Source: a virus
Direction: 5' to 3' (one strand)
DNA length: 64,000 nt
Virus record (IMG/VR): IMGVR_UViG_3300045988_104111
Location: 18,282 to 82,281 of that record
Shown here: positions 1 through 64,000 of the stretch, piece by piece
How the letters are laid out: the number at the start of each line of letters is the position of its first letter
How positions within the stretch are numbered: the first letter of the stretch is position 1
Translations under genes and position numbers: made by a program
The notes under the pieces: generated by a model
What the model saw: only the letters and a program-made list of their open reading frames with translations
What the model was told of the DNA's origin: nothing
The model's database searches: none

Positions 1-604
1 ATTTTGGTGTGAATTGTTTATCTACAAACCATTGTTTGGCGCTTGGTGTAGGATGAATATAAAACACTGTATATTCGGTATTGTGAATGTTCTTTTCAGT
101 CCATCCAATGTCACAATTAGTTAAAAGATGGCGAAGACGAATTTTTTTGCGTTCTTTCTTTACATCAACAACGATTTTATGCCCATCAAATGTACCATCT
201 GCGTAAATTGCAACGAGCAATCTAATTAAATTATTGTCAAGAGGAATGCCATTCGTGTTCATAGAAAATGTAGTTGGCACATGACGATTTCTAGAGCCGA
301 GCAAGAAATCTTTTACAGTAATAATTTCAGTAGACAACTTACTTCTAATGCCAGACATATACTTAATATAATTTTTATATAAGTACATTCTATGATCTTC
401 GGAAAGAACCATATCTAAACCAGTTGTGTTATGAAAATGTTTCAAATTTTCAATATTGTCGTTTACGATGTATGAGATTGGATATGTTAAAGACGCTGTT
501 CCATCTTCGTTGTACTGTAGCACTTGCTCATATTCATCCGCATTGTATTCACTAATCTTTTTCCATTCTACGCCATTGAAATATTCTGTGTCTTTATCTA
601 CACA
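1..604 (-). mobile_element. Intein (N-terminal part, continues past window start) inside class II ribonucleotide reductase
   Basis: The minus-strand frame stays open to position 1. After extein ...FNKGSAGG the translation switches to CVDKDTEYFNGVEWKKISEY...VLQYNEDGTASL...SEDH...LLVAIYADGTF (Cys1, TxxH-like block, LAGLIDADG motif). Clearly paralogous to the intein at 5011-6012. Confidence 0.75.
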
Positions 605-1750
605 CCCGCCAGCTGAGCCTTTGTTGAAATATACCTCTTGTAGATTGCCGTCAATTGGGTCAAAGAACGCAAGAACATGAAGTGAACCGCATCCTGTCTG
701 GATTTTGCGCTTCTTGCCAATTAGGTCATTGCTTGGTTCGATAATTGAACCACGAGGGAGAGTGAGAGATGGGTGTTCAGGCTTAGATTCGTCATCTTTC
801 TTATTTTCAGTAAGCAAAATGCCCTGACGAATTGCATTTGGTCTGAAAATGGTACATCCCTTAATACCCTTCTTCCAGCATTGCATATAAATATCCTTGA
901 CTTCATCAAATGATGCTTCAGTAGGCACATTGATGGTCTTGCTAACGCTCATGTCAGTATATTTGCTAATAATAGCAAGCATAGCTACATGGTCATCAAC
1001 AGACATATTAAGTGCAGTTGGGAAAATATCATGCTCGTCAAAATCAAGCTGCTTGCCCTCATCTTTTAGTTTATGATATAGATAATAAGCATAATCCATC
1101 ATTTTGACGATTTTTACATCCTTATCGTCTTGTCCACCAATTTTTACCTTGCGGTCATAGCTAAGAGAGAAAATTGGCTCGATACCACTTGAGCAGTTAT
1201 TACCAAATACCATAGAGATTGTGCCGCATGGTGCAACCGCCTGAATCTTAGCATTACGAATACCATATTCAGACATTGCGGCAATTACATCATGTTCTAG
1301 CACAGATTCGACATATGCGCCATCTACGTGCTTGTCTAACTCACATAGAGGGAAACACCCTTTTTCTTTAGCAAGCTGAACAGACGCATAATATTCCGCA
1401 TTGGTAATCATTTTCATTAGAGATTCAATATAATCTCTTGCTTCTTGGCTATCATACTTCACACCAAGCATAGCGAGCATATCTGCTAAACCAGTGATAC
1501 CGATACCAATGGTGCGCATACCCTTCTGATAATTTTCGTAAATCTTGTCAGGGAATTTATTTACATCAATAATATCATCAAGCATACGGACGGCAATGGA
1601 GATTGTATTTCTTAGAGCATCGGTATCAAGATGCGCCTGCTTAGTAAATGGATTCTTTACAAAATTGTGTAGGAACAATGAGCCAAGATTACAAGCGCCG
1701 CCATATTGAGATGGATCTGTTGTATTGATTGTTCCTGCTAGATATTCTGC
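605..1750 (-). CDS. nrdJ: Adenosylcobalamin-dependent (class II) ribonucleotide reductase, exon 2 up to the intein insertion
   Basis: Minus frame open from 1759 to 1. It is absent from the ORF track, presumably because it runs off the window edge. Translation AEYLAGTINTTDPSQYGGACNLGSL...IGIGITGLADML...APCGTISMVFGNNCSSGIEPIFS...SKTINVP...GCTIFRPNA...TGCGSLHV...NKGSAGG fits the class II RNR core. Confidence 0.8.
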
Positions 1751-2652
1751 CACACATATTTAATGTGCTAGACTATATCTTATCCCTCATCTTTACATGT
1801 TAGGGCAATCGCACTGCGTAAATTTATTTGGAGTTGCCAGTTTTCATTACTCATCCATACAGGTTGATATTCGTAGCCGAGATATAGCTTATACATCATA
1901 CTATCAACAATATATGGTTTAACCAAATTGATAAACGTTTCATAACTAGACTGCTGAATGCGCAAACGTCTGAATTTATCTCTTTTGATAATTGAACAAT
2001 CCAAATTAAATTTGTCTTTGAGCATTTTGCTCATTGCTTCAACTGTTTTAAGAGAATATCTGTCTGTGCAAATATCAATGCGTCTTGATCTAATATTTCC
2101 TGTTGTTTTACCAACAAGACAAACGTATCCATCACTCATATACCAGTTAGCAAGCCCATTTGGAGTTAGCCAACTTAATGCTTCTTTAGATGCTACTCTA
2201 TGCTTGTAATCATCGTAAAAATGATGATATTTCTTAGCGAAGTACGGATGGGCTTTAATATATAATTCCCAATTATCTTTATAATTACATCCATTTGCCC
2301 ATTTGCCTTGATGGAAATTTACAACAATATCAAAATTAGAACAAGATTCCAAATCAGATTTAATCTTATAGATAAAATCTTTGTTGATGCTGCTCATTCT
2401 TATAGCACGCTTAGTTACACCATTATCAATTCTTGCATCCCCAAAAATAAGTCCTGTTAAATATCCTTTTAACTCTGAACTATTCATACAATTATAGCCT
2501 CCTATAATTTCGTATAATATTAAATTTACATTAGTCGTTGAACCTTCCAACCTATTGTTGACTTGGCTGCTGATCGGCTTTCGCTTTCCAGCAATTCACG
2601 ATTGATTATTTTCATTAGATTTCTCTAAAGCCCTGCACTTTTATCTAGGCTT
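1751..2652 (-). mobile_element. Group I intron in nrdJ, inserted directly after the SNPC active-site codons
   Basis: Exon 1 ends ...aat ccc tgT (U at -1) at 2653, then reads KPR-stop. Removing 1751-2652 (last intron nt G at 1751) restores SNPC|AEYLAG in frame. The intron carries an ORF with its own SD. It shares GAATTGCTGG (2588-2597), ATCAGCAGCCAAG (2562-2574), AAGGTTCAACGACTA (2532-2546) and GATATAGTCTA (1769-1779) with the intron at 58332-58646. Confidence 0.7.
1780..2487 (-). CDS. LAGLIDADG homing endonuclease (intron-encoded)
   Basis: Two LAGLIDADG-type motifs (YLTGLIFGDARIDNG and LANWYMSDGYV). ATG at 2487 is preceded by ataGGAGGctataattgt. The longer TTG start at 2550 in the ORF track would begin inside the intron core. 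Confidence 0.8.
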   Translation of the reverse strand: MNSSELKGYLTGLIFGDARIDNGVTKRAIRMSSINKDFIYKIKSDLESCSNFDIVVNFHQGKWANGCNYKDNWELYIKAHPYFAKKYHHFYDDYKHRVASKEALSWLTPNGLANWYMSDGYVCLVGKTTGNIRSRRIDICTDRYSLKTVEAMSKMLKDKFNLDCSIIKRDKFRRLRIQQSSYETFINLVKPYIVDSMMYKLYLGYEYQPVWMSNENWQLQINLRSAIALTCKDEG

Positions 2653-3474
2653 ACAGGGATTACTACAAACAATTCTTTCTACATACCATGCTGGATTGCG
2701 ATTATTGGCATTATCCTCATAGAATACGCCCGGTTCACCATTATCATATGCCATTTGCATGATTTCATTCCAAATATCACGAGCTGACACTAGCTGAGTA
2801 AATTTCTTATCCCACTTAGATGACGGTAGCTTATTACCCTTCTCGTCATAGATGGGCCAATGCAACCGAATTTGACCATTAGAAATAACACTTCGCATAA
2901 AAGCATCATCTACAACAACAGACAGATTGAAATGATTGAGGCGTCCTTCTGTAGCTGACTTGGCATGGATAAATTCAAGAATATCAGGATGATATACACT
3001 GAGCATACCCATGTTTGCGCCGCGCCGTGAGCCTTGCTGCACTGTAGCTGTCTGAGCATTGAATACATCCATGAAGCTAACCGGTCCAGATGCAATAGCG
3101 TCATTACGGGTTCTATATCCATTAGGAGCTAGATTGCTGAAAGCATATCCAATGCCGCCACCAGCTTTATGTGTCATAGCACCGAGTTTAACAGCATCAA
3201 AAATTTGCTCCATACTGTTACCAACAATGGGCGCGACAAAGCAGTTATTGAGCGTTAACTTTTCGCCAATACCAGCGTTGCTCATGGTGCGTCCAGCTGG
3301 GAAGAAATAGCCCGATGCCATAATATTGTAGAATTTATCTGCCCATGTGCTTGAATTATTATCTTCAGCCGTAGCAATAAAATCAGCTACACGCCATAGC
3401 TGGTCATCATATGACTCGCCGTTCTTTTGGTATCTATCTTTCCAAATAGATTTATATACCTCATTTACAAACAA
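2653..3474 (-). CDS. nrdJ: Class II ribonucleotide reductase, exon 1
   Basis: Translation FFPAGRTMSNAG...NNCFV...THKAGGGIGYAFSNL...GPVSFM...SRRGANMGML...HPDILEFI...VCSNPC. The ORF track continues 4 codons into the intron to a stop at 2641. Confidence 0.8.
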
Positions 3475-3488
3475 TAAATCGTCCTCCT

Positions 3489-3863
3489 TTATTCAAAGTC
3501 ATTCATATTAAAGCAATATGCCGTATCATCAATTAGCATATCACAATAAATCTTGCGGCAATCCTTATATAGCTCAATTCGCGCCGGGTCATTTTCATTG
3601 AAATAATCCCAACGGATATTATGCTTTTTCAACCATTTTTTAGCCAATCTAGCGGCATATCCTTCACGACAAGTAGTGATGATAATGACAATATCCATCT
3701 CTTGTACAGAGCGGATAAATTCTGCAATCGGTGTTTCTAGTCCACACAGCGGATATGAACTATAGCATAGCGTATGGTCAAAATCCACTGCTAATACAAA
3801 TTTAGTAGGCGGAGATTGTGCATAATAAGCGTTAATAATCTTCTTAAATTCGGTTCGATTCAT
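3489..3863 (-). CDS. HAD-superfamily phosphatase / nucleotidase-like protein
   Basis: DxDxT motif (LAVDFDHTL) near the N-terminus. Small single-domain size, next to RNR. Confidence 0.5.
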   Translation of the reverse strand: MNRTEFKKIINAYYAQSPPTKFVLAVDFDHTLCYSSYPLCGLETPIAEFIRSVQEMDIVIIITTCREGYAARLAKKWLKKHNIRWDYFNENDPARIELYKDCRKIYCDMLIDDTAYCFNMNDFE

Positions 3864-3897
3864 TTTTAATCATATTACCTCCTTGTTATATATATTA

Positions 3898-6800
3898 TCA
3901 CGATTCTGCTGATTTGTCAAGTAGCATTTCACATAATTCAGTATTTCTTTCCTTTTCCTCTTGTACTCTCAATCCCTCTTGAATAGCTACCTCATCTCCA
4001 ATCAATATTAGCCGCTCTTGTGCGCGTGATACGGCTGTATAGCACAAATTACGACTTAGCATCCTTACATGGCTTCTATCAATTACCACAATTACGGCTT
4101 TAGCTTGACAACCCTGTGATGAATGCGTAGAAATTGCATATGCTAATAGTGTATTCTTGATATGAGACTTATCAACTATACAATTACCGCAATCATATCG
4201 CACAATCATATATGGCTCTTTTTCATCTGGTACAATTTCCATTACTGTGCCAATATCGCCATTTGCTACAAAAGCCGTATCATCATCAGCAAGCGGCATA
4301 GCATATTCATTCTTTTTATTGATGACCTTATCTCCCACTTTGAAATAGATAGGCACATTATTGACTGTATGCCCAACCGTGCTTAATTCATTTGGATTGA
4401 ATTTGGATTGAATTGCCGCATTGATAGCCAATGAGCCAACTTCACCCTTATTAAATGGAGATAGAATCAGCACATCATCCTTACTATATCCATCTGTCAA
4501 TAGCCGCGCATATTCTTGTTCAATTTGATTGATTACTAATGTATCAGTTTCAATGAACTTATAATCTGTGAAAGTATCTGTCAGATGGTCATTTACTCCA
4601 TTTCGTACATCAGTAGCTATGGTAATAATGCCAGACGTGTTATATCTGAATACCTTAGTCAAGTTACATACAGGCATAATGTTGCTATCAAGCATATCTT
4701 CAACAATGTTGCCACAAGCGATAGATGCAAGCTGAGATGGGTCGGCTATGAAGATTATTTTGGTACGGTCTGTTACCTTATCAAATAGCATTGATAGCAA
4801 ATGGACACTAATTTGACTGGATTCATCTATGATTAGATAGTCGCCTAAATTCTCACTCATTGTTAGGAACATATGGATAGTAGACGCTTCTTTTTGTGTT
4901 GCTTCTCGTAATTTTTTGCTAGATATTCCTGTCGGGGCAAGTAGAGTATATGTATATCCATTGTCATCTAGCATATTGACAAGTGCTTGCATACTTGTCG
5001 TTTTACCACAGTTGCCAGTAATGAAAATACAATCTTTTCGTCTTAGTACGAGCATATGCGATGGTACTGTAAAGCAATATTTATATCCATCCGTTGTTGG
5101 TACTTGAGTTATGGGCGTTTTAGTACATTTACTTCTATTATCTGAACACAATCCTACTTTTGTTCTGTTAGAAAAATTCACAACATATAAATTAGTTTTT
5201 CTGCTATATTCTTTATTATTTACAATGTGAGTTTCACCAATTCGATTAGAAATGCTTATGGATGCTCTAATTCCTACAGATGCAGTAGCGTATTGAATAA
5301 AATCTGCATCAGATTTAATAGCCGATGAATAAGATTGATATTTTGTATTATTTTTTGTATATCTTATACATCCATCCCAATAAACAACTTCATCTATGAT
5401 TATCTTTAGTTGGTCATTAGAACACCCATACCAATACTCTGTAAATTGCTTTTCTCTCCTTGGCACATAAACGTAATAGTCAGTATATCCTTTTTCTGTA
5501 CTCTCATGTGCTTTATATTCAAGTCCATTTTTATTGAAAAGATAAACTAATCTATCTTTCTTACGTTGCTTTTTTATATGAAAGGTACATCTCGTGCTAT
5601 TTTTATTACCGGCGTTGAAATGCCCATCTGCCAAAACCGCGCACATTAGACGAATTTGCCATTCATTTAAGTCTATACCAGAACCGCCAAAATTAAATGT
5701 TGTGAGAAACCTCCCTTGGAAATTCTTAGTTGACGGAAGGTGCATTTGTTTTAGTTGTTCAATATTACATTCTTTTAATACACCGTCTCTTGTTTCATAT
5801 ATAATTCTATGATCGTCACAGACAGTTTGATTTAATCCTCGGAGCGTTTCAAAGTGCCACAGTGCATCACATGGCTTCTTGATATAAGCAATAGGACTTA
5901 CAAGCTCTGCTGTTCCATCCTCGTTGTACTGAAGCACCATATCACCGTCTTGATAATCAGCAATTCGCTTCCAACCAGTGCCAGTAAAAAACTCAGTATC
6001 ACAATCAACACAACCAGCCGAGCCGGTCAGCATCATCACATCCTGCTTACAAGCCATCTCAAGAATTTGCGCTTGTTCATTTGTTAGCTCTAAGCCGTCT
6101 ACCCTTGTAAACTTCTGCCAATCCATAGGATAATAATGTGGATTGGTTATTTTTTTCTTGATAACATCAGCAATATGCTGTTCGGCGCTATATGTGGCTT
6201 GTAGGGCTGTATTCTGACTAGGCGGGTCATAGTGTACTTGCGCCGATTTCGTCACAACATCGAGGAGATGATGAACACATTGAGGCGTTTTCTTCTTGAC
6301 CATATCAAATAGCTGTTTGGCTTGCATCTTTGTATTGCCGTCCAACTCATTATGCTTCAGAGCATAGATAGTAGCCGCCTCACATCGTTCATAGCTATCT
6401 AGCCATTTTGCCGTTTTCTTGGTTATTGCTCTATCAGCTCTATCAAACGACCATTCAAGCAAGTTAATCATAACAGCGTATGGATTGGCGTTTATATCCT
6501 TGCTAAATTCATATACATTCTTATATGTTGCGGCGATTTTGTTTATATCCTCATCATGCTCAATGCACCAAGAATATGTTTCGCCCATAAATTTAACACG
6601 CTTGTTGATCGTCTTGATTTTTGCAATATATCTTGGCAATAGCACCTTGCCTACGCCTTTAATTTTTTTGTAGTCCAGATTGTCGGCTTCGCCATTCAGT
6701 ACCATACTGACAAAATGAGGATATACGGCATGACATGATTCAGCTTGCCCATTGGTCATTAAGCTGCGTAGCGTCTGTAATTCGGCTTTTTCTGTTAGAT

Positions 6801-7074
6801 TGAATTTGCCATCTTTAGCTACAAATCCAGCAAAACCAATGAATTTATAGCTATATTTATATTTATCATCCTCACATGGCTCAATGATACAATCAATAGA
6901 CTGCCCCATTTTCAAGTCGGCAATCCCAGTTCCTTTTAGGCTGATTGTGCCATATTGAGGATGACGTTCTATTGAGTCATCCTTAGTGCGACATGATATA
7001 ATTGAGAAATTGGATTCAGGATTATTGAATATCATGCGCATTGGGATTATTTTTACTGTTTGCATGGAATACAC
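3898..7074 (-). CDS. RecD-like SF1 DNA helicase, interrupted by an intein
   Basis: After removing residues encoded by 5011-6012, Walker A reads MLTGSAG|CGKTT. Walker B is YLIIDESSQ. The C-terminus ISTHSSQGCQAKAVIVVID...YTAVSRAQERLILIGD is typical of RecD-family helicases. Confidence 0.8.
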   Translation of the reverse strand: MYSMQTVKIIPMRMIFNNPESNFSIISCRTKDDSIERHPQYGTISLKGTGIADLKMGQSIDCIIEPCEDDKYKYSYKFIGFAGFVAKDGKFNLTEKAELQTLRSLMTNGQAESCHAVYPHFVSMVLNGEADNLDYKKIKGVGKVLLPRYIAKIKTINKRVKFMGETYSWCIEHDEDINKIAATYKNVYEFSKDINANPYAVMINLLEWSFDRADRAITKKTAKWLDSYERCEAATIYALKHNELDGNTKMQAKQLFDMVKKKTPQCVHHLLDVVTKSAQVHYDPPSQNTALQATYSAEQHIADVIKKKITNPHYYPMDWQKFTRVDGLELTNEQAQILEMACKQDVMMLTGSAGCVDCDTEFFTGTGWKRIADYQDGDMVLQYNEDGTAELVSPIAYIKKPCDALWHFETLRGLNQTVCDDHRIIYETRDGVLKECNIEQLKQMHLPSTKNFQGRFLTTFNFGGSGIDLNEWQIRLMCAVLADGHFNAGNKNSTRCTFHIKKQRKKDRLVYLFNKNGLEYKAHESTEKGYTDYYVYVPRREKQFTEYWYGCSNDQLKIIIDEVVYWDGCIRYTKNNTKYQSYSSAIKSDADFIQYATASVGIRASISISNRIGETHIVNNKEYSRKTNLYVVNFSNRTKVGLCSDNRSKCTKTPITQVPTTDGYKYCFTVPSHMLVLRRKDCIFITGNCGKTTSMQALVNMLDDNGYTYTLLAPTGISSKKLREATQKEASTIHMFLTMSENLGDYLIIDESSQISVHLLSMLFDKVTDRTKIIFIADPSQLASIACGNIVEDMLDSNIMPVCNLTKVFRYNTSGIITIATDVRNGVNDHLTDTFTDYKFIETDTLVINQIEQEYARLLTDGYSKDDVLILSPFNKGEVGSLAINAAIQSKFNPNELSTVGHTVNNVPIYFKVGDKVINKKNEYAMPLADDDTAFVANGDIGTVMEIVPDEKEPYMIVRYDCGNCIVDKSHIKNTLLAYAISTHSSQGCQAKAVIVVIDRSHVRMLSRNLCYTAVSRAQERLILIGDEVAIQEGLRVQEEKERNTELCEMLLDKSAES
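5011..6012 (-). mobile_element. Intein with LAGLIDADG homing-endonuclease domain, inserted in the helicase Walker A loop
   Basis: 334 codons starting CVDCDTEFFTGTGWKRIADY...VLQYNEDGTAEL...CDDHRIIY...LMCAVLADGHF and ending ...CIFITGN followed by +1 Cys (CGKTT). Precise excision rebuilds a P-loop. Confidence 0.8.
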
Positions 7075-7778
7075 CTATACAATTTTTCTGTTTTATCGGT
7101 ACGACTTGATTTATCCAGTGTGCATTTCAACTTACCTTCCCAGATACATTCAAATCCATCGTCTGGCATCCAATATTCACTAATCAGAACAATATTGGTT
7201 TTAGCCATTTTTTTACACCAAGCATAGAATTTATCATAGTCAAAATCGCTTGTTGCATATTTTGTTGTATCGCGGTATGGAGGGTCACAATAAATGACCA
7301 TATGATCCACATCCAATTTCCAGAAATCGCCACATACAAAAAATATTCCTTTTAACTTGGGGGCTTGTTTCTTGATATTTCTGATAGCCTCGTTAGTAAT
7401 ATCTCTTGGCGTTACGCCATCTGCTTTGAAACCTCTCGGATAGCCACCAAACCATTTTGCGCCGAATGTACAGAATCCTACAAGTCCAACATACCAATTT
7501 GGATAATTGGATGGATTCGTTCTTACGGCATTATATTCTTCCTCTGTGATAGTATCGGGCAAACCATCTGTTGTCTCTGATACATGGTTTAGCAATGCAA
7601 TCAGATATTTATGAACATCATTGCCAATCTTACATGGGCATTTAATTTTATCAATCATATTAGCACCGCCAACAAACGGCTCTAAATAGCCACGACAATT
7701 AGGCATATTATCAATATATGATTGGATAATAGGTGCAATTTGCTTACTCAAGCGGTTCTTGCTTCCAACATATTTCAT
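7053..7778 (-). CDS. DNA N6-adenine methyltransferase (Dam-like, D12 class)
   Basis: N-terminal KYVGSKNRL, EPFVGGANM, and catalytic DPPY (IYCDPPYRDT). Confidence 0.8.
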   Translation of the reverse strand: MKYVGSKNRLSKQIAPIIQSYIDNMPNCRGYLEPFVGGANMIDKIKCPCKIGNDVHKYLIALLNHVSETTDGLPDTITEEEYNAVRTNPSNYPNWYVGLVGFCTFGAKWFGGYPRGFKADGVTPRDITNEAIRNIKKQAPKLKGIFFVCGDFWKLDVDHMVIYCDPPYRDTTKYATSDFDYDKFYAWCKKMAKTNIVLISEYWMPDDGFECIWEGKLKCTLDKSSRTDKTEKLYRCIPCKQ

Positions 7779-7998
7779 TTGTCATCCTCATCAATTCAGT
7801 TGCTCCAAACGCTGGCTCCCAGCCCTCATTGTACATTACTTCAAATCCGGTGCAATCAACAAATGTAAACCAACTATATTTTGTAGCTACCACCTTAAAT
7901 TCATTATTACCTATTACGCTTACATTTGCTTTTAACAAGCTATTGCAGACATGGCATACGGAATTAAGCCATGCTTCATAGGTTAATGCGTCTTGCAT
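7744..7998 (-). CDS. Hypothetical protein
   Basis: ORF track. Co-oriented and tightly packed with neighbours. No motif recognised. Confidence 0.45.
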   Translation of the reverse strand: MQDALTYEAWLNSVCHVCNSLLKANVSVIGNNEFKVVATKYSWFTFVDCTGFEVMYNEGWEPAFGATELMRMTNEICWKQEPLE

Positions 7999-8012
7999 AT
8001 GATTATACCTCC

Positions 8013-8405
8013 TTAATATCCATAATGAACCACAATCAATTTAGCTCTATCAGATCCCCATCGTGTCTTATCAAAGCTATCTAGTACAGCTTTCAACACA
8101 AACAACCGTCTATGATCCTCACCGTTCTCAATCTGATTATTGACCCACTCTTTTACAGTATCAATGTCAGCATACATCATTGGTTCATCATAGGCATCTA
8201 ACAGCTCTGTGTTTTCCCAGTCTTGATTTCTAGGATTATCATGGTCAAATCCAAGGAAATCACCATCTAGCTTTTTGCTGAATAACTCTGCCCATCCAGA
8301 ATCATAACCCATTTTGCACATATCTACTGCGGCAATTACCTCATTGTAGATGTAGGTATTATTGCTAATCCTACTGCAAATATATACCTTGCTTTCGTAA
8401 CCCAT
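8013..8405 (-). CDS. Hypothetical protein
   Basis: ATG at 8405 is preceded by cAGGAGGttgttttata. The longer start at 8447 would read through the promoter -10 at 8438-8443. Confidence 0.55.
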   Translation of the reverse strand: MGYESKVYICSRISNNTYIYNEVIAAVDMCKMGYDSGWAELFSKKLDGDFLGFDHDNPRNQDWENTELLDAYDEPMMYADIDTVKEWVNNQIENGEDHRRLFVLKAVLDSFDKTRWGSDRAKLIVVHYGY

Positions 8406-8437
8406 TATAAAACAACCTCCTGTTCTTTGATAAATCA

Positions 8438-8466
8438 AGTATATCATAGAATCAGGAGGTTGTCAA
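8438..8466 (-). promoter_or_regulatory. Sigma70-type promoter (TTGACA-17-TATACT)
   Basis: Minus strand reads cTTGACAacctcctgattctatgaTATACT. -35 at 8461-8466, -10 at 8438-8443. Confidence 0.7.
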
Positions 8467-8478
8467 GCATTATTTTAA

Positions 8479-8658
8479 TTATTTTTCAATCATTTTCTTT
8501 AATTCTGTAAATAGCTCCTTACCGCAAATAGGACAAGTAAAATTTATGTCAACTACGTATTTTTCATCTACCATTAAGCCGCAATTTTGGCATTTGATAG
8601 GTGCATATTTTAGGGGGCGCTCAGTACGTTTGCGACGATTTCTTTCTGCTCTGCTCAA
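8479..8658 (-). CDS. Small zinc-ribbon protein (TTG start)
   Basis: 59-codon frame LSRAERNRRKRTERPLKYAPIKCQNCGLMVDEKYVVDINFTCPICGKELFTELKKMIEK with two CxxC pairs. The TTG overlaps the stop of the recJ-like gene. It falls below the ORF-track length cutoff. Confidence 0.35.
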   Translation of the reverse strand: MSRAERNRRKRTERPLKYAPIKCQNCGLMVDEKYVVDINFTCPICGKELFTELKKMIEK

Positions 8659-10268
8659 TTAAAATATTCACTCCAATCAATTTCATTTTCATTTGGTTTA
8701 TCAATAATTTCATATCGCTCAATGATTGCTTGTGGCTTAATCTGACCATTATATTCATTCAATCCAAGTGATACTACAACCTCTACGGATTTACCTTGAG
8801 CAGATTCAAATTGACTTACTTCTTCATTACTAACAAAGAATTTAATAAACTCAATGCCATCCTGAACCAGTTTGACAGTAGTTGAACGATTACGATATAC
8901 ATAAATCTGAGGAGATGTTAAAGTACAATGAAATAACGGTTTGTTTACATCCTTGCCCCATAGGATATTATTTTCTACACATAGATTTGTAAGATTGCGT
9001 GTGATATTATTAGGCTTGATCTGAGCCGCCACCTCAATATCTGGCTCTACGTCCAAATCAAGTCCATCTAAGAATCGCGCAAATCGCTTTAGGTTGGACT
9101 TCTTCACGCTGATACCAGCAGCCGCGCTATGCCCTTGACATTTGGCCAATCCTGATTTATTAATAGTCTCAAGCAAATCAATAGGACTGCGCATCGAGCC
9201 AGACCATGTTGTGCTGTTTAGCTCTCTCAGTAGGAACGTGGGCTTGTTGTATTTGCCACAAAATTTATTGGCTACAAGCCCTAAATAAGATTTATTCTCA
9301 GGTTCGCCAAATCCGATAATAACCTTGTGAGACGTATCAAGTCCGTCTGATAGCTTATCTACTACTTTCTTTACCTGATAATCCTGCTTAGATTTTACGG
9401 CTTTCATGGCCTTTACAGCAGCTTCTGGCTCAATCTTGCCAATCAGCGCATCAAAAAATAGCCGTTTAGTAGACTGGTCATCACTACGAGCAAGCGCATT
9501 AGCAAGAGGCGCAATACCAAATGCCACACCCTCTGGATTAACGCCACGATTGCAACAATGCTCTAAGCAGTATTTGATGAATGGATTAGTTGGATTAGTT
9601 AATCCGTCATATACATATTTGCGGTTCTCAGGTGAATGCAAGCTGCAAATATCAGAGATTAGACTAACAGCTACCAAATCCTTGAAAGATTGCTTAAAGT
9701 CAAGCGCACAAGCAAATTTTTCTACAACGCCTGTGCCGCTAATGTCTGTATTGATATTCGGCGCATTGTCGGCTCGATACGGGTTGACTACAACGGCGTG
9801 TTGATTCTTTCGCTCAATGATATGGTGGTCAAGAACAAGACAAGTGCATTTATGCTGTTCCAGCTCTAAACAAGCGTCATTTTCATTAGAGCTTGAATCA
9901 GGCAAGATAAGAAAATCAATATGCGCATCAATAATATCTTGCATCAGGTCTTGTATACCATGCTGCTTTCCAGAATGGAATAGTACTACTGGTTCTTTCT
10001 TTCCAAATTCTTTACATAGCAAATATGCGATTGCCGCTGATAAGTTGCCATCTCCGTCAGAATCGGCAACGATGCCAATTTGAATATCGTCATTAGCATA
10101 CTTGAACATATCAACAGCCACATCCATATTCTTATACATATCAGGCGATTGATATTCAATATTATCTGGATTTAGATATGAGTCAATATCATCTATACCA
10201 CAAGCGGATAAATATGATTGAATGAATGTATTCTCGTCTATATTATTTAATAGTGGTGATATTTTCAA
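8655..10268 (-). CDS. recJ: RecJ-like single-stranded-DNA exonuclease (DHH family)
   Basis: DHH-family motifs VADSDGDGNLSAA, LVLDHH, and DHHA1-like GHSAAAGISV. Confidence 0.75.
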   Translation of the reverse strand: MKISPLLNNIDENTFIQSYLSACGIDDIDSYLNPDNIEYQSPDMYKNMDVAVDMFKYANDDIQIGIVADSDGDGNLSAAIAYLLCKEFGKKEPVVLFHSGKQHGIQDLMQDIIDAHIDFLILPDSSSNENDACLELEQHKCTCLVLDHHIIERKNQHAVVVNPYRADNAPNINTDISGTGVVEKFACALDFKQSFKDLVAVSLISDICSLHSPENRKYVYDGLTNPTNPFIKYCLEHCCNRGVNPEGVAFGIAPLANALARSDDQSTKRLFFDALIGKIEPEAAVKAMKAVKSKQDYQVKKVVDKLSDGLDTSHKVIIGFGEPENKSYLGLVANKFCGKYNKPTFLLRELNSTTWSGSMRSPIDLLETINKSGLAKCQGHSAAAGISVKKSNLKRFARFLDGLDLDVEPDIEVAAQIKPNNITRNLTNLCVENNILWGKDVNKPLFHCTLTSPQIYVYRNRSTTVKLVQDGIEFIKFFVSNEEVSQFESAQGKSVEVVVSLGLNEYNGQIKPQAIIERYEIIDKPNENEIDWSEYFN

Positions 10269-11040
10269 TACGTCCTAATGTCTCCTTTGTTATTTTAGTC
10301 ATTTCTATATGTGACACGTCAATATTTTCATTAAAATACGGTGAACATTCTTTGTAAAACAACTTGTGAGCATATTTATATAGTGCATCCGCATCTGCTT
10401 TATTCACATATCCTCCTAAATAATAATGAACTTCACAATATGTGATTTGAGCAATATATTTTTGCCACTTTTTATTAAAAGTTATTGGGTTTCTTATTCT
10501 ATTTGCTATATTTTCTCGTCTTGTTACAAGTCTTAAATTGATGGAAGTATTATTATCTACATTTCTATCCTTATGATCTATATCTTTCGATTTGTCTATA
10601 GCATCATTGTGAACATGCTCATATATAAAAGCGTGTAGTAAATAAAATTTTTTGTCACTTTTTATTTGAGTAGTCCAATATCCGTTCTTGCCCTTTTTCC
10701 AATAAAAATCTTTTACAAATGGTATAACTGACGTATCTATGATTGCATAATGTTGTCGAGATTTATCAAATAGATATGTTACATCTCCGTGTTCTTCATA
10801 ATAATTTTTACAATATCTTTTATTTTTGTTCTCTATAGAAGTTTCCCTTGCACGCTCTAACATTAAACAACCACAAGATTTCGTATGACCACATCTAAGC
10901 GTATCAGACCTTATTATCTTGATGTTTCCGCAATCGCACTGACATTTCCAGAGTGCAACATTCTTTCTATTACTGCCACATCTTTCCAATACAATCAATC
11001 TACCGAATCTTTGTCCGGTTAAGTCTATGGATTTACTCAT
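10243..11040 (-). CDS. HNH homing-endonuclease-like protein (free-standing)
   Basis: N-terminal Cys cluster WKCQCDCGN...CGHTKSCGCL. C-terminal IDHKDRNVDNNTSINLRLVTRRENIANR (HNH_3-type). No SD in front of the ATG. Confidence 0.75.
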   Translation of the reverse strand: MSKSIDLTGQRFGRLIVLERCGSNRKNVALWKCQCDCGNIKIIRSDTLRCGHTKSCGCLMLERARETSIENKNKRYCKNYYEEHGDVTYLFDKSRQHYAIIDTSVIPFVKDFYWKKGKNGYWTTQIKSDKKFYLLHAFIYEHVHNDAIDKSKDIDHKDRNVDNNTSINLRLVTRRENIANRIRNPITFNKKWQKYIAQITYCEVHYYLGGYVNKADADALYKYAHKLFYKECSPYFNENIDVSHIEMTKITKETLGRIENITTIK

Positions 11041-11138
11041 TTTTTATAACTATTCCCTTAAAAATGTGGCTTCATTAAGGGAATTAAGTAGTGGATGAAT
11101 TTTAATATAAAATCAACCTCCTTATTATTGATATAGTG

Positions 11139-11167
11139 ATTATATCATAAAGAGGTTGATTTGTCAA
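11139..11167 (-). promoter_or_regulatory. Sigma70-type promoter (TTGACA-17-TATAAT, extended TG)
   Basis: Minus strand reads cTTGACAaatcaacctctttaTGaTATAAT. -35 at 11162-11167, -10 at 11139-11144. Confidence 0.7.
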
Positions 11168-11178
11168 GTATTAAATTA

Positions 11179-11451
11179 TCAAATTTCTTCAACTAGCACA
11201 TATTCATCATCCCAAGTACTAATATAATACAGACCACCATGGTCAAGCCCAAGAAAATCAGTTTCGTTTTCTGTAAGCATCCTGACGTCCTCTGCGTCTC
11301 GATTGAGAAATTCTACCATAGAATCAATATCATCAATTCGAGCATTCTTGAACGATTCAACGTCCTTATATTCATCTCTGAGATGAGGATCGTCCTTAAA
11401 CAACATAAAAGCCTCCTCTACTTCCATGACATTGAGCGTGATTTTCTTCAT
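11179..11451 (-). CDS. Hypothetical acidic protein
   Basis: ATG at 11451 is preceded by ttGGAGGattataat. The longer ORF-track start would read through the promoter region. Confidence 0.5.
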   Translation of the reverse strand: MKKITLNVMEVEEAFMLFKDDPHLRDEYKDVESFKNARIDDIDSMVEFLNRDAEDVRMLTENETDFLGLDHGGLYYISTWDDEYVLVEEI

Positions 11452-11494
11452 ATTATAATCCTCCAAATATATATTAGCCGGTTGGCTTAAATAT

Positions 11495-11523
11495 AGAATA
11501 GCACAAAAACATTGATTTGTCAA
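11495..11523 (-). promoter_or_regulatory. Sigma70-type promoter (TTGACA-17-TATTCT)
   Basis: Minus strand reads cTTGACAaatcaatgtttttgtgcTATTCT. Weaker -10 than the others. Confidence 0.45.
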
Positions 11524-11533
11524 GTATTATTTT

Positions 11534-11725
11534 TTACCTAAAAATTGTGCCATCCCAAGGCTTATATTCATAGCCGCAACGAGGACAATAATTAGCCTCA
11601 ACTAGCTCATAGTGATAACCACATCTAGCACAAACACTATACCATGAGCCATTTGTATTATATCTGTGTTTCCATTTTAGCCTTGTTTCATATAGTGGCT
11701 TATATTTACCATATTTTCTCTGCAT
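11534..11725 (-). CDS. Small zinc-ribbon protein
   Basis: CARCGY...CPRCGY pairs in 63 aa. Confidence 0.5.
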   Translation of the reverse strand: MQRKYGKYKPLYETRLKWKHRYNTNGSWYSVCARCGYHYELVEANYCPRCGYEYKPWDGTIFR

Positions 11726-11847
11726 TGCTCAGTACATTCAAATAGCTCTTTAGTAGCCCAACATTCTATCCTAACTACAGTGCGCTCTTTGCCATCCACA
11801 TATCGTTGATACCGGCATTCATGTGCATATTTACATTCGCTTTTCAT
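11677..11847 (-). CDS. Small Cys-rich hypothetical protein
   Basis: ATG at 11847. Translation is MKSECKYAHECRYQRYVDGKERTVVRIECWATKELFECTEQC.... It overlaps the next ORF and is below the ORF-track cutoff. Confidence 0.3.
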   Translation of the reverse strand: MKSECKYAHECRYQRYVDGKERTVVRIECWATKELFECTEQCRENMVNISHYMKQG

Positions 11848-11851
11848 AACA

Positions 11852-12328
11852 TTATCTCTCTTTCATAAATGCCATCCAATGTGTTTTCTGCAATTTACCA
11901 GATTTATGTCCGTACATTGGCTCGTATCCAATAACTCGAATTATTTTTGATACAGGAATGTCCGTTTCGTTCCATTTGAAAATTAGCGTTCCATTTGGCT
12001 TTAAGACCCTCATACATTCAGAGAATCCATCGTGTAGCGTCTTTTCCCAATCCTCTTTAAGTACACCATATTTCTTTGCCATCCATGAATTTTCTCCAAG
12101 TGTAATCATGTGTGGAGGGTCAAATACAACGTGCCAAAAAGTATTATCATCAAATGGTAAATTAGTAAAATCAGTAATAATGTCTGGTTTGATAATTAGT
12201 TTGCGCCCATCACATAGATTAGTATTTAACTCTCTACAATCACAAAATTCAACATCTGGATTATTTTTATCAAACCAGAACATCTTACTTCCGCAACATG
12301 GGTCTAATACCCTTTTTTCTGTTCTCAT
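11852..12328 (-). CDS. SAM-dependent methyltransferase (probable DNA MTase)
   Basis: DPCCGS (motif I-like), VVFDPPH (DPPH, motif IV-like), LKPNGTLIFKW. ATGA overlap with the primase stop. Confidence 0.6.
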   Translation of the reverse strand: MRTEKRVLDPCCGSKMFWFDKNNPDVEFCDCRELNTNLCDGRKLIIKPDIITDFTNLPFDDNTFWHVVFDPPHMITLGENSWMAKKYGVLKEDWEKTLHDGFSECMRVLKPNGTLIFKWNETDIPVSKIIRVIGYEPMYGHKSGKLQKTHWMAFMKER

Positions 12329-13377
12329 ACTCTTACCCTACTTTCCCATAATTTCATAGCTTGCTCATATGGTAGGTCCATCATATTGCATTTATACATA
12401 TCGTAGCCTTGATTATTATAGATTATGTTGACTGAAAAATACGGCTTTAGCTTAGCCGCTAATTTCTTCATCTTAACAACAAAGAACTTAAATTCATCAT
12501 CACCTACTTGCTTATAGTCGCTATCAAATGCTATAACTACATCATTCACACCAAGCTCTAGCAATAGCTGTATATGTTGCTTGCTTATATTAGAGCCAAA
12601 GACGGCTAGAGAATTATGCAAATTGTAGCTCGGCGCTTTTAGCACCGACTTTTCACTCTCAAATAGCACTACTTGACGTGACTTTTCAATAGCGGATTTA
12701 TTTTGGTCATAGCCATATAGACAAGCAGATGATGGGAATTTTAATACTGTCCCATCTAATGTGCATATTGGTCTATATTTGCCTTTAACTATATCCTGCT
12801 CTCTTGTATATCTCCCCCTTACGCCTACTAGTTGTCCATTAAACACAACAGGTATGGAAATACACGCCTGACGCGCATACCATCCTATACCAAATTTATC
12901 AAGTGTATCTGCTGAAATGCCGTAATCCAGCCATTCTTGCAGATATAAATGGTCAAATAGAGATAATATGGACTTGTCATATGTCAAGAGCTTATCTGTC
13001 TCTGGCTCGGCATTAGGTAAAAAGCGGCGTAATTCAGCCCAATTATCAATCTGTTCATTTTGCTCTATTTGCCCTACTTGTAGATGCAGGACAGAACATA
13101 TATATGAGACAGCTTGATTGAAGTCAAGATGTTTGACGTGCTGAACTAAACCAATAGCATCCGTATGCAATCCGCATACCCAACAATGGAATACTTGCCG
13201 CTCTTGGTTAAACCATAATTTGGGGCGGTGATTTATAGCATCTGCCCCATGGTGACATATACTTGGAAATATTAGATTATTGCTATCAGCCTTCATCAAT
13301 GGCGCACCCATAGCATCCATTAGCTCTATGATACGGTCGTCGGTTAATTGGGATTTAAGAGATGTAATGTCAATCAT
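12325..13377 (-). CDS. dnaG: DnaG-type DNA primase
   Basis: CHC2 zinc-finger region FHCWVCGLHTDAIGLVQHV. TOPRIM-like VVLFESEKSVLK and VVIAFDSDY. ATG at 13377 forms an ATGA overlap with the dnaB stop. Confidence 0.75.
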   Translation of the reverse strand: MIDITSLKSQLTDDRIIELMDAMGAPLMKADSNNLIFPSICHHGADAINHRPKLWFNQERQVFHCWVCGLHTDAIGLVQHVKHLDFNQAVSYICSVLHLQVGQIEQNEQIDNWAELRRFLPNAEPETDKLLTYDKSILSLFDHLYLQEWLDYGISADTLDKFGIGWYARQACISIPVVFNGQLVGVRGRYTREQDIVKGKYRPICTLDGTVLKFPSSACLYGYDQNKSAIEKSRQVVLFESEKSVLKAPSYNLHNSLAVFGSNISKQHIQLLLELGVNDVVIAFDSDYKQVGDDEFKFFVVKMKKLAAKLKPYFSVNIIYNNQGYDMYKCNMMDLPYEQAMKLWESRVRV

Positions 13378-14846
13378 TTTGCATATATCAACCTTGTTCT
13401 TTGAAGCTGTATTGGATTGTCGAACTTGCTCGTTACAAAACAATCCTTTGTTCGTCCAGTATTCAAATCAAGATGAAAATATATTTTAATACCCTGTTCA
13501 ACTTGAGAGAACCGCATTTTATAAATATGCAGTATGCGATTTGGTTTTGTTTTATCAGGATATTTTTCCATCATCATATCAGCTATTTCTTGCTCTTTAC
13601 GGCGCAACGGCATAATTACGCCAGCTACATCAGCCTTGTTCTGAATTGCTCTTGAACCAGCTGCAACACCGCTATCCATAATTTCCTGTGTCATAGCATT
13701 AGCATTGACCTGAGTAAATGTCAAGACGGCTATATTATATTCAACAGCCAAATCTTTGAGCTTACTTGCTATACCAGATAGCACTTGATCTGAACGAGTA
13801 GACACGCCATTCTTTTTAGCCAAATCGCTTGATACAGATGATGATTCAACGATATAGTCATAACAAAGATAGCCTACATTTTTGTTTACAACATAATCCT
13901 TTACATACGATTCAATCAAATCAACAGTATAATTAGGCATGGTGACGATATATAGCTTAGATTCATGTAGAATTTTAATAGCCTCATCTACACGTTCTTC
14001 TTCGCCTTCTTCATATCGCCCATTCAAGATGCTAAAGCATGGTACGCCGCTAATTGTAGCCACAATCTTAGGCGTGATTTCAGTATCACCAGCCATCTCA
14101 AATTGGAGATATAGACCAGCTTTATGCTGATAACATGGATTATCTACATATTGCCCTTTGTCCATATCATATATTTTAGGACAACATACTTGTACAAGGT
14201 TGGCTAAGCCGATAGTTGACTTGCCTACACCTGATCCGACTGAATAGATGGATAACTGCCCCGGAATCCAACCCCTAGCAGCTGTGTTCAAATATTCGCT
14301 AAAGGTCGTTGCGCCGAATAGCGGCTCTGCCTTAAAGCCCTCTTTAATCGCTTCAAATCCGTCGCCAGCTTTTAGCTCATCTATATCTTTATCTTTGTAG
14401 AATTGCTTTTTTATAGCTATCTGCTGTGCGTCAAAATATTGTACTATGTCCTCTATTGTCGCTTTATTATCTTGTTCAAATTTATCTATGTTGTATCCAA
14501 CTGTCTTGTATGAGCGAAGCAATGTAGCTCGTCGCGTGTTGTTGTAATAGACCTCAAAGTTCCCAACATTAGCAAGTTGCTTAACCGTATCAATAAAATC
14601 ATCTAATTGATTCAGCTTGAATATATCCTCTACTTGCTTATTGTTCTTACATAGCATATAGAGGTCTAGTGCGGATATGGATTCAGCGCCACGACGACTA
14701 AGAGCAACGCAGCCCTGCCACAATCTGAGATGAAAATCAACCGTGAAATCATCACGGCTTAGTGGGTATTTGTCAGAAATAGCAAGAGAGGGCTTGATTA
14801 GCAAACAACCCAATAGCAGCCTAACAGAATTTTGGTCATAGAGCAT
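13374..14846 (-). CDS. dnaB: DnaB-family replicative helicase
   Basis: DnaB-like N-terminal domain (SVRLLLGCLLIKPSL). Walker A is SVGSGVGKST. RecA-like C-terminal half. Sits next to the primase. Confidence 0.75.
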   Translation of the reverse strand: MLYDQNSVRLLLGCLLIKPSLAISDKYPLSRDDFTVDFHLRLWQGCVALSRRGAESISALDLYMLCKNNKQVEDIFKLNQLDDFIDTVKQLANVGNFEVYYNNTRRATLLRSYKTVGYNIDKFEQDNKATIEDIVQYFDAQQIAIKKQFYKDKDIDELKAGDGFEAIKEGFKAEPLFGATTFSEYLNTAARGWIPGQLSIYSVGSGVGKSTIGLANLVQVCCPKIYDMDKGQYVDNPCYQHKAGLYLQFEMAGDTEITPKIVATISGVPCFSILNGRYEEGEEERVDEAIKILHESKLYIVTMPNYTVDLIESYVKDYVVNKNVGYLCYDYIVESSSVSSDLAKKNGVSTRSDQVLSGIASKLKDLAVEYNIAVLTFTQVNANAMTQEIMDSGVAAGSRAIQNKADVAGVIMPLRRKEQEIADMMMEKYPDKTKPNRILHIYKMRFSQVEQGIKIYFHLDLNTGRTKDCFVTSKFDNPIQLQRTRLIYAK

Positions 14847-15328
14847 TACCCAAACACATCCTCCTCATCATTTCTTTTCACAATCGTCTCAACCCCATCT
14901 TCAGCTTGCCATTGCTGTATATTCTGTCTTACCTGATTTAGCCAAGTATAATATTTTTTGGCGCTGTCATATTTATATTTGACTAAACCAAGCGGCGATT
15001 TAGATATATCCAATCCTTGCTCTTTATGGATATATCTGATAGTATAAGCAATGCCGCCATATGTCATATCAGGATTATCTTTCATCAACTGAGCAAGCTG
15101 TATGCCCACAAGCCGCATATTAGCATCAGGGGCAATTTGGCGTATATAATCTAGCAACTTGCGCCTATCATCTTTTGATTCTGTCTTGGGCTTAGCGGTA
15201 TGAGCATTGATGTAATCTTGCTTACATTGCTCACAGCAGAAATAGAATTTAGGCTTATATTCGATTGCATCTTGTTTTGGCGTTGATTTACCGCATTGAC
15301 GGCATTTAATTGTAGATGACTTGCTCAT
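14846..15328 (-). CDS. Hypothetical zinc-ribbon protein upstream of dnaB (candidate loader/organiser)
   Basis: ATG at 15328 is preceded by AGGAGGttgtttt. Contains CRQCG...CCEQC. The functional guess rests on position only. Confidence 0.45.
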   Translation of the reverse strand: MSKSSTIKCRQCGKSTPKQDAIEYKPKFYFCCEQCKQDYINAHTAKPKTESKDDRRKLLDYIRQIAPDANMRLVGIQLAQLMKDNPDMTYGGIAYTIRYIHKEQGLDISKSPLGLVKYKYDSAKKYYTWLNQVRQNIQQWQAEDGVETIVKRNDEEDVFG

Positions 15329-15359
15329 AAAACAACCTCCTGTTTCATTTGTTGATTTG

Positions 15360-15388
15360 ATTATAGCATAAAAATAGGAGGTTGTCAA
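15360..15388 (-). promoter_or_regulatory. Sigma70-type promoter (TTGACA-17-TATAAT)
   Basis: Minus strand reads cTTGACAacctcctatttttatgcTATAAT. -35 at 15383-15388 overlaps the stop of the upstream gene. Confidence 0.7.
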
Positions 15389-16014
15389 GAAGAAATTATA
15401 TCATATTCTAACATCCACTTGTTAATTTCTTCTTTGCTCATAACTACATCTGTTCTCTTACAATCAACCACTCTAAGACCGCTAGGATTCGTTATGACCC
15501 GATTTTGCTCTATGCTATATCCTGCATCATATTCAAGCCGCAATCGGCATATACAGCCCTCACAGCCGTCAGGACGATTGATATTAAACACCCTAGGCGA
15601 ATCGCCGCATATATTCAAGAATCGGCTCGAATTAACCCATTGCCCATCCATTTCTATATTCATGCTATCAGGCGCATTATCTTCAACTATGCGACAATAT
15701 TGTACATTATAATACAATGATTTTTTCCATTCATTGATATTGCCTGATACCAATAGCCTAGTAGGCATATCAGATTTTTTCATTGTATAATAATGTTTAT
15801 TTTTGACATATATATAGCTGTCTACTCGTGGATGGGTATATTGCGCCACAGCCAACCATGATTTGATTTGCGGCTCATTCCATTTGCGGCTTAATGTTTG
15901 ATTCATGGTCAAGCATTGATTATTGGCGATGACGCTGAATTTGACTTTCATGTGGGTCTGATATATGTCAATTCGCAGCTCTTGCAGTTGAGCTACACAT
16001 AGAAATTTATTCAT
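15385..16014 (-). CDS. Hypothetical protein (coupled to radical-SAM gene)
   Basis: ORF track. Its start overlaps the stop of the 16011-17258 ORF. No motif recognised. Confidence 0.55.
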   Translation of the reverse strand: MNKFLCVAQLQELRIDIYQTHMKVKFSVIANNQCLTMNQTLSRKWNEPQIKSWLAVAQYTHPRVDSYIYVKNKHYYTMKKSDMPTRLLVSGNINEWKKSLYYNVQYCRIVEDNAPDSMNIEMDGQWVNSSRFLNICGDSPRVFNINRPDGCEGCICRLRLEYDAGYSIEQNRVITNPSGLRVVDCKRTDVVMSKEEINKWMLEYDIISS

Positions 16015-17258
16015 TTTTTAGACCATATACCAAAAGTCGCCATATCTTTTGGGATTAAATGAAAATAATCACTGTCTCCATTTTTTGAGACGAACTCATC
16101 ATAATATTTCCACGAAGCACCTCTTGCTGTTTCGCCATATTCTGCAAGATACCCTGTTATATTCTTTTTATACTTTTTATAGCCATCAGCCTTCATTCCT
16201 CTACATTTACAAAATTCTTCAAATGTAAATGTTTTGAAAAAAGATGGCTGATTGCACCACGCTGCAATAGTATCATATAATCCTCTATATGGAGATTTTT
16301 TATAATTTTCATGTCTCATAACATATGGGAAAGCAGAATATTTAGAGAGAATGAAAATGCGTTCAAATAGATCAATTATATCTTTGAGCCAAAAAACATC
16401 GTCATATTGATTTTCTCTATCAAAGCCACAAAAGCAATAAAATTTCATTTGTTTTTTCCAATTAGGGCAAGTTGAATATATTAAATTTAGTTTAGATTTA
16501 ATTAAGTCTTTATCCTCAATATTATCAAAAGCGAAGATAAGATCACTATCATATTTCCACGTTTGAATTTCTTCTATTTTTTCTTTGGTAAGCAATCTTT
16601 CATCAAGCCCTTGTTTGAATTGAAACCGTTTACCAGTCGATTTTACAGAATTTATAATATTACGCCAGTCAGGACAAGCAAAGAAATTATCGTCAAGAAA
16701 ACATAATTTAGGACGTGATATGTCTATAAATTCATCTAATGCAGAATGCGCACAGCATTTATTGTATATCTTATTAACACAAAACTGACATTGACGGAAA
16801 CAGCCTCTCGTCAAGAACCCAATAGAGTAATCGGTGTAATAAACAAATTCTTTTTGTTTTGCCCCATTAGCAATACAATTTGCAACCCATTCATCGTACA
16901 AATGATAATCTGGTAGACAATGTTCTATATTATCAGGAAGTTTTGGTGCTTTCTCGTAGAAAAATCCAGTTCCGCCATATTCTATTTTTGGGTTTTTTAA
17001 GAATGGATTGTTGGCATAATATTCTGCACAATTTGACTCAGTTTTTTCTATTGATTTGTCCTCCATAGGAATATCTGTCTTGACAAAAACTTTAGAAATA
17101 AACACTTTGTCAAATCGTTCAATATCTTCATATGATAAACACAACCTAACATTGTCTCTTTGCGATTTATACCATGACGATATTTTCATGCAAGCAAGAT
17201 TCGGAAATCTATGTTTAGTTTTCCCGATAATTTCAGCGTCAATAATACCAACGTTCAA
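16011..17258 (-). CDS. Radical SAM domain protein
   Basis: CxxxCxxC cluster motif in GFLTRGCFRQCQFCVNK. 415 aa. The N-terminal region (FPNLACMKISSWYK) resembles B12-binding-like radical-SAM N-domains. Confidence 0.65.
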   Translation of the reverse strand: MNVGIIDAEIIGKTKHRFPNLACMKISSWYKSQRDNVRLCLSYEDIERFDKVFISKVFVKTDIPMEDKSIEKTESNCAEYYANNPFLKNPKIEYGGTGFFYEKAPKLPDNIEHCLPDYHLYDEWVANCIANGAKQKEFVYYTDYSIGFLTRGCFRQCQFCVNKIYNKCCAHSALDEFIDISRPKLCFLDDNFFACPDWRNIINSVKSTGKRFQFKQGLDERLLTKEKIEEIQTWKYDSDLIFAFDNIEDKDLIKSKLNLIYSTCPNWKKQMKFYCFCGFDRENQYDDVFWLKDIIDLFERIFILSKYSAFPYVMRHENYKKSPYRGLYDTIAAWCNQPSFFKTFTFEEFCKCRGMKADGYKKYKKNITGYLAEYGETARGASWKYYDEFVSKNGDSDYFHLIPKDMATFGIWSKK

Positions 17259-17433
17259 ATCTCACACACCACCATTCCGTTATCTTGATATACGTTTTTA
17301 GCTTGCACATTATCAATCCAATCCCATCTATCGTCTTTGAGCTTTCCAAAATTTCTACAAACAACAAACCCTTTGCAAACAACCATCATTTGAATATTAT
17401 GAGGCAGTTCCATAAATACATCCCACACTGTCA
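17255..17433 (-). CDS. Small hypothetical protein, first gene of the radical-SAM operon
   Basis: ATG at 17433 is preceded by acGGAGGatacgcaat. Translation MTVWDVFMELPHNIQMMVVCKGF.... Its stop overlaps the radical-SAM start. Confidence 0.4.
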
Positions 17434-17465
17434 TATTGCGTATCCTCCGTTTATTTGATGGTTAT

Positions 17466-17494
17466 ATTATATAATAAAAAGGCGGGATTGTCAA
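17466..17494 (-). promoter_or_regulatory. Sigma70-type promoter (TTGACA-17-TATAAT)
   Basis: Minus strand reads cTTGACAatcccgcctttttattaTATAAT. The -35 lies in the loop of the terminator hairpin. Confidence 0.7.
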
Positions 17495-17503
17495 GCCCCC
17501 GCC
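17475..17503 (-). terminator. Rho-independent terminator after the SSB-like gene
   Basis: Minus strand GGCGGGggcttgacaatCCCGCC followed by TTTTTATTAT. Confidence 0.6.
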
Positions 17504-17520
17504 TTTAATATTTTTATAGA

Positions 17521-18147
17521 TTACATGAATGGATTATTTTCATCGGAATCATCCCAAGGATTTTCTGATTCAGCAGGAGTCGGCGTATCAGTAGGCGTAG
17601 TATTGAACACATCACCAAAATCAGGGATTGGGTCATTAGCAGGAGTAGTTGTGGTCTTGGTGGCAGTTAGCTCCTTGAGCGCAGGAATTTCATATTCTCC
17701 CTTTTCAATGGTTTCAACACTATGAACAGATGCAATATATGGGCGCTTACCAATACCGCCATTCTGCCGCTCATATTCTTCGGTTCCAATAACGACTCCG
17801 AACACCTTATTAACTAGCTTCTGTTCGTCCCACTCCCAATTAAAATTCTTATTCGACTTAGTTACGCTTGTAATAAACCCCTTAAAGAAAGGAAGCGCTT
17901 TATCTGAGTAGCTACGCACTAGAACACCATCACGAGGCCAATACTTTGTTTCGCGCTTGTCAGCATCGTATAGCTTCTGATACCAGTTCTTATACTCCCC
18001 TTTGCACACGTCCAGTTCCATTCTTAAATAGCTTTTGTCTGGGTTATCGGTTACTTTCTTAATCCCTACAATGTAAGCGCCATCAGGGATTCTCTTAAAC
18101 CCGCCACCATTTTCCTGAATCTTATCAAAATTAGCAATCTTTTTCAT
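17521..18147 (-). CDS. Phage single-stranded DNA-binding protein (DUF669-like)
   Basis: Sits directly downstream of the Sak4-like ATPase. N-terminus RIPDGAYIVGIKKV. Acidic C-terminal tip ENPWDDSDENNPFM. Confidence 0.55.
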   Translation of the reverse strand: MKKIANFDKIQENGGGFKRIPDGAYIVGIKKVTDNPDKSYLRMELDVCKGEYKNWYQKLYDADKRETKYWPRDGVLVRSYSDKALPFFKGFITSVTKSNKNFNWEWDEQKLVNKVFGVVIGTEEYERQNGGIGKRPYIASVHSVETIEKGEYEIPALKELTATKTTTTPANDPIPDFGDVFNTTPTDTPTPAESENPWDDSDENNPFM

Positions 18148-18187
18148 ACTTTACATACCTCACATTATTTTTCAGTTTGTTTATATT

Positions 18188-18856
18188 TTACTCAGCTTTT
18201 TTAGCTGTAGTAGTAGATTTAGCCTTTGGCGCACTTGCCTTCTTTAGTCCATAATATTCTCTGATTGTGTCATCAACCATCTTTAGATCATTGTCAATCT
18301 CAAGAGAATCAAACATGCCCATTGGTGACTTACATGGATTCGAGCCGTCAGACTGCGTAATAAAATAATGCTTGCGCTCATCTGCTTTACATAGCAGGAC
18401 GATACTAAACAGTCCTTCTACGGTGAGCTGCTGGTCTAGCATCTTACCAAGAGTCTTAACCTTAACCTTGCCATTTTCATCAGTATCAATATGCTGCATG
18501 ATATATACAATCGTATCTGGGCTTGTATCCTCCTGAACAGTACGCAACATTTCCTCGTAGTTCTTAGCCATCGTAGTAAACTTGCCATACCCGACTTCAT
18601 TCACCTTATCAAAGCTTTCAAAAGCCATAAGATACTGAGCATCATCTACGACCCAACTTAGTTTCTTACCGCTACATACTGCGCCTTTGATACTGGTATA
18701 TGTTGCCTTATTCATACTCTGTAGTTTATTTACATTTCTGAATGGTAGCGGCTTAGATGCCACATTTAGGATACCAACATCCTCTTGCTTGAAATTTCTA
18801 AGTGATGCTGATTTACCAGATCCACTTTCACCTAAAATCAAAACTGCTACACCCAT
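18188..18856 (-). CDS. Sak4-like RecA-fold ATPase (single-strand annealing/recombination)
   Basis: Walker A GESGSGKS at residues 9-16. Walker B-like WVVDDAQY. About 220 aa, single domain. Confidence 0.6.
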   Translation of the reverse strand: MGVAVLILGESGSGKSASLRNFKQEDVGILNVASKPLPFRNVNKLQSMNKATYTSIKGAVCSGKKLSWVVDDAQYLMAFESFDKVNEVGYGKFTTMAKNYEEMLRTVQEDTSPDTIVYIMQHIDTDENGKVKVKTLGKMLDQQLTVEGLFSIVLLCKADERKHYFITQSDGSNPCKSPMGMFDSLEIDNDLKMVDDTIREYYGLKKASAPKAKSTTTAKKAE

Positions 18857-18880
18857 TTACTTATTTAATCCTCCTTATTC

Positions 18881-19213
18881 TCATTCAATTTCTTTTAGCC
18901 AAAAATCACGCTTGCATTCAGCACATTCTGTTGTTGGCTCACAGCATTTACGAATGTCCTTAACATATCCAAATCTTCGTGGGCAAAATTCAAGCACGCC
19001 ATTGTTCATATCGGTTTCTGGAAATAGCCTAAGTATTTCGCTCTGTCTTGTTTTGACAGGATGTTCTTTTGCCCATTGCTCTATAATAGGAATTAACTTA
19101 GGAATCCCCACAATAGATGCACACACTTTATACTGACCCACTGGACACTCGCTACAACTTACATAATAATCACACATTCGATTTCGTTGCGTTACATATT
19201 CAACAGCATCCAT
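18881..19213 (-). CDS. Cys-rich hypothetical protein
   Basis: ORF track. Multiple CxxC-like pairs. Confidence 0.5.
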   Translation of the reverse strand: MDAVEYVTQRNRMCDYYVSCSECPVGQYKVCASIVGIPKLIPIIEQWAKEHPVKTRQSEILRLFPETDMNNGVLEFCPRRFGYVKDIRKCCEPTTECAECKRDFWLKEIE

Positions 19214-19216
19214 TAT

Positions 19217-19417
19217 TTACACCTCCTCTAATTTTACACAATATTTTAATTCTTGGAAGATACAATCCTCACAATTAAACGTATTGTAGCAACATTCTTT
19301 GCAATTCTTTGGTACATCATATCCCATATCGCTATACCAATCGTATTGCCTATCAAGCGCAATCGGGCAATACCCGGTCACACATTCATTTGCACAAAAT
19401 CCTTTACATTTCTTCAT
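19217..19417 (-). CDS. Small Cys-rich hypothetical protein
   Basis: ORF track. 10 Cys in 66 aa. Confidence 0.45.
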   Translation of the reverse strand: MKKCKGFCANECVTGYCPIALDRQYDWYSDMGYDVPKNCKECCYNTFNCEDCIFQELKYCVKLEEV

Positions 19418-22400
19418 ATTTCTTCCAACATTTCATTTCGACAATTTTTTCTGGCAATGTCACCCATTCACCATTTTCATCTTTTTTCATTTTATTTTTC
19501 TCTTGCAATACAGCTCTGATCACATCGCCTTTTTCTAATTGATGATTTGCCCAGAATTTCTTATTGGCTCTATATGTGCGTTCTGATCCATAACAAATGT
19601 TATAAACTGAGATATAAACAGTGCCATATCCTGTTGTCTTAACATCTAGCACTAGCCAATCATTAGGGTCTGAATTGGGGTCATTGCCATCTACATATCC
19701 TAATAGCTCGATCTGCCATTTCAGCTTGTCAACAACGGTCGTTTTAGGCATTTTCATTGAGCGTAGAATTGACAGGATAATGCCGCGATTATCAAGATGA
19801 CTAGCTGTTTTCTCTGTCATCTTTCCAGCATACGGCTTGAGCATATCTACATTATAACCCATTTCAGCCCATTTGTCAAGCTTAATTGTCTTGCATTTTG
19901 AAAATTTATTAAAAATCTCAATACCTAACAATAGTGCCTTAGCTGGGCCAAATTCTGTAAAATAACCAATCTTAACCAAAATGTCAAGTTGTCGCGCATC
20001 TGGCTTTGCTTCAAGCTGTTGGATGGCGAATAGCACATCAATAAAATTCTTAAACCGCATATCACGCATACCATATAATGCCTCAGCTACATCGGCGCTC
20101 ATATACTTGATTGAGCCAAGCCCCTTATAGATTGTATTTTCATCTGTATCACAAAAATAATCTGAGCGAGAATGACGGAATTTAGGAGATTTTATTTTAA
20201 TGCCGACCTTATGAGCATATGCCGTTAATGCCGCTGTCTTTTCCTCTTTGCCTTGATTGATATTCATAGCAACTGTAAGGAATTGAAGCGGATAATGGTA
20301 TCTGAGCCAACCTGACACATATCCCTCATAGCTATATGGCTGACTATGATTTAGAGAGAATAGATAATTGCTAGCATCAATAATAACTTGGATAAAATCA
20401 GCTATGACCTTATCTGATTCGTTTTGGTTCATATTGTGTCGCTCTGCCATTGTTTTAGCAAAGCCAGCCTTGATTTGTGGTATATCCTTGTCTGTACCCG
20501 TCTTTTTAGCAAAATGGCGGCGCACAACATCGGCTTCGCCCATAGTATAACCACAATATTCATGTAAGAATTGAATGATTTGACACTGGAATACAAGGTA
20601 GCCAAATGTCGGCTTCATAAATTCATCAATCGCCGCATTTCCAGATTTACGGATAACGCCATTAGCAAGGCCATCACGATATGACGCACCAGCAGGACGA
20701 ATTGCGCCATTACCGATTGATAGCAATGTCATATAGTCAATGTTTGGATTCAACGCCTTAAATTTCTGAATATTAGACTCAGATAAGAGCTGCTTGATAT
20801 ATCTATCACCAGTTGTGCCTTCCCACTGAAAAATAGCCGTAGTATCATCTCTGATACTATCCCATACGGCTTTGTCATTTATATCAACATTGTCAGGCGT
20901 TAGACGCTCAATACCAGCTAATTTACACGTCTCATTGATTAGTTCAATGGTATCAAGCTTGAGCAAATCGAGCTTAACATAATTCTGTAAATCAACCTCT
21001 TTCATATTGATTTGGCTGATTGGTACATCATCTGTTGACGTAGTAAATAATCCCATACGGTCATCAATAGAATGAGGTGATACAACTAAGCCACAAGGAT
21101 GGTTGCCAACTGATACAACGCAACCATTTACAATATCGACATATTTGAATAGCTCCGGATATTTAACACGGCATTTGTCCTCGTCTTGTTCTACGGCATT
21201 ACATATTTGCCCCACTTCATCAAGTGGCATTTCCAACGCTCTGCCAACATCACGAATAGCGCCCTTTAGAGCAATCGTATTAAATGTGACAATATCAGAA
21301 CAATACAACCCATGCTTGTTAAATATATATTGCTTGACCTCGTTGATTCTGCTAGGAGGAAAATCTGTATCAATATCCGACAGCGATACGCGCTCCGTAT
21401 TCATGAATCGCTCAAAATTAAGCCCATGCTTGATGCTATCCATCTCAGTAATACCAAGCAGATAAGCAATGACTGAACCGTTGCATGAACCGCGCCCATA
21501 TCCTACAAGAATGTCCTGCGTCTTGCACCATGCTATAATGTCCTCCATGAGCAGCATAAAGTCAATCGCGCCATTATGGACATATGCTTTCATCTCGTAT
21601 TCAATGCGGTCTATGTATTCTCGATAATTAGGCAGCTTGTCAACACCGCGCCACACAATACCATCTGCGATCTTAGCTCTAAGAACATCCTCGCTATCAT
21701 CGCCCCATAGATGCGGATACTTATAGCTATAATCAAGCTCGAACGGCTCAATCATATCAGCTACAGTATTCGTCATCTCAATAGCATCCAAGTACACATC
21801 TATAGGCAGCGCGTCCTGCATACGGCATAATTGCACCAACTCATCATAACTCATCATTTCAAGATGAAATTTATCTTCACCGTCAAAATGAATATTCTTT
21901 GCTTTTTGTAGAATTTTGCGTCCCTCTACATGAGTAGAATTGAGCGCATGAGTATCGGTACACATCAATAGCCGCAAACCGCTTTGTTTAGATAGCGTCC
22001 ATAATGTATTATTATAGCTCTTTTGAGCGGGGTCAAGATGTGGCTGAATCTCAAGAAAACATCTGTCTTTGTGTTCACATAGCCAATGGTAAAAATCCCA
22101 TCGAACATCATCTGGCGCTTTGTTCAATACGCCACCAAGACAAGCCGTAGACACAATGATATTATCGCTGGTATTCTTTACATCCTCAATCGTGATTCGT
22201 GGCACATAATAGAATGAATTATCGTCACGATTAAATGCTTTGCTTGATAACTTGTTTAGCTCTAATACGCCATCATAATTTTTAGCAATTAGCAAACAGT
22301 GATAATTGTCTCGGATTTTTTCTGATAGTGTCTGAGTTAGATAAAATTCCTGAGCGTGAATATATTTCATACCCATTTCTTCGGTATGCAATTTCTTCTT

Positions 22401-22565
22401 TACCCATTGAAATACAGAACCATGCTCAGAAAACGCCATTGCCTTCATTCCTAGTTCTGCGGCGCGGTCTATATATTGGTCATATCGTGTTACAGAATCT
22501 ATATTAGTTACTCCGTTAGATAACATAGAATGAATATGTAGGATTGTATAATTTTCGTTCATCAC
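19404..22565 (-). CDS. dnaE: DNA polymerase III alpha subunit (DnaE-type)
   Basis: PHP domain ILHIHSMLSNG, FSEHGSV. Polymerase core GYGRGSCNGSVIAYLLGIT and SLSDIDTDF. Start is GTG 22565 or ATG 22562. Confidence 0.85.
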   Translation of the reverse strand: MMNENYTILHIHSMLSNGVTNIDSVTRYDQYIDRAAELGMKAMAFSEHGSVFQWVKKKLHTEEMGMKYIHAQEFYLTQTLSEKIRDNYHCLLIAKNYDGVLELNKLSSKAFNRDDNSFYYVPRITIEDVKNTSDNIIVSTACLGGVLNKAPDDVRWDFYHWLCEHKDRCFLEIQPHLDPAQKSYNNTLWTLSKQSGLRLLMCTDTHALNSTHVEGRKILQKAKNIHFDGEDKFHLEMMSYDELVQLCRMQDALPIDVYLDAIEMTNTVADMIEPFELDYSYKYPHLWGDDSEDVLRAKIADGIVWRGVDKLPNYREYIDRIEYEMKAYVHNGAIDFMLLMEDIIAWCKTQDILVGYGRGSCNGSVIAYLLGITEMDSIKHGLNFERFMNTERVSLSDIDTDFPPSRINEVKQYIFNKHGLYCSDIVTFNTIALKGAIRDVGRALEMPLDEVGQICNAVEQDEDKCRVKYPELFKYVDIVNGCVVSVGNHPCGLVVSPHSIDDRMGLFTTSTDDVPISQINMKEVDLQNYVKLDLLKLDTIELINETCKLAGIERLTPDNVDINDKAVWDSIRDDTTAIFQWEGTTGDRYIKQLLSESNIQKFKALNPNIDYMTLLSIGNGAIRPAGASYRDGLANGVIRKSGNAAIDEFMKPTFGYLVFQCQIIQFLHEYCGYTMGEADVVRRHFAKKTGTDKDIPQIKAGFAKTMAERHNMNQNESDKVIADFIQVIIDASNYLFSLNHSQPYSYEGYVSGWLRYHYPLQFLTVAMNINQGKEEKTAALTAYAHKVGIKIKSPKFRHSRSDYFCDTDENTIYKGLGSIKYMSADVAEALYGMRDMRFKNFIDVLFAIQQLEAKPDARQLDILVKIGYFTEFGPAKALLLGIEIFNKFSKCKTIKLDKWAEMGYNVDMLKPYAGKMTEKTASHLDNRGIILSILRSMKMPKTTVVDKLKWQIELLGYVDGNDPNSDPNDWLVLDVKTTGYGTVYISVYNICYGSERTYRANKKFWANHQLEKGDVIRAVLQEKNKMKKDENGEWVTLPEKIVEMKCWKKYEEM

Positions 22566-22600
22566 TTCATCAACTCAAATACATCTTCACTATGTTTCAT
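22562..22600 (-). CDS. 12-codon leader ORF translationally coupled to dnaE
   Basis: AAGGAGGaataaaccATG aaa cat ... aag TGA. The TGA overlaps the dnaE ATG (TGATG). Confidence 0.35.
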   Translation of the reverse strand: MKHSEDVFELMK

Positions 22601-22603
22601 GGT

Positions 22604-22768
22604 TTATTCCTCCTTCATATATCCGTCACAATATTCACATCTTGCTTCATTTGGATTATGTGGTGCGCCACAATGAGGACAAACGATTGGATATTTCTTT
22701 GATTCAATTTTATCCCATACTTTATATTCAGAATCTTCTTCTTGTTTTACGTTCGCAGTGAATATCAA
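22604..22768 (-). CDS. Small zinc-ribbon protein (start uncertain)
   Basis: The frame encodes ...KVWDKIESKKYPIVCPHCGAPHNPNEARCEYCDGYMKEE. The only candidate start is TTG at 22768. It is in frame with a 29-codon ORF that starts at 22876 and ends at TAA 22787-22789. Confidence 0.35.
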   Translation of the reverse strand: MIFTANVKQEEDSEYKVWDKIESKKYPIVCPHCGAPHNPNEARCEYCDGYMKEE

Positions 22769-22872
22769 TTGATTCGCCTTAAAAACTTAAGCTCGTGGTG
22801 GGACGTGATTGAATTTTATAGAACCTGCCAATGGAGATTCAACAAATGCTTTGATATAATCTTTTCTAAATG

Positions 22873-23514
22873 TCATTTATAATTCACCGGCATAACCACA
22901 CCATCTCCATTTTCAGCTTTGAGATAAATTGGTCCGATTCTGTTTGCCGCATACGCCTTACAATCAGGCAGACATTCCATAGCGTTAAGCAAATACTGCG
23001 GATTGACCCAAAGATTCAATTCCTCATTGAGCAGATAATCAGCTACTTTCTTGGGATTATTCTTCTCCTTGATTTTATGCGTCTTGATATATACCTTGAG
23101 TTTGCCAATATCAGGAAGGGTAATTTCTTTTCCAAAATCAGGCTTTCTAACAATATATTCAAGTTGCATTTCCTGTCCATGATATTTTTCATCAATTTCA
23201 GGTAGAAACTGCTTTTCATTGAATCTAATAGCTACAAACCCATCGCATACACAATATTTTGTTTCACCGTATTTATCTTTGTTCTCGAACATGCCTTCAA
23301 GCACAGGACGCTTGCTAGATTTAGCGTTCTTAATGATACGGTTAGCTGCATTCACGATTGACTTTGTACCAGATTTCTTGGACTGCTCAATGAGCATATC
23401 AGATTCAAGAGATTTGAGAACGTCCAGCATTTCATTCTCCATCATAAGAAATCCTTCATCGTGAATCTTAATGCTCCAAGATTTGATAATGTAATACAAT
23501 TTTTCAGTAGTCAT
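22873..23514 (-). CDS. Hypothetical protein adjacent to dnaE
   Basis: ATG at 23514 is preceded by aaaGGGGcggttgttgtt. The alternative ATG at 23535 would be almost leaderless. C-terminus is GPIYLKAENGDGVVMPVNYK. Confidence 0.55.
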   Translation of the reverse strand: MTTEKLYYIIKSWSIKIHDEGFLMMENEMLDVLKSLESDMLIEQSKKSGTKSIVNAANRIIKNAKSSKRPVLEGMFENKDKYGETKYCVCDGFVAIRFNEKQFLPEIDEKYHGQEMQLEYIVRKPDFGKEITLPDIGKLKVYIKTHKIKEKNNPKKVADYLLNEELNLWVNPQYLLNAMECLPDCKAYAANRIGPIYLKAENGDGVVMPVNYK

Positions 23515-23546
23515 AACAACAACCGCCCCTTTCATTTGATACTTGG

Positions 23547-23575
23547 ATTATATCATAGATTGGAGCGGTTGTCAA
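23547..23575 (-). promoter_or_regulatory. Sigma70-type promoter (TTGACA-17-TATAAT, extended TG)
   Basis: Minus strand reads cTTGACAaccgctccaatctaTGaTATAAT. Confidence 0.7.
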
Positions 23576-23581
23576 GAGTGT

Positions 23582-23788
23582 TTATTTAATTTTTTCTACA
23601 GGTTCTCTAACAAATTCAAAATATTGTGGCATTTCAGGTAATATTCTAACATTTCGTCCGACTAAGTGAAGCCGCAGTTCTGACAATAGCATATTAACTT
23701 GCTTACAACTTAAATTCTCGTTAAATCTAACAATATATGTGCCACCATCTTGTAGAGATTTGACGGTTCTAATTTCTTCATCATTCAT
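23582..23788 (-). CDS. Hypothetical protein
   Basis: ORF track. Its start overlaps the stop of the MBL gene. Confidence 0.5.
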   Translation of the reverse strand: MNDEEIRTVKSLQDGGTYIVRFNENLSCKQVNMLLSELRLHLVGRNVRILPEMPQYFEFVREPVEKIK

Positions 23789-25158
23789 ATGAATATCCTC
23801 TGATCTTGATTTACTGCTACAACCCTGCTTGATTTACCTTGTTTAATTAGCTCGTCTTGTAGGGTATTAGCAAATTCTACTTTGTTCTCATAATTGCCAT
23901 GCACTAAACAGAGTTTGTTGAAACGGCATTGATTTGTCAAGTAGTCAATCAATTCTTCATAGCTGGCATGACTACTAAATGAGCGCAGTTCTGTGATATT
24001 TGCTTTATTTGCTACGTTTACGCCATCAACATTGACCTCTGGCATATTAGATTTGATTTGAGACGCAAGCCCATTATCACCAGCAAACCCACAAAATAAG
24101 ATATGATTGCGGCTATCAGGTAGAGCCGTTTTTAGATGGCTCATAATTCTACCACCAACAAGGAAGCCTGACGCACTGATGATTAAGCAATGCTCGTTTC
24201 GCATTTGTAGATTGACTGATTCTTCTTGAGATTCAACAATTCTTACATTCTCAAGCTCGTCTTCTTCCCACGTCCAGATTGCACAAAATTTAGACGCAAG
24301 TGGTGAGTCGAGATAAATTTTGATTTGCTTATCAATGCCCTCGTCATGCAATAGGCGCAACATAGATTGAGTGCGGTCAAGAGAAAAACAGGGGGTGAGA
24401 ATTTTATTTGATTCAGCAATGATCGTCTTAATCTTCTCAATATCCTTATCTCTATCCTTGGGGCTGTTAGGTCGCCCCTGTTGACAATATGTGCATTCAG
24501 AGATAAGAACATCAACGAATGGCAACGTCTGTCTACGCGCCTTGTACGGTCTTTCAGACGCACCGCCAATATCACTAGTGAATCCAATGCGCTTAGTCAC
24601 ATATCCATCTTTTAGCTCAAGTACACATTGCGCTGAATTGATAATATGTCCGGCAGGATAATATGTTAGCTTAATATCAGACGCAAGCTGAATAGGTATA
24701 TTATAATCGACTTCTATGATACGATTAAGCGCACGTTCAATAGCTTGCTCGTCATAGAATGGCGCAGCCTTCTGGCCATGCTTATTCTTAATTTTTAGAC
24801 AATCAGATCGCATGATTTTTAGGCTATCTTCCCATAACAATTTGAGAAAATTAGTAGAGCCAGATGGGGCATATAGATGCGCATTACATCCTTTAGCATA
24901 TAGCGCAGGAGCAAGTCCAATATGGTCTAAATGGCTATGATTTAACACAATAAAATCTACATCTCTTGGTTTAATCTTTTTTAGCTGAGCAAGATTAGCC
25001 TTATAGTCGGACACAATATCCCCCATACCCTGTATCATGCCACAATCTAGGAGGATACTATATTTCTTGAATCGTACATGATGGCAAGAGCCGGTCACAT
25101 CAACTGCGGCATTTGATAAGAAGTGAATATACGGCTTTTTACAACCTCGGTCTGTCAA
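23785..25158 (-). CDS. Metallo-beta-lactamase fold nuclease (beta-CASP-like)
   Basis: HxHxDH motif in VLNHSHLDHIG. 457 aa, consistent with the MBL plus beta-CASP architecture. Confidence 0.7.
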   Translation of the reverse strand: MTDRGCKKPYIHFLSNAAVDVTGSCHHVRFKKYSILLDCGMIQGMGDIVSDYKANLAQLKKIKPRDVDFIVLNHSHLDHIGLAPALYAKGCNAHLYAPSGSTNFLKLLWEDSLKIMRSDCLKIKNKHGQKAAPFYDEQAIERALNRIIEVDYNIPIQLASDIKLTYYPAGHIINSAQCVLELKDGYVTKRIGFTSDIGGASERPYKARRQTLPFVDVLISECTYCQQGRPNSPKDRDKDIEKIKTIIAESNKILTPCFSLDRTQSMLRLLHDEGIDKQIKIYLDSPLASKFCAIWTWEEDELENVRIVESQEESVNLQMRNEHCLIISASGFLVGGRIMSHLKTALPDSRNHILFCGFAGDNGLASQIKSNMPEVNVDGVNVANKANITELRSFSSHASYEELIDYLTNQCRFNKLCLVHGNYENKVEFANTLQDELIKQGKSSRVVAVNQDQRIFI

Positions 25159-25349
25159 CTAACCGACTCCTTTCTCATCTTCAGCACATTTCTCAGTACA
25201 CAATCCATGCAATTCAAGTCAGCATCATTCCACATTTTATCTCTCTGTGCTGTCATACGTGGATCGATTTTTACATATTTGTCGCAATCAGATTGATAAT
25301 CACAACGCATACATGGAATTTCCATAAGCATTTGAGGTCTACGGCTCAT
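25155..25349 (-). CDS. Small Cys-rich hypothetical protein
   Basis: ORF track. Overlapping start/stop with neighbours. Confidence 0.45.
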   Translation of the reverse strand: MSRRPQMLMEIPCMRCDYQSDCDKYVKIDPRMTAQRDKMWNDADLNCMDCVLRNVLKMRKESVS

Positions 25350-25627
25350 TCATATTCCTCCTCATAATCAGGTTCGCTTACTTGAAATCCGATAGCCTGA
25401 GTAATAGCAGGACTAGGCGAAATTTTTTCAACGGCTGCTTCATGTTCTGCCTTATCAATCTCTAACTCAAGCGACATGCGGTTAATCTTAGCATTGATAA
25501 CTGATTGTGCCAAATCCACAATCGAGCCGCACAGAGGCAACAGTGAGCTTACAAACAGGACTGCGCCTCCTGCAATCCATAGTGGCGTTAAATTATTCTC
25601 TCTTTTCACTACGAGCATTAACCTCAT
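25346..25627 (-). CDS. Small membrane protein
   Basis: Hydrophobic segment LWIAGGAVLFVSSLLPLCGSIV. Confidence 0.5.
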   Translation of the reverse strand: MRLMLVVKRENNLTPLWIAGGAVLFVSSLLPLCGSIVDLAQSVINAKINRMSLELEIDKAEHEAAVEKISPSPAITQAIGFQVSEPDYEEEYE

Positions 25628-25802
25628 TTACTTTAGATTTGATCAGCTCTTTAATTGCTTTGGCAGAAGTCAAGTTGGAAATAGATTTATCTATTGCACA
25701 AATACAAGCATTCCAACCAGCCATCAAACCTTGATTAAAATAGCTTTGAAATTTAGGCTCAAGCTCTTTCTTCAAAATATTTTTTAATTCATTATCCGAC
25801 AT
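25593..25802 (-). CDS. Hypothetical protein
   Basis: Internal ATG at 25802 is preceded by atagGGAGGGGacat. The longer ORF-track version overlaps the upstream gene. Confidence 0.5.
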   Translation of the reverse strand: MSDNELKNILKKELEPKFQSYFNQGLMAGWNACICAIDKSISNLTSAKAIKELIKSKVNEVNARSEKRE

Positions 25803-25836
25803 ATGTCCCCTCCCTATATGGTGCATTTCTGTCATA

Positions 25837-26271
25837 TCAATCTGCCAACTCAAGGCTAGACAATGCAACAACACACGGCTTATCAGAATTTGCATTGTCG
25901 ATAAGAGCAATGCCCTTTGTTTTATCAATATATTTAACTGTCCACACTCGAGTTCTCACATGGTTAATCACTACTCTGTCCCCGACCTTAATTTCTCTTG
26001 GCTTCTTTGCTTCATTCATTTTTGCTTTTAGCTCATCAAGCCCAACCTGCAAACGCCAATCATCGTCAGGATGGCATCTTGTTTCAACCTTCTTGCCATC
26101 CTTGCTTGTCATCGTCATACGATTACCCTTAATATGCAGGTCATAATCGCCCTCTAGCCACTTAGGTGCTAGATTCTTTTCATAGAATTTGTATTCTAGC
26201 TTCATCTTATTCTTTTCCCTTTCTTTCATGATTTCATCGTACAAGCTGTTAAATACATCTTCCCACATCAT
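25837..26271 (-). CDS. Hypothetical protein
   Basis: ORF track. Co-oriented with neighbours. Confidence 0.55.
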   Translation of the reverse strand: MMWEDVFNSLYDEIMKEREKNKMKLEYKFYEKNLAPKWLEGDYDLHIKGNRMTMTSKDGKKVETRCHPDDDWRLQVGLDELKAKMNEAKKPREIKVGDRVVINHVRTRVWTVKYIDKTKGIALIDNANSDKPCVVALSSLELAD

Positions 26272-26292
26272 TATTTATGTCCTCCTTATGTC

Positions 26293-27132
26293 TTAAAAAT
26301 TCACAACGCTCATAGCGTTTACTGCACGTTGTTCGGTGCGCTTAATATATCTGTTCGCCGTAATAGCAATCGAGCTATGCCCCATCGCCTTACTAATAAC
26401 CTCAATAGGTACATCTGCTTCAGACATCATGGTAGCAAACGTGCGGCGCATGGTATGATTACTAATATGCAATTCTTCCCAATTCTCAATACCAGCTTTT
26501 CTAGCTGCTACCTTGAGCATAGCGCTGGTATTTTTGCCATCCATCTTATTGCCTTGATTGCCAACAAATAAATATTCACAACCATTTTTGCGTTCATTGG
26601 TAATATAGCTATCAATCAGCTTGATCGTCTCATCGGACAAACCAATCAATCTATCCTTATCGCCCTTACCACGAATGACTAGGATATTATTACTGCGGCT
26701 TTCATACTGTTCAAGTGTGATATTGAGCAATTCGTGAATACGCAAGCCAGTTTGCGCAAGCATCATGATAATCGCCTTATTGCGCAAATTGGTTGCGGCA
26801 TTGACCATTGCTCTGACCTGTTCGCCAGTCAGCGCAGATTGTTCACGATTCTTGATAGCAGGAGCTTCAAGAAACTCAGCCGGATTGCGCTGAATGAACT
26901 CATTCCGATATAGGAATTTGAAATATTCACGAACAGCCGATGTTCTCTGAGCAACAGATGCAGAACTGAGATTGTCCATGCTGGACTGCCACATCTCAAG
27001 ATCAATAGCCTTAATTTCAGATTCAGGCTTGTTGACATACTTCAAGCAATTATTAACCGCCTTGGTATATTCTCTGATTGTACCTTCGCTACGGTGCTTT
27101 GCTTTCAAGCTCATAACAAACAGTTCGTTCAT
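26293..27132 (-). CDS. Tyrosine recombinase / integrase (XerC/D-like, short)
   Basis: GLRIHELLN (Arg box), HTMRRTFAT (HxxR), GHSSIAITANRYIK (His...Tyr). ATG at 27132 is preceded by GAAGGAGctgaatgat. Confidence 0.75.
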   Translation of the reverse strand: MNELFVMSLKAKHRSEGTIREYTKAVNNCLKYVNKPESEIKAIDLEMWQSSMDNLSSASVAQRTSAVREYFKFLYRNEFIQRNPAEFLEAPAIKNREQSALTGEQVRAMVNAATNLRNKAIIMMLAQTGLRIHELLNITLEQYESRSNNILVIRGKGDKDRLIGLSDETIKLIDSYITNERKNGCEYLFVGNQGNKMDGKNTSAMLKVAARKAGIENWEELHISNHTMRRTFATMMSEADVPIEVISKAMGHSSIAITANRYIKRTEQRAVNAMSVVNF

Positions 27133-27161
27133 ATCATTCAGCTCCTTCATTTGATGGTTTA

Positions 27162-27190
27162 AGTATAGCACCATAGCGGCGATTTGTCAA
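27162..27190 (-). promoter_or_regulatory. Sigma70-type promoter (TTGACA-17-TATACT)
   Basis: Minus strand reads cTTGACAaatcgccgctatggtgcTATACT. The -35 overlaps the stop of the upstream ORF. Confidence 0.65.
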
Positions 27191-27591
27191 GTATTATTTT
27201 TAATTTCTTTAATCAGCTCATCATACTTCCCATCAGACAAAATCTTTTCGGATTCTTCAATATTCTGTGAAAAATAGTAAATCGCTGAAATATCACAAGC
27301 TTTACTTTCCAACTTGCAGAGCGAGATGCACTTTTCAGCACAATGCCAATCAATAGAGATAATGTTCTGTAATGGATAAGCAGTTTCTCCCACCATAATA
27401 TAACCATCGTGCTTTACATCAATCATAATCCATTCAGGAACACTACATCTAATTGTATTTGGGTCAATATAAAAGTTATGTCTAAAGGAATGCTCCTCGC
27501 CATCTACGGTCTTAAATGTCGCGCCCCATTTTTCAACAATTACAAAATCAGTTGGCTTATATTTCTTTTCTCGTTTCTTAAATAATATCAT
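27187..27591 (-). CDS. Hypothetical protein
   Basis: ORF track. Confidence 0.55.
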   Translation of the reverse strand: MILFKKREKKYKPTDFVIVEKWGATFKTVDGEEHSFRHNFYIDPNTIRCSVPEWIMIDVKHDGYIMVGETAYPLQNIISIDWHCAEKCISLCKLESKACDISAIYYFSQNIEESEKILSDGKYDELIKEIKNNT

Positions 27592-27611
27592 ATATTCACC
27601 ACCATTCTCTT

Positions 27612-27653
27612 ATTTTAGAAAAATCCCTACAATCTTTCAACCATAGGGATTTT
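27612..27653 (-). terminator. Rho-independent terminator after the HU gene
   Basis: 10-bp stem AAAATCCCTA / TAGGGATTTT (27620-27629, 27644-27653), followed on the minus strand by a T-rich run. Confidence 0.6.
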
Positions 27654-27667
27654 AACAGGAGGATTAT

Positions 27668-27943
27668 TTACTCATTGATTTCTGCCTTTAGTGTGCTTGT
27701 CGGCTTAAACGTCAGAGCATACTTGGCAGGAACTTCAATGGTTTCACCAGTTTGTGGATTACGAGCCGTTCTTGCATCACGCAGCTTAGTTGTGAACTTG
27801 CCAAAGCCATGAATCACTACATCTTCATGCTGGATTAGGCTATGTCTGATATAATCAATAAACGTATCTACGATCTCGGTTGTGTCCTTGACCGTATTCT
27901 CTGTGCTGTCTGCTACAAACTTGATTAGTTCCTTTTTTGTCAT
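27668..27943 (-). CDS. HU-family histone-like DNA-binding protein
   Basis: 91 aa. GFGKFTTKLRDARTARNPQTGETIEVPAKYALTFKP is the canonical HU/IHF arm. Confidence 0.85.
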   Translation of the reverse strand: MTKKELIKFVADSTENTVKDTTEIVDTFIDYIRHSLIQHEDVVIHGFGKFTTKLRDARTARNPQTGETIEVPAKYALTFKPTSTLKAEINE

Positions 27944-28175
27944 TGTGATTATCCTTTCGCTTTAATTTCAATTTAATTTGACAAGTCGCAATGTTCATGC
28001 GCATATTGACTTGATAAGACGTACCGCCATGTTGTGCCGCATCAAGTAGCATACTGGTCGTTACGCCAGAGCCGCGATTTCCTACTACTACCTTCATATA
28101 TCCTCCTTATTCATACACTAATAATCAATAAATTTTCCTAAACCGTTTACCCTACAACTTATACTACTTAATCAA

Positions 28176-28424
28176 CTAATCTGAAAATTCTTCATTATTA
28201 GTCAATGATTTCTTTACCAGGCGAGCTAATTTGAGCCGTTCAGCCGCAGCTTGCTTTTGTTCTTCGGTCATTGAGCGGGTACGACCTGATTTGCCAAATC
28301 TCAAGTCGTAAAGCGGGCAAGACTTGATTGGACAATGCTTTACTTCATTCGTTGAATCTCCCGAACACTGCAAGCAATATTGTCGTATTCGTTTTAGCGG
28401 CGATGTTGAATCCATATTTAGCAC
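28176..28424 (-). CDS. Small zinc-binding hypothetical protein
   Basis: CLQC...CPIKSCP pattern, basic C-terminus. Confidence 0.5.
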   Translation of the reverse strand: MLNMDSTSPLKRIRQYCLQCSGDSTNEVKHCPIKSCPLYDLRFGKSGRTRSMTEEQKQAAAERLKLARLVKKSLTNNEEFSD

Positions 28425-28445
28425 TCCTTTAATTTTATTTTATCA

Positions 28446-28540
28446 TGGTACTCCCGCTCCGACTCGAACGGAGATCGTGCAGCAATCTACTACCTTATGC
28501 CGGGTATAAACCGGTTGTCCTACCATTGAACGACGGGAGC
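28446..28540 (-). tRNA. tRNA with long variable arm, anticodon loop UUUAUAC (anticodon UAU by standard numbering), encoded CCA
   Basis: The minus strand GCUCCCG-UC-GUUC-AAUGGUA-GGAC-A-ACCGG-UUUAUAC-CCGGC-(25-nt variable region)-CUCCG-UUCGAGU-CGGAG-CGGGAGU-A-CCA folds as follows. Acceptor stem of 7 bp with G1-U72. U8 present. GG in the D loop. TPsiC-type loop UUCGA. Confidence 0.7.
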
Positions 28541-28560
28541 ATATAAGGCGATTCAATCGC

Positions 28561-29109
28561 CTATTTATTATTTATTTTTAATGGCACTAATGATGGAATA
28601 AATCCACTACATGAATAATGCTTATATCCATCGTTATTTCTGTTTAACACACTAGAGAAATTTCCACTCCATATTTTATGTTCTCTTGCAAATTTTTTAG
28701 TTCCTTTATACTTTCCTAAAAAATTGAAGTCCATATCATATAAATAAAATTCTGTTCCGAATTTTTCAATGTTGCGTACCATGGACTTCTGCATCAAGTC
28801 ATTATATGTGTTGTTATATTGATGAGTACACCATTCAAGATTTTTATAATAACAGTTTTCTTTATTCTCATCTTTATGGTTAATAATTGGTAAATTATCA
28901 GGATTTGGGATAAATGCCATGGCAACTGCTCTATGAGCTGTCATTAGATATGGTTTGTGATCTTTCCTAAGATTGTAGATTTTATATCCGTCTTTATGAT
29001 ATGACCACTTTAATTTTTTATGGGTATATTCGCTCCAAATATCGCCCCACTGATTGACCTTATACAAACCCTCAAATCCAACTACATCTTTCCAAATTTC
29101 TTGTTCCAT
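28561..29109 (-). CDS. HNH homing-endonuclease-like protein (NUMOD4 + HNH_3 type, free-standing)
   Basis: N-terminus EIWKDVVGFEGLYKVNQWGDIWS, followed by INHKDENKENCYYKNLEWCTHQYN. Confidence 0.75.
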   Translation of the reverse strand: MEQEIWKDVVGFEGLYKVNQWGDIWSEYTHKKLKWSYHKDGYKIYNLRKDHKPYLMTAHRAVAMAFIPNPDNLPIINHKDENKENCYYKNLEWCTHQYNNTYNDLMQKSMVRNIEKFGTEFYLYDMDFNFLGKYKGTKKFAREHKIWSGNFSSVLNRNNDGYKHYSCSGFIPSLVPLKINNK

Positions 29110-29309
29110 TCTTTGATCTTCCTTTCAAGATTTAATTTATATAAAAGGCTTGACGGAAAGGCATCATTATCTCAACAGTTAATTACTCTGTTGCTACCCT
29201 TTTATTCTTTTTTATTTGAGCCTTTTATCGTCATGCTCAGGACTATATTCTAGGAGGTTCACAATGAAGAACTGTAATTGAGATTACCCAATCTCTCAAC
29301 CACATCTGT

Positions 29310-29338
29310 ATTATATCATAAGAAATACTGTTTGTCAA
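29310..29338 (-). promoter_or_regulatory. Sigma70-type promoter (TTGACA-17-TATAAT, extended TG)
   Basis: Minus strand reads cTTGACAaacagtatttcttaTGaTATAAT. It is followed by a leader of about 190 nt before the HNH ATG. Confidence 0.7.
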
Positions 29339-29496
29339 GAACAAATTTTATTCATTTCAATAAAATTTTCACAAGCCCAACCATTGAGGACGGGGATTTC
29401 ATCACAGCTATATCCCCACAATCCAGTTTCACGGTTATAGCAATCTACATGGCAAATGAAATCGCCAATTTTGAAACAGGTATCAAGTATAATCAT
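29335..29496 (-). CDS. Small Cys-rich hypothetical protein
   Basis: ATG at 29496 is preceded by aatGGAGata. Translation MIILDTCFKIGDFICHVDCYNRETGLWGYSCDEIPVLNGWACENF.... Below the ORF-track cutoff. Confidence 0.4.
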   Translation of the reverse strand: MIILDTCFKIGDFICHVDCYNRETGLWGYSCDEIPVLNGWACENFIEMNKICS

Positions 29497-29520
29497 TATC
29501 TCCATTTATTTGATAGTTGG

Positions 29521-29549
29521 ATTATACCATATAAAATTTTATTTGTCAA
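29521..29549 (-). promoter_or_regulatory. Sigma70-type promoter (TTGACA-17-TATAAT, extended TG)
   Basis: Minus strand reads cTTGACAaataaaattttataTGgTATAAT. Confidence 0.7.
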
Positions 29550-29959
29550 GCATCTTTTTCAAATTTATTTTTAATATCCGTCCATCTTTTTATCTGGTCA
29601 TCTACACGCACCCATTCACCATAATGTATATCTGGGTCAAAATACCATAGTCCATAATAGTTTGGATTTTTCTCATCTTCAATAGAGCGAAATGGATTTC
29701 CATAGCCTTGATACTTAAATAAATCTTTAATAAATGTCACATCGCTATCATTTCCAACTATAAACGCCGCCATATAACCAACATCAAATCTGTTAATATA
29801 GATAAGCTCAGCACCATCTTTTCCATAAAACCCCAACGTACTATTATTCTGTTTCTTTACATTATTGTACCGGCACTGAAATTCATGGAGATGTGCCTCA
29901 TACTCATCATCAAATTCTGCGCCGCAATATTCACATTTGTAAATCGTTGTTTCAATCAT
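29546..29959 (-). CDS. Hypothetical protein with N-terminal C2H2-like zinc finger
   Basis: YKCEYCGAEFDDEYEAHLHEFQC. Confidence 0.55.
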   Translation of the reverse strand: MIETTIYKCEYCGAEFDDEYEAHLHEFQCRYNNVKKQNNSTLGFYGKDGAELIYINRFDVGYMAAFIVGNDSDVTFIKDLFKYQGYGNPFRSIEDEKNPNYYGLWYFDPDIHYGEWVRVDDQIKRWTDIKNKFEKDA

Positions 29960-30136
29960 TCAAACAGCTCCTCCATTTCTCTAACATGATATTGTCTATT
30001 TTTCAAATCGTCCACCCTAGTTCTAGCCAATTCCCAATTTGAACCAGCAAAGCCGCTTTTCATCACATCAGCTATAATCTGCTCGTCTTTATATTTGCGC
30101 CGTTCGAGCCGTAAATCATGTAGCAGCTTATATATC

Positions 30137-30466
30137 TTATACCCATTGCAGCTTATATTTAACCCATGTCACCCTTGCTACAAGCTGGTCATGCAGGTCA
30201 CAGAATGAGCCAATTTGTTCCAATGCTGAATCGTAATTCGCTAATTCCGAATTGTCAAATCCGTTAAAATCGACGGTTTTAGATGGTACATCAATCTGCT
30301 GTACAAAATATCCAAGATTGCGCATTTGCTTTGGCAGATTGGCAAGCGCATTATCAGCTTTGGTCTTATCATTGAATTGAAATGATTCAACTAATTCAGA
30401 TGTTGGAATCCATTGTCCAATAGTATTGTGCATGAGATAGTATTTTTGATTATAGAGTATATACAT
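30137..30466 (-). CDS. Hypothetical protein
   Basis: ORF track. Confidence 0.5.
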   Translation of the reverse strand: MYILYNQKYYLMHNTIGQWIPTSELVESFQFNDKTKADNALANLPKQMRNLGYFVQQIDVPSKTVDFNGFDNSELANYDSALEQIGSFCDLHDQLVARVTWVKYKLQWV

Positions 30467-30469
30467 TAT

Positions 30470-30856
30470 CTATCGTTTCTTTCTTTTCAATTTGCGGCGA
30501 TCGAATAAAATCCATTTTAATTTATCGCATGATTCGTACCACCATTTCTTAAAATCTTTTGCCCATGCGCTATCTTCATAATATATTTTAGTTGGCATCG
30601 GTTTTGTTTCTACGGTTTTCATTGGATTTTCCATGCGATTGCCAATTTTATCTTCTTTAGGCGGTTCTATAACGTATTTACCATTCTCATTCAATCTTAC
30701 ATTTGGAATGTCAGTATATAACCAACTAACATCTGAACCATCATTATTTAGCATGCGTTTCTTGAACAGAACGTGGAAATTACCATCAAGTTGCTTCTCT
30801 ACAACTGCACATTCTTCATCGATTGACTTTAGATATTCAAATAAATTGTTCTTCAT
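30470..30856 (-). CDS. Hypothetical protein
   Basis: ORF track. ATG is preceded by GGTGGAGGattctgata and the promoter at 30893-30921. Confidence 0.55.
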   Translation of the reverse strand: MKNNLFEYLKSIDEECAVVEKQLDGNFHVLFKKRMLNNDGSDVSWLYTDIPNVRLNENGKYVIEPPKEDKIGNRMENPMKTVETKPMPTKIYYEDSAWAKDFKKWWYESCDKLKWILFDRRKLKRKKR

Positions 30857-30892
30857 TATCAGAATCCTCCACCTTTTCTATTTCATGGTTCA

Positions 30893-30921
30893 ATTATACC
30901 ATGTTTATTTACATTTGTCAA
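30893..30921 (-). promoter_or_regulatory. Sigma70-type promoter (TTGACA-17-TATAAT, extended TG)
   Basis: Minus strand reads cTTGACAaatgtaaataaacaTGgTATAAT. Confidence 0.7.
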
Positions 30922-30929
30922 GTACAATT

Positions 30930-31420
30930 TTCAATTTTCATTCCACGATTGTAAATATCGATTCCGATTTTAGAATTTCATTTTCCACATATACTTACAA
31001 TCTCGCAAATCAATTTTCATTTTCCAACTCGTGCATATATAGATATCTATATACATACACATATACAATAACAATAATCATTATCATTTTTTATCTGCAT
31101 ATACATTTACATATTCATATGCAGATACATCTACATCATCATGCATATAAATGATGTAGATAGATTGATTGATGAATAGATTTACACATATATAGATACA
31201 TATATACTAATATTACATATTATATTAGCATCAAAGTCAATATGTCTATATATCCATCAGTACATTTATTCACACATTCACATTTTTCATATGAATATAT
31301 GTGAACATTCACACATTTTTCCAACGAGTTTATGTATTGATTTGCTACTTTTCTATATAGATATATACTATTAACATCAATCTATTGCATACGCACATTA
31401 TCTTGTATGGATATAATGCT
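30930..31420. repeat. AT-rich non-coding region dense in short inverted and direct repeats
   Basis: Examples: a 10-bp IR ATCTGCATAT/ATATGCAGAT (31093-31102 / 31117-31126); an 11-bp IR ATCTACATCAT/ATGATGTAGAT (31129-31139 / 31151-31161); and repeated ATTCACACATT units around 31265-31320. No credible ORF. Confidence 0.6.
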
Positions 31421-31661
31421 TGGTTGTCAATTATGACATGATCACCACAATTAGCCGTGTCGCATCACCTGCGCCTTACTATGCAGATTTTAGCACAATA
31501 ACATATACCTACTATCATCGGCGCAAAAAGCCCGCTATGAGCAACACAGATGCCGTCACGTCCACGCGATTATTATGTACACACTATATTGCCCGAGAAA
31601 ACAATCGTCGCTTAACACGGACACGCAGACATGAAAAATAGGCGTTGATTTGAGCCGCCGC

Positions 31662-31703
31662 GATATTATATATAGTATATATGGCGGGTAAAATTGTAAG
31701 AAT
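31662..31703 (+). repeat. Left copy of an imperfect direct repeat bracketing the higher-GC cassette
   Basis: GATATTATATATAGTATATATGGCGGGTAAAATTGTAAGAAT, compared with 33397-33450 GATATTATATATATTATAGTATATAATAGCTGGATAACGGTAAAATGCTACAAT. Confidence 0.5.
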
Positions 31704-31910
31704 CTTAACACGCACACGCAAGAATACGACGCTGTCAATTTTGACATCAAATTGGGCATATGGAACAGATGTTCGATATACAGTTAGCATATGCTAACCT
31801 ATTTACTTTACTTGGGTAAAGTTTTTCAAAAAGTTGGAAATTGTGCAGATTGTACAATTTGGCTAAAATGATATCCGGCAACGAAGCCCTCCGGCAGCTG
31901 TCCAAAACTG

Positions 31911-31991
31911 GAACCCGACCCGGAGAAAAAACCCTTCGCCATCGTCATGCCGCCCCCCAACGTCACCGGCCAATTGCACATGGGCCACGCC
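31911..31991 (+). pseudogene. valS: Fragment of a valyl-tRNA synthetase 5' region (HIGH-motif segment only)
   Basis: The frame reads [27 protein letters not shown], then diverges and stops at 32014-32016. PPPNVTGxLHMGHA is the class I ValRS signature. Local GC is much higher than the phage background. Confidence 0.7.
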
Positions 31992-32153
31992 CAATCAGAA
32001 GCGCCAAATCTCAGGCCGTCTACGTGAGACGTGTGGGGGCTGTTTGGTGGGATCTACTCTTTTTATCCTGCCGAAAAAATAATACCCCACTGAGACGGCA
32101 TACAATCCCCTACAAGGCGCGAACTATACCGGGACTATAGATATATAGGCAAG

Positions 32154-32184
32154 CAAAAAAACCCGCCAGCAGACCGCCAGCGGG
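32154..32184 (-). terminator. Rho-independent terminator of the higher-GC cassette
   Basis: Minus strand CCCGCtggcggtctgctgGCGGG followed by TTTTTTTT. Confidence 0.55.
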
Positions 32185-32205
32185 CTTGTAAAGCATGACT
32201 CTTTT

Positions 32206-32394
32206 TTAAATTTCCATCTGCGCAAAGTTCGACATCTCGGCAGCCATACAAGCCGGAGTACTTGCATATTTTTGCATCCATTTATCAAAATTCCATTCAA
32301 GATAGTTTTCAAGATTTTGTAAATTTTCTGTATTGCTTGCAAGCTCACGGATTGCATTACAAAATTGAGCAGCTTCAAAGGTGTATTTTTGCAT
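32206..32394 (-). CDS. Hypothetical protein (higher-GC cassette)
   Basis: ATG at 32394 is preceded by AGGAAGGAGtaaaattatt. Translation MQKYTFEAAQFCNAIRELASNTENLQNLENYLEW.... Confidence 0.55.
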   Translation of the reverse strand: MQKYTFEAAQFCNAIRELASNTENLQNLENYLEWNFDKWMQKYASTPACMAAEMSNFAQMEI

Positions 32395-32417
32395 AATAAT
32401 TTTACTCCTTCCTATTC

Positions 32418-32546
32418 TCACGCCTTCAGCCCTAAAAAAATCTCCATTAAATACGGGATCCAGAAAAAACTGGAAATTGCTACAATGCAAAGTAAATATT
32501 GCAAAACCCAGTAAATGTGATTCAAACGACGATTGTATTTTTTCAT
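32418..32546 (-). CDS. 42-aa hydrophobic peptide (higher-GC cassette)
   Basis: MKKYNRRLNHIYWVLQYLLCIVAISSFFWIPYLMEIFLGLKA. A basic N-terminus followed by one TM-like segment. Below the ORF-track cutoff. Confidence 0.4.
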   Translation of the reverse strand: MKKYNRRLNHIYWVLQYLLCIVAISSFFWIPYLMEIFLGLKA

Positions 32547-32549
32547 TGT

Positions 32550-32765
32550 TCAAGCCTCTATCATTTTCACGGCGACGCAAAGAGCTTCTGCCGGGATATT
32601 AGCGGCATTATATGCCACTTCAATTTCTGCATCGCTTGCATTTTCTGGAAGCGTGATTTTTGCCACTTCTTTCCATTCATATCGGTTACGCGCGTCGATA
32701 ATTCTTCCAGCTTTTTCCATAGGAATTGCATAAACTCTTTCGATATTGTACATAATTTTTACCAT
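32550..32765 (-). CDS. Hypothetical protein (higher-GC cassette)
   Basis: ORF track. Confidence 0.5.
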   Translation of the reverse strand: MVKIMYNIERVYAIPMEKAGRIIDARNRYEWKEVAKITLPENASDAEIEVAYNAANIPAEALCVAVKMIEA

Positions 32766-32836
32766 CCTTTTTTAATAAAATGTTATGGGAATAGGGCTTT
32801 TTGAACGGAAACCCTCTAGAAACCGCGCGGAAATGT

Positions 32837-33082
32837 TTAATCTTCTCCATCCTGCTCTTTCATAATATCTTCAAAAGAATCATATCCCAACCACTCCGCA
32901 ATCGTATCTTCTTCAAACCAGAAAAAATCATTAATTGCAGTTTCGTCCATTCCTTCCGGGTAGCATTCTTCTAATATTGACTCGATTTGATCGAGTTCGC
33001 AAGGTGTCAAATATTTTATAGTATCTTTGGCACCGCTCCAAAATTCAAAATCGCGCAAGCTTTTTTCAGTGTAAATTTTCAT
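32837..33082 (-). CDS. Small acidic hypothetical protein (higher-GC cassette)
   Basis: ORF track. ATG is preceded by cAGGAGGaaacaaa. Very acidic (ECYPEGMDETAINDFFWFEEDTIAEW...). Confidence 0.55.
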   Translation of the reverse strand: MKIYTEKSLRDFEFWSGAKDTIKYLTPCELDQIESILEECYPEGMDETAINDFFWFEEDTIAEWLGYDSFEDIMKEQDGED

Positions 33083-33304
33083 TTTGTTTCCTCCTGTTTT
33101 ATTTATTTTTTATAGCTTGGCGGGATTGCTCCCGCCTTGCTTTTTACTTGTGTTCGTCCACCCATTCCCGCGCGGCTTTTTCTGTTTCTACCTCTGTTAA
33201 AATTTTGCCGCTTGCGTCTCGGATATAATAGACGCTCTCGGATTCCTGAATCAAGAATCCTTTATACTGTTCTTCCGTGGTGTTCACCTCCCTTGCATGG
33301 TCAT

Positions 33305-33333
33305 ATGATACAGCATAACGCCGGAAAAGTCAA
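33305..33333 (-). promoter_or_regulatory. Sigma70-type promoter of the higher-GC cassette (TTGACT-17-TATCAT)
   Basis: Minus strand reads TTGACTtttccggcgttatgctgTATCAT. Its sequence flavour differs from the phage TTGACAA...TATAAT set. Confidence 0.5.
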
Positions 33334-33396
33334 CCCATTCATTACAAAAATATTGCACAAAAAAGCGCGGCTGATTTTATGCAAATTGACGAAGCG

Positions 33397-33450
33397 GATA
33401 TTATATATATTATAGTATATAATAGCTGGATAACGGTAAAATGCTACAAT
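33397..33450 (+). repeat. Right copy of the imperfect direct repeat bracketing the higher-GC cassette
   Basis: See 31662-31703. Confidence 0.5.
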
Positions 33451-34353
33451 GCCGCTGTGAGGCGCTTAGAGCCGTTTTAAGCGGTTTTTGAGTTAAGACG
33501 TGTTTTTATATGTCCGGCTTTTTTATTCCGTTATACGCTTTTCATACAGTTTGATTATTCACTGTTTTGATGGCAAATAGATATGTTATACGCTTGAAAA
33601 GTTAGAATATTCTAGATAGCGCTAGTTATTGTATAGTTATACTGTGTATATGCGGCATGAATATGAATATCTATAATATCAATTATGATTCCCATTATAT
33701 AATCGGTATATATATATCTATATATATATAAGATTGTATCGAGTATAATAGTTACAATATAGTTACAATGTGTAACAGGATCATGTCAATATTGTACGGC
33801 ATATTATATTTTATAATTGTAAATTTCTAATTCCAATTATAAAATCCTATTATATTATATAGGCAGGTATAGCATGGATGATATGCGAACGTTTGTTCTG
33901 TTAGTAGTTGTTATAGTGGATGGGATGGTTGGTTGAGATGGTTAACAAGTGTTATACAAAAAAGCGCATAATGTGTAATATGTAGCATACTACATATTTT
34001 TTGCTAGTAAAATCATGGGACAAAAATGGGTCATCATGGCAATTTCCCATAGCTGGCCAGGCAAAAATAAGAATCATTTCTATTTTAGTCCATATCAGTG
34101 GAAAAGTGCTATTTTCGGGTGTTTTTGAGATGATAACATTTCTCAGGACGGGGGCTTGGATCTGGACAGAAGAAATTGAAATGGATGAAAATGGCATTTA
34201 GCACAACAAACCACACACCATGTAATCACATTATAAATTCATACAACACACACATCATTATTTACAACTTGTAACGCCATATATTTTAGCAAATCACATA
34301 CTATGCAATATTTTAATAATTTACAATTTGTTAACAAATAACAAATAAAAATA
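33451..34353. repeat. AT-rich non-coding region with short tandem and inverted repeats
   Basis: One example is the tandem TAGTTACAAT at 33749-33758 and 33760-33769. There are many TATA-rich runs. The ORFs listed here (33952-34197, 34001-34201) are low-complexity and mutually antisense. Confidence 0.5.
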
Positions 34354-34362
34354 TGGTATAAT
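34354..34362 (+). promoter_or_regulatory. Extended -10 promoter (TGgTATAAT) for the lone plus-strand gene
   Basis: atatgGTATAAT at 34354-34362. No good -35. About 120 nt upstream of the ATG at 34483. Confidence 0.45.
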
Positions 34363-34482
34363 TAGATAATGATAAAAAAGTTGTACAATCGGTGATACTA
34401 ATATAATACGTTAGTATTATTATAGTGTCACGCAATGTACAAAAATTTTACCTCAAGGTACAAAAATAGGAAGGAAGAAAAT

Positions 34483-35517
34483 ATGCCAAGCAAACCAAAA
34501 TACTTACCATCCAATGAAAATAATAAACTAATTGACGCCCTTATCAAAATAGAAGGGCGCGAATTAAAATATCCAGAGCTATGCAAGGCGCTCGATATTC
34601 CAACTAAATCTGGCAACACTAAGATATCTCAACTAGATAAAGTTCGGAATTATTGTCAACTAGATACTCTAGAACATCCAACCCGTTATATTGTACAAGA
34701 GGTCTATCCTGAAGCAGATGCGCTTATCAATGAATTAGACAAAGACTCATATCAAGCCGCATTTGAAGCTGCCCTTTATCAAATCTTTCTCAAGACAAAT
34801 TGCGCCACTATATATGCGTCAACCAGCAATCTGCTCAGAATGTTCCAGGAGGTCAATGATAATTTCAGCTACACATATAGCCAAGCTGTAGAAAATTCAG
34901 AGCATTATGGCTATATGAGTTTGGTCAATGGCGTTGTATATAATATCCTAGCACAATGGACTAGGCGTAAATTGCTGACCATGAAGAACCGTTATGTCAT
35001 TGACTTGAATAGAGGTTATCGGCTCTATAAGCAACGGTACAATCCAAAGGGAAAAGAAACATGGCTCGAAACATACGATGTGCCAGAAGATAGCCCAGAT
35101 CATCAAACCTGCCTATCCATCTATTCAAAAGCCGTTAATGATATTATGCCGCCAAATTGGGGCAAAGTCATAGACAATAGGGTCTACAAGCCATATGTGT
35201 CCACAGAGACATATAAAGCATTTGATGCGAGACTTGCTCAATTAACCCAAGAGACATTTGGTGGAGAATATATCAAAGTTAAAGAGGTCTATATCATTAA
35301 ACCAGCAACAAAGGAATGGATAGCTAATAGGCTATTAGATGTCTATGAGCATTATCCCAGCTTTGAGAAAATCAATAAAGAGGCGTGTGCTAAGATTATT
35401 CAAACCAGCCAGCTTAGTTGTATCACAGGCAAACAGCGGCGCGAATTTGTTGACATCAATATGAACAATAAGCAGAGCGACAAGCTCAAGGATTTAATAA
35501 AAAATGAGAATGGCTGA
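34483..35517 (+). CDS. Hypothetical protein (lone plus-strand gene inside the leftward arm)
   Basis: ATG at 34483 is preceded by AGGAAGGAAGaaaat. 344 aa. No motif recognised. Confidence 0.6.
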   Translation: MPSKPKYLPSNENNKLIDALIKIEGRELKYPELCKALDIPTKSGNTKISQLDKVRNYCQLDTLEHPTRYIVQEVYPEADALINELDKDSYQAAFEAALYQIFLKTNCATIYASTSNLLRMFQEVNDNFSYTYSQAVENSEHYGYMSLVNGVVYNILAQWTRRKLLTMKNRYVIDLNRGYRLYKQRYNPKGKETWLETYDVPEDSPDHQTCLSIYSKAVNDIMPPNWGKVIDNRVYKPYVSTETYKAFDARLAQLTQETFGGEYIKVKEVYIIKPATKEWIANRLLDVYEHYPSFEKINKEACAKIIQTSQLSCITGKQRREFVDINMNNKQSDKLKDLIKNENG

Positions 35518-35540
35518 AATTTGCCATTCTCATTTTATTT
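35504..35540. terminator. Bidirectional rho-independent terminator
   Basis: 11-bp stem ATGAGAATGGC / GCCATTCTCAT (35504-35514 / 35523-35533), flanked by A-run and T-run. Lies between convergent genes. Confidence 0.7.
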
Positions 35541-35557
35541 ATCACAGTTTTCCAGCA

Positions 35558-35758
35558 TCAATTAGCCGCATTATCAATCCTCCTATTCCATGCTTTCGTA
35601 ACGGACTCTATCGCCGTTTCTTCTTCGTCATAAGTTATGGTGGACATAGAACACAAACATTGATTGTATTGTATTGATGCTTCATACCCTTTTCTTACTC
35701 TGTACGATTCAAGAAATGCTTCTCTCCCGCAAAACGGGCACTGTTTCAATTCAGCCAT
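35558..35758 (-). CDS. lar: Lar-family restriction alleviation protein
   Basis: LKQCPFCG...C.C zinc ribbon and KAWNRR near the C-terminus, in 66 aa. Confidence 0.65.
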   Translation of the reverse strand: MAELKQCPFCGREAFLESYRVRKGYEASIQYNQCLCSMSTITYDEEETAIESVTKAWNRRIDNAAN

Positions 35759-35760
35759 TT

Positions 35761-35982
35761 TTAATCAATCCTTCCTTTTGGTGACTTTGGCAACAGCATC
35801 CAAAATAATACCTTCGCTTTATGTCCTTGTGCCACCTCTCCGCCCCAATTTCCGTTATACTGGAATCCTATGCCATATGTCTGATACATACAGTTGTATT
35901 GACCATATCTATAATATTCATACCAACACAACACATCTTCGCCATCTGGTGGCAATTCAGCCTTAACATCAATCCATTGCAT
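35761..35982 (-). CDS. DUF551-like phage protein
   Basis: MQWIDVKAELPPDGEDVLCW is the typical DUF551 opening. Confidence 0.55.
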   Translation of the reverse strand: MQWIDVKAELPPDGEDVLCWYEYYRYGQYNCMYQTYGIGFQYNGNWGGEVAQGHKAKVLFWMLLPKSPKGRID

Positions 35983-35986
35983 CTAA

Positions 35987-36202
35987 TCAATCTTTCCTCT
36001 TATACGGCATTAAATCGTTTGGATGCTTCTTTGCAAATTCCATAAAAATAACGCCTCTGCAATTAACATTCCCATAATCATCCAGATTATCCTCATCCCA
36101 CATGGGGCATCCTTCACAACCTGATGGCATATCTAAATAACCATCACACAGAGCGGACATAGCAAAATTGATAGCTTCTTTTACAAGTTCAATCTTTTCC
36201 AT
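35987..36202 (-). CDS. Hypothetical protein
   Basis: ORF track. Confidence 0.5.
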   Translation of the reverse strand: MEKIELVKEAINFAMSALCDGYLDMPSGCEGCPMWDEDNLDDYGNVNCRGVIFMEFAKKHPNDLMPYKRKD

Positions 36203-36619
36203 TTAATCAATCCTTTCTTCAGCAATTCCATCAGCCGTACTATAGCAAATATGCTTAATTCCCAATTCTTTTATATATTTCATACAAGCAGGACATGGAC
36301 GCGCCATTGCTTTATTACCATTTGCATATTCACGATATACATATAGCGTCGATTTGCTAAAATCAATATCCAGATATTTTACTTTGCTCAATGCCCTAAT
36401 TTCAGCATGAAGCGAATTTACAACGCCGCTCTGATTTGGATCAAATTCACGCTCTGCATTAAGCCGTTTCTGCAATGGGCTTGTTTTGGTGCTGTTGCAT
36501 CCTGTAGCAAGCAATATACCCTTATAGTACAGAGCTGCGCCAAGATGGTATCTAGGAAATTTAGATTCTTTGCTTGCTTTACAAGCCGATTCAATGCCGC
36601 GCTTAGTTCTCTGGTTCAT
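36203..36619 (-). CDS. Deoxycytidylate (dCMP) deaminase
   Basis: Zinc-binding HAEIRAL and PCPACMKYI (HAE...PCxxC). 138 aa. Confidence 0.8.
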   Translation of the reverse strand: MNQRTKRGIESACKASKESKFPRYHLGAALYYKGILLATGCNSTKTSPLQKRLNAEREFDPNQSGVVNSLHAEIRALSKVKYLDIDFSKSTLYVYREYANGNKAMARPCPACMKYIKELGIKHICYSTADGIAEERID

Positions 36620-36794
36620 AATCTTTACTCAAATATTTATGACATTTACAGATAATCTCAATGGCTCTTTCTGCTGGAAAGAAATTAGTAGAATTATCGT
36701 CAAAAATACCATACTTCACAAAATCTGCTTTCTCATCTGTTTCAACTTTCTTAAATGCCTCAACTGCATCATCAAGGTTGATATAAATAGCCAT
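36603..36794 (-). CDS. Hypothetical protein
   Basis: ORF track. Confidence 0.45.
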   Translation of the reverse strand: MAIYINLDDAVEAFKKVETDEKADFVKYGIFDDNSTNFFPAERAIEIICKCHKYLSKDYEPEN

Positions 36795-37333
36795 TATTCG
36801 TCCACCTCATATTCCAATTCAATCAATGTCATAATAGCATAATTAGCCATATCAAGCAATGTGTCCTCGATCTTCTCATCTTTAACCTGAGCATCATGTG
36901 ATACAGCAAGCGACATGAGCCGATTCATCTTATCACTAAGACGGGTCACAGCACTGATAATCCCTAGTTTTTTGTATGTGTCACCAAATGAATCACCATA
37001 GTCATGATTCTTTGCTTTATATACCTGATTGAGCTTCTTGCAGATTGCACAATGCCGCGCCACCTTTGGTTCAATATGTAACTTAATGTCGTCAGGCTCT
37101 TTGTCACAGCATTCAGCTTCAGCATTTTCACAAGCTGCTGGATCAAGCTCTTTATACCAACCATAGATTTTATCAAGCATCTTATCGTCCATTTCATTAA
37201 ATGCACAAGCATATTTATTTGTAAATTCATCTGTTTCTTTATCGTACATATTTTTTAATTCACATTTATCACAAGTATCACCACAATGGTCACAATACCA
37301 TTCAAGTGTTGCCACTTTTTCATCTCTTGTCAT
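36794..37333 (-). CDS. DUF1599 / nucleotide-modification-associated domain 1 protein with N-terminal Cys cluster
   Basis: KAKNHDYGDSFGDTYKKLGIISAVTRLSDKMNRL matches the DUF1599 core as I recall it. Confidence 0.5.
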   Translation of the reverse strand: MTRDEKVATLEWYCDHCGDTCDKCELKNMYDKETDEFTNKYACAFNEMDDKMLDKIYGWYKELDPAACENAEAECCDKEPDDIKLHIEPKVARHCAICKKLNQVYKAKNHDYGDSFGDTYKKLGIISAVTRLSDKMNRLMSLAVSHDAQVKDEKIEDTLLDMANYAIMTLIELEYEVDE

Positions 37334-37335
37334 GT

Positions 37336-38691
37336 TTATTCATCCTCCTCATTTTCATCACAATCTTCATCTACAAAATGAACATCTACATGAAATTCAT
37401 TACGCAGTACATCAATAGCTTCTTTGGGGCTTACATAGAAAAATTCCTTATGTTTGTTTTCCTTATTGACTCGCTTATCGTCAAAATAATCATGGACGCG
37501 CGTCTCAAGGTCAAATACGTCATCATCAAACACAAGTCCATAGCAAACGAATGGGAACGGTACTGATGCCGACGATAATTCGGAAATTCTACGCAAGGGC
37601 TGGAGACGACGTGTTACTCCCAGCTTGCAGCAATTTGGCATAGCAGGAGTTGCCGTGATATACAAATATCCAGCTTTTGCATTGTTGACACGATAATCAA
37701 TATCTGCAATACGCTTATCAATAGCTCTTAGCGTTGCTTCAAATTTAGCGCGTTCTTCAGCGTTGAGCGTCCTTCGCAGAGATTGTTCATACATACGACG
37801 TTCCTTTTGAAGCTCTGCTTTTTCGCGTTCAGCCTCAGCGAGTAACTGTTCTTGTTCTCTTAATCTGCGTTTTTCTTCACGGATTCGCGCCTTTTCTTCT
37901 TTCTGCTTGACCTTGATAGCTAAGTTGATATCTAGCATATCAAGTCGCGCTTTTACATATTCAGCATTAAGCGCTAATCCAACTTTATTTGCTTTAGACT
38001 GATAAGAATTAAATTTATTCTTAATCAATTCTTTGCTCTTAGCAACATTGTTTGCAGTTACAGATTTTTCTTTGCTGTCAATATATGCGTTGCAACTGTA
38101 AATCAATCCGCGCCCATATACATCTTGCATTTCTTTGCCACGTCTATCTGATCCATCGAGTCTATATCCTTGCTCAATGCGATATAAGCCAGCATTAACA
38201 GCGGATTTAATTTTACTTTGTAACTCATAGCGTCGATGCTCAAGTTCATCCAATGAATCTTGATAATATGGGATATTATAATCTTGCATTTCTTCAATCA
38301 TATGGATTTGACCATTTAGAGCATCAAGGACAGCTTGAGCTTCATTCACAGCAATTTCAACGCAATCAGCCTTATTCTGGCTGGATGTAGTTAGCTCATC
38401 TAATTCCTTAATTTTTTCTTGCATTGCTTTTTGCTTGGCTTCAAGCAGGGCAATATTTTCTTTGATTACCGCTTTTTTCTTATTCAGTTTGAAAATCTCG
38501 AACACGTCTAGCCGCCTCCTTACCAAAATCTTGTCTATGTGCTTATCAAAATCCAATGGATTATTGCTCTTTGCTAAAATCTGCTTGGTGCTGGTATTAT
38601 ATAGCTCGAATTGCCCATTTCCGCAATCGTTGATAATCCAGCCAGTATTACCATATTGTACCGTGGGGTTAATTTTCTTTGTTCTTGGCAT
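37336..38691 (-). CDS. T5orf172 (GIY-YIG-like) domain protein with long coiled-coil N-terminus (DUF4041-like)
   Basis: C-terminal GYLYITATPAMPNCCKLGVTRRLQPLRRISELSSASVPFPF...LETRVHDYF...KEFFYV. The central part is rich in heptad-like EK/RL repeats. Confidence 0.6.
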   Translation of the reverse strand: MPRTKKINPTVQYGNTGWIINDCGNGQFELYNTSTKQILAKSNNPLDFDKHIDKILVRRRLDVFEIFKLNKKKAVIKENIALLEAKQKAMQEKIKELDELTTSSQNKADCVEIAVNEAQAVLDALNGQIHMIEEMQDYNIPYYQDSLDELEHRRYELQSKIKSAVNAGLYRIEQGYRLDGSDRRGKEMQDVYGRGLIYSCNAYIDSKEKSVTANNVAKSKELIKNKFNSYQSKANKVGLALNAEYVKARLDMLDINLAIKVKQKEEKARIREEKRRLREQEQLLAEAEREKAELQKERRMYEQSLRRTLNAEERAKFEATLRAIDKRIADIDYRVNNAKAGYLYITATPAMPNCCKLGVTRRLQPLRRISELSSASVPFPFVCYGLVFDDDVFDLETRVHDYFDDKRVNKENKHKEFFYVSPKEAIDVLRNEFHVDVHFVDEDCDENEEDE

Positions 38692-38712
38692 TTATTTTCA
38701 CCTCATGTTGTA

Positions 38713-38741
38713 ATTATATCACATCAATTTGCATTTGTCAA
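38713..38741 (-). promoter_or_regulatory. Sigma70-type promoter (TTGACA-17-TATAAT, extended TG), proximal leftward promoter
   Basis: Minus strand reads cTTGACAaatgcaaattgatgTGaTATAAT. Confidence 0.7.
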
Positions 38742-38772
38742 GCATAATTTTTGACAAATTGATTTTTCACAT

Positions 38773-38820
38773 CAATTTAACTATTATCTATGAATTTATG
38801 AATAGATAATAGTTAAATTG
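38773..38820. repeat. 18-bp perfect inverted repeat with 12-nt spacer in the control region
   Basis: CAATTTAACTATTATCTA (38773-38790) and TAGATAATAGTTAAATTG (38803-38820). Confidence 0.8.
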
Positions 38821-38909
38821 TAATTATATATTATTATACTAGATATTATAGCATATAAATATTACAGTATTATGAACTATATGTTAATAAATTATGAATA
38901 TATTTATAC

Positions 38910-38938
38910 TTGACAAATACTGTAATATATGATATAAT
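38910..38938 (+). promoter_or_regulatory. Sigma70-type promoter (TTGACA-17-TATAAT, extended TG), distal rightward promoter
   Basis: cTTGACAaatactgtaatataTGaTATAAT. Confidence 0.65.
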
Positions 38939-38957
38939 ATATATAATAATATAAGAG

Positions 38958-38986
38958 ATTATATCACATCAATCAATTTTTGTCAA
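38958..38986 (-). promoter_or_regulatory. Sigma70-type promoter (TTGACA-17-TATAAT, extended TG), distal leftward promoter
   Basis: Minus strand reads cTTGACAaaaattgattgatgTGaTATAAT. Faces the plus promoter at 38910-38938. Confidence 0.65.
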
Positions 38987-39001
38987 GTATAAATTTTAGT
39001 A

Positions 39002-39030
39002 TTGACAAATAATCAATTATATGATATAAT
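39002..39030 (+). promoter_or_regulatory. Sigma70-type promoter (TTGACA-17-TATAAT, extended TG), proximal rightward promoter
   Basis: aTTGACAaataatcaattataTGaTATAAT, followed by AAGGAGG at 39044-39050. Confidence 0.7.
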
Positions 39031-39059
39031 AGCATTAAGCTCAAGGAGGTGGTAGGAAA

Positions 39060-39203
39060 TTGTGGAGCGAAATGAGCTATAACTGGTATATATCGGAAGA
39101 TACAGAACCAGAAGTATGGGATGATGAATATGAGCCAACTGAGCGTGATTGGGCGCTTTGGATATATGGTAGTTCAGAGAATGAATTAGAGGTGATTTAT
39201 TAA
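39060..39203 (+). CDS. 47-aa acidic Trp-rich peptide preceding the RNA polymerase gene
   Basis: TTG at 39060 lies 9 nt after AAGGAGG. Translation WSEMSYNWYISEDTEPEVWDDEYEPTERDWALWIYGSSENELEVIY. The stop directly abuts GTG 39204. Confidence 0.45.
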   Translation: MWSEMSYNWYISEDTEPEVWDDEYEPTERDWALWIYGSSENELEVIY

Positions 39204-41792
39204 GTGCCATTGACAGAGTTCTGTTATATACCTTCTGTGGCAACAGATGCTTTTTATACACTAAAGGAACAAGCAATACATAATCGGCTTGTCAGACTAT
39301 ACACTTTGAGAATGCGCGAAAAAGACGTTCAGAATCGAAAATGGCGTGTTTCATCAATCAACCGTGTTATCAAAAAGCATAAAGACGAGCTTGTAGCATT
39401 GCTAAAAAAATCGCTTGAAAGTAATATCACTCGAGAACTTAATCCAAATGCAGTAACAGATAAGACGATTATCAATCTGTTTTGCTCTGAGTTGACTCGT
39501 AGCCTTGGCATTAAGACGTTTGAGCGAAGTGACAAAATTATCATTGTCAATGTTTTCTTTTTCGAGGTATTAAATAGCATCATTCATAATGGTTTCAATT
39601 ACAATGGGGAACATTATATTTTCTATTCATGTGGTGCTGGCATGATACGCACAAAGCGATTCATGGCTGTTCGTGAAAAAGATTATTTAGCTGTTGAGCA
39701 AACTCTTATGTGCGGACTGACCATTGATTCAATCAATGCGCTGGGCGGCATGAATGAAAACAAGCTATTGAGTTATAAGAGTCTTATGGCGTCTGCGACC
39801 GACAGAATTGAGAACTTTGATATAGATCGCTGTATTGTAGTTGATGATTTTGAAATGCCGGTTATAGCTGAATCAGATTTTATTGATTATACAGATTACA
39901 GCATTACGCGAAAAACGTCTGAGACGATTATAGCTGAGACGGATGGTTGGGGTATGTGTTGCAAGTCCGGATTCAAGACGCAAATCATCCGAGCACCTTG
40001 GATAAAAGGATTGGTATCTTACTTTGATTTCAGGTCATGGCTTAAAGAATATTGTCCCGCTGACGATTGGACTGTAACCGATATATATGGTAAAGAATGG
40101 AATATTCTTGAGGACGATATTCAGTACATCCTAACGAAGTCAATGTTTAAGCTACACAAGTTCTATCCATCTTGGCTGTGTTACAAGGCTAATTTCAAGA
40201 GCTATGGCTGCTATTTTGGTTGTTGTAAAGTTGAGGAAGATTATATCCCAAAGGCAAGAATCAATTACCAGATGCTTCAATCTTTAAGTGATATGACAGA
40301 CAATGAGATTGAGCGGCTTATTGTCAAGACGGCAGATGAAATTGATAGCGTCGGACGAGATTATCAAACTACCATGAGGCTATTAGGCGCGACCGAATAT
40401 AATCAAACAAAATCAGCCATGCAAGAAGCGTTGACAATATACCCAGAATTATTCAAAGATGCGTATAACAGGGAGTTGCTGAAACAGACAAAGAAAAGTT
40501 TGGTAAAACAAGCAAGAGGCGGTAGATTGAGAATTAACGGCAAATACTTGTTTATATCTCCAGACCCAGTTGCATTTTGTGAGTGGTTATTTAAGGGTGA
40601 GCAATTCCCAACTGGTATACTTGAAAATGGAGAGGTTTACACCAACCAATTCAAAGACGGCGACGAGCTTGATTGTTTGAGAAGCCCACACTTGTATCAA
40701 GAACATGCAGTTAGAATTAACAAGCGAAATGAGCTGACTGATAAATGGCTTGGTGGAACAAAATGTGTGTATTTCAGTTGCCACGATATGATTAGTCGTA
40801 TATTGCAACAGGATTTTGATGGGGATATTTCCTTGGTTGTGAAGGATAGGACGTTGACAACTGTGGCAAAGCGCAACATGCAAGGAATTGTACCGTTATC
40901 GTATGACCTCAAAAAAGCACGTGGGGGCATTATTGATGCTGACAGATTGTATGAGGGTGTGAGTACAGCATATACAGGTGGTTCAATCGGGCCAATTAGT
41001 AACGCAATTAGTAAAGTAAAAAATGCTAATGGCGGTAAAATGACTGATGAGCAAATTAGAGTAATTGCTTGGCTCACAATGAAGAATAATCAAATTATTG
41101 ATTTTGCGAAAACGTTGTGGAAAAGTGAACCGCCAAAAGAAATAGCCGATATTATCAAAAAATACACAAAATCAAAACTACCTAATTTTTTCATTTACGC
41201 AAAAGACAAAGACCCAGATACACAAGTTGAGCCTCCCAACAATTCCACGATGAATCGCATCTCAGCTAAAATTCCTACGTCCCGAATCCGCTACAATAAC
41301 AAGATTGGGAAATTCGACTGGACGATGCTGATAAATAAGTCAGTCGATTATACCACTAGAGAAAATTCGCCAATCATCGAGAGGTATAATTGGTGGATAA
41401 GAAATCAACGTCGATTTGACTATGGTGATGACACGCATATCAATGAGAACGATTTATATAAATATCGCCGCATAGCACAAGATATAGTGGAATATAGCAA
41501 TGAACCACTAGATGTTGTTGTCAATAGTTTGGTTGCTTATTTATATACGGTCAAAAAATCAAGCAATAAGAAAATGCTATGGGCTTGTTTTGGTTGGACG
41601 ATTGTAGATAATTTGAGAATCAATACGGCGCAACTTAATCCAATCTGCCCCATTTGTGGTAAGCGGTTCAAGCCACGTGATGTATGCCAGCATTATTGTT
41701 CTGAAGAATGCTATAAGAAAGCAGATAATCAGCGGCGTATTGAATCGCGTGAAGCACCACCTGTCCGCACGGGGGATATGTTAAAACAATAG
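39204..41792 (+). CDS. YonO-like single-subunit two-barrel RNA polymerase
   Basis: 862 aa. LRSPHLYQEH, then about 40 residues, then QQDFDGDISLVV. This gives a DxDGD metal-binding loop preceded by R-x-P-x-L, as in beta-prime NADFDGD and SPbeta YonO. C-terminal CPICG...CQHYCSEEC zinc ribbon. An HU-like gene follows, as yonN follows yonO in SPbeta. Confidence 0.6.
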   Translation: MPLTEFCYIPSVATDAFYTLKEQAIHNRLVRLYTLRMREKDVQNRKWRVSSINRVIKKHKDELVALLKKSLESNITRELNPNAVTDKTIINLFCSELTRSLGIKTFERSDKIIIVNVFFFEVLNSIIHNGFNYNGEHYIFYSCGAGMIRTKRFMAVREKDYLAVEQTLMCGLTIDSINALGGMNENKLLSYKSLMASATDRIENFDIDRCIVVDDFEMPVIAESDFIDYTDYSITRKTSETIIAETDGWGMCCKSGFKTQIIRAPWIKGLVSYFDFRSWLKEYCPADDWTVTDIYGKEWNILEDDIQYILTKSMFKLHKFYPSWLCYKANFKSYGCYFGCCKVEEDYIPKARINYQMLQSLSDMTDNEIERLIVKTADEIDSVGRDYQTTMRLLGATEYNQTKSAMQEALTIYPELFKDAYNRELLKQTKKSLVKQARGGRLRINGKYLFISPDPVAFCEWLFKGEQFPTGILENGEVYTNQFKDGDELDCLRSPHLYQEHAVRINKRNELTDKWLGGTKCVYFSCHDMISRILQQDFDGDISLVVKDRTLTTVAKRNMQGIVPLSYDLKKARGGIIDADRLYEGVSTAYTGGSIGPISNAISKVKNANGGKMTDEQIRVIAWLTMKNNQIIDFAKTLWKSEPPKEIADIIKKYTKSKLPNFFIYAKDKDPDTQVEPPNNSTMNRISAKIPTSRIRYNNKIGKFDWTMLINKSVDYTTRENSPIIERYNWWIRNQRRFDYGDDTHINENDLYKYRRIAQDIVEYSNEPLDVVVNSLVAYLYTVKKSSNKKMLWACFGWTIVDNLRINTAQLNPICPICGKRFKPRDVCQHYCSEECYKKADNQRRIESREAPPVRTGDMLKQ

Positions 41793-41860
41793 GAAATATA
41801 TAGATAAAACGAACTCACCACAACATATTGTGGTAAACTAATAGGGGAAGGACGATATAA

Positions 41861-42280
41861 TTGCATAAAAATAAATATCCTCGGCTAGGTAAAGCCGATA
41901 TGAGCAAAGAGTTACGACGGCGTACAGGCGTTGATTCTAAAATTATTGAATTAGTATTAAGAAATTATCATGATATTATCCGCGAGACACTACAGCATGG
42001 CGTGGAGTATTCACTACCTGATATTGGTGTTATTACATTCCGCGACCATCCACCTAAACCAGCTGGAGAATATTGGAATGGATTCCAAAAGCGGCGTATG
42101 TACTATCCTGACAGAATGGGATATTATCGGTTAGAGTTCAAGGCTGAGAAGCATATGGCTAGTTATGTAAAAGCTGGCACATTGTATGGTAAAGGTCCAA
42201 CCAAAGAAGAATGGGACGCTTGGGTATTAGAGAATTATCCCGACAATCCTAAATTCATGAAGGAAGAAGAAGATGGCTGA
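41861..42280 (+). CDS. HU/IHF-fold DNA-binding protein (divergent)
   Basis: IIELVLRNYHDIIRETLQHGVEYSLPDIGVITFRDHPPKPAGEYWNGFQKRRMYYPDRMGYYRLEFKA follows the HU helix-helix-arm layout. Confidence 0.55.
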   Translation: MHKNKYPRLGKADMSKELRRRTGVDSKIIELVLRNYHDIIRETLQHGVEYSLPDIGVITFRDHPPKPAGEYWNGFQKRRMYYPDRMGYYRLEFKAEKHMASYVKAGTLYGKGPTKEEWDAWVLENYPDNPKFMKEEEDG

Positions 42281-42836
42281 ATATAACAAGCTGAATCAGG
42301 AATTTTATGCTTATGCGGCTAGTTTACTTGAATCCAAACCAGAGACAGTAAAAAAGTATTGGCAAGCATGTGTTGACACAATTGTGCATATATTGCATTT
42401 TGATGGTAGGTGTCAAATGCCGGGGGTTGGTACGTTTAGATTAAAGCAACATCCTGAACGCAGAGTAATGGCTAAGAATGAAGCTGGTGAACTTGTTGAG
42501 CAAATTAACCCAGCTTGGTTTAGTATAACCTATGACGCAAATGACGCATTTATAAACAATGTAAATGGTAAAGGTGTAACCAAATTATATCGTCAAAGGG
42601 TAAGAAATCGTAAGTTGACACCTAATGACTTAAAGTTAATTACCCAAGCAGAAGTAGAGCGAACAGCCCGAAAGACGCTTGAGCAAATGGCACAAGATCG
42701 TATGGAGCAAGCAAAGCAACAGAGCTACGATGATTTCATCAATGTAATCAATAAGAAAAAAGAAGAATACGAACGGAAAAAGAAGGAAAAGGAACAGAAA
42801 CTGAATGAATCTACAGAAGATACGACAAGCGACTGA
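42273..42836 (+). CDS. HU/IHF-fold DNA-binding protein (divergent) with Lys/Glu-rich tail
   Basis: VKKYWQACVDTIVHILHFDGRCQMPGVGTFRLKQHPERRVMAKNEAGELVEQINPAWFSITYDA. Confidence 0.5.
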   Translation: MAEYNKLNQEFYAYAASLLESKPETVKKYWQACVDTIVHILHFDGRCQMPGVGTFRLKQHPERRVMAKNEAGELVEQINPAWFSITYDANDAFINNVNGKGVTKLYRQRVRNRKLTPNDLKLITQAEVERTARKTLEQMAQDRMEQAKQQSYDDFINVINKKKEEYERKKKEKEQKLNESTEDTTSD

Positions 42837-43986
42837 GCTACTAGATAGCAAGTTAATTGACTTGCAAGAATGGACGGCGCGTTGTCTTGGTGAAGATTAT
42901 AGGGGCGTTTGGTCAGAGGAATATCTACGCAGATGTGCCGTATTTGTTCGCAATATGCTAAACGGCGCAGATGATTGTGAATCAGACGAAAAGGATGCCA
43001 ATATTCTATCACAGCTTAGAGAGGCTAAGATTGAGTTAGAAAAAGAACGCAAGAAATTACAGACAACTGGATTACAAATTCAAGAAAATTATAGGAATCT
43101 TGCCCGTAGTGAGTTAATGATTGAACAGATTGGAGACGCTATTCGTGGACTTGACCAAATAGTTATTAAACAATTTGAGCATACAAATCCTCAGCAAAGG
43201 ACAGCTCTGCTTGTTGTGGCAGACCAGCACTATGATTCCAATTTTAAGGTTGATGGATTGTGGGGAGAAACAGTAAATCTTTATAATAAAGACGTTTTTG
43301 CAAATCGTATGTGGAGTCTTTTGGCAAAAATGGATGCCGATAAATTTGATTATGATGTATTAAAGGTGGTATCATGTGGCGATGCACTTGAGGGACTTAT
43401 CAGAATGTCATCCTTGCAAAAACTACGCCAACCTGTTGTGAAATCTACGATTGAATTTGCGGAATTTATGAGTCAATGGCTTGTTGAAGCAAGCAATCGT
43501 TTGGGTATTCCTGTCGAATTCGCAATAGTTCCGGGAAATCATTCAACTCTCAGAATACTTACACAAAAGCCAGAGTTTCCAGAGGAGAACTTAGAATATA
43601 TCATTCATAAGTTTATCGAAATCAGGCTTGAAAATGAAGAAAATGTGACTGTTGAACCATATAACGACGTTTATTTTACAACTATCTATAATGAGAACAT
43701 GGTATTTACTCATGGAGAAAATAAAGACATATCTGATGTAATAAGGCATCTTGAAAATATGTATGATGTGACCATTGACAGATGTTATGCAGCACATTAT
43801 CATAGTAGTTCAACTAAAGATATTGGCGTTGGCAACGTTGGAGCCAAACAAATTATTCGTGTTCCTTCAATTTGTGGAACAGACCCATATGCTGTGAAAT
43901 GTTGTAAAAATAATCGTGCTGGTGCATATTTTGCTGTTTTTGATGAAGACGGCGAATGTTTTAATAAAATTTATTATTTGTCTTGA
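42805..43986 (+). CDS. Calcineurin-like metallophosphoesterase (SbcD/Mre11-like fold)
   Basis: Motifs VVADQHY, SCGDALEG, VPGNHS, FTHGEN, AAHYHS in the canonical order. Confidence 0.65.
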   Translation: MNLQKIRQATELLDSKLIDLQEWTARCLGEDYRGVWSEEYLRRCAVFVRNMLNGADDCESDEKDANILSQLREAKIELEKERKKLQTTGLQIQENYRNLARSELMIEQIGDAIRGLDQIVIKQFEHTNPQQRTALLVVADQHYDSNFKVDGLWGETVNLYNKDVFANRMWSLLAKMDADKFDYDVLKVVSCGDALEGLIRMSSLQKLRQPVVKSTIEFAEFMSQWLVEASNRLGIPVEFAIVPGNHSTLRILTQKPEFPEENLEYIIHKFIEIRLENEENVTVEPYNDVYFTTIYNENMVFTHGENKDISDVIRHLENMYDVTIDRCYAAHYHSSSTKDIGVGNVGAKQIIRVPSICGTDPYAVKCCKNNRAGAYFAVFDEDGECFNKIYYLS

Positions 43987-44011
43987 CATAAGTAAAGATA
44001 TATGGTATAAT
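43983..44011 (+). promoter_or_regulatory. Sigma70-type promoter (TTGACA-17-TATAAT, extended TG)
   Basis: cTTGACAtaagtaaagatataTGgTATAAT, overlapping the stop of the phosphoesterase gene. Confidence 0.7.
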
Positions 44012-44110
44012 ATAATAAAGCGGGACAGGGAGTAGCTACCTTGCCGAGTGCCCTTAACACTTGGCTAACCGCTTAAAATAAATAATCTTTAAGGGAGATT
44101 GATATTTGTT

Positions 44111-44896
44111 ATGGTAAGAAAATATACTTATGAAGCAATTTGTAAAATTTTTGAAGAAAAGGGATTTCTTGGCTGTCTAATAGATACAAAAGAAGATTTT
44201 GAAAGAAAAGGGAAAGAGCATAAAACAACACCATTATATACAAAGATGAGGTTTCATTGTAAATATTGTGGAAATGAATTTGAAAGAAGCTTAGCTTGTG
44301 TGAAAGTATGTGTGAGACCTTGGCTTTGTGGACCATGTTCTCAAAGTGAGGGTGCAGAAGATCAGAGAAAAGATTATGCAAAGTGTAAACAAGACATACA
44401 AGACAAGGGATTTACGCCTTTATTTAATCCAGAAGATATTCATACAGTACATCAAAAAGTTAAATGTATTGGTTCGTGTGGGCATGAAGTTATAACAAGT
44501 GTTCGTGCGTTTTTAAGAGCTAAGACATCTTTATGCGCTGAATGTGCGTCTCAAATACATTGTGGTGAGAATAATTATAATTGGAAGGGCGGTTATGAAA
44601 ATGAAAAGATACGATTTAGAAAAACATATGAATTTAAGTCATTTGTAAGAGCTGTTCTAAAAAGAGATAATTATACTTGTCAGTGTTGTAATAGAAATTC
44701 CAAGAAAACCAAATTGGTAGTGCATCATAAGGATGGATATAATTGGTGTGTCGAAAAACGAACGGATGCAGATAATGGCGTTGTATTGTGCGAAGACTGT
44801 CATAAATTGTTCCACAACATTTATGGAGCAGGAAAGAACACTAAGGAACAATATGATGAATTTATAAAGACACACTATGGCTTAATATGGGAATAA
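44111..44896 (+). CDS. HNH endonuclease (free-standing, zinc-finger rich)
   Basis: VVHHKDGYNW...NGVVLCEDCHKLFH. Several CxxC pairs. The start is ATG 44111 or TTG 44099. Confidence 0.75.
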   Translation: MVRKYTYEAICKIFEEKGFLGCLIDTKEDFERKGKEHKTTPLYTKMRFHCKYCGNEFERSLACVKVCVRPWLCGPCSQSEGAEDQRKDYAKCKQDIQDKGFTPLFNPEDIHTVHQKVKCIGSCGHEVITSVRAFLRAKTSLCAECASQIHCGENNYNWKGGYENEKIRFRKTYEFKSFVRAVLKRDNYTCQCCNRNSKKTKLVVHHKDGYNWCVEKRTDADNGVVLCEDCHKLFHNIYGAGKNTKEQYDEFIKTHYGLIWE

Positions 44897-45227
44897 TTGT
44901 GCGCATTGCTCATGTTGTTTGAAGATGGGCAAAAGACATGGACTAAGAAATATGTTTTGAATTAAATCTATCCTTGCAATAGCAAGTTTAGAAATATCCG
45001 AAAGGAGGTCACTATTCTCTTGAATTATCCACTGGTTTATCCGAAGCATAATTAAAGAAAGGATGGTGGTCAGAGCCAATCGGCTCATATCTACAATAAG
45101 CCCAACTCAATGGGGACTGTTGTTTAACTGAATATTGAACCTTGACAAATACGAAGCAACTGAGAGCAATCTTGGTTGCTTTGTCATATTGATAGGAAAA
45201 TAAACGGAAATTGAAAGGAATGAGAAT

Positions 45228-46052
45228 ATGTTTTGCCCATATTGTGGCAAGGAAAAGCAAGATAGCCAATTCTATAAAAGCCCAATCAAAACGGGCGAAT
45301 ATATTAAACCATGTAAATCATGTGTGACTGAGCTATATAAGCAAGCTCTTGAAATTACTAAAGACCAAGGCGCGGCACTATGGTCAACTTGTATGCAGAC
45401 GGGTATCCCTCTGCGCCGGGCTGAATATACTGCTTGTCTTGATACACTAGAAAAGGCGGCTAAGGGCAAAAAGCCTAGTTTGTTTATGTTGTATCACACA
45501 TATTTATCAACATCGCCTGATAAGCTAACGGGCGTATGGGATAGCGATATGGAGTTGTCTAATTTCAAGGATTTGGGCGATGTTGCTAAGGGTGAAACTG
45601 ATGAGGTGGCGCTTAAAGCGAGATGGCGCAAACAATGGGGCGGCGACTATGAGGATGAAGATTGTCAGTGGCTAGATGATATGTTTGATAGCTATACGGC
45701 AGATATATTTGAAATGGACACCGCTATGGAAATGCGTTATCGTGACTTGTGTAAATTAGAGCTTGAGCAGTATAAAAATGGTGTTAATAAGGACACACAG
45801 TCACAGATTAAAACGCTTATGTCATTACTTAAACTTGATGATTTTAAGAGCAATCAGAAGTCGGATGCTGAACGGGCGTTTGAGAAGCGTATAGCTTGGG
45901 TGGAATATACCAAGCCGTCTGAATGTGAAGATTTAACAAGATTCGTAGATATGGTTGGATATGAAAAGGACAAGGGCGAAAAGATGCGTAGTTTGCGCAA
46001 TGCTGTTGCTGGCACTAGAGATTACCCAGCAATCCCGAAGGAGGAAGCATAA
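45228..46052 (+). CDS. Putative terminase small subunit
   Basis: The call rests on position immediately upstream of, and overlapping, the large terminase. N-terminal zinc ribbon CPYCG...CKSC. Confidence 0.4.
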   Translation: MFCPYCGKEKQDSQFYKSPIKTGEYIKPCKSCVTELYKQALEITKDQGAALWSTCMQTGIPLRRAEYTACLDTLEKAAKGKKPSLFMLYHTYLSTSPDKLTGVWDSDMELSNFKDLGDVAKGETDEVALKARWRKQWGGDYEDEDCQWLDDMFDSYTADIFEMDTAMEMRYRDLCKLELEQYKNGVNKDTQSQIKTLMSLLKLDDFKSNQKSDAERAFEKRIAWVEYTKPSECEDLTRFVDMVGYEKDKGEKMRSLRNAVAGTRDYPAIPKEEA

Positions 46053-47896
46053 TGCGTTCTAGGATGGGCGGTCTTAGAGAATCATTTAAGGCTGATAAAC
46101 TTCGAGCTGTATCTGGCATATCCAAAAAAATAGATAGCGATTTAGAAAACAACATCATAGAGTGGACAACTCTGTTTAGACGGAATTGGGACATATTTGC
46201 TGAATTTTATCTAGGGATTCCATTAAAACCATATCAACGCCAAGCATTGCATGAAATTGGTGTGTCAGATGTGTATTTTTGGAGAGCAGGGCGTGGTGGT
46301 GCAAAATCGTTTATTACAATGCTTGCGGCGGTCTGTAAATTACTATTGTATCCAAACTGTCAGATAATTATTACATCCTCTACGGTTGACCAAGCCAATA
46401 AAATGGTCAAAGAGAAGTTAGAGAAAGAATTGATAAAAAAGTTATCTAAACTACTTTTGCTTTATTACGAAAAAGACTGGATAAAGATAACAAAGCCGAA
46501 TGATGGATATTATGTAGAATGTACGCTTAATAATTCATCCATCACCGTTCTTGCACCAGTTGAATCCGCGAGAGGTTCACGCTCCAACTTTACCATTTAC
46601 GACGAAGTTGCTATTATGAAGAAAACGGCAATAGACCAAATTTTTGATGGCATGCTGTTTCCTAGGCAACCCAATTATTTAAGCAATCCTGCATATTCTG
46701 GGAATAAGAGATGGATAGAAGAATCTAAGAGTATATATCTAACATCGTCTAAGTTTAAGTTCCAGTGGTGGTATAGATTGTGGTGTGACTGTGTAACAGG
46801 ATATTATGTTGATAAGCGTACTAGATATGGTATATTTGCAACAGACTTCTTTGATAATATAGAAAATGGCTTAAAAACATGGGGCGATTATCGTAGAGCT
46901 AAAAGACAGAACGACGATATATCATTTAGGACAGAATATCTAAACGAAGCCGTAGGTGAATCCGAAGATTCTTTCTTTAGCCTTGAATCGTTCAAAGAGA
47001 ATCAGGTTATTACAGATGCGTTTTGTCCACCAAAGCCAATGGATTTATTGGTGTCTAGTGAATCAGATGAGGACGAAAAGAAAGAGGATGAAGTACGTCT
47101 CATCGTGTCTGACTTTGCATGGACAACAACTGGTAAGAAAGCAAATGAATCAGATAATAGTATTGCTATATGTATTAGGGCTAAATGGAAAAAAGACCAT
47201 TTTGATAAATATGTAGAATATATTGAATTGCTACCAACAGCAGATGACGCGGATGGTTGTGCTGATAGGTTAAAAGAATTGTTTTGGTTGTACAAGGCAG
47301 ACTATCTAGTGCCCGATGCGAGATCAGGCGGTGAAGCGGTCATGATAGCCTTATCTAAACCGTATACTAATGAACGCTATTCGGCGTTCATCAATAATCA
47401 TGGCTTGACTATGGCTGATAAAAAGGAATATCATGTGGCTCGACCTGATAAGCTAGATTACTATAGAGCCAATGCAGTAGATCCAAATGCTTATCCTTGT
47501 ATTATACCTATTGTTGGTAGTGAAACACTCAACACGTCTTATTGGAAAGCAACTAAAATGTCACTTGAGAATAATCGTATAAAATTCTTGATAGGGATGA
47601 GCGATAAGCAAGATGCTATTGTTGAAACTGGCGAATATTACAAATACACCGGCGAACAGACAGCAGATATACTTGCACCTCATGGCAATACTGATTTACT
47701 CATATCGGAAGCCGTTAATTTAACTACTATATTCAAAGGTGAAAACATCAAACTAGAGGCACCAAGAACGGGGCATCGTGACCGTATTGTTACATTGGCT
47801 ATGGGTATTCTAATATGTGATTATATAGAAAATGAATGGAATAGACAGAGTCATGTTGAAGAATATGACTTAGATGATGTGCAATTAGTTTGGTGA
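46052..47896 (+). CDS. Terminase large subunit
   Basis: YQRQAL...WRAGRGGAKSF (Walker A) and FTIYDEVA (Walker B). 614 aa. Confidence 0.75.
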   Translation: MRSRMGGLRESFKADKLRAVSGISKKIDSDLENNIIEWTTLFRRNWDIFAEFYLGIPLKPYQRQALHEIGVSDVYFWRAGRGGAKSFITMLAAVCKLLLYPNCQIIITSSTVDQANKMVKEKLEKELIKKLSKLLLLYYEKDWIKITKPNDGYYVECTLNNSSITVLAPVESARGSRSNFTIYDEVAIMKKTAIDQIFDGMLFPRQPNYLSNPAYSGNKRWIEESKSIYLTSSKFKFQWWYRLWCDCVTGYYVDKRTRYGIFATDFFDNIENGLKTWGDYRRAKRQNDDISFRTEYLNEAVGESEDSFFSLESFKENQVITDAFCPPKPMDLLVSSESDEDEKKEDEVRLIVSDFAWTTTGKKANESDNSIAICIRAKWKKDHFDKYVEYIELLPTADDADGCADRLKELFWLYKADYLVPDARSGGEAVMIALSKPYTNERYSAFINNHGLTMADKKEYHVARPDKLDYYRANAVDPNAYPCIIPIVGSETLNTSYWKATKMSLENNRIKFLIGMSDKQDAIVETGEYYKYTGEQTADILAPHGNTDLLISEAVNLTTIFKGENIKLEAPRTGHRDRIVTLAMGILICDYIENEWNRQSHVEEYDLDDVQLVW

Positions 47897-48046
47897 TATG
47901 ACTTGCCTATGAAGCGGTTGCTATGTTGGTGTGTTACCGTGGAGGTGCTATTAGGGTTGCGTGGTCTCCAAGTTCCAACTTAGGCTTAATCAAAACTATA
48001 AAATAAAAACACTCAAAAATACAAAACAAAGAAAGGAGGGCGAAAT

Positions 48047-49627
48047 TTGGCAGAACCGTTAGTAACATTTGAACAGGCTCAAGCCGTAACAGAATTTGCA
48101 CAAGCATTATATGCTTATGACCAGTTTGGCTTCTGGTCGCCAATGCTAAGCAATCAGCTATTGCAGAGTTTGAACAACAATCCAGAAACACCCAGTTCTG
48201 ATAAAATTCGCAAGGCGCTTGCTGAATACAAAGAAAATTCAGAGCAAATTCAGGGCTATATGGAATATATGAAATTCTGGGATATGATATTTGCCAGAAC
48301 TCTACAAGCATATTGCAATGCTCTATCATTTGATCTACAGCCTGTTTGTATCAATGCTTTTACTCAGAGTGATTATGAATCAAGCGCATACCAAGAGGAT
48401 AAGCGGCGCGTATATGATTTCTTAAACAAATTTGACTATAAGGCTGAATTTAGTAAAGTTGTGGCGCAAATTGTGACGCACGAAACATATTTTACTTGGT
48501 TCAGAAAGACGAAATGGGGCAATAAAGGAATGAAATTCGCCCTACAGATTTTGCCACAAGATAGATGTTTGCTTACCGGATATTGGGAAAAAGGCATGTT
48601 GTTTGATTTTGACATGAGCTATTTCCTGCAAGCTGGTGTAGACATCAATGGATTTGACCCAGCATTTAAGAAATATTATCAGCGTGTATTTGGCTCTGAG
48701 GAAGAAGCATTTAAAAATTATCGCCCTACAAACCCACTAAATAGACGAAATGGCGCATATGCTATGTGGACGCAAACATCTCCTAGTGATGGGGCATGGG
48801 CGTTTAAGTGGAATCCTAGTACATTTAACAATACGCCATTTTTAGCCCCGTTCCTAAAGAACGCCATTGCCAATGATGATATTGCTCAGTTACAATATAA
48901 TAAGGACATTGCGTCGGCATATGCTATTCTAGCTGGTGAAATTCGTCTATTTGATACGGCTAAATCTGGTACCAAGGCGAACCAATTTGCTATCGATCCA
49001 AAGACGTTAGGCGGATTTATGCAAAAGGCAAAGGCTGGACTTGGTTCGTTGTCTAAGTTGGCAGCTATGCCGCTTGAAAATATTAAGTTCTACCAATTTG
49101 AGGACAAGAATACAGATATGTATTCAACACAGTTGGCTACATCTGCTGGTGTTGGGTCTGGTGTGAGCCGTGTCATTTATAGCTCAGACAAACAATCTAA
49201 CGCGGAGATTGAGGCTGGGCTTAATGATATGTATCAGACTATGAAGCCGCTATATCCACAATTTAGTAATTTCCTAGAATTTTATGTCAATCAGTTAACA
49301 AAGAAATACAAGTGGAAGTTTATCTTTGATGGGTCTAATTATCCATTTGAGCGTGAGGCTCGATTTGATAAGGTGAAGAAAATGGCCGATTCTGGCATTG
49401 TTTTACCTATGCAAACATGGGCGTCTGTATCTGGATATCAACCGCAATTATTTGAAGCAATGATGGCTGAGAGCAAATATACGGGTTGGATTGATAAATA
49501 TACACAGTTGTTAAAGAACACAAATACAACTAAGGGCGGTTCAGATAATGAAGGTGGCAGACCCAGACAGGATGAAACAACACTCACAGATTCAGGAGAG
49601 GCAAGCCGAGAAACATTAGAGGAATGA
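48047..49627 (+). CDS. Putative portal protein
   Basis: 526 aa, directly after the terminase. TTG start follows AAAGGAGGG. Called on position and size. Confidence 0.55.
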   Translation: MAEPLVTFEQAQAVTEFAQALYAYDQFGFWSPMLSNQLLQSLNNNPETPSSDKIRKALAEYKENSEQIQGYMEYMKFWDMIFARTLQAYCNALSFDLQPVCINAFTQSDYESSAYQEDKRRVYDFLNKFDYKAEFSKVVAQIVTHETYFTWFRKTKWGNKGMKFALQILPQDRCLLTGYWEKGMLFDFDMSYFLQAGVDINGFDPAFKKYYQRVFGSEEEAFKNYRPTNPLNRRNGAYAMWTQTSPSDGAWAFKWNPSTFNNTPFLAPFLKNAIANDDIAQLQYNKDIASAYAILAGEIRLFDTAKSGTKANQFAIDPKTLGGFMQKAKAGLGSLSKLAAMPLENIKFYQFEDKNTDMYSTQLATSAGVGSGVSRVIYSSDKQSNAEIEAGLNDMYQTMKPLYPQFSNFLEFYVNQLTKKYKWKFIFDGSNYPFEREARFDKVKKMADSGIVLPMQTWASVSGYQPQLFEAMMAESKYTGWIDKYTQLLKNTNTTKGGSDNEGGRPRQDETTLTDSGEASRETLEE

Positions 49628-49631
49628 TATT

Positions 49632-50144
49632 ATGATGTTATCAGAAAGAACAAGTGAAGCCCTAGACATTCTAGTTGGGCAGTATTTTTCTTTGAACCGC
49701 ACGTTTGATAGGTGTGTGTCGTGGATGGAAGTAAAATTTGCTATGCCTAATGCCGCAAATATTATTCATCATAAATTAGCGCATCTCTGGCCGCTTATGG
49801 CTGATACTGTAAGCGATTTTAAACATCAATGGAACATTACCACATATTATCCTGAGACGCGTGGTGATAAGCGCGAATATGACAATCTTCAGCAAATGAT
49901 GGATACTATGCTTAGAGAAACATTAGATGTTTATGATGTTATCAAGCAAACGTATTATATTGCCAAAGAGGAAAAAGATTTCAACGCTAATGCTATGCTA
50001 CAAGAGCTTATGCAGGACATGAATAAGGTTGTGGCGCAAATTATAGTGCTAGATGACAAAGCCAAACAAATGCCAACAGAATATGACGAATATGACCGTC
50101 ATATTGATAGTTGGGGAATTGTTGGTTTGGAGGATTATCAATGA
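49632..50144 (+). CDS. Hypothetical helical protein
   Basis: ORF track. Confidence 0.5.
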   Translation: MMLSERTSEALDILVGQYFSLNRTFDRCVSWMEVKFAMPNAANIIHHKLAHLWPLMADTVSDFKHQWNITTYYPETRGDKREYDNLQQMMDTMLRETLDVYDVIKQTYYIAKEEKDFNANAMLQELMQDMNKVVAQIIVLDDKAKQMPTEYDEYDRHIDSWGIVGLEDYQ

Positions 50145-50320
50145 TTATTCTTGGAATTCCAAAGAACCCAGAAGATTATTTTATTGCTGATGATGCGCTT
50201 GCCTGGGAATTAGACCAAGCTGGATTCTCAGCTAAATATTTAGATGAGGATGCTTATTATTATAAAAAGAATAAAAAACTATTAAAATGGCTAGATAGTC
50301 ACAACATAGAAGGATGGTGA
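50141..50320 (+). CDS. Small hypothetical protein
   Basis: ATG at 50141 forms an ATGA overlap with the upstream stop. Confidence 0.45.
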   Translation: MIILGIPKNPEDYFIADDALAWELDQAGFSAKYLDEDAYYYKKNKKLLKWLDSHNIEGW

Positions 50321-50327
50321 GCAAAAA

Positions 50328-50546
50328 ATGAAGAATAGAGATTGGAAAACATGGCTAAAGGCCGCATTGGTTAGAGCAGTCAAAACAATGTGTCAGTCTG
50401 CACTAGCTTTAATTCCGGCAGCAATTACGATTGTTGACGTTGATTGGATTACTGTTGCTGGCACATCTGCGCTTGCTGGTGTTGTCAGCTTAATTACATC
50501 TGTTGCGGGATTGCCAGAGGTGGATGAAAATGCAAATCTTAACTAA
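50328..50546 (+). CDS. Holin
   Basis: 72 aa with two hydrophobic segments (SALALIPAAITIV; VAGTSALAGVVSLITSVAG). Overlaps the amidase start. Confidence 0.65.
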   Translation: MKNRDWKTWLKAALVRAVKTMCQSALALIPAAITIVDVDWITVAGTSALAGVVSLITSVAGLPEVDENANLN

Positions 50547-51333
50547 ATATATTACACATAATCCTTTTTTTAATGATGGTAGATGGATTACCGGAAATGA
50601 ATTTAAAGGATTCTTTCTTCACTCTGTAGGGTGTGCTCAACCAAATCCATTGGTTTTTATTAGACAGTGGGACAATGCTAATTATGGCCGTGCGGGGATC
50701 AACGGATTCATTGGAGCTGATGCGGTTTATTTAACGGCCCCATGTTTGGAGACACCGGGCCGGGTCAAGCGTATGCCCCACGCGGGGAAGCCTGCTGGGA
50801 ACAATGGGTATATCGGTTTTGAGATGTGCGAACCGGCACAGATTCATTATACGGTCGGCGCAAGCTTTATCGTGCGGGACCATGCTGCGGCCCAGGCGTA
50901 TTGCCGCAAGACGTACCAGAACGCTGTGCAGCTCTTTGCACGGCTGTGTAGTTTCCACGGGAAAAACCCGCTGCAGGATGGCGTGATTCTGAGCCATAAT
51001 GAAGGTGGAAAACGTGGTATTGCCAGTGGTCACGTCGACCCGGAGCACCTCTGGCGCGGGCTAAGCCTGCCGTATACCATGGAAGGATTCCGTCGAGATG
51101 TAGCAAATGCAATGAAACCAAAGGAGGAAATTGACATGACGAAAGCAGAAGTGGTTGCGCTGATTGATGCACGTATCCAGGCGGCGCTGGAGGGCAAGGG
51201 AACCGAGGCAAGCGCCTGGGCAAAAGATGAGTTTGCCCAAGCTGTCGCGGCTGGCATCACTGATGGTACCCGTCCTGGCGGGTATGCAAAGCGTGAAGAA
51301 GTTGCCGCTATGGTACTAAGAGGGAAAAAGTAA
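50530..51333 (+). CDS. N-acetylmuramoyl-L-alanine amidase (endolysin) with C-terminal SLH-like wall-binding repeat
   Basis: FFLHSVGC, HAGKPAGNNGYIGFEMCEP and SGHVDPEHLW fit amidase_2/PGRP-type zinc sites. The C-terminus is SAWAKDEFAQAVAAGITDGTRPGGYAKREEVAAMVLR. Start is ATG 50524 or 50530. Confidence 0.65.
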   Translation: MQILTKYITHNPFFNDGRWITGNEFKGFFLHSVGCAQPNPLVFIRQWDNANYGRAGINGFIGADAVYLTAPCLETPGRVKRMPHAGKPAGNNGYIGFEMCEPAQIHYTVGASFIVRDHAAAQAYCRKTYQNAVQLFARLCSFHGKNPLQDGVILSHNEGGKRGIASGHVDPEHLWRGLSLPYTMEGFRRDVANAMKPKEEIDMTKAEVVALIDARIQAALEGKGTEASAWAKDEFAQAVAAGITDGTRPGGYAKREEVAAMVLRGKK

Positions 51334-51373
51334 TCTTTCTTGTAAAAAATTTTATAAGAAAGGAGGAAGATGA

Positions 51374-52879
51374 TTGCAGAAAGATGTAAAATTTCAGCTT
51401 GAAGATGCTGTTGAATATCCTGAATGGTGTGATAATTACCCAGAGTATAAATTTACTGTGTTTAAGTGCTGCTTTCTAAGCACTAAGCCAAATGCGCACA
51501 ATTTAGATATTGGCGATGATGTATTGCGGCGTGACGCTCAATCTATTCTTGGCAATATGCTTGTGGCGAAAATTCAGAATGGGGATGCAACTACGCACCT
51601 ACCGTCAGAGATTCAGTATGGTTATTTTCCGCGAGAACAAGAAATTGAGTTTGTTGAGGAAGATGGAGTTACTAAGGCATACGCATATGCGGTTGTTAGC
51701 AAGCATTATAGTAAGGAATTAAACAATATCTTTGAGTTTGATAATCTTCGCAATAGCTCTGTCGAAATGACGGTAACAACGGATAAAGATGAGGATGAGG
51801 GCAAAGTTGTGGCACTAGACATTTTCGGCTTAACTGTGCTTGGAAAAGCTATTAACGGCAGCTGTCCTGATGCAGATATCAAGATGGTGCGATTCTCTAC
51901 TGAGGATGCGGATGCTTATTTTGCTAAGTCTGATTCTTTATCTAATCTAAAGCAATTTGTCGAAGAAAGGAAACAATCAATGGCTGAAAAGAAAACGTAT
52001 AAGATTGACAAGTCCAAAGAAGCCATGTCTACGGCTGATTGGGGCGATTATGATAAGGCGGCTATGAGAGATAAAATCATGGGTGCTAAGAATCGTGATA
52101 CACTTGTCAAATCTGTATATCTACTTGTAGAAGATGGTTGGAAAGATGCGCCATCTGAACATCTAAAATATCCTGTCATGGAACTTGATGGTGATAAATT
52201 TGTGTATAACCGAAATGCTCTGAGTTCGGCACTAGCATATGCAAAGCAGAACGATGAGACTGAGGTTGTAAATAAAATTAAGGCTATCTATAAAAAGTTA
52301 GACCTTGATGACGATTCTGAAAGAAAGGAGGAGGCTAAAATGGAAGAAACTAAAGAACTAGCCGCTACTGAGGTCGAGGCTGAATCCGCTCTTGAGGAAA
52401 AGAAAGAAGAAATGGCTGAACCAGAGATTGAGGTTAAGGCTGAGGAACCAAATTGTGACGAATGCGATGACCATGATGATGACGATGATGGGCATGAGGA
52501 AGAAATGTCCGCTGAGGACATGAAAGCTCGTATTGCGCAACTTGAAAAAGATATTGAAGATAGAGACAATATCATCATGGGTCAAAATTCTGAGCTTGAG
52601 ACGCTACGTCAGTTTAAGAAAGATGTAGAGGACAAGGAAAAGGCTATTTCTGTTGAGGCTATTATGGCTGAATGCAAGGAGTATATGTCTGACGATTGTT
52701 ATAAGCAGATGCGCGAAGAAGGCATGGCTTGTGAATTTGCGGCTGTTGATGCTTGGGCAAATAAGGTCAAGGCATATTGCTTCTCTGCTGTAAAGAAAAC
52801 CCCAAAGAAAGAAAAATCTGATGTATTTACTTTCGCTGCTCCTGTTGAAAAGAAGGAGCATAAAGGTCTATGGGACTAA
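51374..52879 (+). CDS. Putative scaffolding (or protease-scaffold) protein
   Basis: The C-terminal half is extremely acidic and coiled-coil (EEAKMEETKELAATEVEAESALEEKKEEMAEPE...DDHDDDDDGHEEE). Lies upstream of the capsid gene. Confidence 0.45.
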   Translation: MQKDVKFQLEDAVEYPEWCDNYPEYKFTVFKCCFLSTKPNAHNLDIGDDVLRRDAQSILGNMLVAKIQNGDATTHLPSEIQYGYFPREQEIEFVEEDGVTKAYAYAVVSKHYSKELNNIFEFDNLRNSSVEMTVTTDKDEDEGKVVALDIFGLTVLGKAINGSCPDADIKMVRFSTEDADAYFAKSDSLSNLKQFVEERKQSMAEKKTYKIDKSKEAMSTADWGDYDKAAMRDKIMGAKNRDTLVKSVYLLVEDGWKDAPSEHLKYPVMELDGDKFVYNRNALSSALAYAKQNDETEVVNKIKAIYKKLDLDDDSERKEEAKMEETKELAATEVEAESALEEKKEEMAEPEIEVKAEEPNCDECDDHDDDDDGHEEEMSAEDMKARIAQLEKDIEDRDNIIMGQNSELETLRQFKKDVEDKEKAISVEAIMAECKEYMSDDCYKQMREEGMACEFAAVDAWANKVKAYCFSAVKKTPKKEKSDVFTFAAPVEKKEHKGLWD

Positions 52880-52912
52880 AACTAAAATTGATTAAAAGGA
52901 GATAATTATATT

Positions 52913-53443
52913 ATGGCTAATACTCACTCTTTTGTTATCCGCACTCTTGACGATTGGCAGAATGATGCCATCAACTGTGCTGGTATTTGTAAGAATAATG
53001 ACCTAGACAATGGTCAGTTTGTTACTCGTGGCGATCTTGGTCTAAAGACTGACGGTGGCTATGAATTTACTTGCGCACTACCTACTGATAATGCAACTGA
53101 TCTATGGCTCGTCGAAAAGCCAGCTGTTGGTACTACTGTTGAGCAGCAGGAAATGAGCGACCCCCGTTATTTCTATAACCCCAAGGGCAGTGCATTCTCC
53201 ATTAAGGGTCTAACTGCTGGTCGCACTTTCCTTGAAGTTCCTGCTTCTGCATTTGCTACCGGTAAAGACCCCAAGACTGTTGCTGGTGCTACTGTTGTTT
53301 CTGTTGATACCAATGGACGTCTAGTTGCCGAAGTCGGTTCTAATCCTGCTTCTGGTACTTATTTTACCATCGAAGCTGAGCATACCGTTGATATTGGTAT
53401 CGAAGCTGTTCCTACTTGGATTCTCAAGTGCGCCCGCAACTAA
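52913..53443 (+). CDS. Hypothetical head-module protein
   Basis: ORF track. Strong SAAAGGAG-type SD. Confidence 0.5.
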   Translation: MANTHSFVIRTLDDWQNDAINCAGICKNNDLDNGQFVTRGDLGLKTDGGYEFTCALPTDNATDLWLVEKPAVGTTVEQQEMSDPRYFYNPKGSAFSIKGLTAGRTFLEVPASAFATGKDPKTVAGATVVSVDTNGRLVAEVGSNPASGTYFTIEAEHTVDIGIEAVPTWILKCARN

Positions 53444-53478
53444 TTAAATTTAATAAATAAGCAAAGGAGATATATATT

Positions 53479-54570
53479 ATGAATCTAAGCAAAGAAATTG
53501 TTGCTTTCTCCAATGGCAACACTAAGTTCTATGAGCAGTTCATGGACTATCATTTCCATAAGTCTGAGGCTGAACAGGGACGTAAGCTAGGTGCTTATGA
53601 TGTTACCAAGCCTCTTGCTGAAAAGCATGATGTTGTCAATGCTGCGTATTTTGCAGAGGTTGAGCGTCTTTCCAACTGCACTCGTAATGCTGAGAATGCT
53701 GATGCGTGGGCAGCTAATCCTATGGTTCGATGGGCAAATTTCGCAGTCATCAACGCCCTAGTCAATGCAGTTCTTCCTGCATACGTTACCGAATCCCTTG
53801 CTCCATTCGTTGATTTCCGTATGGCTGGCATTGGCGATATTGTTAAGGTCAAGGTTATGCCTCGTACCCTTTACACCGTCTCTGCTGGTGGCACTGGTGA
53901 ACGTACAACTTTCCGTCAGAAGAAGTATGCTGGCGATGTTGTCATTTCCATGCAGGAGCGCATTATCACCACTTACGTTGATATGTATCGCGTAATGGCT
54001 GGTAAGGAAGATATTGCTGATTTCGTCCGTGCTATCGTTCTTTCCATTGAGATTGATATGCAGAAGATGGCCGTTGCCGCTCTTAATGCTGGTCTAGCTG
54101 GCGCTTCCTATCCTTCTCAGTTCCTAGAGAATGCCGCATTTGATGCTAAGAAGCTTATTGCTCTAGCACAGCGCGTTCAGGCTTACAACAATGGTATTAA
54201 GCCAATTATCATGGGTACTGCTTCTGCTCTAGCTAACGTTCTACCTGATAGCACTATGGGCTATCGTGGCAACTATGATGCTAATGGCGGCTCTGTCCAT
54301 GTTCTCCGTGACTTCTATGGCTTTGCCCTCTATGAGCTACCCCAGATGCCTACTGGCTCTAACTACGGTCTAGCTCTTGATGACAATAAGCTATATGTTG
54401 TTTCTCCTGTTGGCTCTAAGCTAGTTGTTGGTGCTATGTCCACCACCCTAACCAACAGCAATCAGTTCTATGAGAATGCTGACCTCACCTCTAATTTTAC
54501 AATGCGCAAGAACTACGGATTCGAGTTCGTCGGTGCATCCTTCGCTGGACTATACACCATCACTGAGTAA
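53479..54570 (+). CDS. Putative major capsid protein
   Basis: 363 aa. Strong SD (AAAGGAGatatatatt). Followed by a strong terminator. Codon usage is visibly biased compared with neighbouring genes. Confidence 0.55.
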   Translation: MNLSKEIVAFSNGNTKFYEQFMDYHFHKSEAEQGRKLGAYDVTKPLAEKHDVVNAAYFAEVERLSNCTRNAENADAWAANPMVRWANFAVINALVNAVLPAYVTESLAPFVDFRMAGIGDIVKVKVMPRTLYTVSAGGTGERTTFRQKKYAGDVVISMQERIITTYVDMYRVMAGKEDIADFVRAIVLSIEIDMQKMAVAALNAGLAGASYPSQFLENAAFDAKKLIALAQRVQAYNNGIKPIIMGTASALANVLPDSTMGYRGNYDANGGSVHVLRDFYGFALYELPQMPTGSNYGLALDDNKLYVVSPVGSKLVVGAMSTTLTNSNQFYENADLTSNFTMRKNYGFEFVGASFAGLYTITE

Positions 54571-54579
54571 TAATTATCT

Positions 54580-54610
54580 GAGAGGGGCTATTAACCCCTC
54601 TCTATTTATA
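54580..54610 (+). terminator. Rho-independent terminator after the capsid gene
   Basis: GAGAGGGGctattaaCCCCTCTC followed by TATTTAT. Confidence 0.65.
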
Positions 54611-54638
54611 ACGGAAATAAGAAAGGAAAATAAAAGGA

Positions 54639-55286
54639 ATGGCAAATACTAAATCCACTACAGCCACCAAGACAACAAAGTCGATTGAAACGCCTGTTGT
54701 TGATAAGGAAAAGGAACAGCTAAAGGCGCAGCTTGCAGAACAGCAGAAGCGCATGGAAGAAATGATGGCGCAGATGCAGGTGCTTATGCAGGCACAGTCT
54801 CAGGTTAAAACAGAAGCGGCATCTGTTGAAGATAAGTCTAAGGCGCTTAGAAATATTAAGTTCATCAATATGTGTCCGGGCAACATCAATCTGCGTGGTA
54901 CTCGTATGCACAGAATTGAAGGACAGTATAAGTATAAGATGATTCCAGAATCTGAGGCGTTTTCTGTTGTAAATAATATGCCTGAAACCGTATCTAGCGG
55001 CATGGTGTATATTGACGACCCAGAATTCGTTCATAAGTGCGACCTAGACGAAATTTATCGTCATATTCTTAGCGCGACAAAGCTCAAGGAGCTATTAAAG
55101 CAGAATGCGGTCGATATTTGTGAGGTATATAAGGGCGCAACAGACCAACAGAAGCAAATCATTGTTGATACTATTTCTAATATGGTGCTTGATGGACTAC
55201 CAGTTGACGCGAACGTGCTTGTTAAGATTGGTGAACTTAGTGGTAAAAATCTAATTGATATTGAACCCCTTGATGACAAGGAGTGA
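54639..55286 (+). CDS. Hypothetical protein
   Basis: ORF track. Confidence 0.55.
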   Translation: MANTKSTTATKTTKSIETPVVDKEKEQLKAQLAEQQKRMEEMMAQMQVLMQAQSQVKTEAASVEDKSKALRNIKFINMCPGNINLRGTRMHRIEGQYKYKMIPESEAFSVVNNMPETVSSGMVYIDDPEFVHKCDLDEIYRHILSATKLKELLKQNAVDICEVYKGATDQQKQIIVDTISNMVLDGLPVDANVLVKIGELSGKNLIDIEPLDDKE

Positions 55287-55292
55287 TAAATT

Positions 55293-55733
55293 ATGGCAAC
55301 ATCATTTGATGTTATTGGACAAAGAGCATTAAGTGTAATTGATGACTATAAACTGCGTAAGCTATATGACGCAAACATTGAGCTGTTTCACGACAAGATT
55401 GATGGTTGGGTCATTAGTTCAGCTGCAAAGTTTATAGAATGTGAGCAACCCTTAACATACGATTCAGAGCTTAGACAATTTGACGCAGATTTAACAGATT
55501 TAGAGATTCAGATTCTTGCCGAATATTGGGTAATTTACTGGTGGCGCGGCGAGACGGACGTAGCAACACAGATTGCGCAAAAACTTAAAGTTCCATCATC
55601 TTTCCAGATGGATGGCGTATCCTCACAGAATTTCAAGGAAAAGCAGAACGTCATTGATAAGCTAGAAGAAGATGTAGATAGGCTCATTCACGACAAATAC
55701 CAGCTCTTATATCTATCCTCCTATAATTATTAA
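55293..55733 (+). CDS. Hypothetical head-tail joining module protein
   Basis: ORF track; position only. Confidence 0.45.
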   Translation: MATSFDVIGQRALSVIDDYKLRKLYDANIELFHDKIDGWVISSAAKFIECEQPLTYDSELRQFDADLTDLEIQILAEYWVIYWWRGETDVATQIAQKLKVPSSFQMDGVSSQNFKEKQNVIDKLEEDVDRLIHDKYQLLYLSSYNY

Positions 55734-55747
55734 AGAGGGGTGGATAT

Positions 55748-56014
55748 ATGAGTAGAACAGATAAGCAAGATAAAATTCATGCTTTATATAAAGTCCTGTT
55801 GTTGTTTGAAGATCTGACCAGTCTTGAGCCGACCATTGAAGAAGCCGACTATGCAGCATATTGTGAGCGGCTATCTGTGCGATTTAGGGCGGTTGATGGT
55901 GAAATCGCTGATACATTAGCAGGATTAAGTAAAATGGGGCTTGAGCTTACTCATCCAATTATTCGTTCATGTGTATTGCGCATGACGAACAGAATTGAAA
56001 GGATGGGTGATTGA
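55748..56014 (+). CDS. Hypothetical protein
   Basis: ORF track. Confidence 0.5.
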   Translation: MSRTDKQDKIHALYKVLLLFEDLTSLEPTIEEADYAAYCERLSVRFRAVDGEIADTLAGLSKMGLELTHPIIRSCVLRMTNRIERMGD

Positions 56015-56015
56015 T

Positions 56016-56768
56016 ATGGCATATGAGATGTTTCAATATCAGTCAAATCCCAATGATTATTACCGTGATTTGACTCAGGAATACATAAGCGCGCAATGGG
56101 ATAACACGTCTGCCAAAACGCCTGAGAATGGCGGCGAATTGTTAGAACAAAATGGAATAGGGTCTAATGAATATAGTTGTGTTCAGGCATGGGTTGCGCC
56201 TACTGTGGCAACAACATCAACAGGATCAAAGGATACTATAGATTTCCTACAGCTAATATTCAAGAATATTGACCATTTTGTTGTGCGCGGATTGTATTAC
56301 AAGTTTGATGGTAATGTGTGGATTGTCCATGACTCAGGCAAATTCGATGGTTTACCCCGTGGTGTTGGTGTGCGCCGTTGCAACAATGTTATGCGCATTA
56401 AAGATGAGGTCAATGACGTAATCTTTAGCGCACCATGTGTTGTAGATTATGATATGCAATCACCATCAGCACAGGTAAGCACACAAATCATTACGCCAAA
56501 TAATCATGCCGTTGTTATGGTTCAGGGCAATGAGGATGTATATAGACTATTCAAATATAACACACGTTATATCCTAGGTGGTAGACCATTTAAGCTGTTA
56601 TCTTATCAGAATGCAATTAACGCATACAGTGATAGCAAACCAACATTGCTTACTCTTGAACTATATCTTGATGAGGCTCATGCTGGTGATGACAAAGAGA
56701 ATCAGCTTGCGGATAATAGCTCTGTTGATTATCCAATGGATGAAAACACGCCGTTTCCAATGGGCTAA
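56016..56768 (+). CDS. Hypothetical protein
   Basis: ATG at 56016 follows the stop at 56012-56014. SD is gaaAGGAtggg. Confidence 0.5.
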   Translation: MAYEMFQYQSNPNDYYRDLTQEYISAQWDNTSAKTPENGGELLEQNGIGSNEYSCVQAWVAPTVATTSTGSKDTIDFLQLIFKNIDHFVVRGLYYKFDGNVWIVHDSGKFDGLPRGVGVRRCNNVMRIKDEVNDVIFSAPCVVDYDMQSPSAQVSTQIITPNNHAVVMVQGNEDVYRLFKYNTRYILGGRPFKLLSYQNAINAYSDSKPTLLTLELYLDEAHAGDDKENQLADNSSVDYPMDENTPFPMG

Positions 56769-56785
56769 AGGAGGGCGGTTAGATT

Positions 56786-57358
56786 ATGTATAATTCTTTA
56801 TCAAGATTACCAAGCATTGGATATAATATTATGGTGTATCTAGCAAAATCGACCGACCCTATTGCTGAGGTCTTTTGGAAGATGCTGGCATATAAAGACT
56901 ACAAGGCGTTGAGCCATGAGTCACTTACATTCCAACAAAAGATGAAGATGGTGTGGGCGCAAGGCAAGCAGGATACATATAGTGTATTTTTAACCAATCT
57001 GATTGAGGACGTTATAGCTGAATCAAAGCAAATTGTTAAGATATACCAATATTATATCCATGCGTCCGAGCTATATACTAGCACAGTAGTCTATGCGTTT
57101 GATTGTCTATATGGCGGTCAAATGAGCCTAGTTGAATATAACGGCATTCCTGTCAATCGCGGCGATTTATTCATTCATTGCATTTTGCATTTATTGAATG
57201 GCGCAGAAGTGGGCGGTGTTGGTAAATTGACATTTTTAGACGATATGAGCCGATACAGCGCTGCGCGTTCAACCATTGGTAATAAAAATACGTTTACAGG
57301 CGTTCAATTATATATGGCTGTCGAAGTAGGTGATGGAGGTGTCGATGCCGGATGCTAG
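56786..57358 (+). CDS. Hypothetical protein
   Basis: ORF track. Confidence 0.5.
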   Translation: MYNSLSRLPSIGYNIMVYLAKSTDPIAEVFWKMLAYKDYKALSHESLTFQQKMKMVWAQGKQDTYSVFLTNLIEDVIAESKQIVKIYQYYIHASELYTSTVVYAFDCLYGGQMSLVEYNGIPVNRGDLFIHCILHLLNGAEVGGVGKLTFLDDMSRYSAARSTIGNKNTFTGVQLYMAVEVGDGGVDAGC

Positions 57359-58176
57359 ACATCGAATACTATAAACATAAATACTTTATTTTCGACAAGC
57401 CATGTATATATACAAAAAATAATAAAGAATTTACATTATATCCAGTTAGTTTAGAAGATTCTGAAGATTTTTTAAAAGCATCTCAAATAATCTCTATAGA
57501 TAAGAATAGTCTATCTTCCGTGGAGATTATTCAGATGACATATTTAAAATTTATATGTTCTGTTTTATTTAGAAATAAAAACAATATCAATGATTTTGTG
57601 ACCATTCTTAGATTGTCATTACATATGTATAATCCAAAAATAGGAATTGATGCAAATAATAAATATGTTGTTTTTGATGAGGATGCTGATATAAGTATAG
57701 CAGAGAGAGAATTTGAAGATATTCGCAGACTAATATTGTATCAAAATATAGTATCTTTTGATGATTCGTATATAGACCCGGATTTAAAAAAGGCTATTGA
57801 TGAAACAAATAAGTTGAGAAATAAAGACATAGATTTTCCAGACATTGAAAGAAAGATGGCTATCATCACGTCTCATTGCGGTATTAGCAAATTAGATCAA
57901 CAAAAAATGACATATAGAGCACATACTATGTTGTGGAATGAAGTATGTAGTGATATTGATTTTTCAACGACTAGAGCTGTAGCTTTGTTCTCTGGCGAAA
58001 AGACAGAACATTGGATATATAAAAAGAAAAAAGACAAAATGGACGATTACATTATTTCTGGAGAAAAATTTGCTGACAAGTTAGGTGCGAATTTTCAAGA
58101 TTTAGAAAATAATGCAAAAGTTGTAAATGTAAATTCATATGAACAAAAATTTAACAAAATGGAGGAAGTTTTATGA
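57352..58176 (+). CDS. Hypothetical protein (markedly more AT-rich than flanking structural genes)
   Basis: ORF track. Confidence 0.5.
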   Translation: MLDIEYYKHKYFIFDKPCIYTKNNKEFTLYPVSLEDSEDFLKASQIISIDKNSLSSVEIIQMTYLKFICSVLFRNKNNINDFVTILRLSLHMYNPKIGIDANNKYVVFDEDADISIAEREFEDIRRLILYQNIVSFDDSYIDPDLKKAIDETNKLRNKDIDFPDIERKMAIITSHCGISKLDQQKMTYRAHTMLWNEVCSDIDFSTTRAVALFSGEKTEHWIYKKKKDKMDDYIISGEKFADKLGANFQDLENNAKVVNVNSYEQKFNKMEEVL

Positions 58177-58331
58177 GCGAAGCATATAAGTATACTGCTG
58201 GCCCAGCAAGAGCATTGTTTTTCTATGGGCAGACTCTAATTGGTGTCGGCAAAACTTTATCCGATACCACGTTCAATAGTGAAATCACCGCTGAAGAGGT
58301 CAGAGGCGGCCCGGGCAATCTACTCTACGGT
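58173..58331 (+). CDS. Major tail protein, exon 1
   Basis: ATGA overlap with the upstream stop. Translation MSEAYKYTAGPARALFFYGQTLIGVGKTLSDTTFNSEITAEEVRGGPGNLLYG, then a stop 1 nt into the intron. Confidence 0.6.
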
Positions 58332-58646
58332 TAAATATCATAATGGAAATGATAAATAGCCCGTTGTAACAGCAATGTTGCAATGTATCTCCTCGAATTG
58401 CTGGGAACTCCTTAGAGCTTTATGTACCAAAGTGTAAAAATCATAAAGATTGGACAATCAGCAGCCAAGGTAGCTACGGCTACAAGGTTCAACGACTATG
58501 CTTGAAATAGCATTAGGGCGCAAGCGATTGGCGCTCGAAGTGGGGAGCGTCCTATATGGATGAATGATATAGTCTATGCTCATGAGAAATCATGAGGCGG
58601 CAAATGTCCGCTATATAGAAGTAGCGTTCTATATAAAATACAACAG
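58332..58646 (+). mobile_element. ORF-less group I intron in the major tail protein gene
   Basis: 315 nt between ggT (58331) and caG (58646). Splicing gives ...GNLLYG|KYFHDSNLTIEITDAMFNLEYVAA in frame. Core motifs are shared with the nrdJ intron: GAATTGCTGG 58395-58404, ATCAGCAGCCAAG 58457-58469, AAGGTTCAACGACTA 58484-58498, GATATAGTCTA 58566-58576. Confidence 0.65.
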
Positions 58647-59579
58647 AAATATTTCCATGATTCTAATCTAACAATCGAAATTACGGACGCAATGTTCAAC
58701 TTAGAATATGTTGCAGCGTCTCTAGGTGTCAATGTTGATCGTGGCGGTCTATCTCTTTATGAAAGTGGTAATTCTGGTGAATCCATTACGACCGCAGGTA
58801 GCCTAACACTTACGAACACAGCCGTTGCATTTGATGGCGCTATGATTGGTTGGTATAAAAAGACTGGCACCAATGAAGATTGGACGGTTGCAACAATTTC
58901 CGGTAACAATATGACCATTCCTGGTTCTAAGAACGGGGACAAGTATTGTGTCAAGTATTTCTATATCAATGAAAACGCAAAGAGCATTACCATTAAGGCG
59001 CAGTATGTACCTAAGGTATTGCATCTAGTTCTAATTAACGATCTATACTCTGGTGATGCAACTAATGTTGCCGCATCTTCTGCTAAGTATGGTCGCTTAA
59101 TTACCGATATTCCTCAGTATCAGCTAAATGGCGGTCAGAATATCGCATGGTCTGCAACTTCTACTGCTACTGTATCTCTAAGCGGTTCCGCGCTTGCTTA
59201 TGATAATAGTGCGTCTTGCGAAGAAGCGCCTATCTACGGTACTATGACTCAGGAAATTTTTGGTACAAAGTGGCAGGATGATGTTGTTGCGATTGCAGTT
59301 GATAACGGCGACGTTGAAATTGGCAAGACCGATTCTGAAACGCTAAGAGTACGTGCTGTATTTGGTGGTAATACTGCATCTAAGATTTATTCTAACGATA
59401 ATTTTACTTTTGCAGTTGAAACTACGCCAGCTTCTACCGCAATCGATACAACCGTTGATGCTACCGGCAAGATTACTTCTGGTAATCAAGCGGGTGTTGC
59501 AGTTGTTTCCGTTACTTTAAAAAATGCACCTGCAAAGGTAGAACCTGCATACGTTAAGGTAACTGTTTCTGACAGTTAA
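58647..59579 (+). CDS. Major tail protein, exon 2 (C-terminal Ig-like domain)
   Basis: The frame is open from 58596. The ORF-track ATG at 58692 is internal. The C-terminus ...AGVAVVSVTLKNAPAKVEPAYVKVTVSD resembles Big_2-type Ig domains. Confidence 0.6.
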   Translation, partial: KYFHDSNLTIEITDAMFNLEYVAASLGVNVDRGGLSLYESGNSGESITTAGSLTLTNTAVAFDGAMIGWYKKTGTNEDWTVATISGNNMTIPGSKNGDKYCVKYFYINENAKSITIKAQYVPKVLHLVLINDLYSGDATNVAASSAKYGRLITDIPQYQLNGGQNIAWSATSTATVSLSGSALAYDNSASCEEAPIYGTMTQEIFGTKWQDDVVAIAVDNGDVEIGKTDSETLRVRAVFGGNTASKIYSNDNFTFAVETTPASTAIDTTVDATGKITSGNQAGVAVVSVTLKNAPAKVEPAYVKVTVSDS

Positions 59580-59591
59580 TCATATTAAAAT

Positions 59592-59622
59592 AAGGGAGCT
59601 ATAATTGGCTCCCTTATTTTTT
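59592..59622 (+). terminator. Rho-independent terminator after the tail gene
   Basis: AAGGGAGCtataattgGCTCCCTT followed by ATTTTTT. Confidence 0.7.
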
Positions 59623-59641
59623 AATTTTTAAGGTGATTACA

Positions 59642-59947
59642 ATGTGTGAGTATTTAAATAATGGAATTTGTAAAATACAAAAAGAAAGATGCCCGTTTAC
59701 TTACTGGTGTTCTAAATTAAATATTTATAAATATTTAAAAGATGGCGATAATTGCAACGTAAAAAGAAAATACGTTATTCCAAAAGGATATTATGAGGTG
59801 TGCTTTGAAAGACACGGAGACTTGTATATAGAAGTACAAGACAAAACGATTGTATTGAAAAATATTTTTAAAGAAACACCAAAATATGTAAAGTTAAAAA
59901 AGAGCAATGGCGAATATAAGCTAATTGGGAAATTGGGAGGAAAATAA
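59642..59947 (+). CDS. Cys-rich hypothetical protein (AT-rich insert)
   Basis: ATG at 59642 lies 6 nt after AAGGTGA. Confidence 0.45.
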   Translation: MCEYLNNGICKIQKERCPFTYWCSKLNIYKYLKDGDNCNVKRKYVIPKGYYEVCFERHGDLYIEVQDKTIVLKNIFKETPKYVKLKKSNGEYKLIGKLGGK

Positions 59948-59948
59948 T

Positions 59949-60314
59949 ATGCTTGATGACATTAAAATTGAAAATTATTTAACCTATGCACAGGTGCAGG
60001 CAATTGCAAATAGCACAAAGAACGCCGAGAATTGGGCAGAAAAGCAACAAAATATTGATATGCTTTTGATGCATTATGCTACGGATATTACTGACGAGGA
60101 GATTTCAGAAAAGGGGCACGATTATTGGTTAAAGACAGGTTTTATTGATAAAGTAAAATCTTCTATTGAAAACTATAAAGACGTTGATACTGCGATTGCA
60201 TATGAAGAAAATCCGATTAGAATTTTAATTAAAATTTCCAACGAGATTCCAGAATTTAGCAAGAAGATGAATGAATTACTAGAGGTGTCTGGAAATGCCG
60301 ACGGCAAAAAGTGA
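59949..60314 (+). CDS. Hypothetical tail-module protein
   Basis: ATG at 59949 follows GGGAGGaaaataat. Confidence 0.5.
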   Translation: MLDDIKIENYLTYAQVQAIANSTKNAENWAEKQQNIDMLLMHYATDITDEEISEKGHDYWLKTGFIDKVKSSIENYKDVDTAIAYEENPIRILIKISNEIPEFSKKMNELLEVSGNADGKK

Positions 60315-60840
60315 AGCGGAATTATATCAGATGCTAGCCGCACCGTTACAAAAAGCGACGGATTACGTTGTTCAAAAAATATGGAACGAAAATAGAGAAG
60401 TTGTTCGTGTAGTAGTATATGAGGCTTATCATCCAACAGCATACAATAGAAGCGGAGAATTTAAAGAGGCTTGGAATTATACGAGCGGAAGTCATAATTT
60501 GCGAAGAGGCTCTACGGCAACAAGCGAATTTTACTATAGCCCAGAATCAATGAATATGGGTAGCCCATATCATTACGCATCAAATTACGGGCAACATATT
60601 GGTGTTGCTGGGGACTATTTTAATGTAGATGCAAGACAGTATCTAGCTGATATTATTTATGGCGCAATAAAATGGGGTAGTGCATTTGGAGACAATTTCC
60701 CAAAAAAGCGCGACGCATGGACAGCATTGGTAAAACGTATAGGGAAACGTAAAATTAAACAATGGATGAAAGAGGGTATGCAAATGGCGGGATTAAATGT
60801 CAAGATGCATAATACGCCGCTTCACGTTGAGGAAAGTTAA
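60295..60840 (+). CDS. Hypothetical tail-module protein
   Basis: ORF track. Confidence 0.5.
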   Translation: MPTAKSEAELYQMLAAPLQKATDYVVQKIWNENREVVRVVVYEAYHPTAYNRSGEFKEAWNYTSGSHNLRRGSTATSEFYYSPESMNMGSPYHYASNYGQHIGVAGDYFNVDARQYLADIIYGAIKWGSAFGDNFPKKRDAWTALVKRIGKRKIKQWMKEGMQMAGLNVKMHNTPLHVEES

Positions 60841-60841
60841 C

Positions 60842-61354
60842 ATGGTGATATGTGGACTTGATGCTAGCACGTCATCTACTGGATGGTCTATATTTGATGA
60901 CGGGAGGCTCATTGCATATGGTACAATTAAACCCAAAGGGGATGATTGGCATGATAGAGTAATGATGCTTACTATGGAATTATCAAAAATATTTAGACGG
61001 TATGAGCCGACGATTCTCTATGCTGAGGAAGTACCACTAAAGAAAGGCGCGTCAACTATAGAGAAATTGGGTGCGGTACAAGGCGTGATTTTAGCACTAT
61101 GCGCTGGCTTCGAGATAAGGCCATGCTTCTTGATGCCAAGCAAATGGCGTGGCGACCTTAATCTCTTTGACGGCACAAGAGCTGGATTGCAAAGAGATGT
61201 TCTGAAGAAAAAAGCCATAGAGATGGCGAATGAAGAATTTGGACTAAATTTAGCATGGGTTGCCCCAAGTAGCAAAAAAAATGAAGATGATTGCGCAGAG
61301 GGAATCCTTGTGGCCTATTCACAAATCAAAAAAGGGAGTGTGATGAATGGGTAG
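60842..61354 (+). CDS. ruvC: RuvC-like Holliday junction resolvase
   Basis: MVICGLDASTSSTGWSIF (first catalytic Asp context), LYAEEVP (Glu), and C-terminal NEDDCAEGILVAY. Confidence 0.65.
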   Translation: MVICGLDASTSSTGWSIFDDGRLIAYGTIKPKGDDWHDRVMMLTMELSKIFRRYEPTILYAEEVPLKKGASTIEKLGAVQGVILALCAGFEIRPCFLMPSKWRGDLNLFDGTRAGLQRDVLKKKAIEMANEEFGLNLAWVAPSSKKNEDDCAEGILVAYSQIKKGSVMNG

Positions 61355-61724
61355 ACAATCTCAATATTCAATACTCGTAGACGCTGAACTTAATCTAAAA
61401 GATTTAGAGAATCAGCTAAAAGGACATAAATACAAAATAGATGTTGATAGTTCTAGTGCAAAAAGTGGCGCTAAAAATATGAAAGATGCGTCGGCTTCTG
61501 CAAAAGAATTAAAAAACGCTGGAGACGATTTATCATTAACTTATCAAGTAGCTAATGATGTATTCAGAAGAAGTATTCAAGTCATTTCATCTATGGTTGA
61601 ACAAGTTAGAGAACTTGATTCTGCAATAACAGATTTCAAGAAAGTTTCTGACTTGTCCGGTGCGTCATTAGATTCTTATGTAGACAAATTAACAAAGGCA
61701 GGTCAAAGTGTCGCAAGAACCGGT
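61347..61724 (+). CDS. Tail tape measure protein, exon 1
   Basis: ...VDKLTKAGQSVARTG then runs into KPNRSEPVCTDGKCA-stop. The conserved TMP domain continues at 62343. Confidence 0.55.
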
Positions 61725-62061
61725 AAACCAAATCGGTCTGAGCCGGTATGTACAGATGGTAAATGTGCATAGAGAACAGCCCCTAAACCCTTGAAAGCCT
61801 CAAGAGCCTTATCACTACAACATGAGGATGAGATATGCCTGAGTGTGATATGTTCATTAGTAATGAATAATTAGTGCGAAAGCAGAAAGACGATAAGGAT
61901 GATTCCATGGTTGAAAAACCTAAAGAATCCATCATAAATAATGTATGATAAAAGGGCAGATTGGGCGCGAAGCCGTGATGAGCGGTGTGTCAATCGAATA
62001 TACAGGGCGACCCTCCAAACATATAGGGTGAAGAAATATTCAGGAAGGGCTTGAAAACCCC

Positions 62062-62090
62062 TTGACAAATTATTCAATATGTGCTATAGT
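62062..62090 (+). promoter_or_regulatory. Sigma70-type promoter inside TMP intron 1 (TTGACA-17-TATAGT)
   Basis: cTTGACAaattattcaatatgtgcTATAGT, then AAAGGAGagatatcacATG. Confidence 0.6.
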
Positions 62091-62122
62091 GGTATTACAA
62101 AATAGCAAAGGAGAGATATCAC

Positions 62123-62332
62123 ATGACCATTCTTATTTTAGGCGTTGTTTTTTGGGCGGTATGCAAGATGTTTGGTTTTGGATTGAGATGGCTTATTGGT
62201 GTTCCTCTCGATGAAAATCTTGAGAAATTAACAAAGGAATACGATAAGCATAGTCCAGAATATTATCAAGAGCTACAGAGACAGTCCGAAGAAGAACAGA
62301 AGCAATATGATGATTGGGGATTTATTGAATAA
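62123..62332 (+). CDS. 69-aa membrane-anchored acidic protein encoded within TMP intron 1
   Basis: MTILILGVVFWAVCKMFGFGLRWLIGV (TM segment) followed by an acidic tail ...QRQSEEEQKQYDDWGFIE. Strong SD. No homing-endonuclease motif. Confidence 0.55.
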   Translation: MTILILGVVFWAVCKMFGFGLRWLIGVPLDENLEKLTKEYDKHSPEYYQELQRQSEEEQKQYDDWGFIE

Positions 62333-62342
62333 TTTGTAACTG

Positions 62343-62697
62343 TCAGACATGGTGTCTGCTGCGGCACAATTTAGAAAATCTGGATTTAATGACCAAGATG
62401 CAGCATCGTTGGCGACCGTTGCTGCAATGTACCAAAACGTAGCTGATACGGCTATTTCAGCAGAAGATGCGGCCGCATCTATTACATCTCAGATTCGTGC
62501 ATTTGGCGAAGATGCTAGTTTTGCTACAGAAGTAATTGACGCATATAATGAAGTGGCAAACAATTTTAGTGTAGGCACTAACGATTTATCACAAGCAATG
62601 GAAATTGCATCTAGTGGTATGGCTACTTATGGCAATGAATTTTCTGAAATCATCGGATTGGTCACAGCTGGTACAGAAATTATGACCGGACGCAGCT
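62343..62697 (+). CDS. Tail tape measure protein, exon 2
   Basis: SDMVSAAAQFRKSGFNDQDAASLATVAAMYQNVADTAISAEDAAASITSQIRAFGED...GLVTAGTEIMTG. The frame then hits a stop at 62715-62717 inside the next intron. The 3' boundary is approximate. Confidence 0.55.
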
Positions 62698-64000
62698 TAA
62701 TTTGTGGGTTGCGGTAAAAATGTTTTGAATTGACTGGAACGTCTTGCAATACTTTATCTACTAAACCACAATAGTAATATGTGTGGCGGCAAGGAGTAAT
62801 GACCAAGGTATAGTAAAAAAGATAAAGACATCGAGAAAACCAGCATCCAAGCCTCCTAAGAGCAAGGAGGAAGGTTCAACGACCATCCTATATAGGATAG
62901 GCGCAAGTGCGCCGAAGCGGAACAGACTGCATATGTGCGGTCAAGATATGGTCTGAACATTATATGAAAATATAAGGAGTTTAATAAAGTGAAAAAAATA
63001 TCAGAAGAATATGTAAAACAATATCTAATAGACAATGGTGGATGGCAATTGTTATCTCATTATACTGGGACACATGATAATCTAACTATTGAGCGAGATG
63101 GCTATAAATCGATCACTAGCTTTACTAGTTTTAAAAGTGGACATAAGCCAATTATATTTGGGGTTAAAAATCCATTCTACAAAAACAACATTTGTGAGTT
63201 GATATATCGAAAAGACGAACGTGTGCAATTTGTAGATGCCAAATGTGTTAAAAAGAGCGGCAAACATCGAATTGTAGTTGATATGATTGACGCGAATGAA
63301 CATTCATTTTCTAAAACAATAGAACACATATTAAATAATGAAGAATGTTTGTGTTGTAAAGAATGTGCTAGAAAAATACAAACAAAAAGGCATAGAAAAT
63401 CATTTACAAATAAATGGATTAGCAGAATAGATATTTCGCGGTATTCTATTATTAGCGAGATTGATTATTTAACTGCGGATTCATTCATTGATATAGAAGA
63501 TGTTAAAACGGGATATCGGATTCATACGAATATACGCGCTGCATCTAAAAATCCACAAGCATTTAATGTGTTTTCTAATGAAAAATTCTTTCTTTATAAT
63601 TTATCTATATACGGGAAAGATAATGGTTTATCATCTACTCCCGTTTCTATTGTAGATAAGTCAGCAACTCATACGAAAGTGTTATTTCGTTGTTCATGTG
63701 GAAATGAATTTGTAAGAAGTGTTTATAAGTGGATGGACGGAAGAGATAGGTGTGCAACTTGTTCACAAACACAGTCGTCGTATGAAAAGAGGTTTGAGGA
63801 ATATTTGATACAAAATAGTATTGAATATAAATCCGAGTATAGATTTAATGCTTGTAAAGACATTAAACCATTGCCATTTGATTTTTACTTGCCGCAATAC
63901 GATTGTTTAATTGAGATTGACGGGATACAGCACTTTGAGCCTATTGCGTTTAGTGGGGACAAAAAGGACGCAGAAAGACGATTTGAGTTACAAAAAAAAC
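62698..64000 (+). mobile_element. Putative group I intron 2 in the tape measure gene (continues past window end)
   Basis: Shares GAATTGACTGG (62727-62737), CCAGCATCCAAG (62840-62851) and AAGGTTCAACGAC (62871-62883) with the nrdJ and tail introns. Contains an endonuclease-like ORF. The 5' boundary is approximate. Confidence 0.5.
62989..64000 (+). CDS. Intron-encoded endonuclease-like protein with C-terminal PD-(D/E)xK / Vsr-like motif (partial)
   Basis: GTG at 62989 lies 9 nt after AAGGAG. The frame is open to the window end. Cys clusters are present (CLCCKEC, CSCGN...CATC), and PFDFYLPQYDCLIEIDGIQHF is typical of restriction-endonuclease-like folds. Confidence 0.55.
   Translation, partial: MKKISEEYVKQYLIDNGGWQLLSHYTGTHDNLTIERDGYKSITSFTSFKSGHKPIIFGVKNPFYKNNICELIYRKDERVQFVDAKCVKKSGKHRIVVDMIDANEHSFSKTIEHILNNEECLCCKECARKIQTKRHRKSFTNKWISRIDISRYSIISEIDYLTADSFIDIEDVKTGYRIHTNIRAASKNPQAFNVFSNEKFFLYNLSIYGKDNGLSSTPVSIVDKSATHTKVLFRCSCGNEFVRSVYKWMDGRDRCATCSQTQSSYEKRFEEYLIQNSIEYKSEYRFNACKDIKPLPFDFYLPQYDCLIEIDGIQHFEPIAFSGDKKDAERRFELQKK

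Follow-up and report, generated by a model that had tools for sequence, protein, structure and literature searches.

A promoter spacer complementary to the downstream Shine-Dalgarno sequence: a candidate compact insulator repeated in an uncultured phage genome

Introduction

At four leftward promoters of an uncultured viral genome the sequence just downstream of the -35 box is a reverse complement of the Shine-Dalgarno (SD) region that lies some 30 nt further on. This raises the question of what becomes of an RNA that carries both strands, having been started upstream, compared with one that is started at the promoter itself. The window analysed here, that is the whole stretch of DNA of 64,000 nt, comprises positions 18,282 to 82,281 of IMG/VR record IMGVR_UViG_3300045988_104111. 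An earlier note, made from the sequence alone, had suggested that the two strands form a hairpin on read-through RNA only, and that the arrangement either terminates upstream transcription or silences the translation of RNA that reads through. The window probably derives from an uncultured Bacillota phage, since the 5 kb around the site gave no megablast match to GenBank phages and the closest DnaE-type polymerase, from Clostridioides phage pCD1602_4, shares only 49% protein identity.

Results

Layout of the cassettes

All four pairings, here called S1 to S4, were found on the minus strand where the earlier note had placed them (Table 1). As read from the sequence, each belongs to a unit of approximately 65 nt, present in four copies in the window and in three registers. 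All four have a perfect TTGACA -35 box, a 17-nt spacer and a TATAAT -10 box (TATACT at S1) preceded by TG, followed after approximately 25-30 nt by a strong SD, a short T-rich run and, except at S3, a start codon. Starting from the G or the A of TTGACA, the 5′ arm extends 8-13 nt into the spacer, while the 3′ arm consists of the SD and the next 4-6 nt. Together they form an outer stem of 10-16 bp (11-16 contiguous pairs when G-U is counted), with a loop of 21-32 nt. Within this loop the TG/-10 region pairs with a conserved ATCAAA box, bringing the helix to 17-21 bp in total, and once these inner pairs form the apical loop is reduced to 5, 7, 9 and 19 nt at the four window sites. The consensus promoter elements place the -10 box, and hence the predicted start, in the loop in every case, as had been proposed.

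Table 1. Coordinates of the cassettes and of the associated features in the window.
Feature	Position	Strand	Details
S1 cassette	8403..8466	-	-35 TTGACA 8466-8461; -10 TATACT 8443-8438; predicted start ~8431
S1 arms	8464-8453 and 8422-8411	-	5′ GACAACCTCCTG paired with 3′ (SD) CAGGAGGTTGTT
S1 3′ end	ATG 8405-8403	-	tail TTATA; 130-aa ORFan, CDS 8013-8405
S2 cassette	15326..15388	-	-35 15388-15383; -10 15365-15360; ATG 15328-15326
S2 arms	15386-15376 and 15341-15331	-	5′ GACAACCTCCT paired with 3′ (SD) AGGAGGTTGTT
S2 downstream gene	CDS 14846-15328	-	160-aa protein; phrog_4680, function unknown
S3 cassette	11110..11167	-	-35 11167-11162; -10 11144-11139
S3 arms	11162-11147 and 11125-11110	-	5′ AAATCAACCTCTTTAT paired with 3′ (SD) ATAAGGAGGTTGATTT
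S3 leader	from 11109	-	69 nt; own 10-bp hairpin ATTCCCTTAA/TTAAGGGAAT 11084-11052
HNH endonuclease gene	10243-11040	-	PHROG HNH families; Pfam HNH_3; start ~70 nt past S3
S4 cassette	23512..23575	-	-35 23575-23570; -10 23552-23547; ATG 23514-23512
S4 arms	23573-23562 and 23529-23518	-	5′ GACAACCGCTCC paired with 3′ (variant SD) GGGGCGGTTGTT
S4 downstream gene	CDS 22873-23514	-	213-aa ORFan
Type B overlap 1	17466..17506	-	canonical terminator hairpin AAAGGCGGGGG-cTTGACAa-TCCCGCCTTT, -35 in loop
Type B overlap 2	27612..27653	-	hairpin AAAATCCCTATGG-TTGAAA-GATTGTAGGGATTTT, 27653-27620

Two of the sites depart from this plan. S4 has a non-canonical SD, GGGGCGG, with a matching 5′ arm, CCGCUCC, such that three of its pairs differ on both sides from those of S1 and S2; its pairing had been given as 10/11, the sole mismatch being a U-G wobble. 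The suggestion that the 3′ arm provides the following gene with its SD holds at S1, S2 and S4 and fails at S3, where no start codon follows the SD arm in the window and the HNH endonuclease gene begins only beyond the leader.

The pairing is far above what shuffled sequence gives. The window holds two occurrences of the pattern ACAACCTCC-N25-45-GGAGGTTGT, where 100 shuffles lead one to expect 0.00. When 84 distinct TTGACA-N16-18-TATAAT promoters from the window and related contigs were scored for pairing of the -35-proximal region with the downstream 40-90 nt (stem length, with G-U pairs counted at half), the scores were bimodal, 36 promoters reaching 10 or more and the remainder lying between 3 and 8. 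A hairpin scan of the whole window (stems of at least 9 bp, loops of 10-50 nt) revealed no further stem of at least 11 bp with an SD as its 3′ arm. A chance origin of the pairing is excluded.

The idea that the device is a trait of leftward promoters in general is not supported. Only four of the approximately 13 strong leftward promoters in the window carry it, which speaks against the insulator described below; it is absent from the promoters at 27190, 29549, 30921, 38741, 11523 and 3920, and two others use a different overlap (type B in Table 1).

Folding of read-through and local RNA

RNA that includes both arms folds into a stable hairpin at each site, with a predicted free energy of -27.8 kcal/mol at S1 (z -6.2), -19.3 kcal/mol at S2 (z -3.3), -23.4 kcal/mol at S3 (z -6.3) and -25.2 kcal/mol at S4 (z -5.1). 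For RNA beginning at the predicted local start the corresponding values are -7.2 (z -0.8), -6.2, -5.1 and -3.9 kcal/mol, and at none of the four sites does this RNA fold better than its dinucleotide shuffles. Control promoters without an anti-SD arm likewise gave folds equal to those of shuffles. Both the burial of the SD on read-through RNA and the loss of the hairpin from local RNA are therefore borne out by the predicted folds.

Conservation and covariation

The same architecture is seen in related uncultured phages, in Clostridia MAGs and in Staphylococcus Kayvirus phages. Pattern scans of IMG/VR gave 33 loci with S1/S2 arms and a further 13 loci in a second register; S4-type cassettes are present in approximately 20 IMG/VR contigs, and near-identical copies of the cassette are found across dozens. 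A scan of genome contigs with 19 specified bases gave mostly chance matches, spread over all phyla (approximately 110 expected from the size of the database by our estimate), although unlike most of these the matches in three Clostridia MAGs (L058, L079 and L119) look real. A large family, TTGACAACCTTGCC...GGCAAGGTTGT, that was picked up by the S4-type scan has neither a -10 box nor an SD and is unrelated.

Across these relatives the two arms change together. Beyond the nine pairs imposed by the search the stems extend in a manner that differs by lineage: CCTCCTGATT/AATCAGGAGG, CCTCCTGTTCA/TGAACAGGAGG, CCTCCTTGT/ACAAGGAGG and CCTCCTTGGG/CCCAAGGAGG. In the second register, where two positions of the search pattern were left free (NN), both of these pair in seven of the eight distinct cassettes (AA/TT, TG/CA, AG/CT, GA/TT), and the single cassette in which they do not has no -10 box. 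The S4 variants GTT/AGC and GCT/GGT keep full pairing through G-U, and in the S4 variants of relatives every changed position is paired, either by G-U wobble or by a restored Watson-Crick pair.

One MAFFT alignment of 39 cassettes could not be fitted by any single structure, because the anti-SD lies at three offsets in the spacer, and covariation was counted on a MAFFT alignment of 18 cassettes in the same register. In this alignment 92% of the cells fall into standard pairs, compared with 36-58% when the partner is slid, and 7 of the 15 pairs show changes on both sides. The search pattern itself had fixed columns 7-15 and 52-60 in many of the rows, and the covariation that counts is that of columns 10, 13 and 16-20 with their partners. 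The covariation score of 0.219, against 0.080 for shuffled alignments, was reached by none of 500 shuffles. The check for covariation in related phages that the earlier note had put forward thus came out on the side of the hairpin.

The changes on one side only are informative as to the level at which the pairing acts. Of the internal positions that are not Watson-Crick, 12 are of the G-U type and 5 of the A-C type, or with the S4 variants included, approximately 10 and 3 independent events by our own count (p ~0.05 against a neutral 1:1). Most of these changes leave a G-U pair in the sense RNA, which favours a helix in the sense-strand RNA over a palindrome acting at the level of the DNA and points to an RNA hairpin that is under selection. 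Promoter-overlapping palindromes can be sites for transcription factors, LexA being an example, and an inverted repeat flanking the -10 box might in principle provide half-sites for a regulator or extrude as a cruciform. Set against this are not only the bias to G-U on the sense strand but also the arms themselves, which differ in sequence and spacing within one genome and covary freely across phages, while loops of 21-32 nt make a cruciform unlikely. An explanation at the DNA level seems extremely improbable.

The length of the helix brings to mind a further possibility. RNase III acts on about two turns of double-stranded RNA and its processing separates mRNAs in phage T7 and in the early RNA of Bacillus phage SP82, the latter a known substrate of the B. 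subtilis enzyme. A helix of 17-21 bp with small internal loops is near the size of such a substrate, and the hairpin might be a processing site that separates the upstream from the downstream mRNA. Against this, the cassettes have no similarity to any curated RNA family in Rfam, a cut in the 3′ arm would destroy the SD, and the T-rich tail described below would be left unexplained. A model based on the early RNA of SP82/SPO1 was dropped; the host-takeover promoters of SPO1 do not have such an arrangement, their spacers being without an anti-SD arm. Processing by RNase III is thus considered very unlikely to be the function of the hairpin.

The T-rich tail and other overlaps of promoters and terminators

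The T-rich run that had been noted after the hairpin proves to be a general property of the cassettes. In 35 distinct hairpin cassettes, which are not phylogenetically independent, T makes up 75% of the unpaired bases between stem and start codon, A 22%, C 3% and G 0%, whereas the equivalent stretch of 62 promoter-SD-ATG units without a hairpin has 24-29% T and 38-47% A. This bias suggests that termination is also under selection, since an intrinsic terminator needs a T tail and the masking of an SD does not.

Compared with a canonical intrinsic terminator, in which a G+C-rich stem closes a loop of 3-8 nt and 5 T or more are found among the next 8 nt, the cassettes give a mixed picture, their tail being strongly T-biased and their apical loops measuring 5-19 nt. 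In the 8 nt after the maximal stem there are 3-4 T at the window sites, or 4-5 when the G-U pair that ends the stem is taken as unpaired, and 4.2 on average over 18 arm families; the base of the stem, ACAA/UUGU, is A-U rich. The U-tract of the cassettes is sub-canonical, and a consensus terminator scan with loops of up to 8 nt does not call them.

The same genome also contains terminators of a more conventional kind that overlap promoters. In type B overlap 1 the hairpin spans 17506-17478 and its T-run leads into the -10 box at 17471-17466. In type B overlap 2 the -35 box, TTGAAA (27640-27635), lies in or adjoins the loop and the -10 box, TAAAAT, is at 27617-27612. Between 7 and 27 kb canonical terminators number 13, which is no excess over the 10.4 of shuffled sequence, so that most boundaries between successive leftward promoters are marked by the hairpin cassettes together with the type B element at 17506-17466; the promoter at 11523 has neither.

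A counterpart in Kayvirus

A BLAST search of GenBank phages with the 81-nt S1 cassette identified the region between PhoH and ORF060 of Kayviruses, with 77% identity over 72 nt. In the counterpart of phage GH15, TTGACAAACCTCTTTAGTTATGATATACT...ATAATAACTAAGGAGGATTTTTTATG, the spacer again supplies the 5′ arm and the SD the 3′ arm, the loop holds the -10 box, and there is a U-run. It folds with -20.7 kcal/mol (z -4.6), within a range of -18 to -21 kcal/mol for Kayviruses, and within the first 50 kb of GH15 it apparently has no second clear copy.

In the Kayvirus vB_SauM-515A1 this sequence is listed both as the early promoter p59, which initiates TU11 (Table S2 of PMC7698491), and, over the same 74 nt, as the Rho-independent terminator t60 (Table S3 of PMC7698491), both having been called from steps in RNA-seq coverage (PMC7698491). 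Promoter and terminator activity of one sequence have thus been shown for p59/t60, a published analogue of the cassettes. Neither the overlap nor a masking of the SD is mentioned in the text of that paper (PMC7698491). In this phage transcription starts 6 bp past the -10 box (PMC7698491). Other Kayvirus elements (p68/t69, p195, p205 and p208) have the type B design, in which the loop of a canonical terminator carries the -35 box; in p47_1/t48 the loop contains the -10 box, and something other than an SD forms the 3′ arm (PMC7698491). In architecture p59/t60 is identical to the cassettes, with a TTGACA box, a spacer that contains the anti-SD, a loop that contains the -10 box, an SD arm, a T-run and an ATG; it differs in having a longer U-tract (7 U), with T in 7 of the 8 nt after the stem. 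Kayviruses are not close relatives of the window phage, whose replicase is of the DnaE type, and the likeness may therefore be convergent.

That t60 was scored as a terminator, together with the T-rich tail, would fit a device that is simply an intrinsic terminator, in which the SD serves as the sole G-rich block next to a U-rich run within a short intergenic region and its masking is not selected. The stem-loops of the promoter-early stem-loops (PeSLs) of T4-like phages also terminate, and at S3 the hairpin is intact in the window though its SD has no start codon and masking would have no target there. Such a reading does not account for the compact terminators within promoters of the same genome (17506-17478 and 27653-27620) which spare the SD. 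That these type B terminators do without it is our main reason for thinking that the masking of the SD is part of the function selected in the cassettes. The sub-canonical U-tracts also lead one to expect much read-through, on which the SD would necessarily be paired. Termination alone, with masking as a by-product, is accordingly held to be rather doubtful.

The converse reading is a purely translational lock of the type known for T4 gene e and I-TevI, where upstream RNA would read through at its full level and remain untranslated, no termination being involved. It is consistent with the SD always being within the stem, with the large gap in stability between read-through and local RNA, and with the precedents in T4, Aeh1 and B. 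subtilis sigG; S3-type cassettes precede the HNH endonuclease and other accessory genes, as in T4. For a lock the T-rich tail (75% compared with about 25% T) would be superfluous, and the drop in coverage at the Kayvirus counterpart, which was scored as a terminator, would not be expected. The tail and t60 suggest that termination is also part of the selected function. The temporal logic of T4 is also missing, as the local and the upstream leftward promoters are of one TTGACA-17-TATAAT type and a difference in temporal class of the T4 kind was not found. A lock without termination is judged unlikely.

Genes that follow the cassettes

Across 19 related contigs the S1 cassette hardly changes, while the genes that follow it differ. 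After it come none, one or two unrelated small ORFs (of 130, 82, 57-63 and 88 aa) and then a conserved gene, here called A, that begins ATGCAAGACG. In one relative (L030) 16 nt of the SD arm and the tail are repeated after this cargo. The S2 cargo in relatives is either the 160-aa gene or ORFans of 45-55 aa, that of S4 also differs, and the SD arm of S3 is in relatives directly followed by the ATG of various genes. The cargos matched no Pfam family, the exceptions being HNH_3 for the window and, for one relative (L015), a DruA/Mom-like domain. From these comparisons of related contigs the cassettes appear to mark slots at which ORFans are exchanged between relatives.

The genes upstream of the S1 cassette also vary among relatives, which bears on the possibility that the hairpin couples translation of neighbouring genes, the SD on read-through RNA opening only when a ribosome on the upstream ORF melts the 5′ arm. 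At S2 the TGA stop codon of the upstream ORF is contained in the -35 box and within the 5′ arm, and the S4 stem begins 9-10 nt past the stop, as coupling might require. At S1 and S3, however, the stops are 16-17 nt before the stem, outside the reach of a terminating ribosome. With this and the changing upstream neighbours, translational coupling is highly improbable.

Discussion

The reading that we favour, and regard as probably correct, is that the cassette is a compact insulator made up of a promoter, a terminator and a ribosome-binding site, which attenuates transcription from upstream and hides the SD of any read-through RNA. A polymerase arriving from upstream would transcribe both arms, allowing the RNA hairpin to form, and the U-rich tail that runs from the stem into the start codon would bring about intrinsic termination or attenuation. 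In the window phage this termination is probably partial, given the sub-canonical U-tract. On the RNA that escapes, the SD would be held double-stranded and the downstream gene would be poorly translated. The local promoter, of the sigma-A type, is predicted to initiate approximately 6-7 nt past the -10 box, within the loop, giving an RNA which lacks the 5′ arm and on which there would be no termination and a strong, free SD. One transcription unit would in this manner be insulated from its upstream neighbour. The arrangement is economical in that it is built from unconstrained bases of the spacer, from the SD with its G-rich sequence and from the U-rich stretch that separates the SD from the AUG, and so adds no length to an intergenic region of only approximately 70 nt.

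Several observations count against this insulator. The U-tracts are weak, the consensus scan misses the sites and the base of the stem is A-U rich. There is also no obvious temporal reason to silence read-through, as all the promoters look like one sigma-A class, and at S2 the stem would be opened, and the SD perhaps laid bare, by a ribosome terminating inside the 5′ arm. At S3 in the window there is no start codon on which masking could act. Taken as a whole, the mechanistic reading of the earlier note is partly supported, being in agreement with the computation and with published data as far as those reach.

A broader interpretation, offered tentatively as a possibility that we think less likely than not, is that the cassettes are the counterparts of PeSLs in phages of Gram-positive hosts, that is widespread, portable plug-ins whose conserved arms recombine to swap cargo and which place a two-level lock on it. 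Should this be so, the cargo would consist of ORFan, anti-defence and homing-endonuclease genes, and any inserted gene would depend on its own promoter only. The module would then be common to uncultured Bacillota phages, Kayviruses and Clostridia, and would have gone unrecognised in the p59/t60 data.

In practical terms, promoter, terminator and ribosome-binding site would be packed into approximately 65 nt by employing the unconstrained spacer as the anti-SD strand. The signature, TTGACA followed by an anti-SD and some 40 nt later by the SD, could be used in uncultured Bacillota phages to find the boundaries of transcription units and hypervariable slots for accessory genes. Beyond annotation, it may provide synthetic biology with a compact insulator that is ready to use.

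The principle behind the cassettes is already established from T4, PeSLs, sigG, IS10 and promoter-coupled terminators, and no new mechanism is involved. The earlier note had taken the arrangement for an undescribed phage module; this does not stand, as the logic is known from T4, Aeh1 and B. subtilis sigG and composite promoter-terminator PeSLs have also been described. Hairpins that hide a ribosome-binding site and have a promoter nested within them are found at T4 e, soc, 49, I-TevI, I-TevII, I-TevIII and segB and at mobE of Aeh1. As in the cassettes, the helix buries the SD on upstream RNA, and transcripts from the nested promoter lack the 5′ strand and are translated; these hairpins are often on homing endonucleases or accessory genes, and S3 here precedes an HNH endonuclease. 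Pairing of the SD in a stable helix on upstream RNA is indicated for the cassettes by the folds and the covariation, and the placing of the promoter such that the 5′ strand is dropped by the positions of the sequence elements. The nested promoter of the T4 class, however, belongs to a later class (late or middle) and has no -35 box, while the promoters here have full sigma-A -35 and -10 boxes and are of the same class as those upstream. The T4 class also differs in that in the cassettes the spacer itself is the 5′ arm and a U-rich tail follows, which probably terminates as well.

The PeSLs of T4-like phages (Arbiol et al. 2010; Comeau et al. 2014) are conserved units of approximately 70-100 bp which combine a strong sigma-70-like promoter and a terminating or attenuating stem-loop with an SD and a start codon. 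They are repeated in the genome, flank ORFans and mark points of indel or replacement between close relatives, and recombination between the cassettes gives mini-circles. The cassettes described here share with them the repeated promoter-SD-start unit and the association with ORFans and replacement points. The stem-loop of a PeSL is, however, short and G/C-rich, is placed between the -35 and -10 boxes, over the -10 box or upstream, and excludes the SD, and the hosts are Gram-negative; here the 3′ arm is the SD, approximately 30 nt past the -10 box. A compact stem-loop that leaves out the SD is thus seen in the type B elements and not in S1 to S4. The type B elements at 17506-17466 and 27653-27612, with a stem-loop on the -35 box and a T-tract just before the -10 box, fit the class of promoter-coupled terminators (Fletcher et al. 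2026 preprint), whose two elements occupy common DNA. There, transcription stops approximately 10 bp before the start site, while the tail of the cassettes lies approximately 30 nt after the predicted start; the preprint neither mentions the SD nor describes the geometry of the cassettes.

Outside phages, the large hairpin at B. subtilis sigG blocks translation of read-through RNA and cannot form on RNA from the gene's own promoter, and IS10 has a protection from external promoters. Both are single loci, cellular or of a transposon, rather than a repeated module, and in neither does a consensus promoter lend its spacer as the 5′ arm. What is particular to the cassettes is the origin of the two strands of the helix, the 5′ one being the -35/-10 spacer of a consensus sigma-A promoter and the 3′ one the SD, which would place the point of termination downstream of the local start. 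Particular to them also are their modularity, with four copies in one genome in three registers and further copies in many relatives, and their link to hypervariable gene slots in phages of Gram-positive hosts.

Leader of the HNH endonuclease gene

In S3, a leftward promoter cassette with its 5' arm in the -35/-10 spacer, its -10 box in the loop and a 3' arm that is a Shine-Dalgarno (SD) sequence, the SD arm is separated from the start of the HNH endonuclease gene by a leader. This leader contains a separate 10-bp hairpin at 11084-11052, the 3' arm of which covers its sole SD-like sequence, AAGGGA. The beginning of the leader is common to several relatives (loci L021, L025 and L026), whereas in other relatives an ATG lies immediately 3' of the SD arm.

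A conserved ATCAAAT(G/A)AA-like box is located at the predicted transcription start of leftward promoters, ~6-16 nt 3' of the -10 box. In read-through RNA, started upstream of the cassette, it pairs partially with the TG/-10 region. Its role may be that of a favoured sequence for the first transcribed nucleotides, or else of a regulator site.

Coordinates of features in the window
Feature	Position	Strand	Identified with
69-nt leader, S3 SD arm to HNH endonuclease start	11041-11109	minus	
ATCAAAT(G/A)AA-like box	promoters at 8466, 11167, 17494, 23575, 27190, 29549	leftward	
Canonical terminator hairpin overlapping next promoter (type B)	17466-17506	minus	
Canonical terminator hairpin overlapping next promoter (type B)	27612-27653	minus	
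tRNA-Ile, anticodon TAT	28446-28540	minus	ARAGORN and Rfam
Two neighbouring hairpins, 12-13 bp	31162-31128 and 31127-31092	minus	
Perfect inverted repeat, 19 bp	38773-38820 (arms 38773-38791 and 38802-38820; spacing 10 nt)		

Cassettes and repeats in other contigs

At L030, a second copy of the 16 nt that make up the SD arm and tail, AGGAGGTTGTTTTATA, is present ~200 nt 3' of that locus's S1 cassette, past the 63-aa cargo gene and immediately 5' of conserved gene A. The SD arm thus looks to have been the site of an insertion or recombination event that left this copy behind. The promoter/anti-SD/SD design is also seen in the bacterial MAG contigs L058, L079 and L119, which may be phages or prophages; in L058, a 96.7-kb contig of an uncultured Clostridia MAG, the arms pair perfectly over 19 bp. 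About 50 contigs at IMG/VR loci L167-L244 (for example L171, L189 and L198) share another conserved inverted repeat, TTGACAACCTTGCC-N39-GGCAAGGTTGT; with neither a -10 box nor an SD, this family is unrelated to the promoter cassettes.

Other elements of the window

The divergent control region at 38700-39030, probably the early/late switch region, has a pair of perfect-consensus promoters facing each way. Of these four, three sit within long imperfect inverted repeats (I2 and I3; 36-37 nt), and the 19-bp perfect inverted repeat also falls in this region. A non-coding, AT-rich stretch at 31090-31250 (minus), which includes the two neighbouring hairpins and in which ATCTA/TATAT motifs recur, could be an origin or other regulatory region. 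A perfect TTGACA-17-TATAAT promoter (19851-19879, minus) lies within the DnaE-type polymerase ORF (19404-22565), and the tRNA-Ile is unusually long at ~92-95 nt.

A second type of promoter/terminator overlap

In the type B overlaps the following promoter has its -35 hexamer inside the loop of the terminator hairpin (in or next to the loop at 27612-27653), and the terminator T-run continues into the -10 box. This is the design of the p68/t69 promoter/terminator pair of Kayvirus (Staphylococcus phage vB_SauM-515A1) and of the promoter-coupled terminators described in a 2026 preprint (Fletcher et al.).

Follow-up and report, generated by a model that had tools for sequence, protein, structure and literature searches.

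The window analysed here, a 64,000-nt stretch covering positions 18,282 to 82,281 of record IMGVR_UViG_3300045988_104111 (all coordinates count from its start), belongs to an uncultured phage with a ~90-kb genome of SPbeta-like organisation. It contains a rightward operon with the following features.

38910-38938 and 39002-39030, + strand: tandem perfect sigma-A promoters of the operon (TTGACA-17-TATAAT, with TG extension)
39060-39203, + strand: pep47, 47 aa, TTG start, preceded by AAGGAGGTG
39204-41792, + strand: polymerase gene (YonO homologue), 862 aa, GTG start
41816-41834, + strand: hairpin in the 68-nt spacer 3' of the polymerase gene, without a T-run
41861-42280, + strand: HU1, 139 aa
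42273-42836, + strand: HU2, 187 aa, its gene overlapping HU1 by 8 nt
42805-43986, + strand: YonJ-like exonuclease, 393 aa, final gene of the operon, overlapping HU2 by 32 nt

A sequence-only reading of this DNA had described an operon of four products of 47, 862, 139 and 187 aa. All four ORFs are present exactly as claimed, but the operon does not end at the fourth gene, since the exonuclease gene (phrog_284 match, E 3e-33; 29% identity to SPbeta yonJ by tblastn) overlaps HU2. The adjacency and overlaps of the genes point to coupled translation. As the hairpin lacks a T-run, it is not a typical terminator; SPbeta likewise has an annotated stem-loop directly 3' of yonO. The module of pep47, YonO, HU1 and HU2 is kept across a large clade of uncultured phages.

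A predicted single-chain RNA polymerase of the YonO family

The 862-aa protein is homologous over its full length to SPbeta YonO (39.6% identity to SPBc2 yonO, 96% query coverage, E 6e-167, tblastn), in agreement with the sequence-only reading. Its top match in the phage collection is from Clostridium phage D-1873 (40.7% identity, 99% coverage), and phrog_8308 aligns with it end to end (residues 7-842 with profile positions 6-845 of 847, E 1e-224). The anticipated profile similarity was thus found for YonO, but not for the multisubunit enzymes: sequence and profile searches of the PDB gave no significant match to beta, beta' or RdRP chains, and no YonO-like chain. A weak match over residues 469-605 leads to a PHROG annotated as RNA-dependent RNA polymerase.

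Two parts of the protein are particularly informative.

40677-40826, + strand: catalytic region, with LRSPHL at 40677-40694 (residues 492-497) and the DFDGD loop at 40812-40826 (residues 537-541)
41646-41711, + strand: C-terminal four-cysteine motif CPIC-x13-C-x3-C, putative zinc ribbon

The succession of LRSPHL and DFDGD, already picked out by eye, lies in motifs that are invariant among relatives: RxPxxKG (263-269), LRSPxLxxE (492-500) and D537-x-D539-G-D541 are unchanged in 12 of 12 aligned YonO homologues. TDGxG (247-250) and S313/K316 are also invariant in the alignment and, together with RxPxxKG, may belong to the second, beta-like barrel with its conserved basic residues. A comparison with the published mutagenic primer shows that the D537/D539/D541 triad aligns with DNDGD of SPbeta YonO, the triad mutated in that study; it is essential, its change to Asn giving an inactive enzyme (Forrest et al. 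2017, PMC5467207). By homology, the triad of the window's polymerase is shown to be the predicted ligand of the catalytic Mg2+. The proposed zinc-ribbon end also held up, in that Cys 815, 818, 832 and 836 are invariant in all 12 homologues, SPbeta included, forming two CxxC-type knuckles ~13 residues apart, the pattern of a zinc ribbon in the polymerase tail. PDB profile matches of this tail were solely to zinc-ribbon proteins (Rpb12, RpoP, eL43, TiaS), at non-significant E-values of 0.18-1.

Homology therefore shows the 862-aa protein to be a predicted YonO-family single-chain two-barrel DNA-dependent RNA polymerase, and the module, judged by its sequence, is an additional member of the already known YonO group. 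YonO itself is an experimentally characterised single-chain RNA polymerase for the late genes of SPbeta, 37 of which are silent without it; in vitro it elongates without any added factor, and whether its promoter recognition requires additional factors was left unsettled (Forrest et al. 2017, PMC5467207).

pep47 and the HU-fold proteins

The product of pep47 is rich in Trp and acidic residues, as previously described (14 D+E, 1 K+R, 5 Trp; pI 4.05). A strong Shine-Dalgarno sequence lies 8 nt upstream of the gene, and its TAA directly precedes the polymerase GTG. We found pep47 in 20 related loci, diverged forms included, with the core W-x-EMSY..Y...EPEVWD..EP..W.WI and variable sites distributed 8/7/16 over the three codon positions. 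Except in three loci with a 794-nt insert, the pep47 stop codon directly adjoins or overlaps the YonO start, and the gene still lies directly 5' of YonO at ~51-54% YonO identity. Although it had been called a leader peptide, its conserved sequence, third-position bias and retained core in diverged loci show that it behaves as a small protein. These sequence features indicate that pep47 is a genuine, conserved gene whose translation is coupled to that of the polymerase. A set of 1.84 billion representative proteins contains just 10 clusters of it. pep47 keeps 94-96% identity even in phages where YonO identity is down to 58-67%, a pattern unlike that predicted for close co-evolution of peptide and polymerase.

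Against PF00216, whose cut-off is 22.4 bits, HU1 reaches 24.2 bits, with only profile positions 3-59 of 90 aligned, and its homologues carry precomputed PF00216 annotation. Its AlphaFold model is poor (pLDDT 53; topology H-H-E-E-E-E-E-H); the top Foldseek PDB matches of this low-confidence model are all HU/IHF proteins, at E 1.4e-3 or worse and TM ~0.5. The arm of HU1 is ~8 residues longer than in HU/IHF, aromatic and basic, and too divergent for confident alignment with the R-N-P-x-T-G tip; an acidic C-terminal tail is kept in diverged orthologues.

In HU2, an HU-fold domain at the N-terminus is followed by a charged helical tail of ~90 aa. The protein of the window stays below the PF00216 cut-off (17.6 bits against 22.4), and its orthologues cover nearly the whole profile (L009, 23.0 bits, positions 5-85 of 90; L014, 22.1; L020, 20.8). 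Residues 10-90 are modelled at pLDDT 86-90, and every one of the best 50 Foldseek PDB matches is an HU/IHF chain (E from 9e-6, TM 0.6-0.7 on the target). The arm-tip proline of DNA-kinking HU/IHF proteins (R-N-P-x-T-G) is missing from HU2 of the window, which has KNEAG there. In the orthologues from L009 and L020 the arm tip reads xPxG, and those of L014 and L020 additionally carry a NUMOD1 domain. The predicted structure indicates that HU2 has the HU/IHF fold, and HU1 probably has it too, as had been proposed, HU1 being recognised through the PF00216 threshold and HU2 through the PDB matches of its model and the scores of its orthologues. The two show no detectable similarity to each other. 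A further HU gene, first picked up by a local HMM, lies in the early arm.

27668-27943, - strand: third HU gene, canonical, 91 aa (PF00216 105.4 bits, full length)

pep47, HU1 and HU2 are all kept in 20 of 20 close loci and persist in lineages down to ~48-54% YonO identity. More widely, 56 of the 73 loci with enough flank have an HU-like gene at most ~2 kb downstream of YonO, and the remaining 17 have none detectable; such a gene is also present downstream of YonO in SPbeta, D-1873 and prophages, and the YonO-then-HU order holds in lineages of only 41-45% YonO identity.

The three small proteins are good candidates for YonO helper factors. HU1 and HU2, whose genes overlap and always co-occur, would probably pair as an HU/IHF-type dimer and bend the template for YonO or make it ready in another way. 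pep47 would be made in step with YonO via termination-reinitiation coupling, and most likely either is a small polymerase partner or inhibits a host protein during the transcription switch discussed below.

A serious, if less probable, alternative is that the polymerase is YonO-like while HU1 and HU2 are general nucleoid, replication, recombination or packaging proteins, co-expressed with the exonuclease, and pep47 is a host-directed inhibitor acting, for instance, on the host RNA polymerase or a defence protein. The strong acidity of pep47 fits this account, T7 Gp2 and Ocr being small acidic phage proteins that act as host-directed inhibitors; pep47, however, resembles no PDB chain and no PHROG family, and so has no tie to a known inhibitor. 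HU-like genes are widespread in phages, and as this phage has a canonical HU gene elsewhere, its HU-fold proteins could be general-purpose DNA proteins. The 17 YonO loci without a detectable HU neighbour lend this further weight, as does the near-constancy of pep47, HU1 and HU2 beside two YonO alleles as different as noted above; set against this are the YonO-then-HU order in lineages of low YonO identity and the abutment of pep47 on YonO in nearly all loci. Findings from SPbeta bear on both sides, since YonO elongates unaided but its authors left extra promoter-recognition factors possible (PMC5467207).

Promoters, a conserved block and the late genes

Beyond the operon promoters, the features that bear on transcription of the locus are the following.

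38713-38741 and 38958-38986, - strand: matching perfect leftward promoters (TTGACA-17-TATAAT)
43983-44011, + strand: perfect sigma-A promoter where the exonuclease gene ends, 1.2 kb before the late block
44099-44896, + strand: HNH endonuclease gene, driven by the 43983-44011 promoter, a variable cassette
44994-45227, + strand: structured ~230-nt non-coding block directly 5' of the first packaging gene (from conservation and fold)
45228-46052, + strand: p274, YonG-like 274-aa protein, putatively small terminase-like, start of the late block (by homology)
46052-47896, + strand: terminase large subunit (by homology)

Portal, lysin and further structural genes follow downstream. In relatives and in SPbeta, the zone that separates the YonO module from the late genes holds many genes for non-coding RNAs.

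We scanned for TTGACA-17-TATAAT, taking 12/12 as perfect and 11/12 or better as strong. The window contains 13 perfect sites, ten directed toward the leftward early arm, two before the operon and one before the HNH gene, those on the + strand lying at 38910, 39002 and 43983; 18 sites of at least 11/12 were observed in the window against 3.4 expected in shuffles. The promoter asymmetry between early and late arms is real and far beyond chance, and the near-consensus promoters ascribed to the early genes were confirmed. The pair upstream of YonO is kept in most relatives. On the + strand, no site of at least 11/12 occurs between 44012 and 62061, and in close relatives the 6-7.5 kb following the start of the p274 gene are likewise free of strong sites. 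The earlier statement that no sigma promoter precedes the terminase-to-tail block therefore stands for 44012-62061, but not for the perfect site 1.2 kb upstream, which no predicted terminator separates from the late block at 45228 and which could in principle read through into it. Of 19 relatives, 10 have a promoter where the exonuclease gene ends, followed by differing small cassettes; 8 of the 19 have no strong promoter between exonuclease and late block, yet retain both these late genes and the conserved 230-nt block. None of the related loci has the HNH gene, which marks its cassette, by sequence comparison, as an insertion unique to the window.

The 230-nt block is present in a single copy in the window. 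In 17 loci it has an abrupt 5' edge at ATATCCGAAAGGAGGTCACT, with dissimilar flanks upstream. Its minimum free energy has a z-score of -3.5, with 0 of 200 shuffles folding equally well, and compensatory changes, G-U pairs included, occur in the hairpins at 45073-45086 and 45151-45184. It matches no Rfam family and has no similarity to the SPbeta region holding the mapped YonO start. From its sequence and position, the block is the best candidate for the YonO late promoter and/or a late-operon leader.

We consider it probable that the locus is a transcription-switch module, combining a host-transcribed five-gene operon, a YonO that transcribes the late block, and HU1/HU2 and pep47 as helpers. 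Host sigma-A RNA polymerase would transcribe pep47, YonO, HU1, HU2 and the exonuclease from the promoters at 38910 and 39002, and YonO would then transcribe the rightward block of packaging, structural and lysis genes as a late unit, most plausibly starting inside the 230-nt block. We infer this programme, with host polymerase early and YonO late, because of the analogy with SPbeta and because strong sigma-A promoters are absent over 18 kb.

It seems unlikely that the block instead serves the terminase as a packaging site (pac/cos) or controls translation of the first packaging gene as an operator. Its place immediately 5' of p274, putatively small terminase-like, and of the large-subunit gene is what such a site would lead one to expect, and conserved structured DNA or RNA beside terminase genes is common in phages; in SPbeta-like phages, however, the genome opening point (pac) lies between yonR and yonP, upstream of yonO and away from the terminase genes, and the compensatory changes with G-U pairs in two hairpins fit an RNA element. 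Least probable is that the late block depends mainly on host-polymerase read-through from 43983 or the operon promoters, with YonO serving a narrower purpose such as the non-coding RNAs abundant in that zone or a subset of genes: the co-oriented perfect promoter, its conserved position in about half of the relatives and the missing intrinsic terminator would allow it, but the eight relatives without a gap promoter, the window-specific HNH insertion and the 37 late genes silenced in SPbeta without YonO (PMC5467207) all argue against it.

Within the transcription-switch interpretation, a more specific version would make pep47 and an HU1/HU2 heterodimer dedicated YonO initiation factors, the HU pair bending or opening a late promoter in the 230-nt block and pep47 binding YonO. 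We regard this version as doubtful; if true, it would answer the question left by the SPbeta work of how YonO finds its promoter.

Comparison with known systems

The closest parallel is SPbeta, which shares the order small ORF (yonP), yonO, HU (yonN), exonuclease (yonJ), yonG and terminase (yonF), bearing out the expectation that yonN lies beside yonO. It also shares the divergent consensus promoters upstream, the catalytic triad, the LRSP motif and the four C-terminal cysteines. SPbeta differs in having a single canonical yonN, whereas the locus described here has two derived HU-fold genes. pep47, directly coupled to the polymerase start, has no obvious similarity to YonP on inspection by eye. 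Here the exonuclease is joined to the polymerase operon, and the 1.7-kb non-coding stretch that holds the mapped YonO start in SPbeta is absent.

Clostridium phage D-1873 has a YonO homologue, CLG_B2308, annotated merely as a hypothetical protein, with an HU gene (hup) 275 nt downstream; unlike the present locus, it has one canonical HU, and its upstream ORF encodes an unrelated basic protein of 119 aa. With beta and beta' of multisubunit RNA polymerases and with RdRPs such as QDE-1, the polymerase shares an R-S/N-P motif followed by the DxDGD Mg-binding loop; it differs from these two-barrel enzymes in being one 100-kDa chain, the kinship being taken from published YonO analyses.

HU2 and, probably, HU1 resemble HU/IHF proteins (PF00216, for example SPbeta YonN) in their fold and in the helical N-terminal region used for dimerisation. 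TF1 of SPO1 is a phage-encoded member of the HU/IHF family, and the overlapping HU1 and HU2 genes recall the IHF alpha/beta pair.

The YonO-family polymerase and its operon

The window switches coding strand and GC skew at ~38.7–39 kb, with leftward replication genes (DNA polymerase, primase, DnaB-like helicase, RecJ and integrase) to the left of the switch and terminase, portal, lysin and structural genes to its right. The four ORFs that the sequence-only reading had described as an operon were found at the positions claimed for them:

39060–39203, + strand: pep47, an acidic, Trp-rich ORF of 47 aa with a TTG start 8 nt downstream of a perfect AAGGAGGTG
39204–41792, + strand: the YonO homologue, 862 aa, with a GTG start directly 3′ of the pep47 TAA and its own GAGGTG
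41861–42280, + strand: HU1, a probable HU-fold protein of 139 aa
42273–42836, + strand: HU2, a HU-fold protein of 187 aa, overlapping HU1 by 8 nt

All four genes are present, but the operon is larger than claimed: a YonJ-like exonuclease (phrog_284 match; 29% to SPbeta yonJ) overlaps HU2 by 32 nt, much as HU2 overlaps HU1, and we therefore count five genes.

Homology firmly places the 862-aa protein among the YonO-family polymerases. In tblastn searches, it aligned with SPbeta yonO at 39.6% identity over 96% of the length (E 6e-167) and with a protein of Clostridium phage D-1873 at 40.7% identity and 99% coverage, and phrog_8308 matched it over the full length (E 1e-224). Across 12 aligned homologues (33–74% identity), LRSPxLxxE (492–500) and D537-x-D539-G-D541 are invariant, along with TDGxG/RxPxxKG (247–269) and the C-terminal cysteines 815, 818, 832 and 836. 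Every one of these motifs is present in SPbeta YonO, an experimentally characterised single-chain DNA-dependent RNA polymerase of late genes, whose aspartate triad is essential (PMC5467207). A Pfam search with the 862-aa protein returned no family, and PDB profile searches found no solved relative, only weak zinc-ribbon matches over the Cys motif. Full-length homology to SPbeta YonO, the phrog_8308 match and the invariant catalytic motifs bear out the proposal of a YonO-like polymerase; with the ORFs in place, both the observation and the main interpretation of the sequence-only reading were correct.

The polymerase gene is interrupted in four of the compared YonO loci (L numbers; L001 is SPbeta and L002 is D-1873). 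In L010 (10271–11280), L014, L015 and L019, a ~1-kb insert splits the gene after window YonO residue 633, directly 3′ of the invariant NNQ(I/V)ID. Within the insert, a 225-aa ORF carries a NUMOD domain like that of I-HmuI, so that an intron bearing a homing endonuclease is its probable identity; Rfam called no group I intron there. Split yonO also occurs in some SPbeta-like phages. In the mosaic YonO allele of L012, the recombination breakpoint coincides with this insert site; L012-type phages are 83–96% identical to the window in pep47, HU1 and HU2, and only 40–60% identical over the first 650 residues of YonO.

Pep47 and the HU-fold proteins

Pep47 contains 14 acidic residues, one basic residue and five Trp (pI 4.05), and was found in 20/20 close-clade loci, the diverged versions among them retaining the core W-x-EMSY..Y...EPEVWD..EP..W.WI. 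Its variable sites are distributed 8/7/16 by codon position, an enrichment of third positions. In all close-clade loci but three, the end of pep47 meets or overlaps the beginning of the polymerase gene; the three exceptions (L003, L006 and L007) carry a 794-nt insertion (9207–10000) between the two genes. A local profile places pep47 directly upstream of YonO even at ~51–54% YonO identity. An N-terminal YonO extension made by stop-codon read-through was rejected, since the ORFs are in frame only in some relatives and overlap out of frame in others; this varying frame relation favours translational coupling instead, and, judging from the gene arrangement, pep47 is translationally coupled to YonO across the whole phage clade. 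The family is small, comprising 10 clusters out of 1.84 billion representatives, with no match for its profile in the PDB at E up to 10, no relative in PHROGs or Pfam, and, by inspection only, no obvious similarity to YonP.

Both HU assignments stand, on different grounds. HU1 passes the PF00216 threshold (24.2 bits versus 22.4), and its AlphaFold model, although poor (pLDDT 53), has HU topology, with best PDB matches that are all HU/IHF. HU2 scores 17.6 bits, below the same threshold; its model is confident over residues 10–90, its 50 best PDB matches are all HU/IHF, and diverged orthologues align to nearly the whole Pfam profile. Each protein is atypical, HU1 in its longer aromatic-rich arm and conserved acidic tail, HU2 in its 90-aa charged helix and, in the window copy, the absence of the arm-tip proline. 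HU1 and HU2 show no significant direct similarity (BLAST E 0.14, hhalign probability 8%), and a common origin finds only indirect support, in the HU fold assigned to both and in L113 and L115, where two tandem, more canonical HU genes follow YonO. The HU2 orthologues of L014 (10831–11697) and L020 (13058–13834) have a NUMOD1 DNA-binding module added at the C-terminus. A further HU gene brings the HU-fold proteins encoded by this phage to three:

27668–27943, − strand: canonical HU gene, 91 aa, in the early arm (PF00216, 105 bits)

Adjacency of YonO and HU was counted in the best 78 loci, 73 of which had enough downstream DNA. An HU-like gene lies within ~2 kb 3′ of YonO in 56/73, and 17/73 have no detectable HU neighbour. 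Lineages at 48–98% YonO identity carry the HU1 and HU2 pair, those at 41–45% mostly a single canonical HU; YonO followed by HU is also seen in SPbeta, D-1873 and one prophage, and, via a jackhmmer link, in the L022/L027 group. The strongest reason to think that the HU-fold proteins may work with YonO is how consistently their genes adjoin; the chief grounds for caution are the 17 loci in which no HU neighbour was detected, together with the mosaic history. Helper functions of pep47, HU1 and HU2 are candidate roles, suggested purely by conserved linkage.

Promoters and the conserved block before the packaging genes

Perfect TTGACA-17-TATAAT sites number 13 in the window, and 18 sites score 11/12 or better, versus 3.4 in shuffles. 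Of the perfect sites, those at 38910 and 39002 lie in front of the operon and the one at 43983 in front of the HNH gene. The asymmetry proposed earlier was confirmed, with ten perfect sites directed toward the leftward early genes versus no site of 11/12 or better on the + strand from 44012 to 62061; close relatives likewise have no strong sites in the 6–7.5 kb after the first packaging gene. Because strong sigma-A sites serve the early arm and the operon, and the late block of packaging, structural and lysis genes is without them, these data support a programme in which host polymerase transcribes the early genes and YonO the late ones. The caveat is the 43983 promoter, which points toward the late block with no predicted terminator after it; a promoter at this position is present in 10/19 relatives and absent in 8/19.

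Between exonuclease and conserved block (43983–44896 in the window; L003–L021) lies a hot spot for cassettes. In the window and 10/19 relatives, the exonuclease gene ends inside a perfect sigma-A promoter, and what comes next differs: small ORFs or drum RNA in relatives, and in the window an HNH gene that none of the compared relatives has.

One non-coding element stands where the packaging genes begin:

44994–45227, + strand: ~230-nt non-coding block directly 5′ of the first packaging gene

In 17 loci whose upstream flanks are unrelated, the block begins abruptly at ATATCCGAAAGGAGGTCACT, and the window holds one copy. It folds significantly better than its shuffled versions (z −3.5), with compensatory changes in two hairpins. 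We consider it a candidate late promoter or leader. A role as pac site appears less likely, because packaging in SPbeta-like phages starts upstream of yonP. An Rfam search of 43800–45300 at E up to 1 returned nothing, comparison of 44990–45230 with the SPbeta non-coding region containing the mapped YonO start gave chance-level matches only, and the repeated SPbeta motif TCATTTATGARGGT was not found in the window.

A sharply bounded hairpin motif of ~27 nt, CTCATGTACCATGnGTACAAGGAG, is common to SPbeta and eight window relatives. In SPbeta it falls within the non-coding stretch, 3′ of the mapped YonO start, and in the relatives between exonuclease and packaging genes:

L001 (SPbeta), 10264–10286
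L003/L004, 15069–15090
L005, 14887–14908
L008, 5608–5629
L011, 6963–6984
L012, 15046–15067
L018, 13456–13477
also in L043–L078

An exact scan found the motif in 36 IMG/VR contigs whose flanks are unrelated; 4/36 have it inside a tRNA array, 31–42 nt before a tRNA gene in the same orientation, and in window relatives a drum-like RNA lies downstream of it. It appears to be a promoter or a processing signal of phage non-coding RNA genes. As an essential YonO late promoter here it was rejected, because the window and several close relatives lack it. Structured non-coding RNAs also cluster directly downstream of YonO modules:

L034, 14785–15452: tRNA and full ROOL RNA (315 bits)
SPbeta (L001), 9027–9136 and 10381–10446: DUF3800-VIII RNA and a sub-threshold skipping-rope match
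D-1873 (L002), 12656–12763: drum RNA

Lifestyle and comparison with SPbeta

Sequenced phages include no close DNA relative of the window, and a prophage search of one genome per species across 185,579 species found none close (best YonO identity, 41%). Two further leftward genes are:

26293–27174, − strand: tyrosine integrase
28446–28540, − strand: tRNA-Ile, anticodon TAT, single and unusually long (95 nt)

The integrase suggests that the phage is temperate.

The small acidic coupled protein, the derived HU-fold pair and the bounded, structured block where a late promoter is expected are concrete, testable candidates, and could shorten the route to reconstituted promoter-specific transcription by a minimal two-barrel polymerase. 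The region is syntenic with SPbeta. The window order is pep47, YonO, HU1, HU2, YonJ-like exonuclease, HNH gene, YonG-like 274-aa protein and terminase; SPbeta has yonR (leftward), yonP (64 aa), yonO, yonN (HU), a 1.7-kb non-coding stretch, yonK, yonJ (exonuclease), yonG and yonF (terminase); the HU gene yonN does adjoin yonO, as had been stated. YonO is the sole characterised single-chain relative of cellular multisubunit RNA polymerases. IMG/VR holds at least 547 YonO-related stretches, and the polymerase described here is a further member of this known family, from a widespread uncultured phage clade, rather than a new kind of enzyme.

Follow-up and report, generated by a model that had tools for sequence, protein, structure and literature searches.

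The window, the whole stretch of 64,000 nucleotides that was analysed (positions 18,282 to 82,281 of IMG/VR record IMGVR_UViG_3300045988_104111), comes from an SPbeta-like gut siphophage of ~90 kb. Its structural genes are SPbeta-like (YonB, YomX, YomW and YomU families) and its closest cultured relatives are ~100-kb Enterocloster phages. The gene encoding the Tape Measure Protein (TMP) is interrupted in this window by an insert of 618 nt, and the unspliced TMP frame runs into a stop 16 codons past ...ARTG. The gene segments and the putative intron are as follows.

61347 to 61724, plus strand: TMP exon 1, 126 codons with the C-terminus ...VARTG, defined by frame, Pfam/PHROG matches and relatives
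61725 to 62342, plus strand: the whole putative intron, 618 nt, with 5′ end AAACC and 3′ end ...AACUG
62343 to 62687, plus strand: TMP exon 2, beginning with SDMVSAAAQFRKSGF..., with the next intron directly 3′

The earlier note, made from the letters of the window, had described a TMP broken after ...KAGQSVARTG and resuming 618 nt later, and these coordinates were reproduced. The final codon of exon 1 is GGT at 61722-61724, and the frame restarts at 62343 with TCA GAC ATG GTG (SDMV...). The predicted ligated junction reads ...AGAACCGGT followed by TCAGACATGG, the exon 2 side also being written TCAGACATGGTG. The joined exons matched Pfam PF10145 at residues 114-237 and phrog_4211 (tape measure) at residues 48-235, each match running unbroken across the junction at residue 126/127. 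By tblastn, residues 5-240 aligned in one piece to uninterrupted TMP genes of Enterocloster phages. A protein search centred on the junction returned many uninterrupted relatives with 55-75% identity, reading ...VARTG-SEMV... with zero gap or insertion, and the DNA of one intron-less relative (L030) reads ACTGGT/TCAGAA, where the slash marks the junction. The comparison with TMPs lacking the insert, which the earlier note had proposed, thus showed homologues colinear over the interval, gapless at ARTG/S(D/E)MV and with no extra residues. These intron-less alleles were recovered by the protein search after an exact-pattern scan of viral contigs for the intron-less junction had missed them; the pattern needed ACCGG and the intron-less allele has ACTGG. 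Among the 120 best matches listed, relatives above ~75% identity matched one side of the junction only, which suggests that the interruption is fixed among close relatives. A megablast search of GenBank phages with 61300-64000 gave no match.

Related introns were gathered in three ways, through homologues of the ORF in the insert, relatives of the exon-encoded protein and a conserved 20-mer. The 33 unique introns obtained all lie at the same TMP codon and all keep the 3′-terminal G (62342 in the window). A fold was tested on 22 distinct intron sequences among them. Its elements in the window are listed below; the helix names used for the P4 region are provisional.

61737 to 61747, plus strand: internal guide sequence, UCUGA being the P10 strand and GCCGGU the P1 strand
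61748 to 61770, plus strand: P2 hairpin, 7 bp, with the conserved 9-nt loop GAUGGUAAA; both sides changed in 4/7 pairs
61779 to 61782, plus strand: P3 5′ strand GCCC, pairing with GGGC at 62005-62008 and forming a pseudoknot with P7
61788 to 61956, plus strand: P4 and its peripheral domain, P4 being 61788-61792 paired with 61952-61956
61807 to 61813 and 61892 to 61898, plus strand: P5, within P4; both sides changed in 5/7 pairs
61820 to 61846, plus strand: P5a, within the P4 peripheral domain
61875 to 61884, plus strand: GAAA-capped hairpin, within the P4 peripheral domain
61901 to 61929, plus strand: helix B, with a GAAA loop; both sides changed in 5/5 pairs
61931 to 61949, plus strand: helix C, within the P4 peripheral domain
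61964 to 61991, plus strand: P6/P6a, outer 5 bp and inner 4 bp, with the conserved loop UGAUGAG
61996 to 62041, plus strand: catalytic-core region with P7, the P3 3′ strand, P8 and J8/7
61996 to 62001, plus strand: P7 5′ strand GAAUAU, pairing with AUAUUC at 62036-62041
62005 to 62008, plus strand: P3 3′ strand GGGC
62010 to 62029, plus strand: P8 hairpin; both sides changed in 2 pairs
62030 to 62035, plus strand: J8/7, GAAGAA, between P8 and the P7 3′ strand
62045 to 62063, plus strand: P9 hairpin, 5 bp; both sides changed in 5/5 pairs

Across the 22 introns, 95.3% of the cells were paired in the proposed fold, compared with 34-44% when the partners were slid by 1-3 columns, and 37 of 90 pairs had changed on both sides compared with 2-7 after sliding. 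None of 500 shuffles reached any of five fold measures. P3, P7, P8, P6a and P5 showed 93-100% pairing, all with compensatory changes. P3 was 100% paired, with both sides changed in 3/4 pairs; an A-U pair of P7 was replaced by G-C or U-A in 6 sequences; and both sides of 2/4 pairs of P6a had changed, in 10/22 sequences. P4 and P10 lacked covariation, and P9.0 was poorly supported.

The predicted pairings with the exons follow the same sequence set. P1 is formed by intron GCCGGU (61742-61747) and exon 1 ACCGGU (61719-61724), 6 bp with the wobble U61724·G61742 at the splice site. It was 95.5% paired in the 22 sequences, with both sides changed in 2 pairs, and in L038 a C-G pair had become U-A, a compensatory change that involves the exon strand. 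The splice-site pair was U·G in 19 of the 22 variants, C-G in 2 and G-C in 1, the last with the guide compensating; the three variants that depart from the canonical U come from three contigs. P10, between UCUGA (61737-61741) and exon 2 UCAGA (62343-47), was 100% paired and invariant except for one G·U.

The helix order, P3-P4-P5-P6-P7-P3′-P8-P7′ with a P3/P7 pseudoknot, matches that of group I introns in the 22 sequences. P7 starts with G-C and A-U (61996/62041 and 61997/62040), a pattern that would be compatible with a guanosine-binding site, and by eye the core resembles the S (UGAAGAAAUAUUC) and R (GUCAAUCGAAUAUACA) core elements. The region inside P4 is atypical, with three radiating helices and no single P5 stack. 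Rfam models including RF00028 found nothing in the insert at the gathering threshold or at E ≤ 10, with the window, the insert alone or compact relatives as query; the Infernal-style scan suggested in the earlier note thus left the insert without a match, and the caution expressed there about the ribozyme class was justified. RF00028 did detect two other introns of the window, one in the TMP gene (62688-62976, 63 bits) and one in a ribonucleotide reductase gene. It missed a canonical-looking intron at 58335-58691 at E ≤ 0.01, which indicates that RF00028 is not exhaustive. The architecture points to a group I intron and the Rfam sequence model fails, and the insert is therefore called group I-type at the level of the class and not of a subgroup; on the aligned sequences this assignment is supported.

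These data also bear on whether an intron is needed at all, given that the TMP could be encoded as separate polypeptides with the insert as an intergenic moron. Both flanks are open ORFs, the exon-1 ORF having 141 aa and ending at 61772, an ATG lies at 62349 (7 nt into exon 2 and 16 nt past the stop of the ORF in the insert), and Rfam sees no intron in the insert. However, the 340 nt 5′ of the promoter described below are structured, with 37 compensatory pairs and pairing with both exon edges, and the break is codon-exact relative to the intact homologues. No Shine-Dalgarno sequence precedes 62349, and the TMP gene has another, Rfam-recognised intron. Uninterrupted TMPs, too, have the Met of 62349 without exception, indicating conservation of the protein rather than a start codon. 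We consider separate polypeptides extremely improbable and retain the group I-type intron as the preferred reading.

The 3′ part of the putative intron carries a gene with its own candidate expression signals and is flanked by the two strands of a long helix.

62062 to 62090, plus strand: sigma70/sigmaA-type promoter, TTGACA at 62062-62067, a 17-nt spacer and TATAGT at 62085-62090
62065 to 62079, plus strand: 5′ strand of the cargo-closing helix (‘P9.1’), ACAAAUUAUUCAAUA
62107 to 62113, plus strand: Shine-Dalgarno sequence AAAGGAG, 9 nt 5′ of the ATG at 62123
62123 to 62332, plus strand: 69-aa cargo ORF with an N-terminal transmembrane (TM) helix and an acidic helical tail
62323 to 62337, plus strand: 3′ strand of the closing helix, UAUUGAAUAAUUUGU

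The promoter (TTGACA-17-TATAGT), the AAAGGAG Shine-Dalgarno sequence and the 69-aa TM ORF with its acidic tail were all found where the earlier note had placed them. An extended −10 TG is present at 62082-62083, and transcription is predicted to start near 62097. The promoter is an 11/12 match and the sole such site within 60800-64000. Promoter-like sites in that interval numbered 10, compared with 12.0 ± 3.6 in shuffles; the count does not exceed that of the shuffles, and a lone 11/12 match therefore proves little. Conservation is more informative. TTGACA, a spacer of 17 nt, TG and TAT..T (−10 positions 1-3 and 6) are present in each of the 33 unique introns, and the spacer and flanking sequences differ among lineages while the promoter elements persist. 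The −10 varies only at positions 4-5, where a G-to-A change shifts it toward TATAAT. Three divergent lineages have different helix sequences and the same promoter geometry, and each of the 33 introns has one to three small TM ORFs preceded by a Shine-Dalgarno sequence. This conservation across introns indicates that the arrangement of promoter, Shine-Dalgarno sequence and TM ORF is more than chance. A terminator 3′ of the 69-aa ORF was searched for and none was found. The ‘self-contained expression unit’ of the earlier note holds for the promoter, Shine-Dalgarno sequence and ORF and fails at the 3′ side; the cargo unit is not closed there, and read-through into exon 2 is expected.

The two strands 62065-62079 and 62323-62337 can form a perfect 15-bp duplex (−16 kcal/mol) that encloses the whole cargo as a loop and sets the intron end ...AACUG beside P9. 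Read as DNA, the 5′ strand consists of the last 3 nt of the −35 and 12 nt of the spacer; the 3′ strand spans the last 7 nt of the final three codons of the ORF, the stop codon and 5 nt further. The P9 3′ strand abuts the −35 hexamer and overlaps its first 2 nt. Every lineage builds its own closing helix from its own sequences, with cognate duplexes of −10 to −17 kcal/mol compared with −4 to −5 kcal/mol for shuffled tails (of 200 such tails, 0-3 did as well). Among the three divergent lineages, non-cognate partners scored −3 to −9 kcal/mol. Counted by column, the closing helix was 73% paired, a weaker figure because the register shifts between lineages. Such a helix would explain how the ribozyme tolerates cargos that extend 238-700 nt past the −10, and would account for the conserved cassette flanks.

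Several other pairings and motifs were considered and rejected. A 7-bp closure of the loop by UUACAAA (62094-62100) and UUUGUAA (62333-39) was superseded by the 15-bp helix, which is conserved across lineages. Pairing of TATAGT with CACUA (61814-18) as a J8/7-P7′ element is broken by TATAAT and TATTGT in relatives, which keep the −10. A possible hairpin CUUGA/UCAAG (61790-61804) is unconstrained at position 61801, which can be C, U, G or A. A hammerhead-like CUGAUGA was also considered; the window reads GUGAUGAG there, a conserved loop within a hairpin that shows covariation.

The overlap of promoter and helix raises the alternative that the insert is a group I-type intron in which the ‘promoter’ is only an RNA helix strand, the ORF being translated, if at all, from pre-mRNA or excised intron. 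In every lineage the −35 and spacer lie within or adjoin the 5′ strand of the closing helix, and RNA pairing accordingly contributes to their conservation; that promoter-like sites in 60800-64000 do not exceed chance fits the same alternative. In contrast, TG and the −10 lie outside the helix and are nevertheless kept in 33/33 introns exactly 17 nt from TTGACA, so that their conservation fits promoter function rather than RNA structure. The restriction of −10 variation to positions 4-5, with G-to-A toward TATAAT, and the shared promoter geometry of three divergent lineages that differ in the helix also argue against it. A purely structural role is improbable, and a promoter whose −35 and spacer double as a helix strand remains our preferred reading.

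The 69-aa ORF encodes a protein with a Kyte-Doolittle maximum of 2.19 at residues 3-21 and a tail (residues 28-69) in which 13 residues are acidic and 5 basic. A TM helix at about residues 2-24 is predicted both by hydropathy and by a low-confidence AlphaFold model (all-helical, pLDDT 68), with two further helices after it. The charge distribution of several paralogues suggests an N-out/C-in topology. A C-terminal motif, Q..YD(N)(D/E)WG(F/Y)I, is common to the window protein type and most other cargos, and the second cargo type ends in ...NEWGLDDDWRWGKL. Values of dN/dS for the ORF were 0.09-0.25 against four relatives for which dS is unsaturated; judged by these substitution patterns, the ORF is under purifying selection and evolves as a protein.

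Searches of the 69-aa ORF against Pfam and PHROG gave no match, and tblastn gave a best hit of only E = 2. PADLOC matched none of 12 cargo proteins (the window ORF and 11 relatives), and NCBIfam gave only weak, sub-threshold matches of these 12 to unrelated membrane proteins. Profile searches of the cargo proteins revealed no homing endonuclease (LAGLIDADG, GIY-YIG, HNH, His-Cys or PD-(D/E)XK). The observation of the earlier note that the cargo has no nuclease motif was thus borne out in Pfam, PHROG, PADLOC and NCBIfam. When 1.84 billion representatives were searched exhaustively by profile, only 12 clusters at 50% identity came up, all of 32-123 aa, and wherever the context was examined the cargo family was in the present intron context.

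The cores of the related introns are 88-95% identical to that of the window, and the cargos are 31-66% identical. Unrelated cargos on ~90% identical cores indicate that introns exchange their cargo as a cassette. The intron lineage is widespread among gut phages: the index of the assembly collection lists the identical ORF in 275 blocks, on contigs as large as the 50-200 kb class, and a scan of genome contigs matched only phage-size MAG contigs, whose bin labels were mixed (Oscillospiraceae, Bacteroidales and others). A search with nhmmer and a profile of the intron core found no second copy within the window.

Taken together, a small protein, a hydrophobic N-terminus, a charged tail and a strong promoter recall the toxin of a type I toxin-antitoxin or addiction system, which would stabilise the intron with no benefit to the phage, and Bacillus prophages carry comparable small membrane toxins (bsrG, and yonT in SPbeta). 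Against such a toxin, the search for a conserved antisense promoter or RNA was negative, with a 9/12 match (62269-62241) as the sole minus-strand site, and introns swap their cargo sequence. Type I toxins also do not typically have a conserved motif in a soluble C-terminus or occur as up to three paralogues in tandem. An addiction toxin is much less likely than an immunity factor because the search gave no antisense partner and the soluble tail is conserved, and we regard it as very improbable. The function ranked first is that of an early membrane factor for superinfection immunity or for another membrane interaction, between phages or between phage and host; this is a guess, with a modest chance of being right.

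Taken together, the colinear TMPs, the covarying fold, the conserved promoter and the constrained ORF agree with the central proposal of the earlier note, a TMP intron that has no endonuclease and instead carries a membrane-protein gene with its own sigma70-type promoter. We consider it probable that the insert is a group I-type TMP intron with a promoter-driven membrane-protein gene in a cargo loop; splicing and promoter activity are here inferred from sequence. The 5′ 340 nt would fold as a ribozyme in the late pre-mRNA, where the guide at 61737-61747 would align both exons through P1 and P10. Splicing after U61724 and G62342 would join ...ARTG to SDMV.... The 3′ 280 nt would form a non-ribozyme cargo loop shut by the 15-bp helix, which would return the 3′ splice site to the core, and the DNA of the −35 and spacer would double as one strand of that helix. 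Host RNA polymerase would transcribe the cargo gene independently of the late operon. The predicted start of the cargo transcript lies 3′ of the ribozyme and also of the 5′ helix strand, and the transcript would hence be an ordinary mRNA. Similar introns swap the cargo as a cassette of one to three paralogous small membrane-protein genes, and the endonuclease-less intron may spread by co-conversion with an endonuclease-bearing intron ~345 nt downstream.

The earlier note had also suggested that the cargo could be expressed from a prophage independently of the late operon. The window has a XerD-type (tyrosine) recombinase at 26293-27174. PMBT24, the closest cultured relative, is reported to be virulent though it encodes a XerD-type recombinase (PMC11035940), and the recombinase of the window therefore does not establish lysogeny. 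Because this relative is virulent, expression from a prophage is doubtful and the suggestion is unsupported in that form; the role of the promoter may simply be early transcription by host RNA polymerase.

The arrangement can be compared with several known systems. The introns in the T4 td, nrdB and sunY/nrdD genes reportedly self-splice within essential genes, as described by Shub, Gott, Belfort and colleagues in 1988. T4 intron ORFs are looped from a peripheral helix (P9.1 in sunY) and have their own internal promoter; they encode the homing endonucleases I-TevI, II and III under T4 middle/late promoters. Internal promoters and P9.1-looped ORFs are therefore already known from T4. The present intron is alike in that the ORF would be looped out and its predicted promoter is separate from that of the host gene, and differs in that the product is a 69-aa membrane protein under a host sigmaA-type extended −10 promoter and in a core that is not of the IA2 type and is unrecognised by RF00028.

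TMP introns are also known: group I introns occur in TMP genes of Bacillus cereus-group prophages and other Firmicute phages, at several sites per gene (PMC2504315). These share the host gene, and the TMP intron at 62688 of the window is of that ordinary kind. They are ORF-less or encode a homing endonuclease, and a promoter with a membrane-protein gene has not been reported in any of them. Morons of temperate phages, such as the lambda/HK97 type, are similar as accessory genes with their own promoter inside the late operon, which allows expression while the late genes are off. They are intergenic and usually have a terminator, whereas the present gene lies within coding sequence, would depend on splicing to leave the TMP gene intact and has no terminator.

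The rps3 gene in a group I intron of fungal mitochondrial LSU rRNA is a non-nuclease gene in an intron loop, and in this sense a useful gene is similarly housed there. In contrast to the present cargos, rps3 is an organellar housekeeping gene, single and conserved, that lacks its own promoter and is not exchanged as part of a cassette. T4 Imm, HK97 gp15 and lactococcal Sie2009 are small proteins with an N-terminal TM anchor and early or constitutive expression, and HK97 gp15 and Sie2009 act at a DNA injection step that involves the TMP of the incoming phage. The cargo protein shares the small N-terminal TM form with these proteins but no sequence or profile similarity, and its link to the TMP is one of genomic position only.

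A broader and rather unlikely scenario can be drawn, which we put below the membrane-factor guess in probability. The intron would be a safe-harbour expression site in an essential late gene, with exchangeable cassettes of one to three small membrane proteins that block DNA entry of competing phages early or in a carrier state, their specificity being tied to the TMP allele. It would persist by the benefit of its cargo or by hitch-hiking on the endonuclease intron ~345 nt downstream, and not by its own homing.

To our knowledge, bacterial and phage group I introns have been viewed as empty ribozymes or vehicles of homing endonucleases, and a literature search for intron cargo of the present kind found no description. 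The new elements are the exchangeable, promoter-driven membrane-protein cargo, the dual use of one segment as promoter and helix, and a core that Rfam does not recognise, which marks a ribozyme lineage missed by the standard Rfam model. If splicing and promoter activity are confirmed, the promoter and closing helix would be a natural case of a sequence under selection in two capacities, as promoter DNA and as structural RNA. The cargos would represent an undescribed family of phage membrane proteins, sited in the gene for the DNA-injection conduit and testable in phage-phage competition, and introns of this kind would be insertion-tolerant sites for accessory genes inside essential genes.

At the 5' splice site of the cargo intron (61725-62342), the group I-type insert of the tape-measure protein (TMP) gene that carries a promoter and a small membrane-protein ORF, the last exon nucleotide is usually a U paired with a G of the intron guide in P1. 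In two related contigs, L020 and L026, a C precedes this site instead of the near-universal U, and in a third, L029, a G precedes it and the guide G is changed to C, so that the pair is kept. Each of these variants is represented by a single contig; either the three copies splice poorly, or this ribozyme can also accept Watson-Crick pairing where the RNA is cleaved.

Among the matches listed, all relatives with more than about 75% identity have an interruption at the cargo-intron site, and the set of TMP introns varies from relative to relative. A further intron, present or absent depending on the relative, lies inside TMP exon 1 of some near-identical phages, and the window itself holds another downstream of the cargo intron:

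L008/L010, ~8250-9600; also L022-L025: extra intron inside TMP exon 1
62688-62976, +: second intron of the TMP gene (Rfam Intron_gpI, 63 bits)

The exon 1 intron is inserted after approximately codon 97 (...DFK/KVSDL) and encodes a 302-aa CapR/DUF723-like endonuclease ORF. The long ORF 3' of intron 62688-62976 (+), which continues past the window end at 64000, matched phrog_559, annotated as HNH endonuclease, and its C-terminus contains a ...FDFYLP...IEIDGIQH motif resembling PD-(D/E)XK/DUF559 nucleases.

Insertions, or a possible insertion in the case of the helicase, were also detected in other genes of the window:

58335-58691, +: ORF-less insert of ~357 nt splitting the tail-tube (YomU-like) gene
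1780-3474, -: gene for the large subunit of ribonucleotide reductase, interrupted by a group I intron (Rfam match at 2499-2662, 41.5 bits)
3898-7074, -: RecD2-like helicase, 1058 aa

The tail-tube insert, flanked by gene pieces at 58173-58334 and 58692-59579 (+), gave no match in the whole-window Rfam scan at E<=0.01 despite its textbook group I R/S elements, AAGGUUCAACGACUAUG ... GAUAUAGUCUAUG. The site is uninterrupted in the related sequence L005, with a product of 364 aa, and is occupied by a DUF7487/DUF559 endonuclease ORF in other relatives. The ribonucleotide reductase intron carries a LAGLIDADG_2 endonuclease ORF (1780-2550, -). Residues 567-620 of the helicase, between the N-terminal and AAA domains, showed a weak LAGLIDADG_3 match and may represent an intein or endonuclease insertion.

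A tRNA with a 22-nt insertion in its variable region and a candidate small RNA were recorded:

28449-28540, -: tRNA, 92 nt (45.8 bits)
47904-48017, +: candidate sRNA of the 'drum' family, scoring 40.1 bits, close to the gathering score of 43

The TMP of the cultured relative Enterocloster phage CB457P1 (L073, OP172753.1) is split by ~1.1 kb at ~5650-6770, at a point different from the cargo-intron site. The 157-aa ORF in this insert has CxxC...CxxC motifs, gave no Pfam match and is preceded by TTGACA-17-TATATT with TG at ~5769-5797 of that sequence. Host-type promoters may be common inside the TMP inserts of this phage group.
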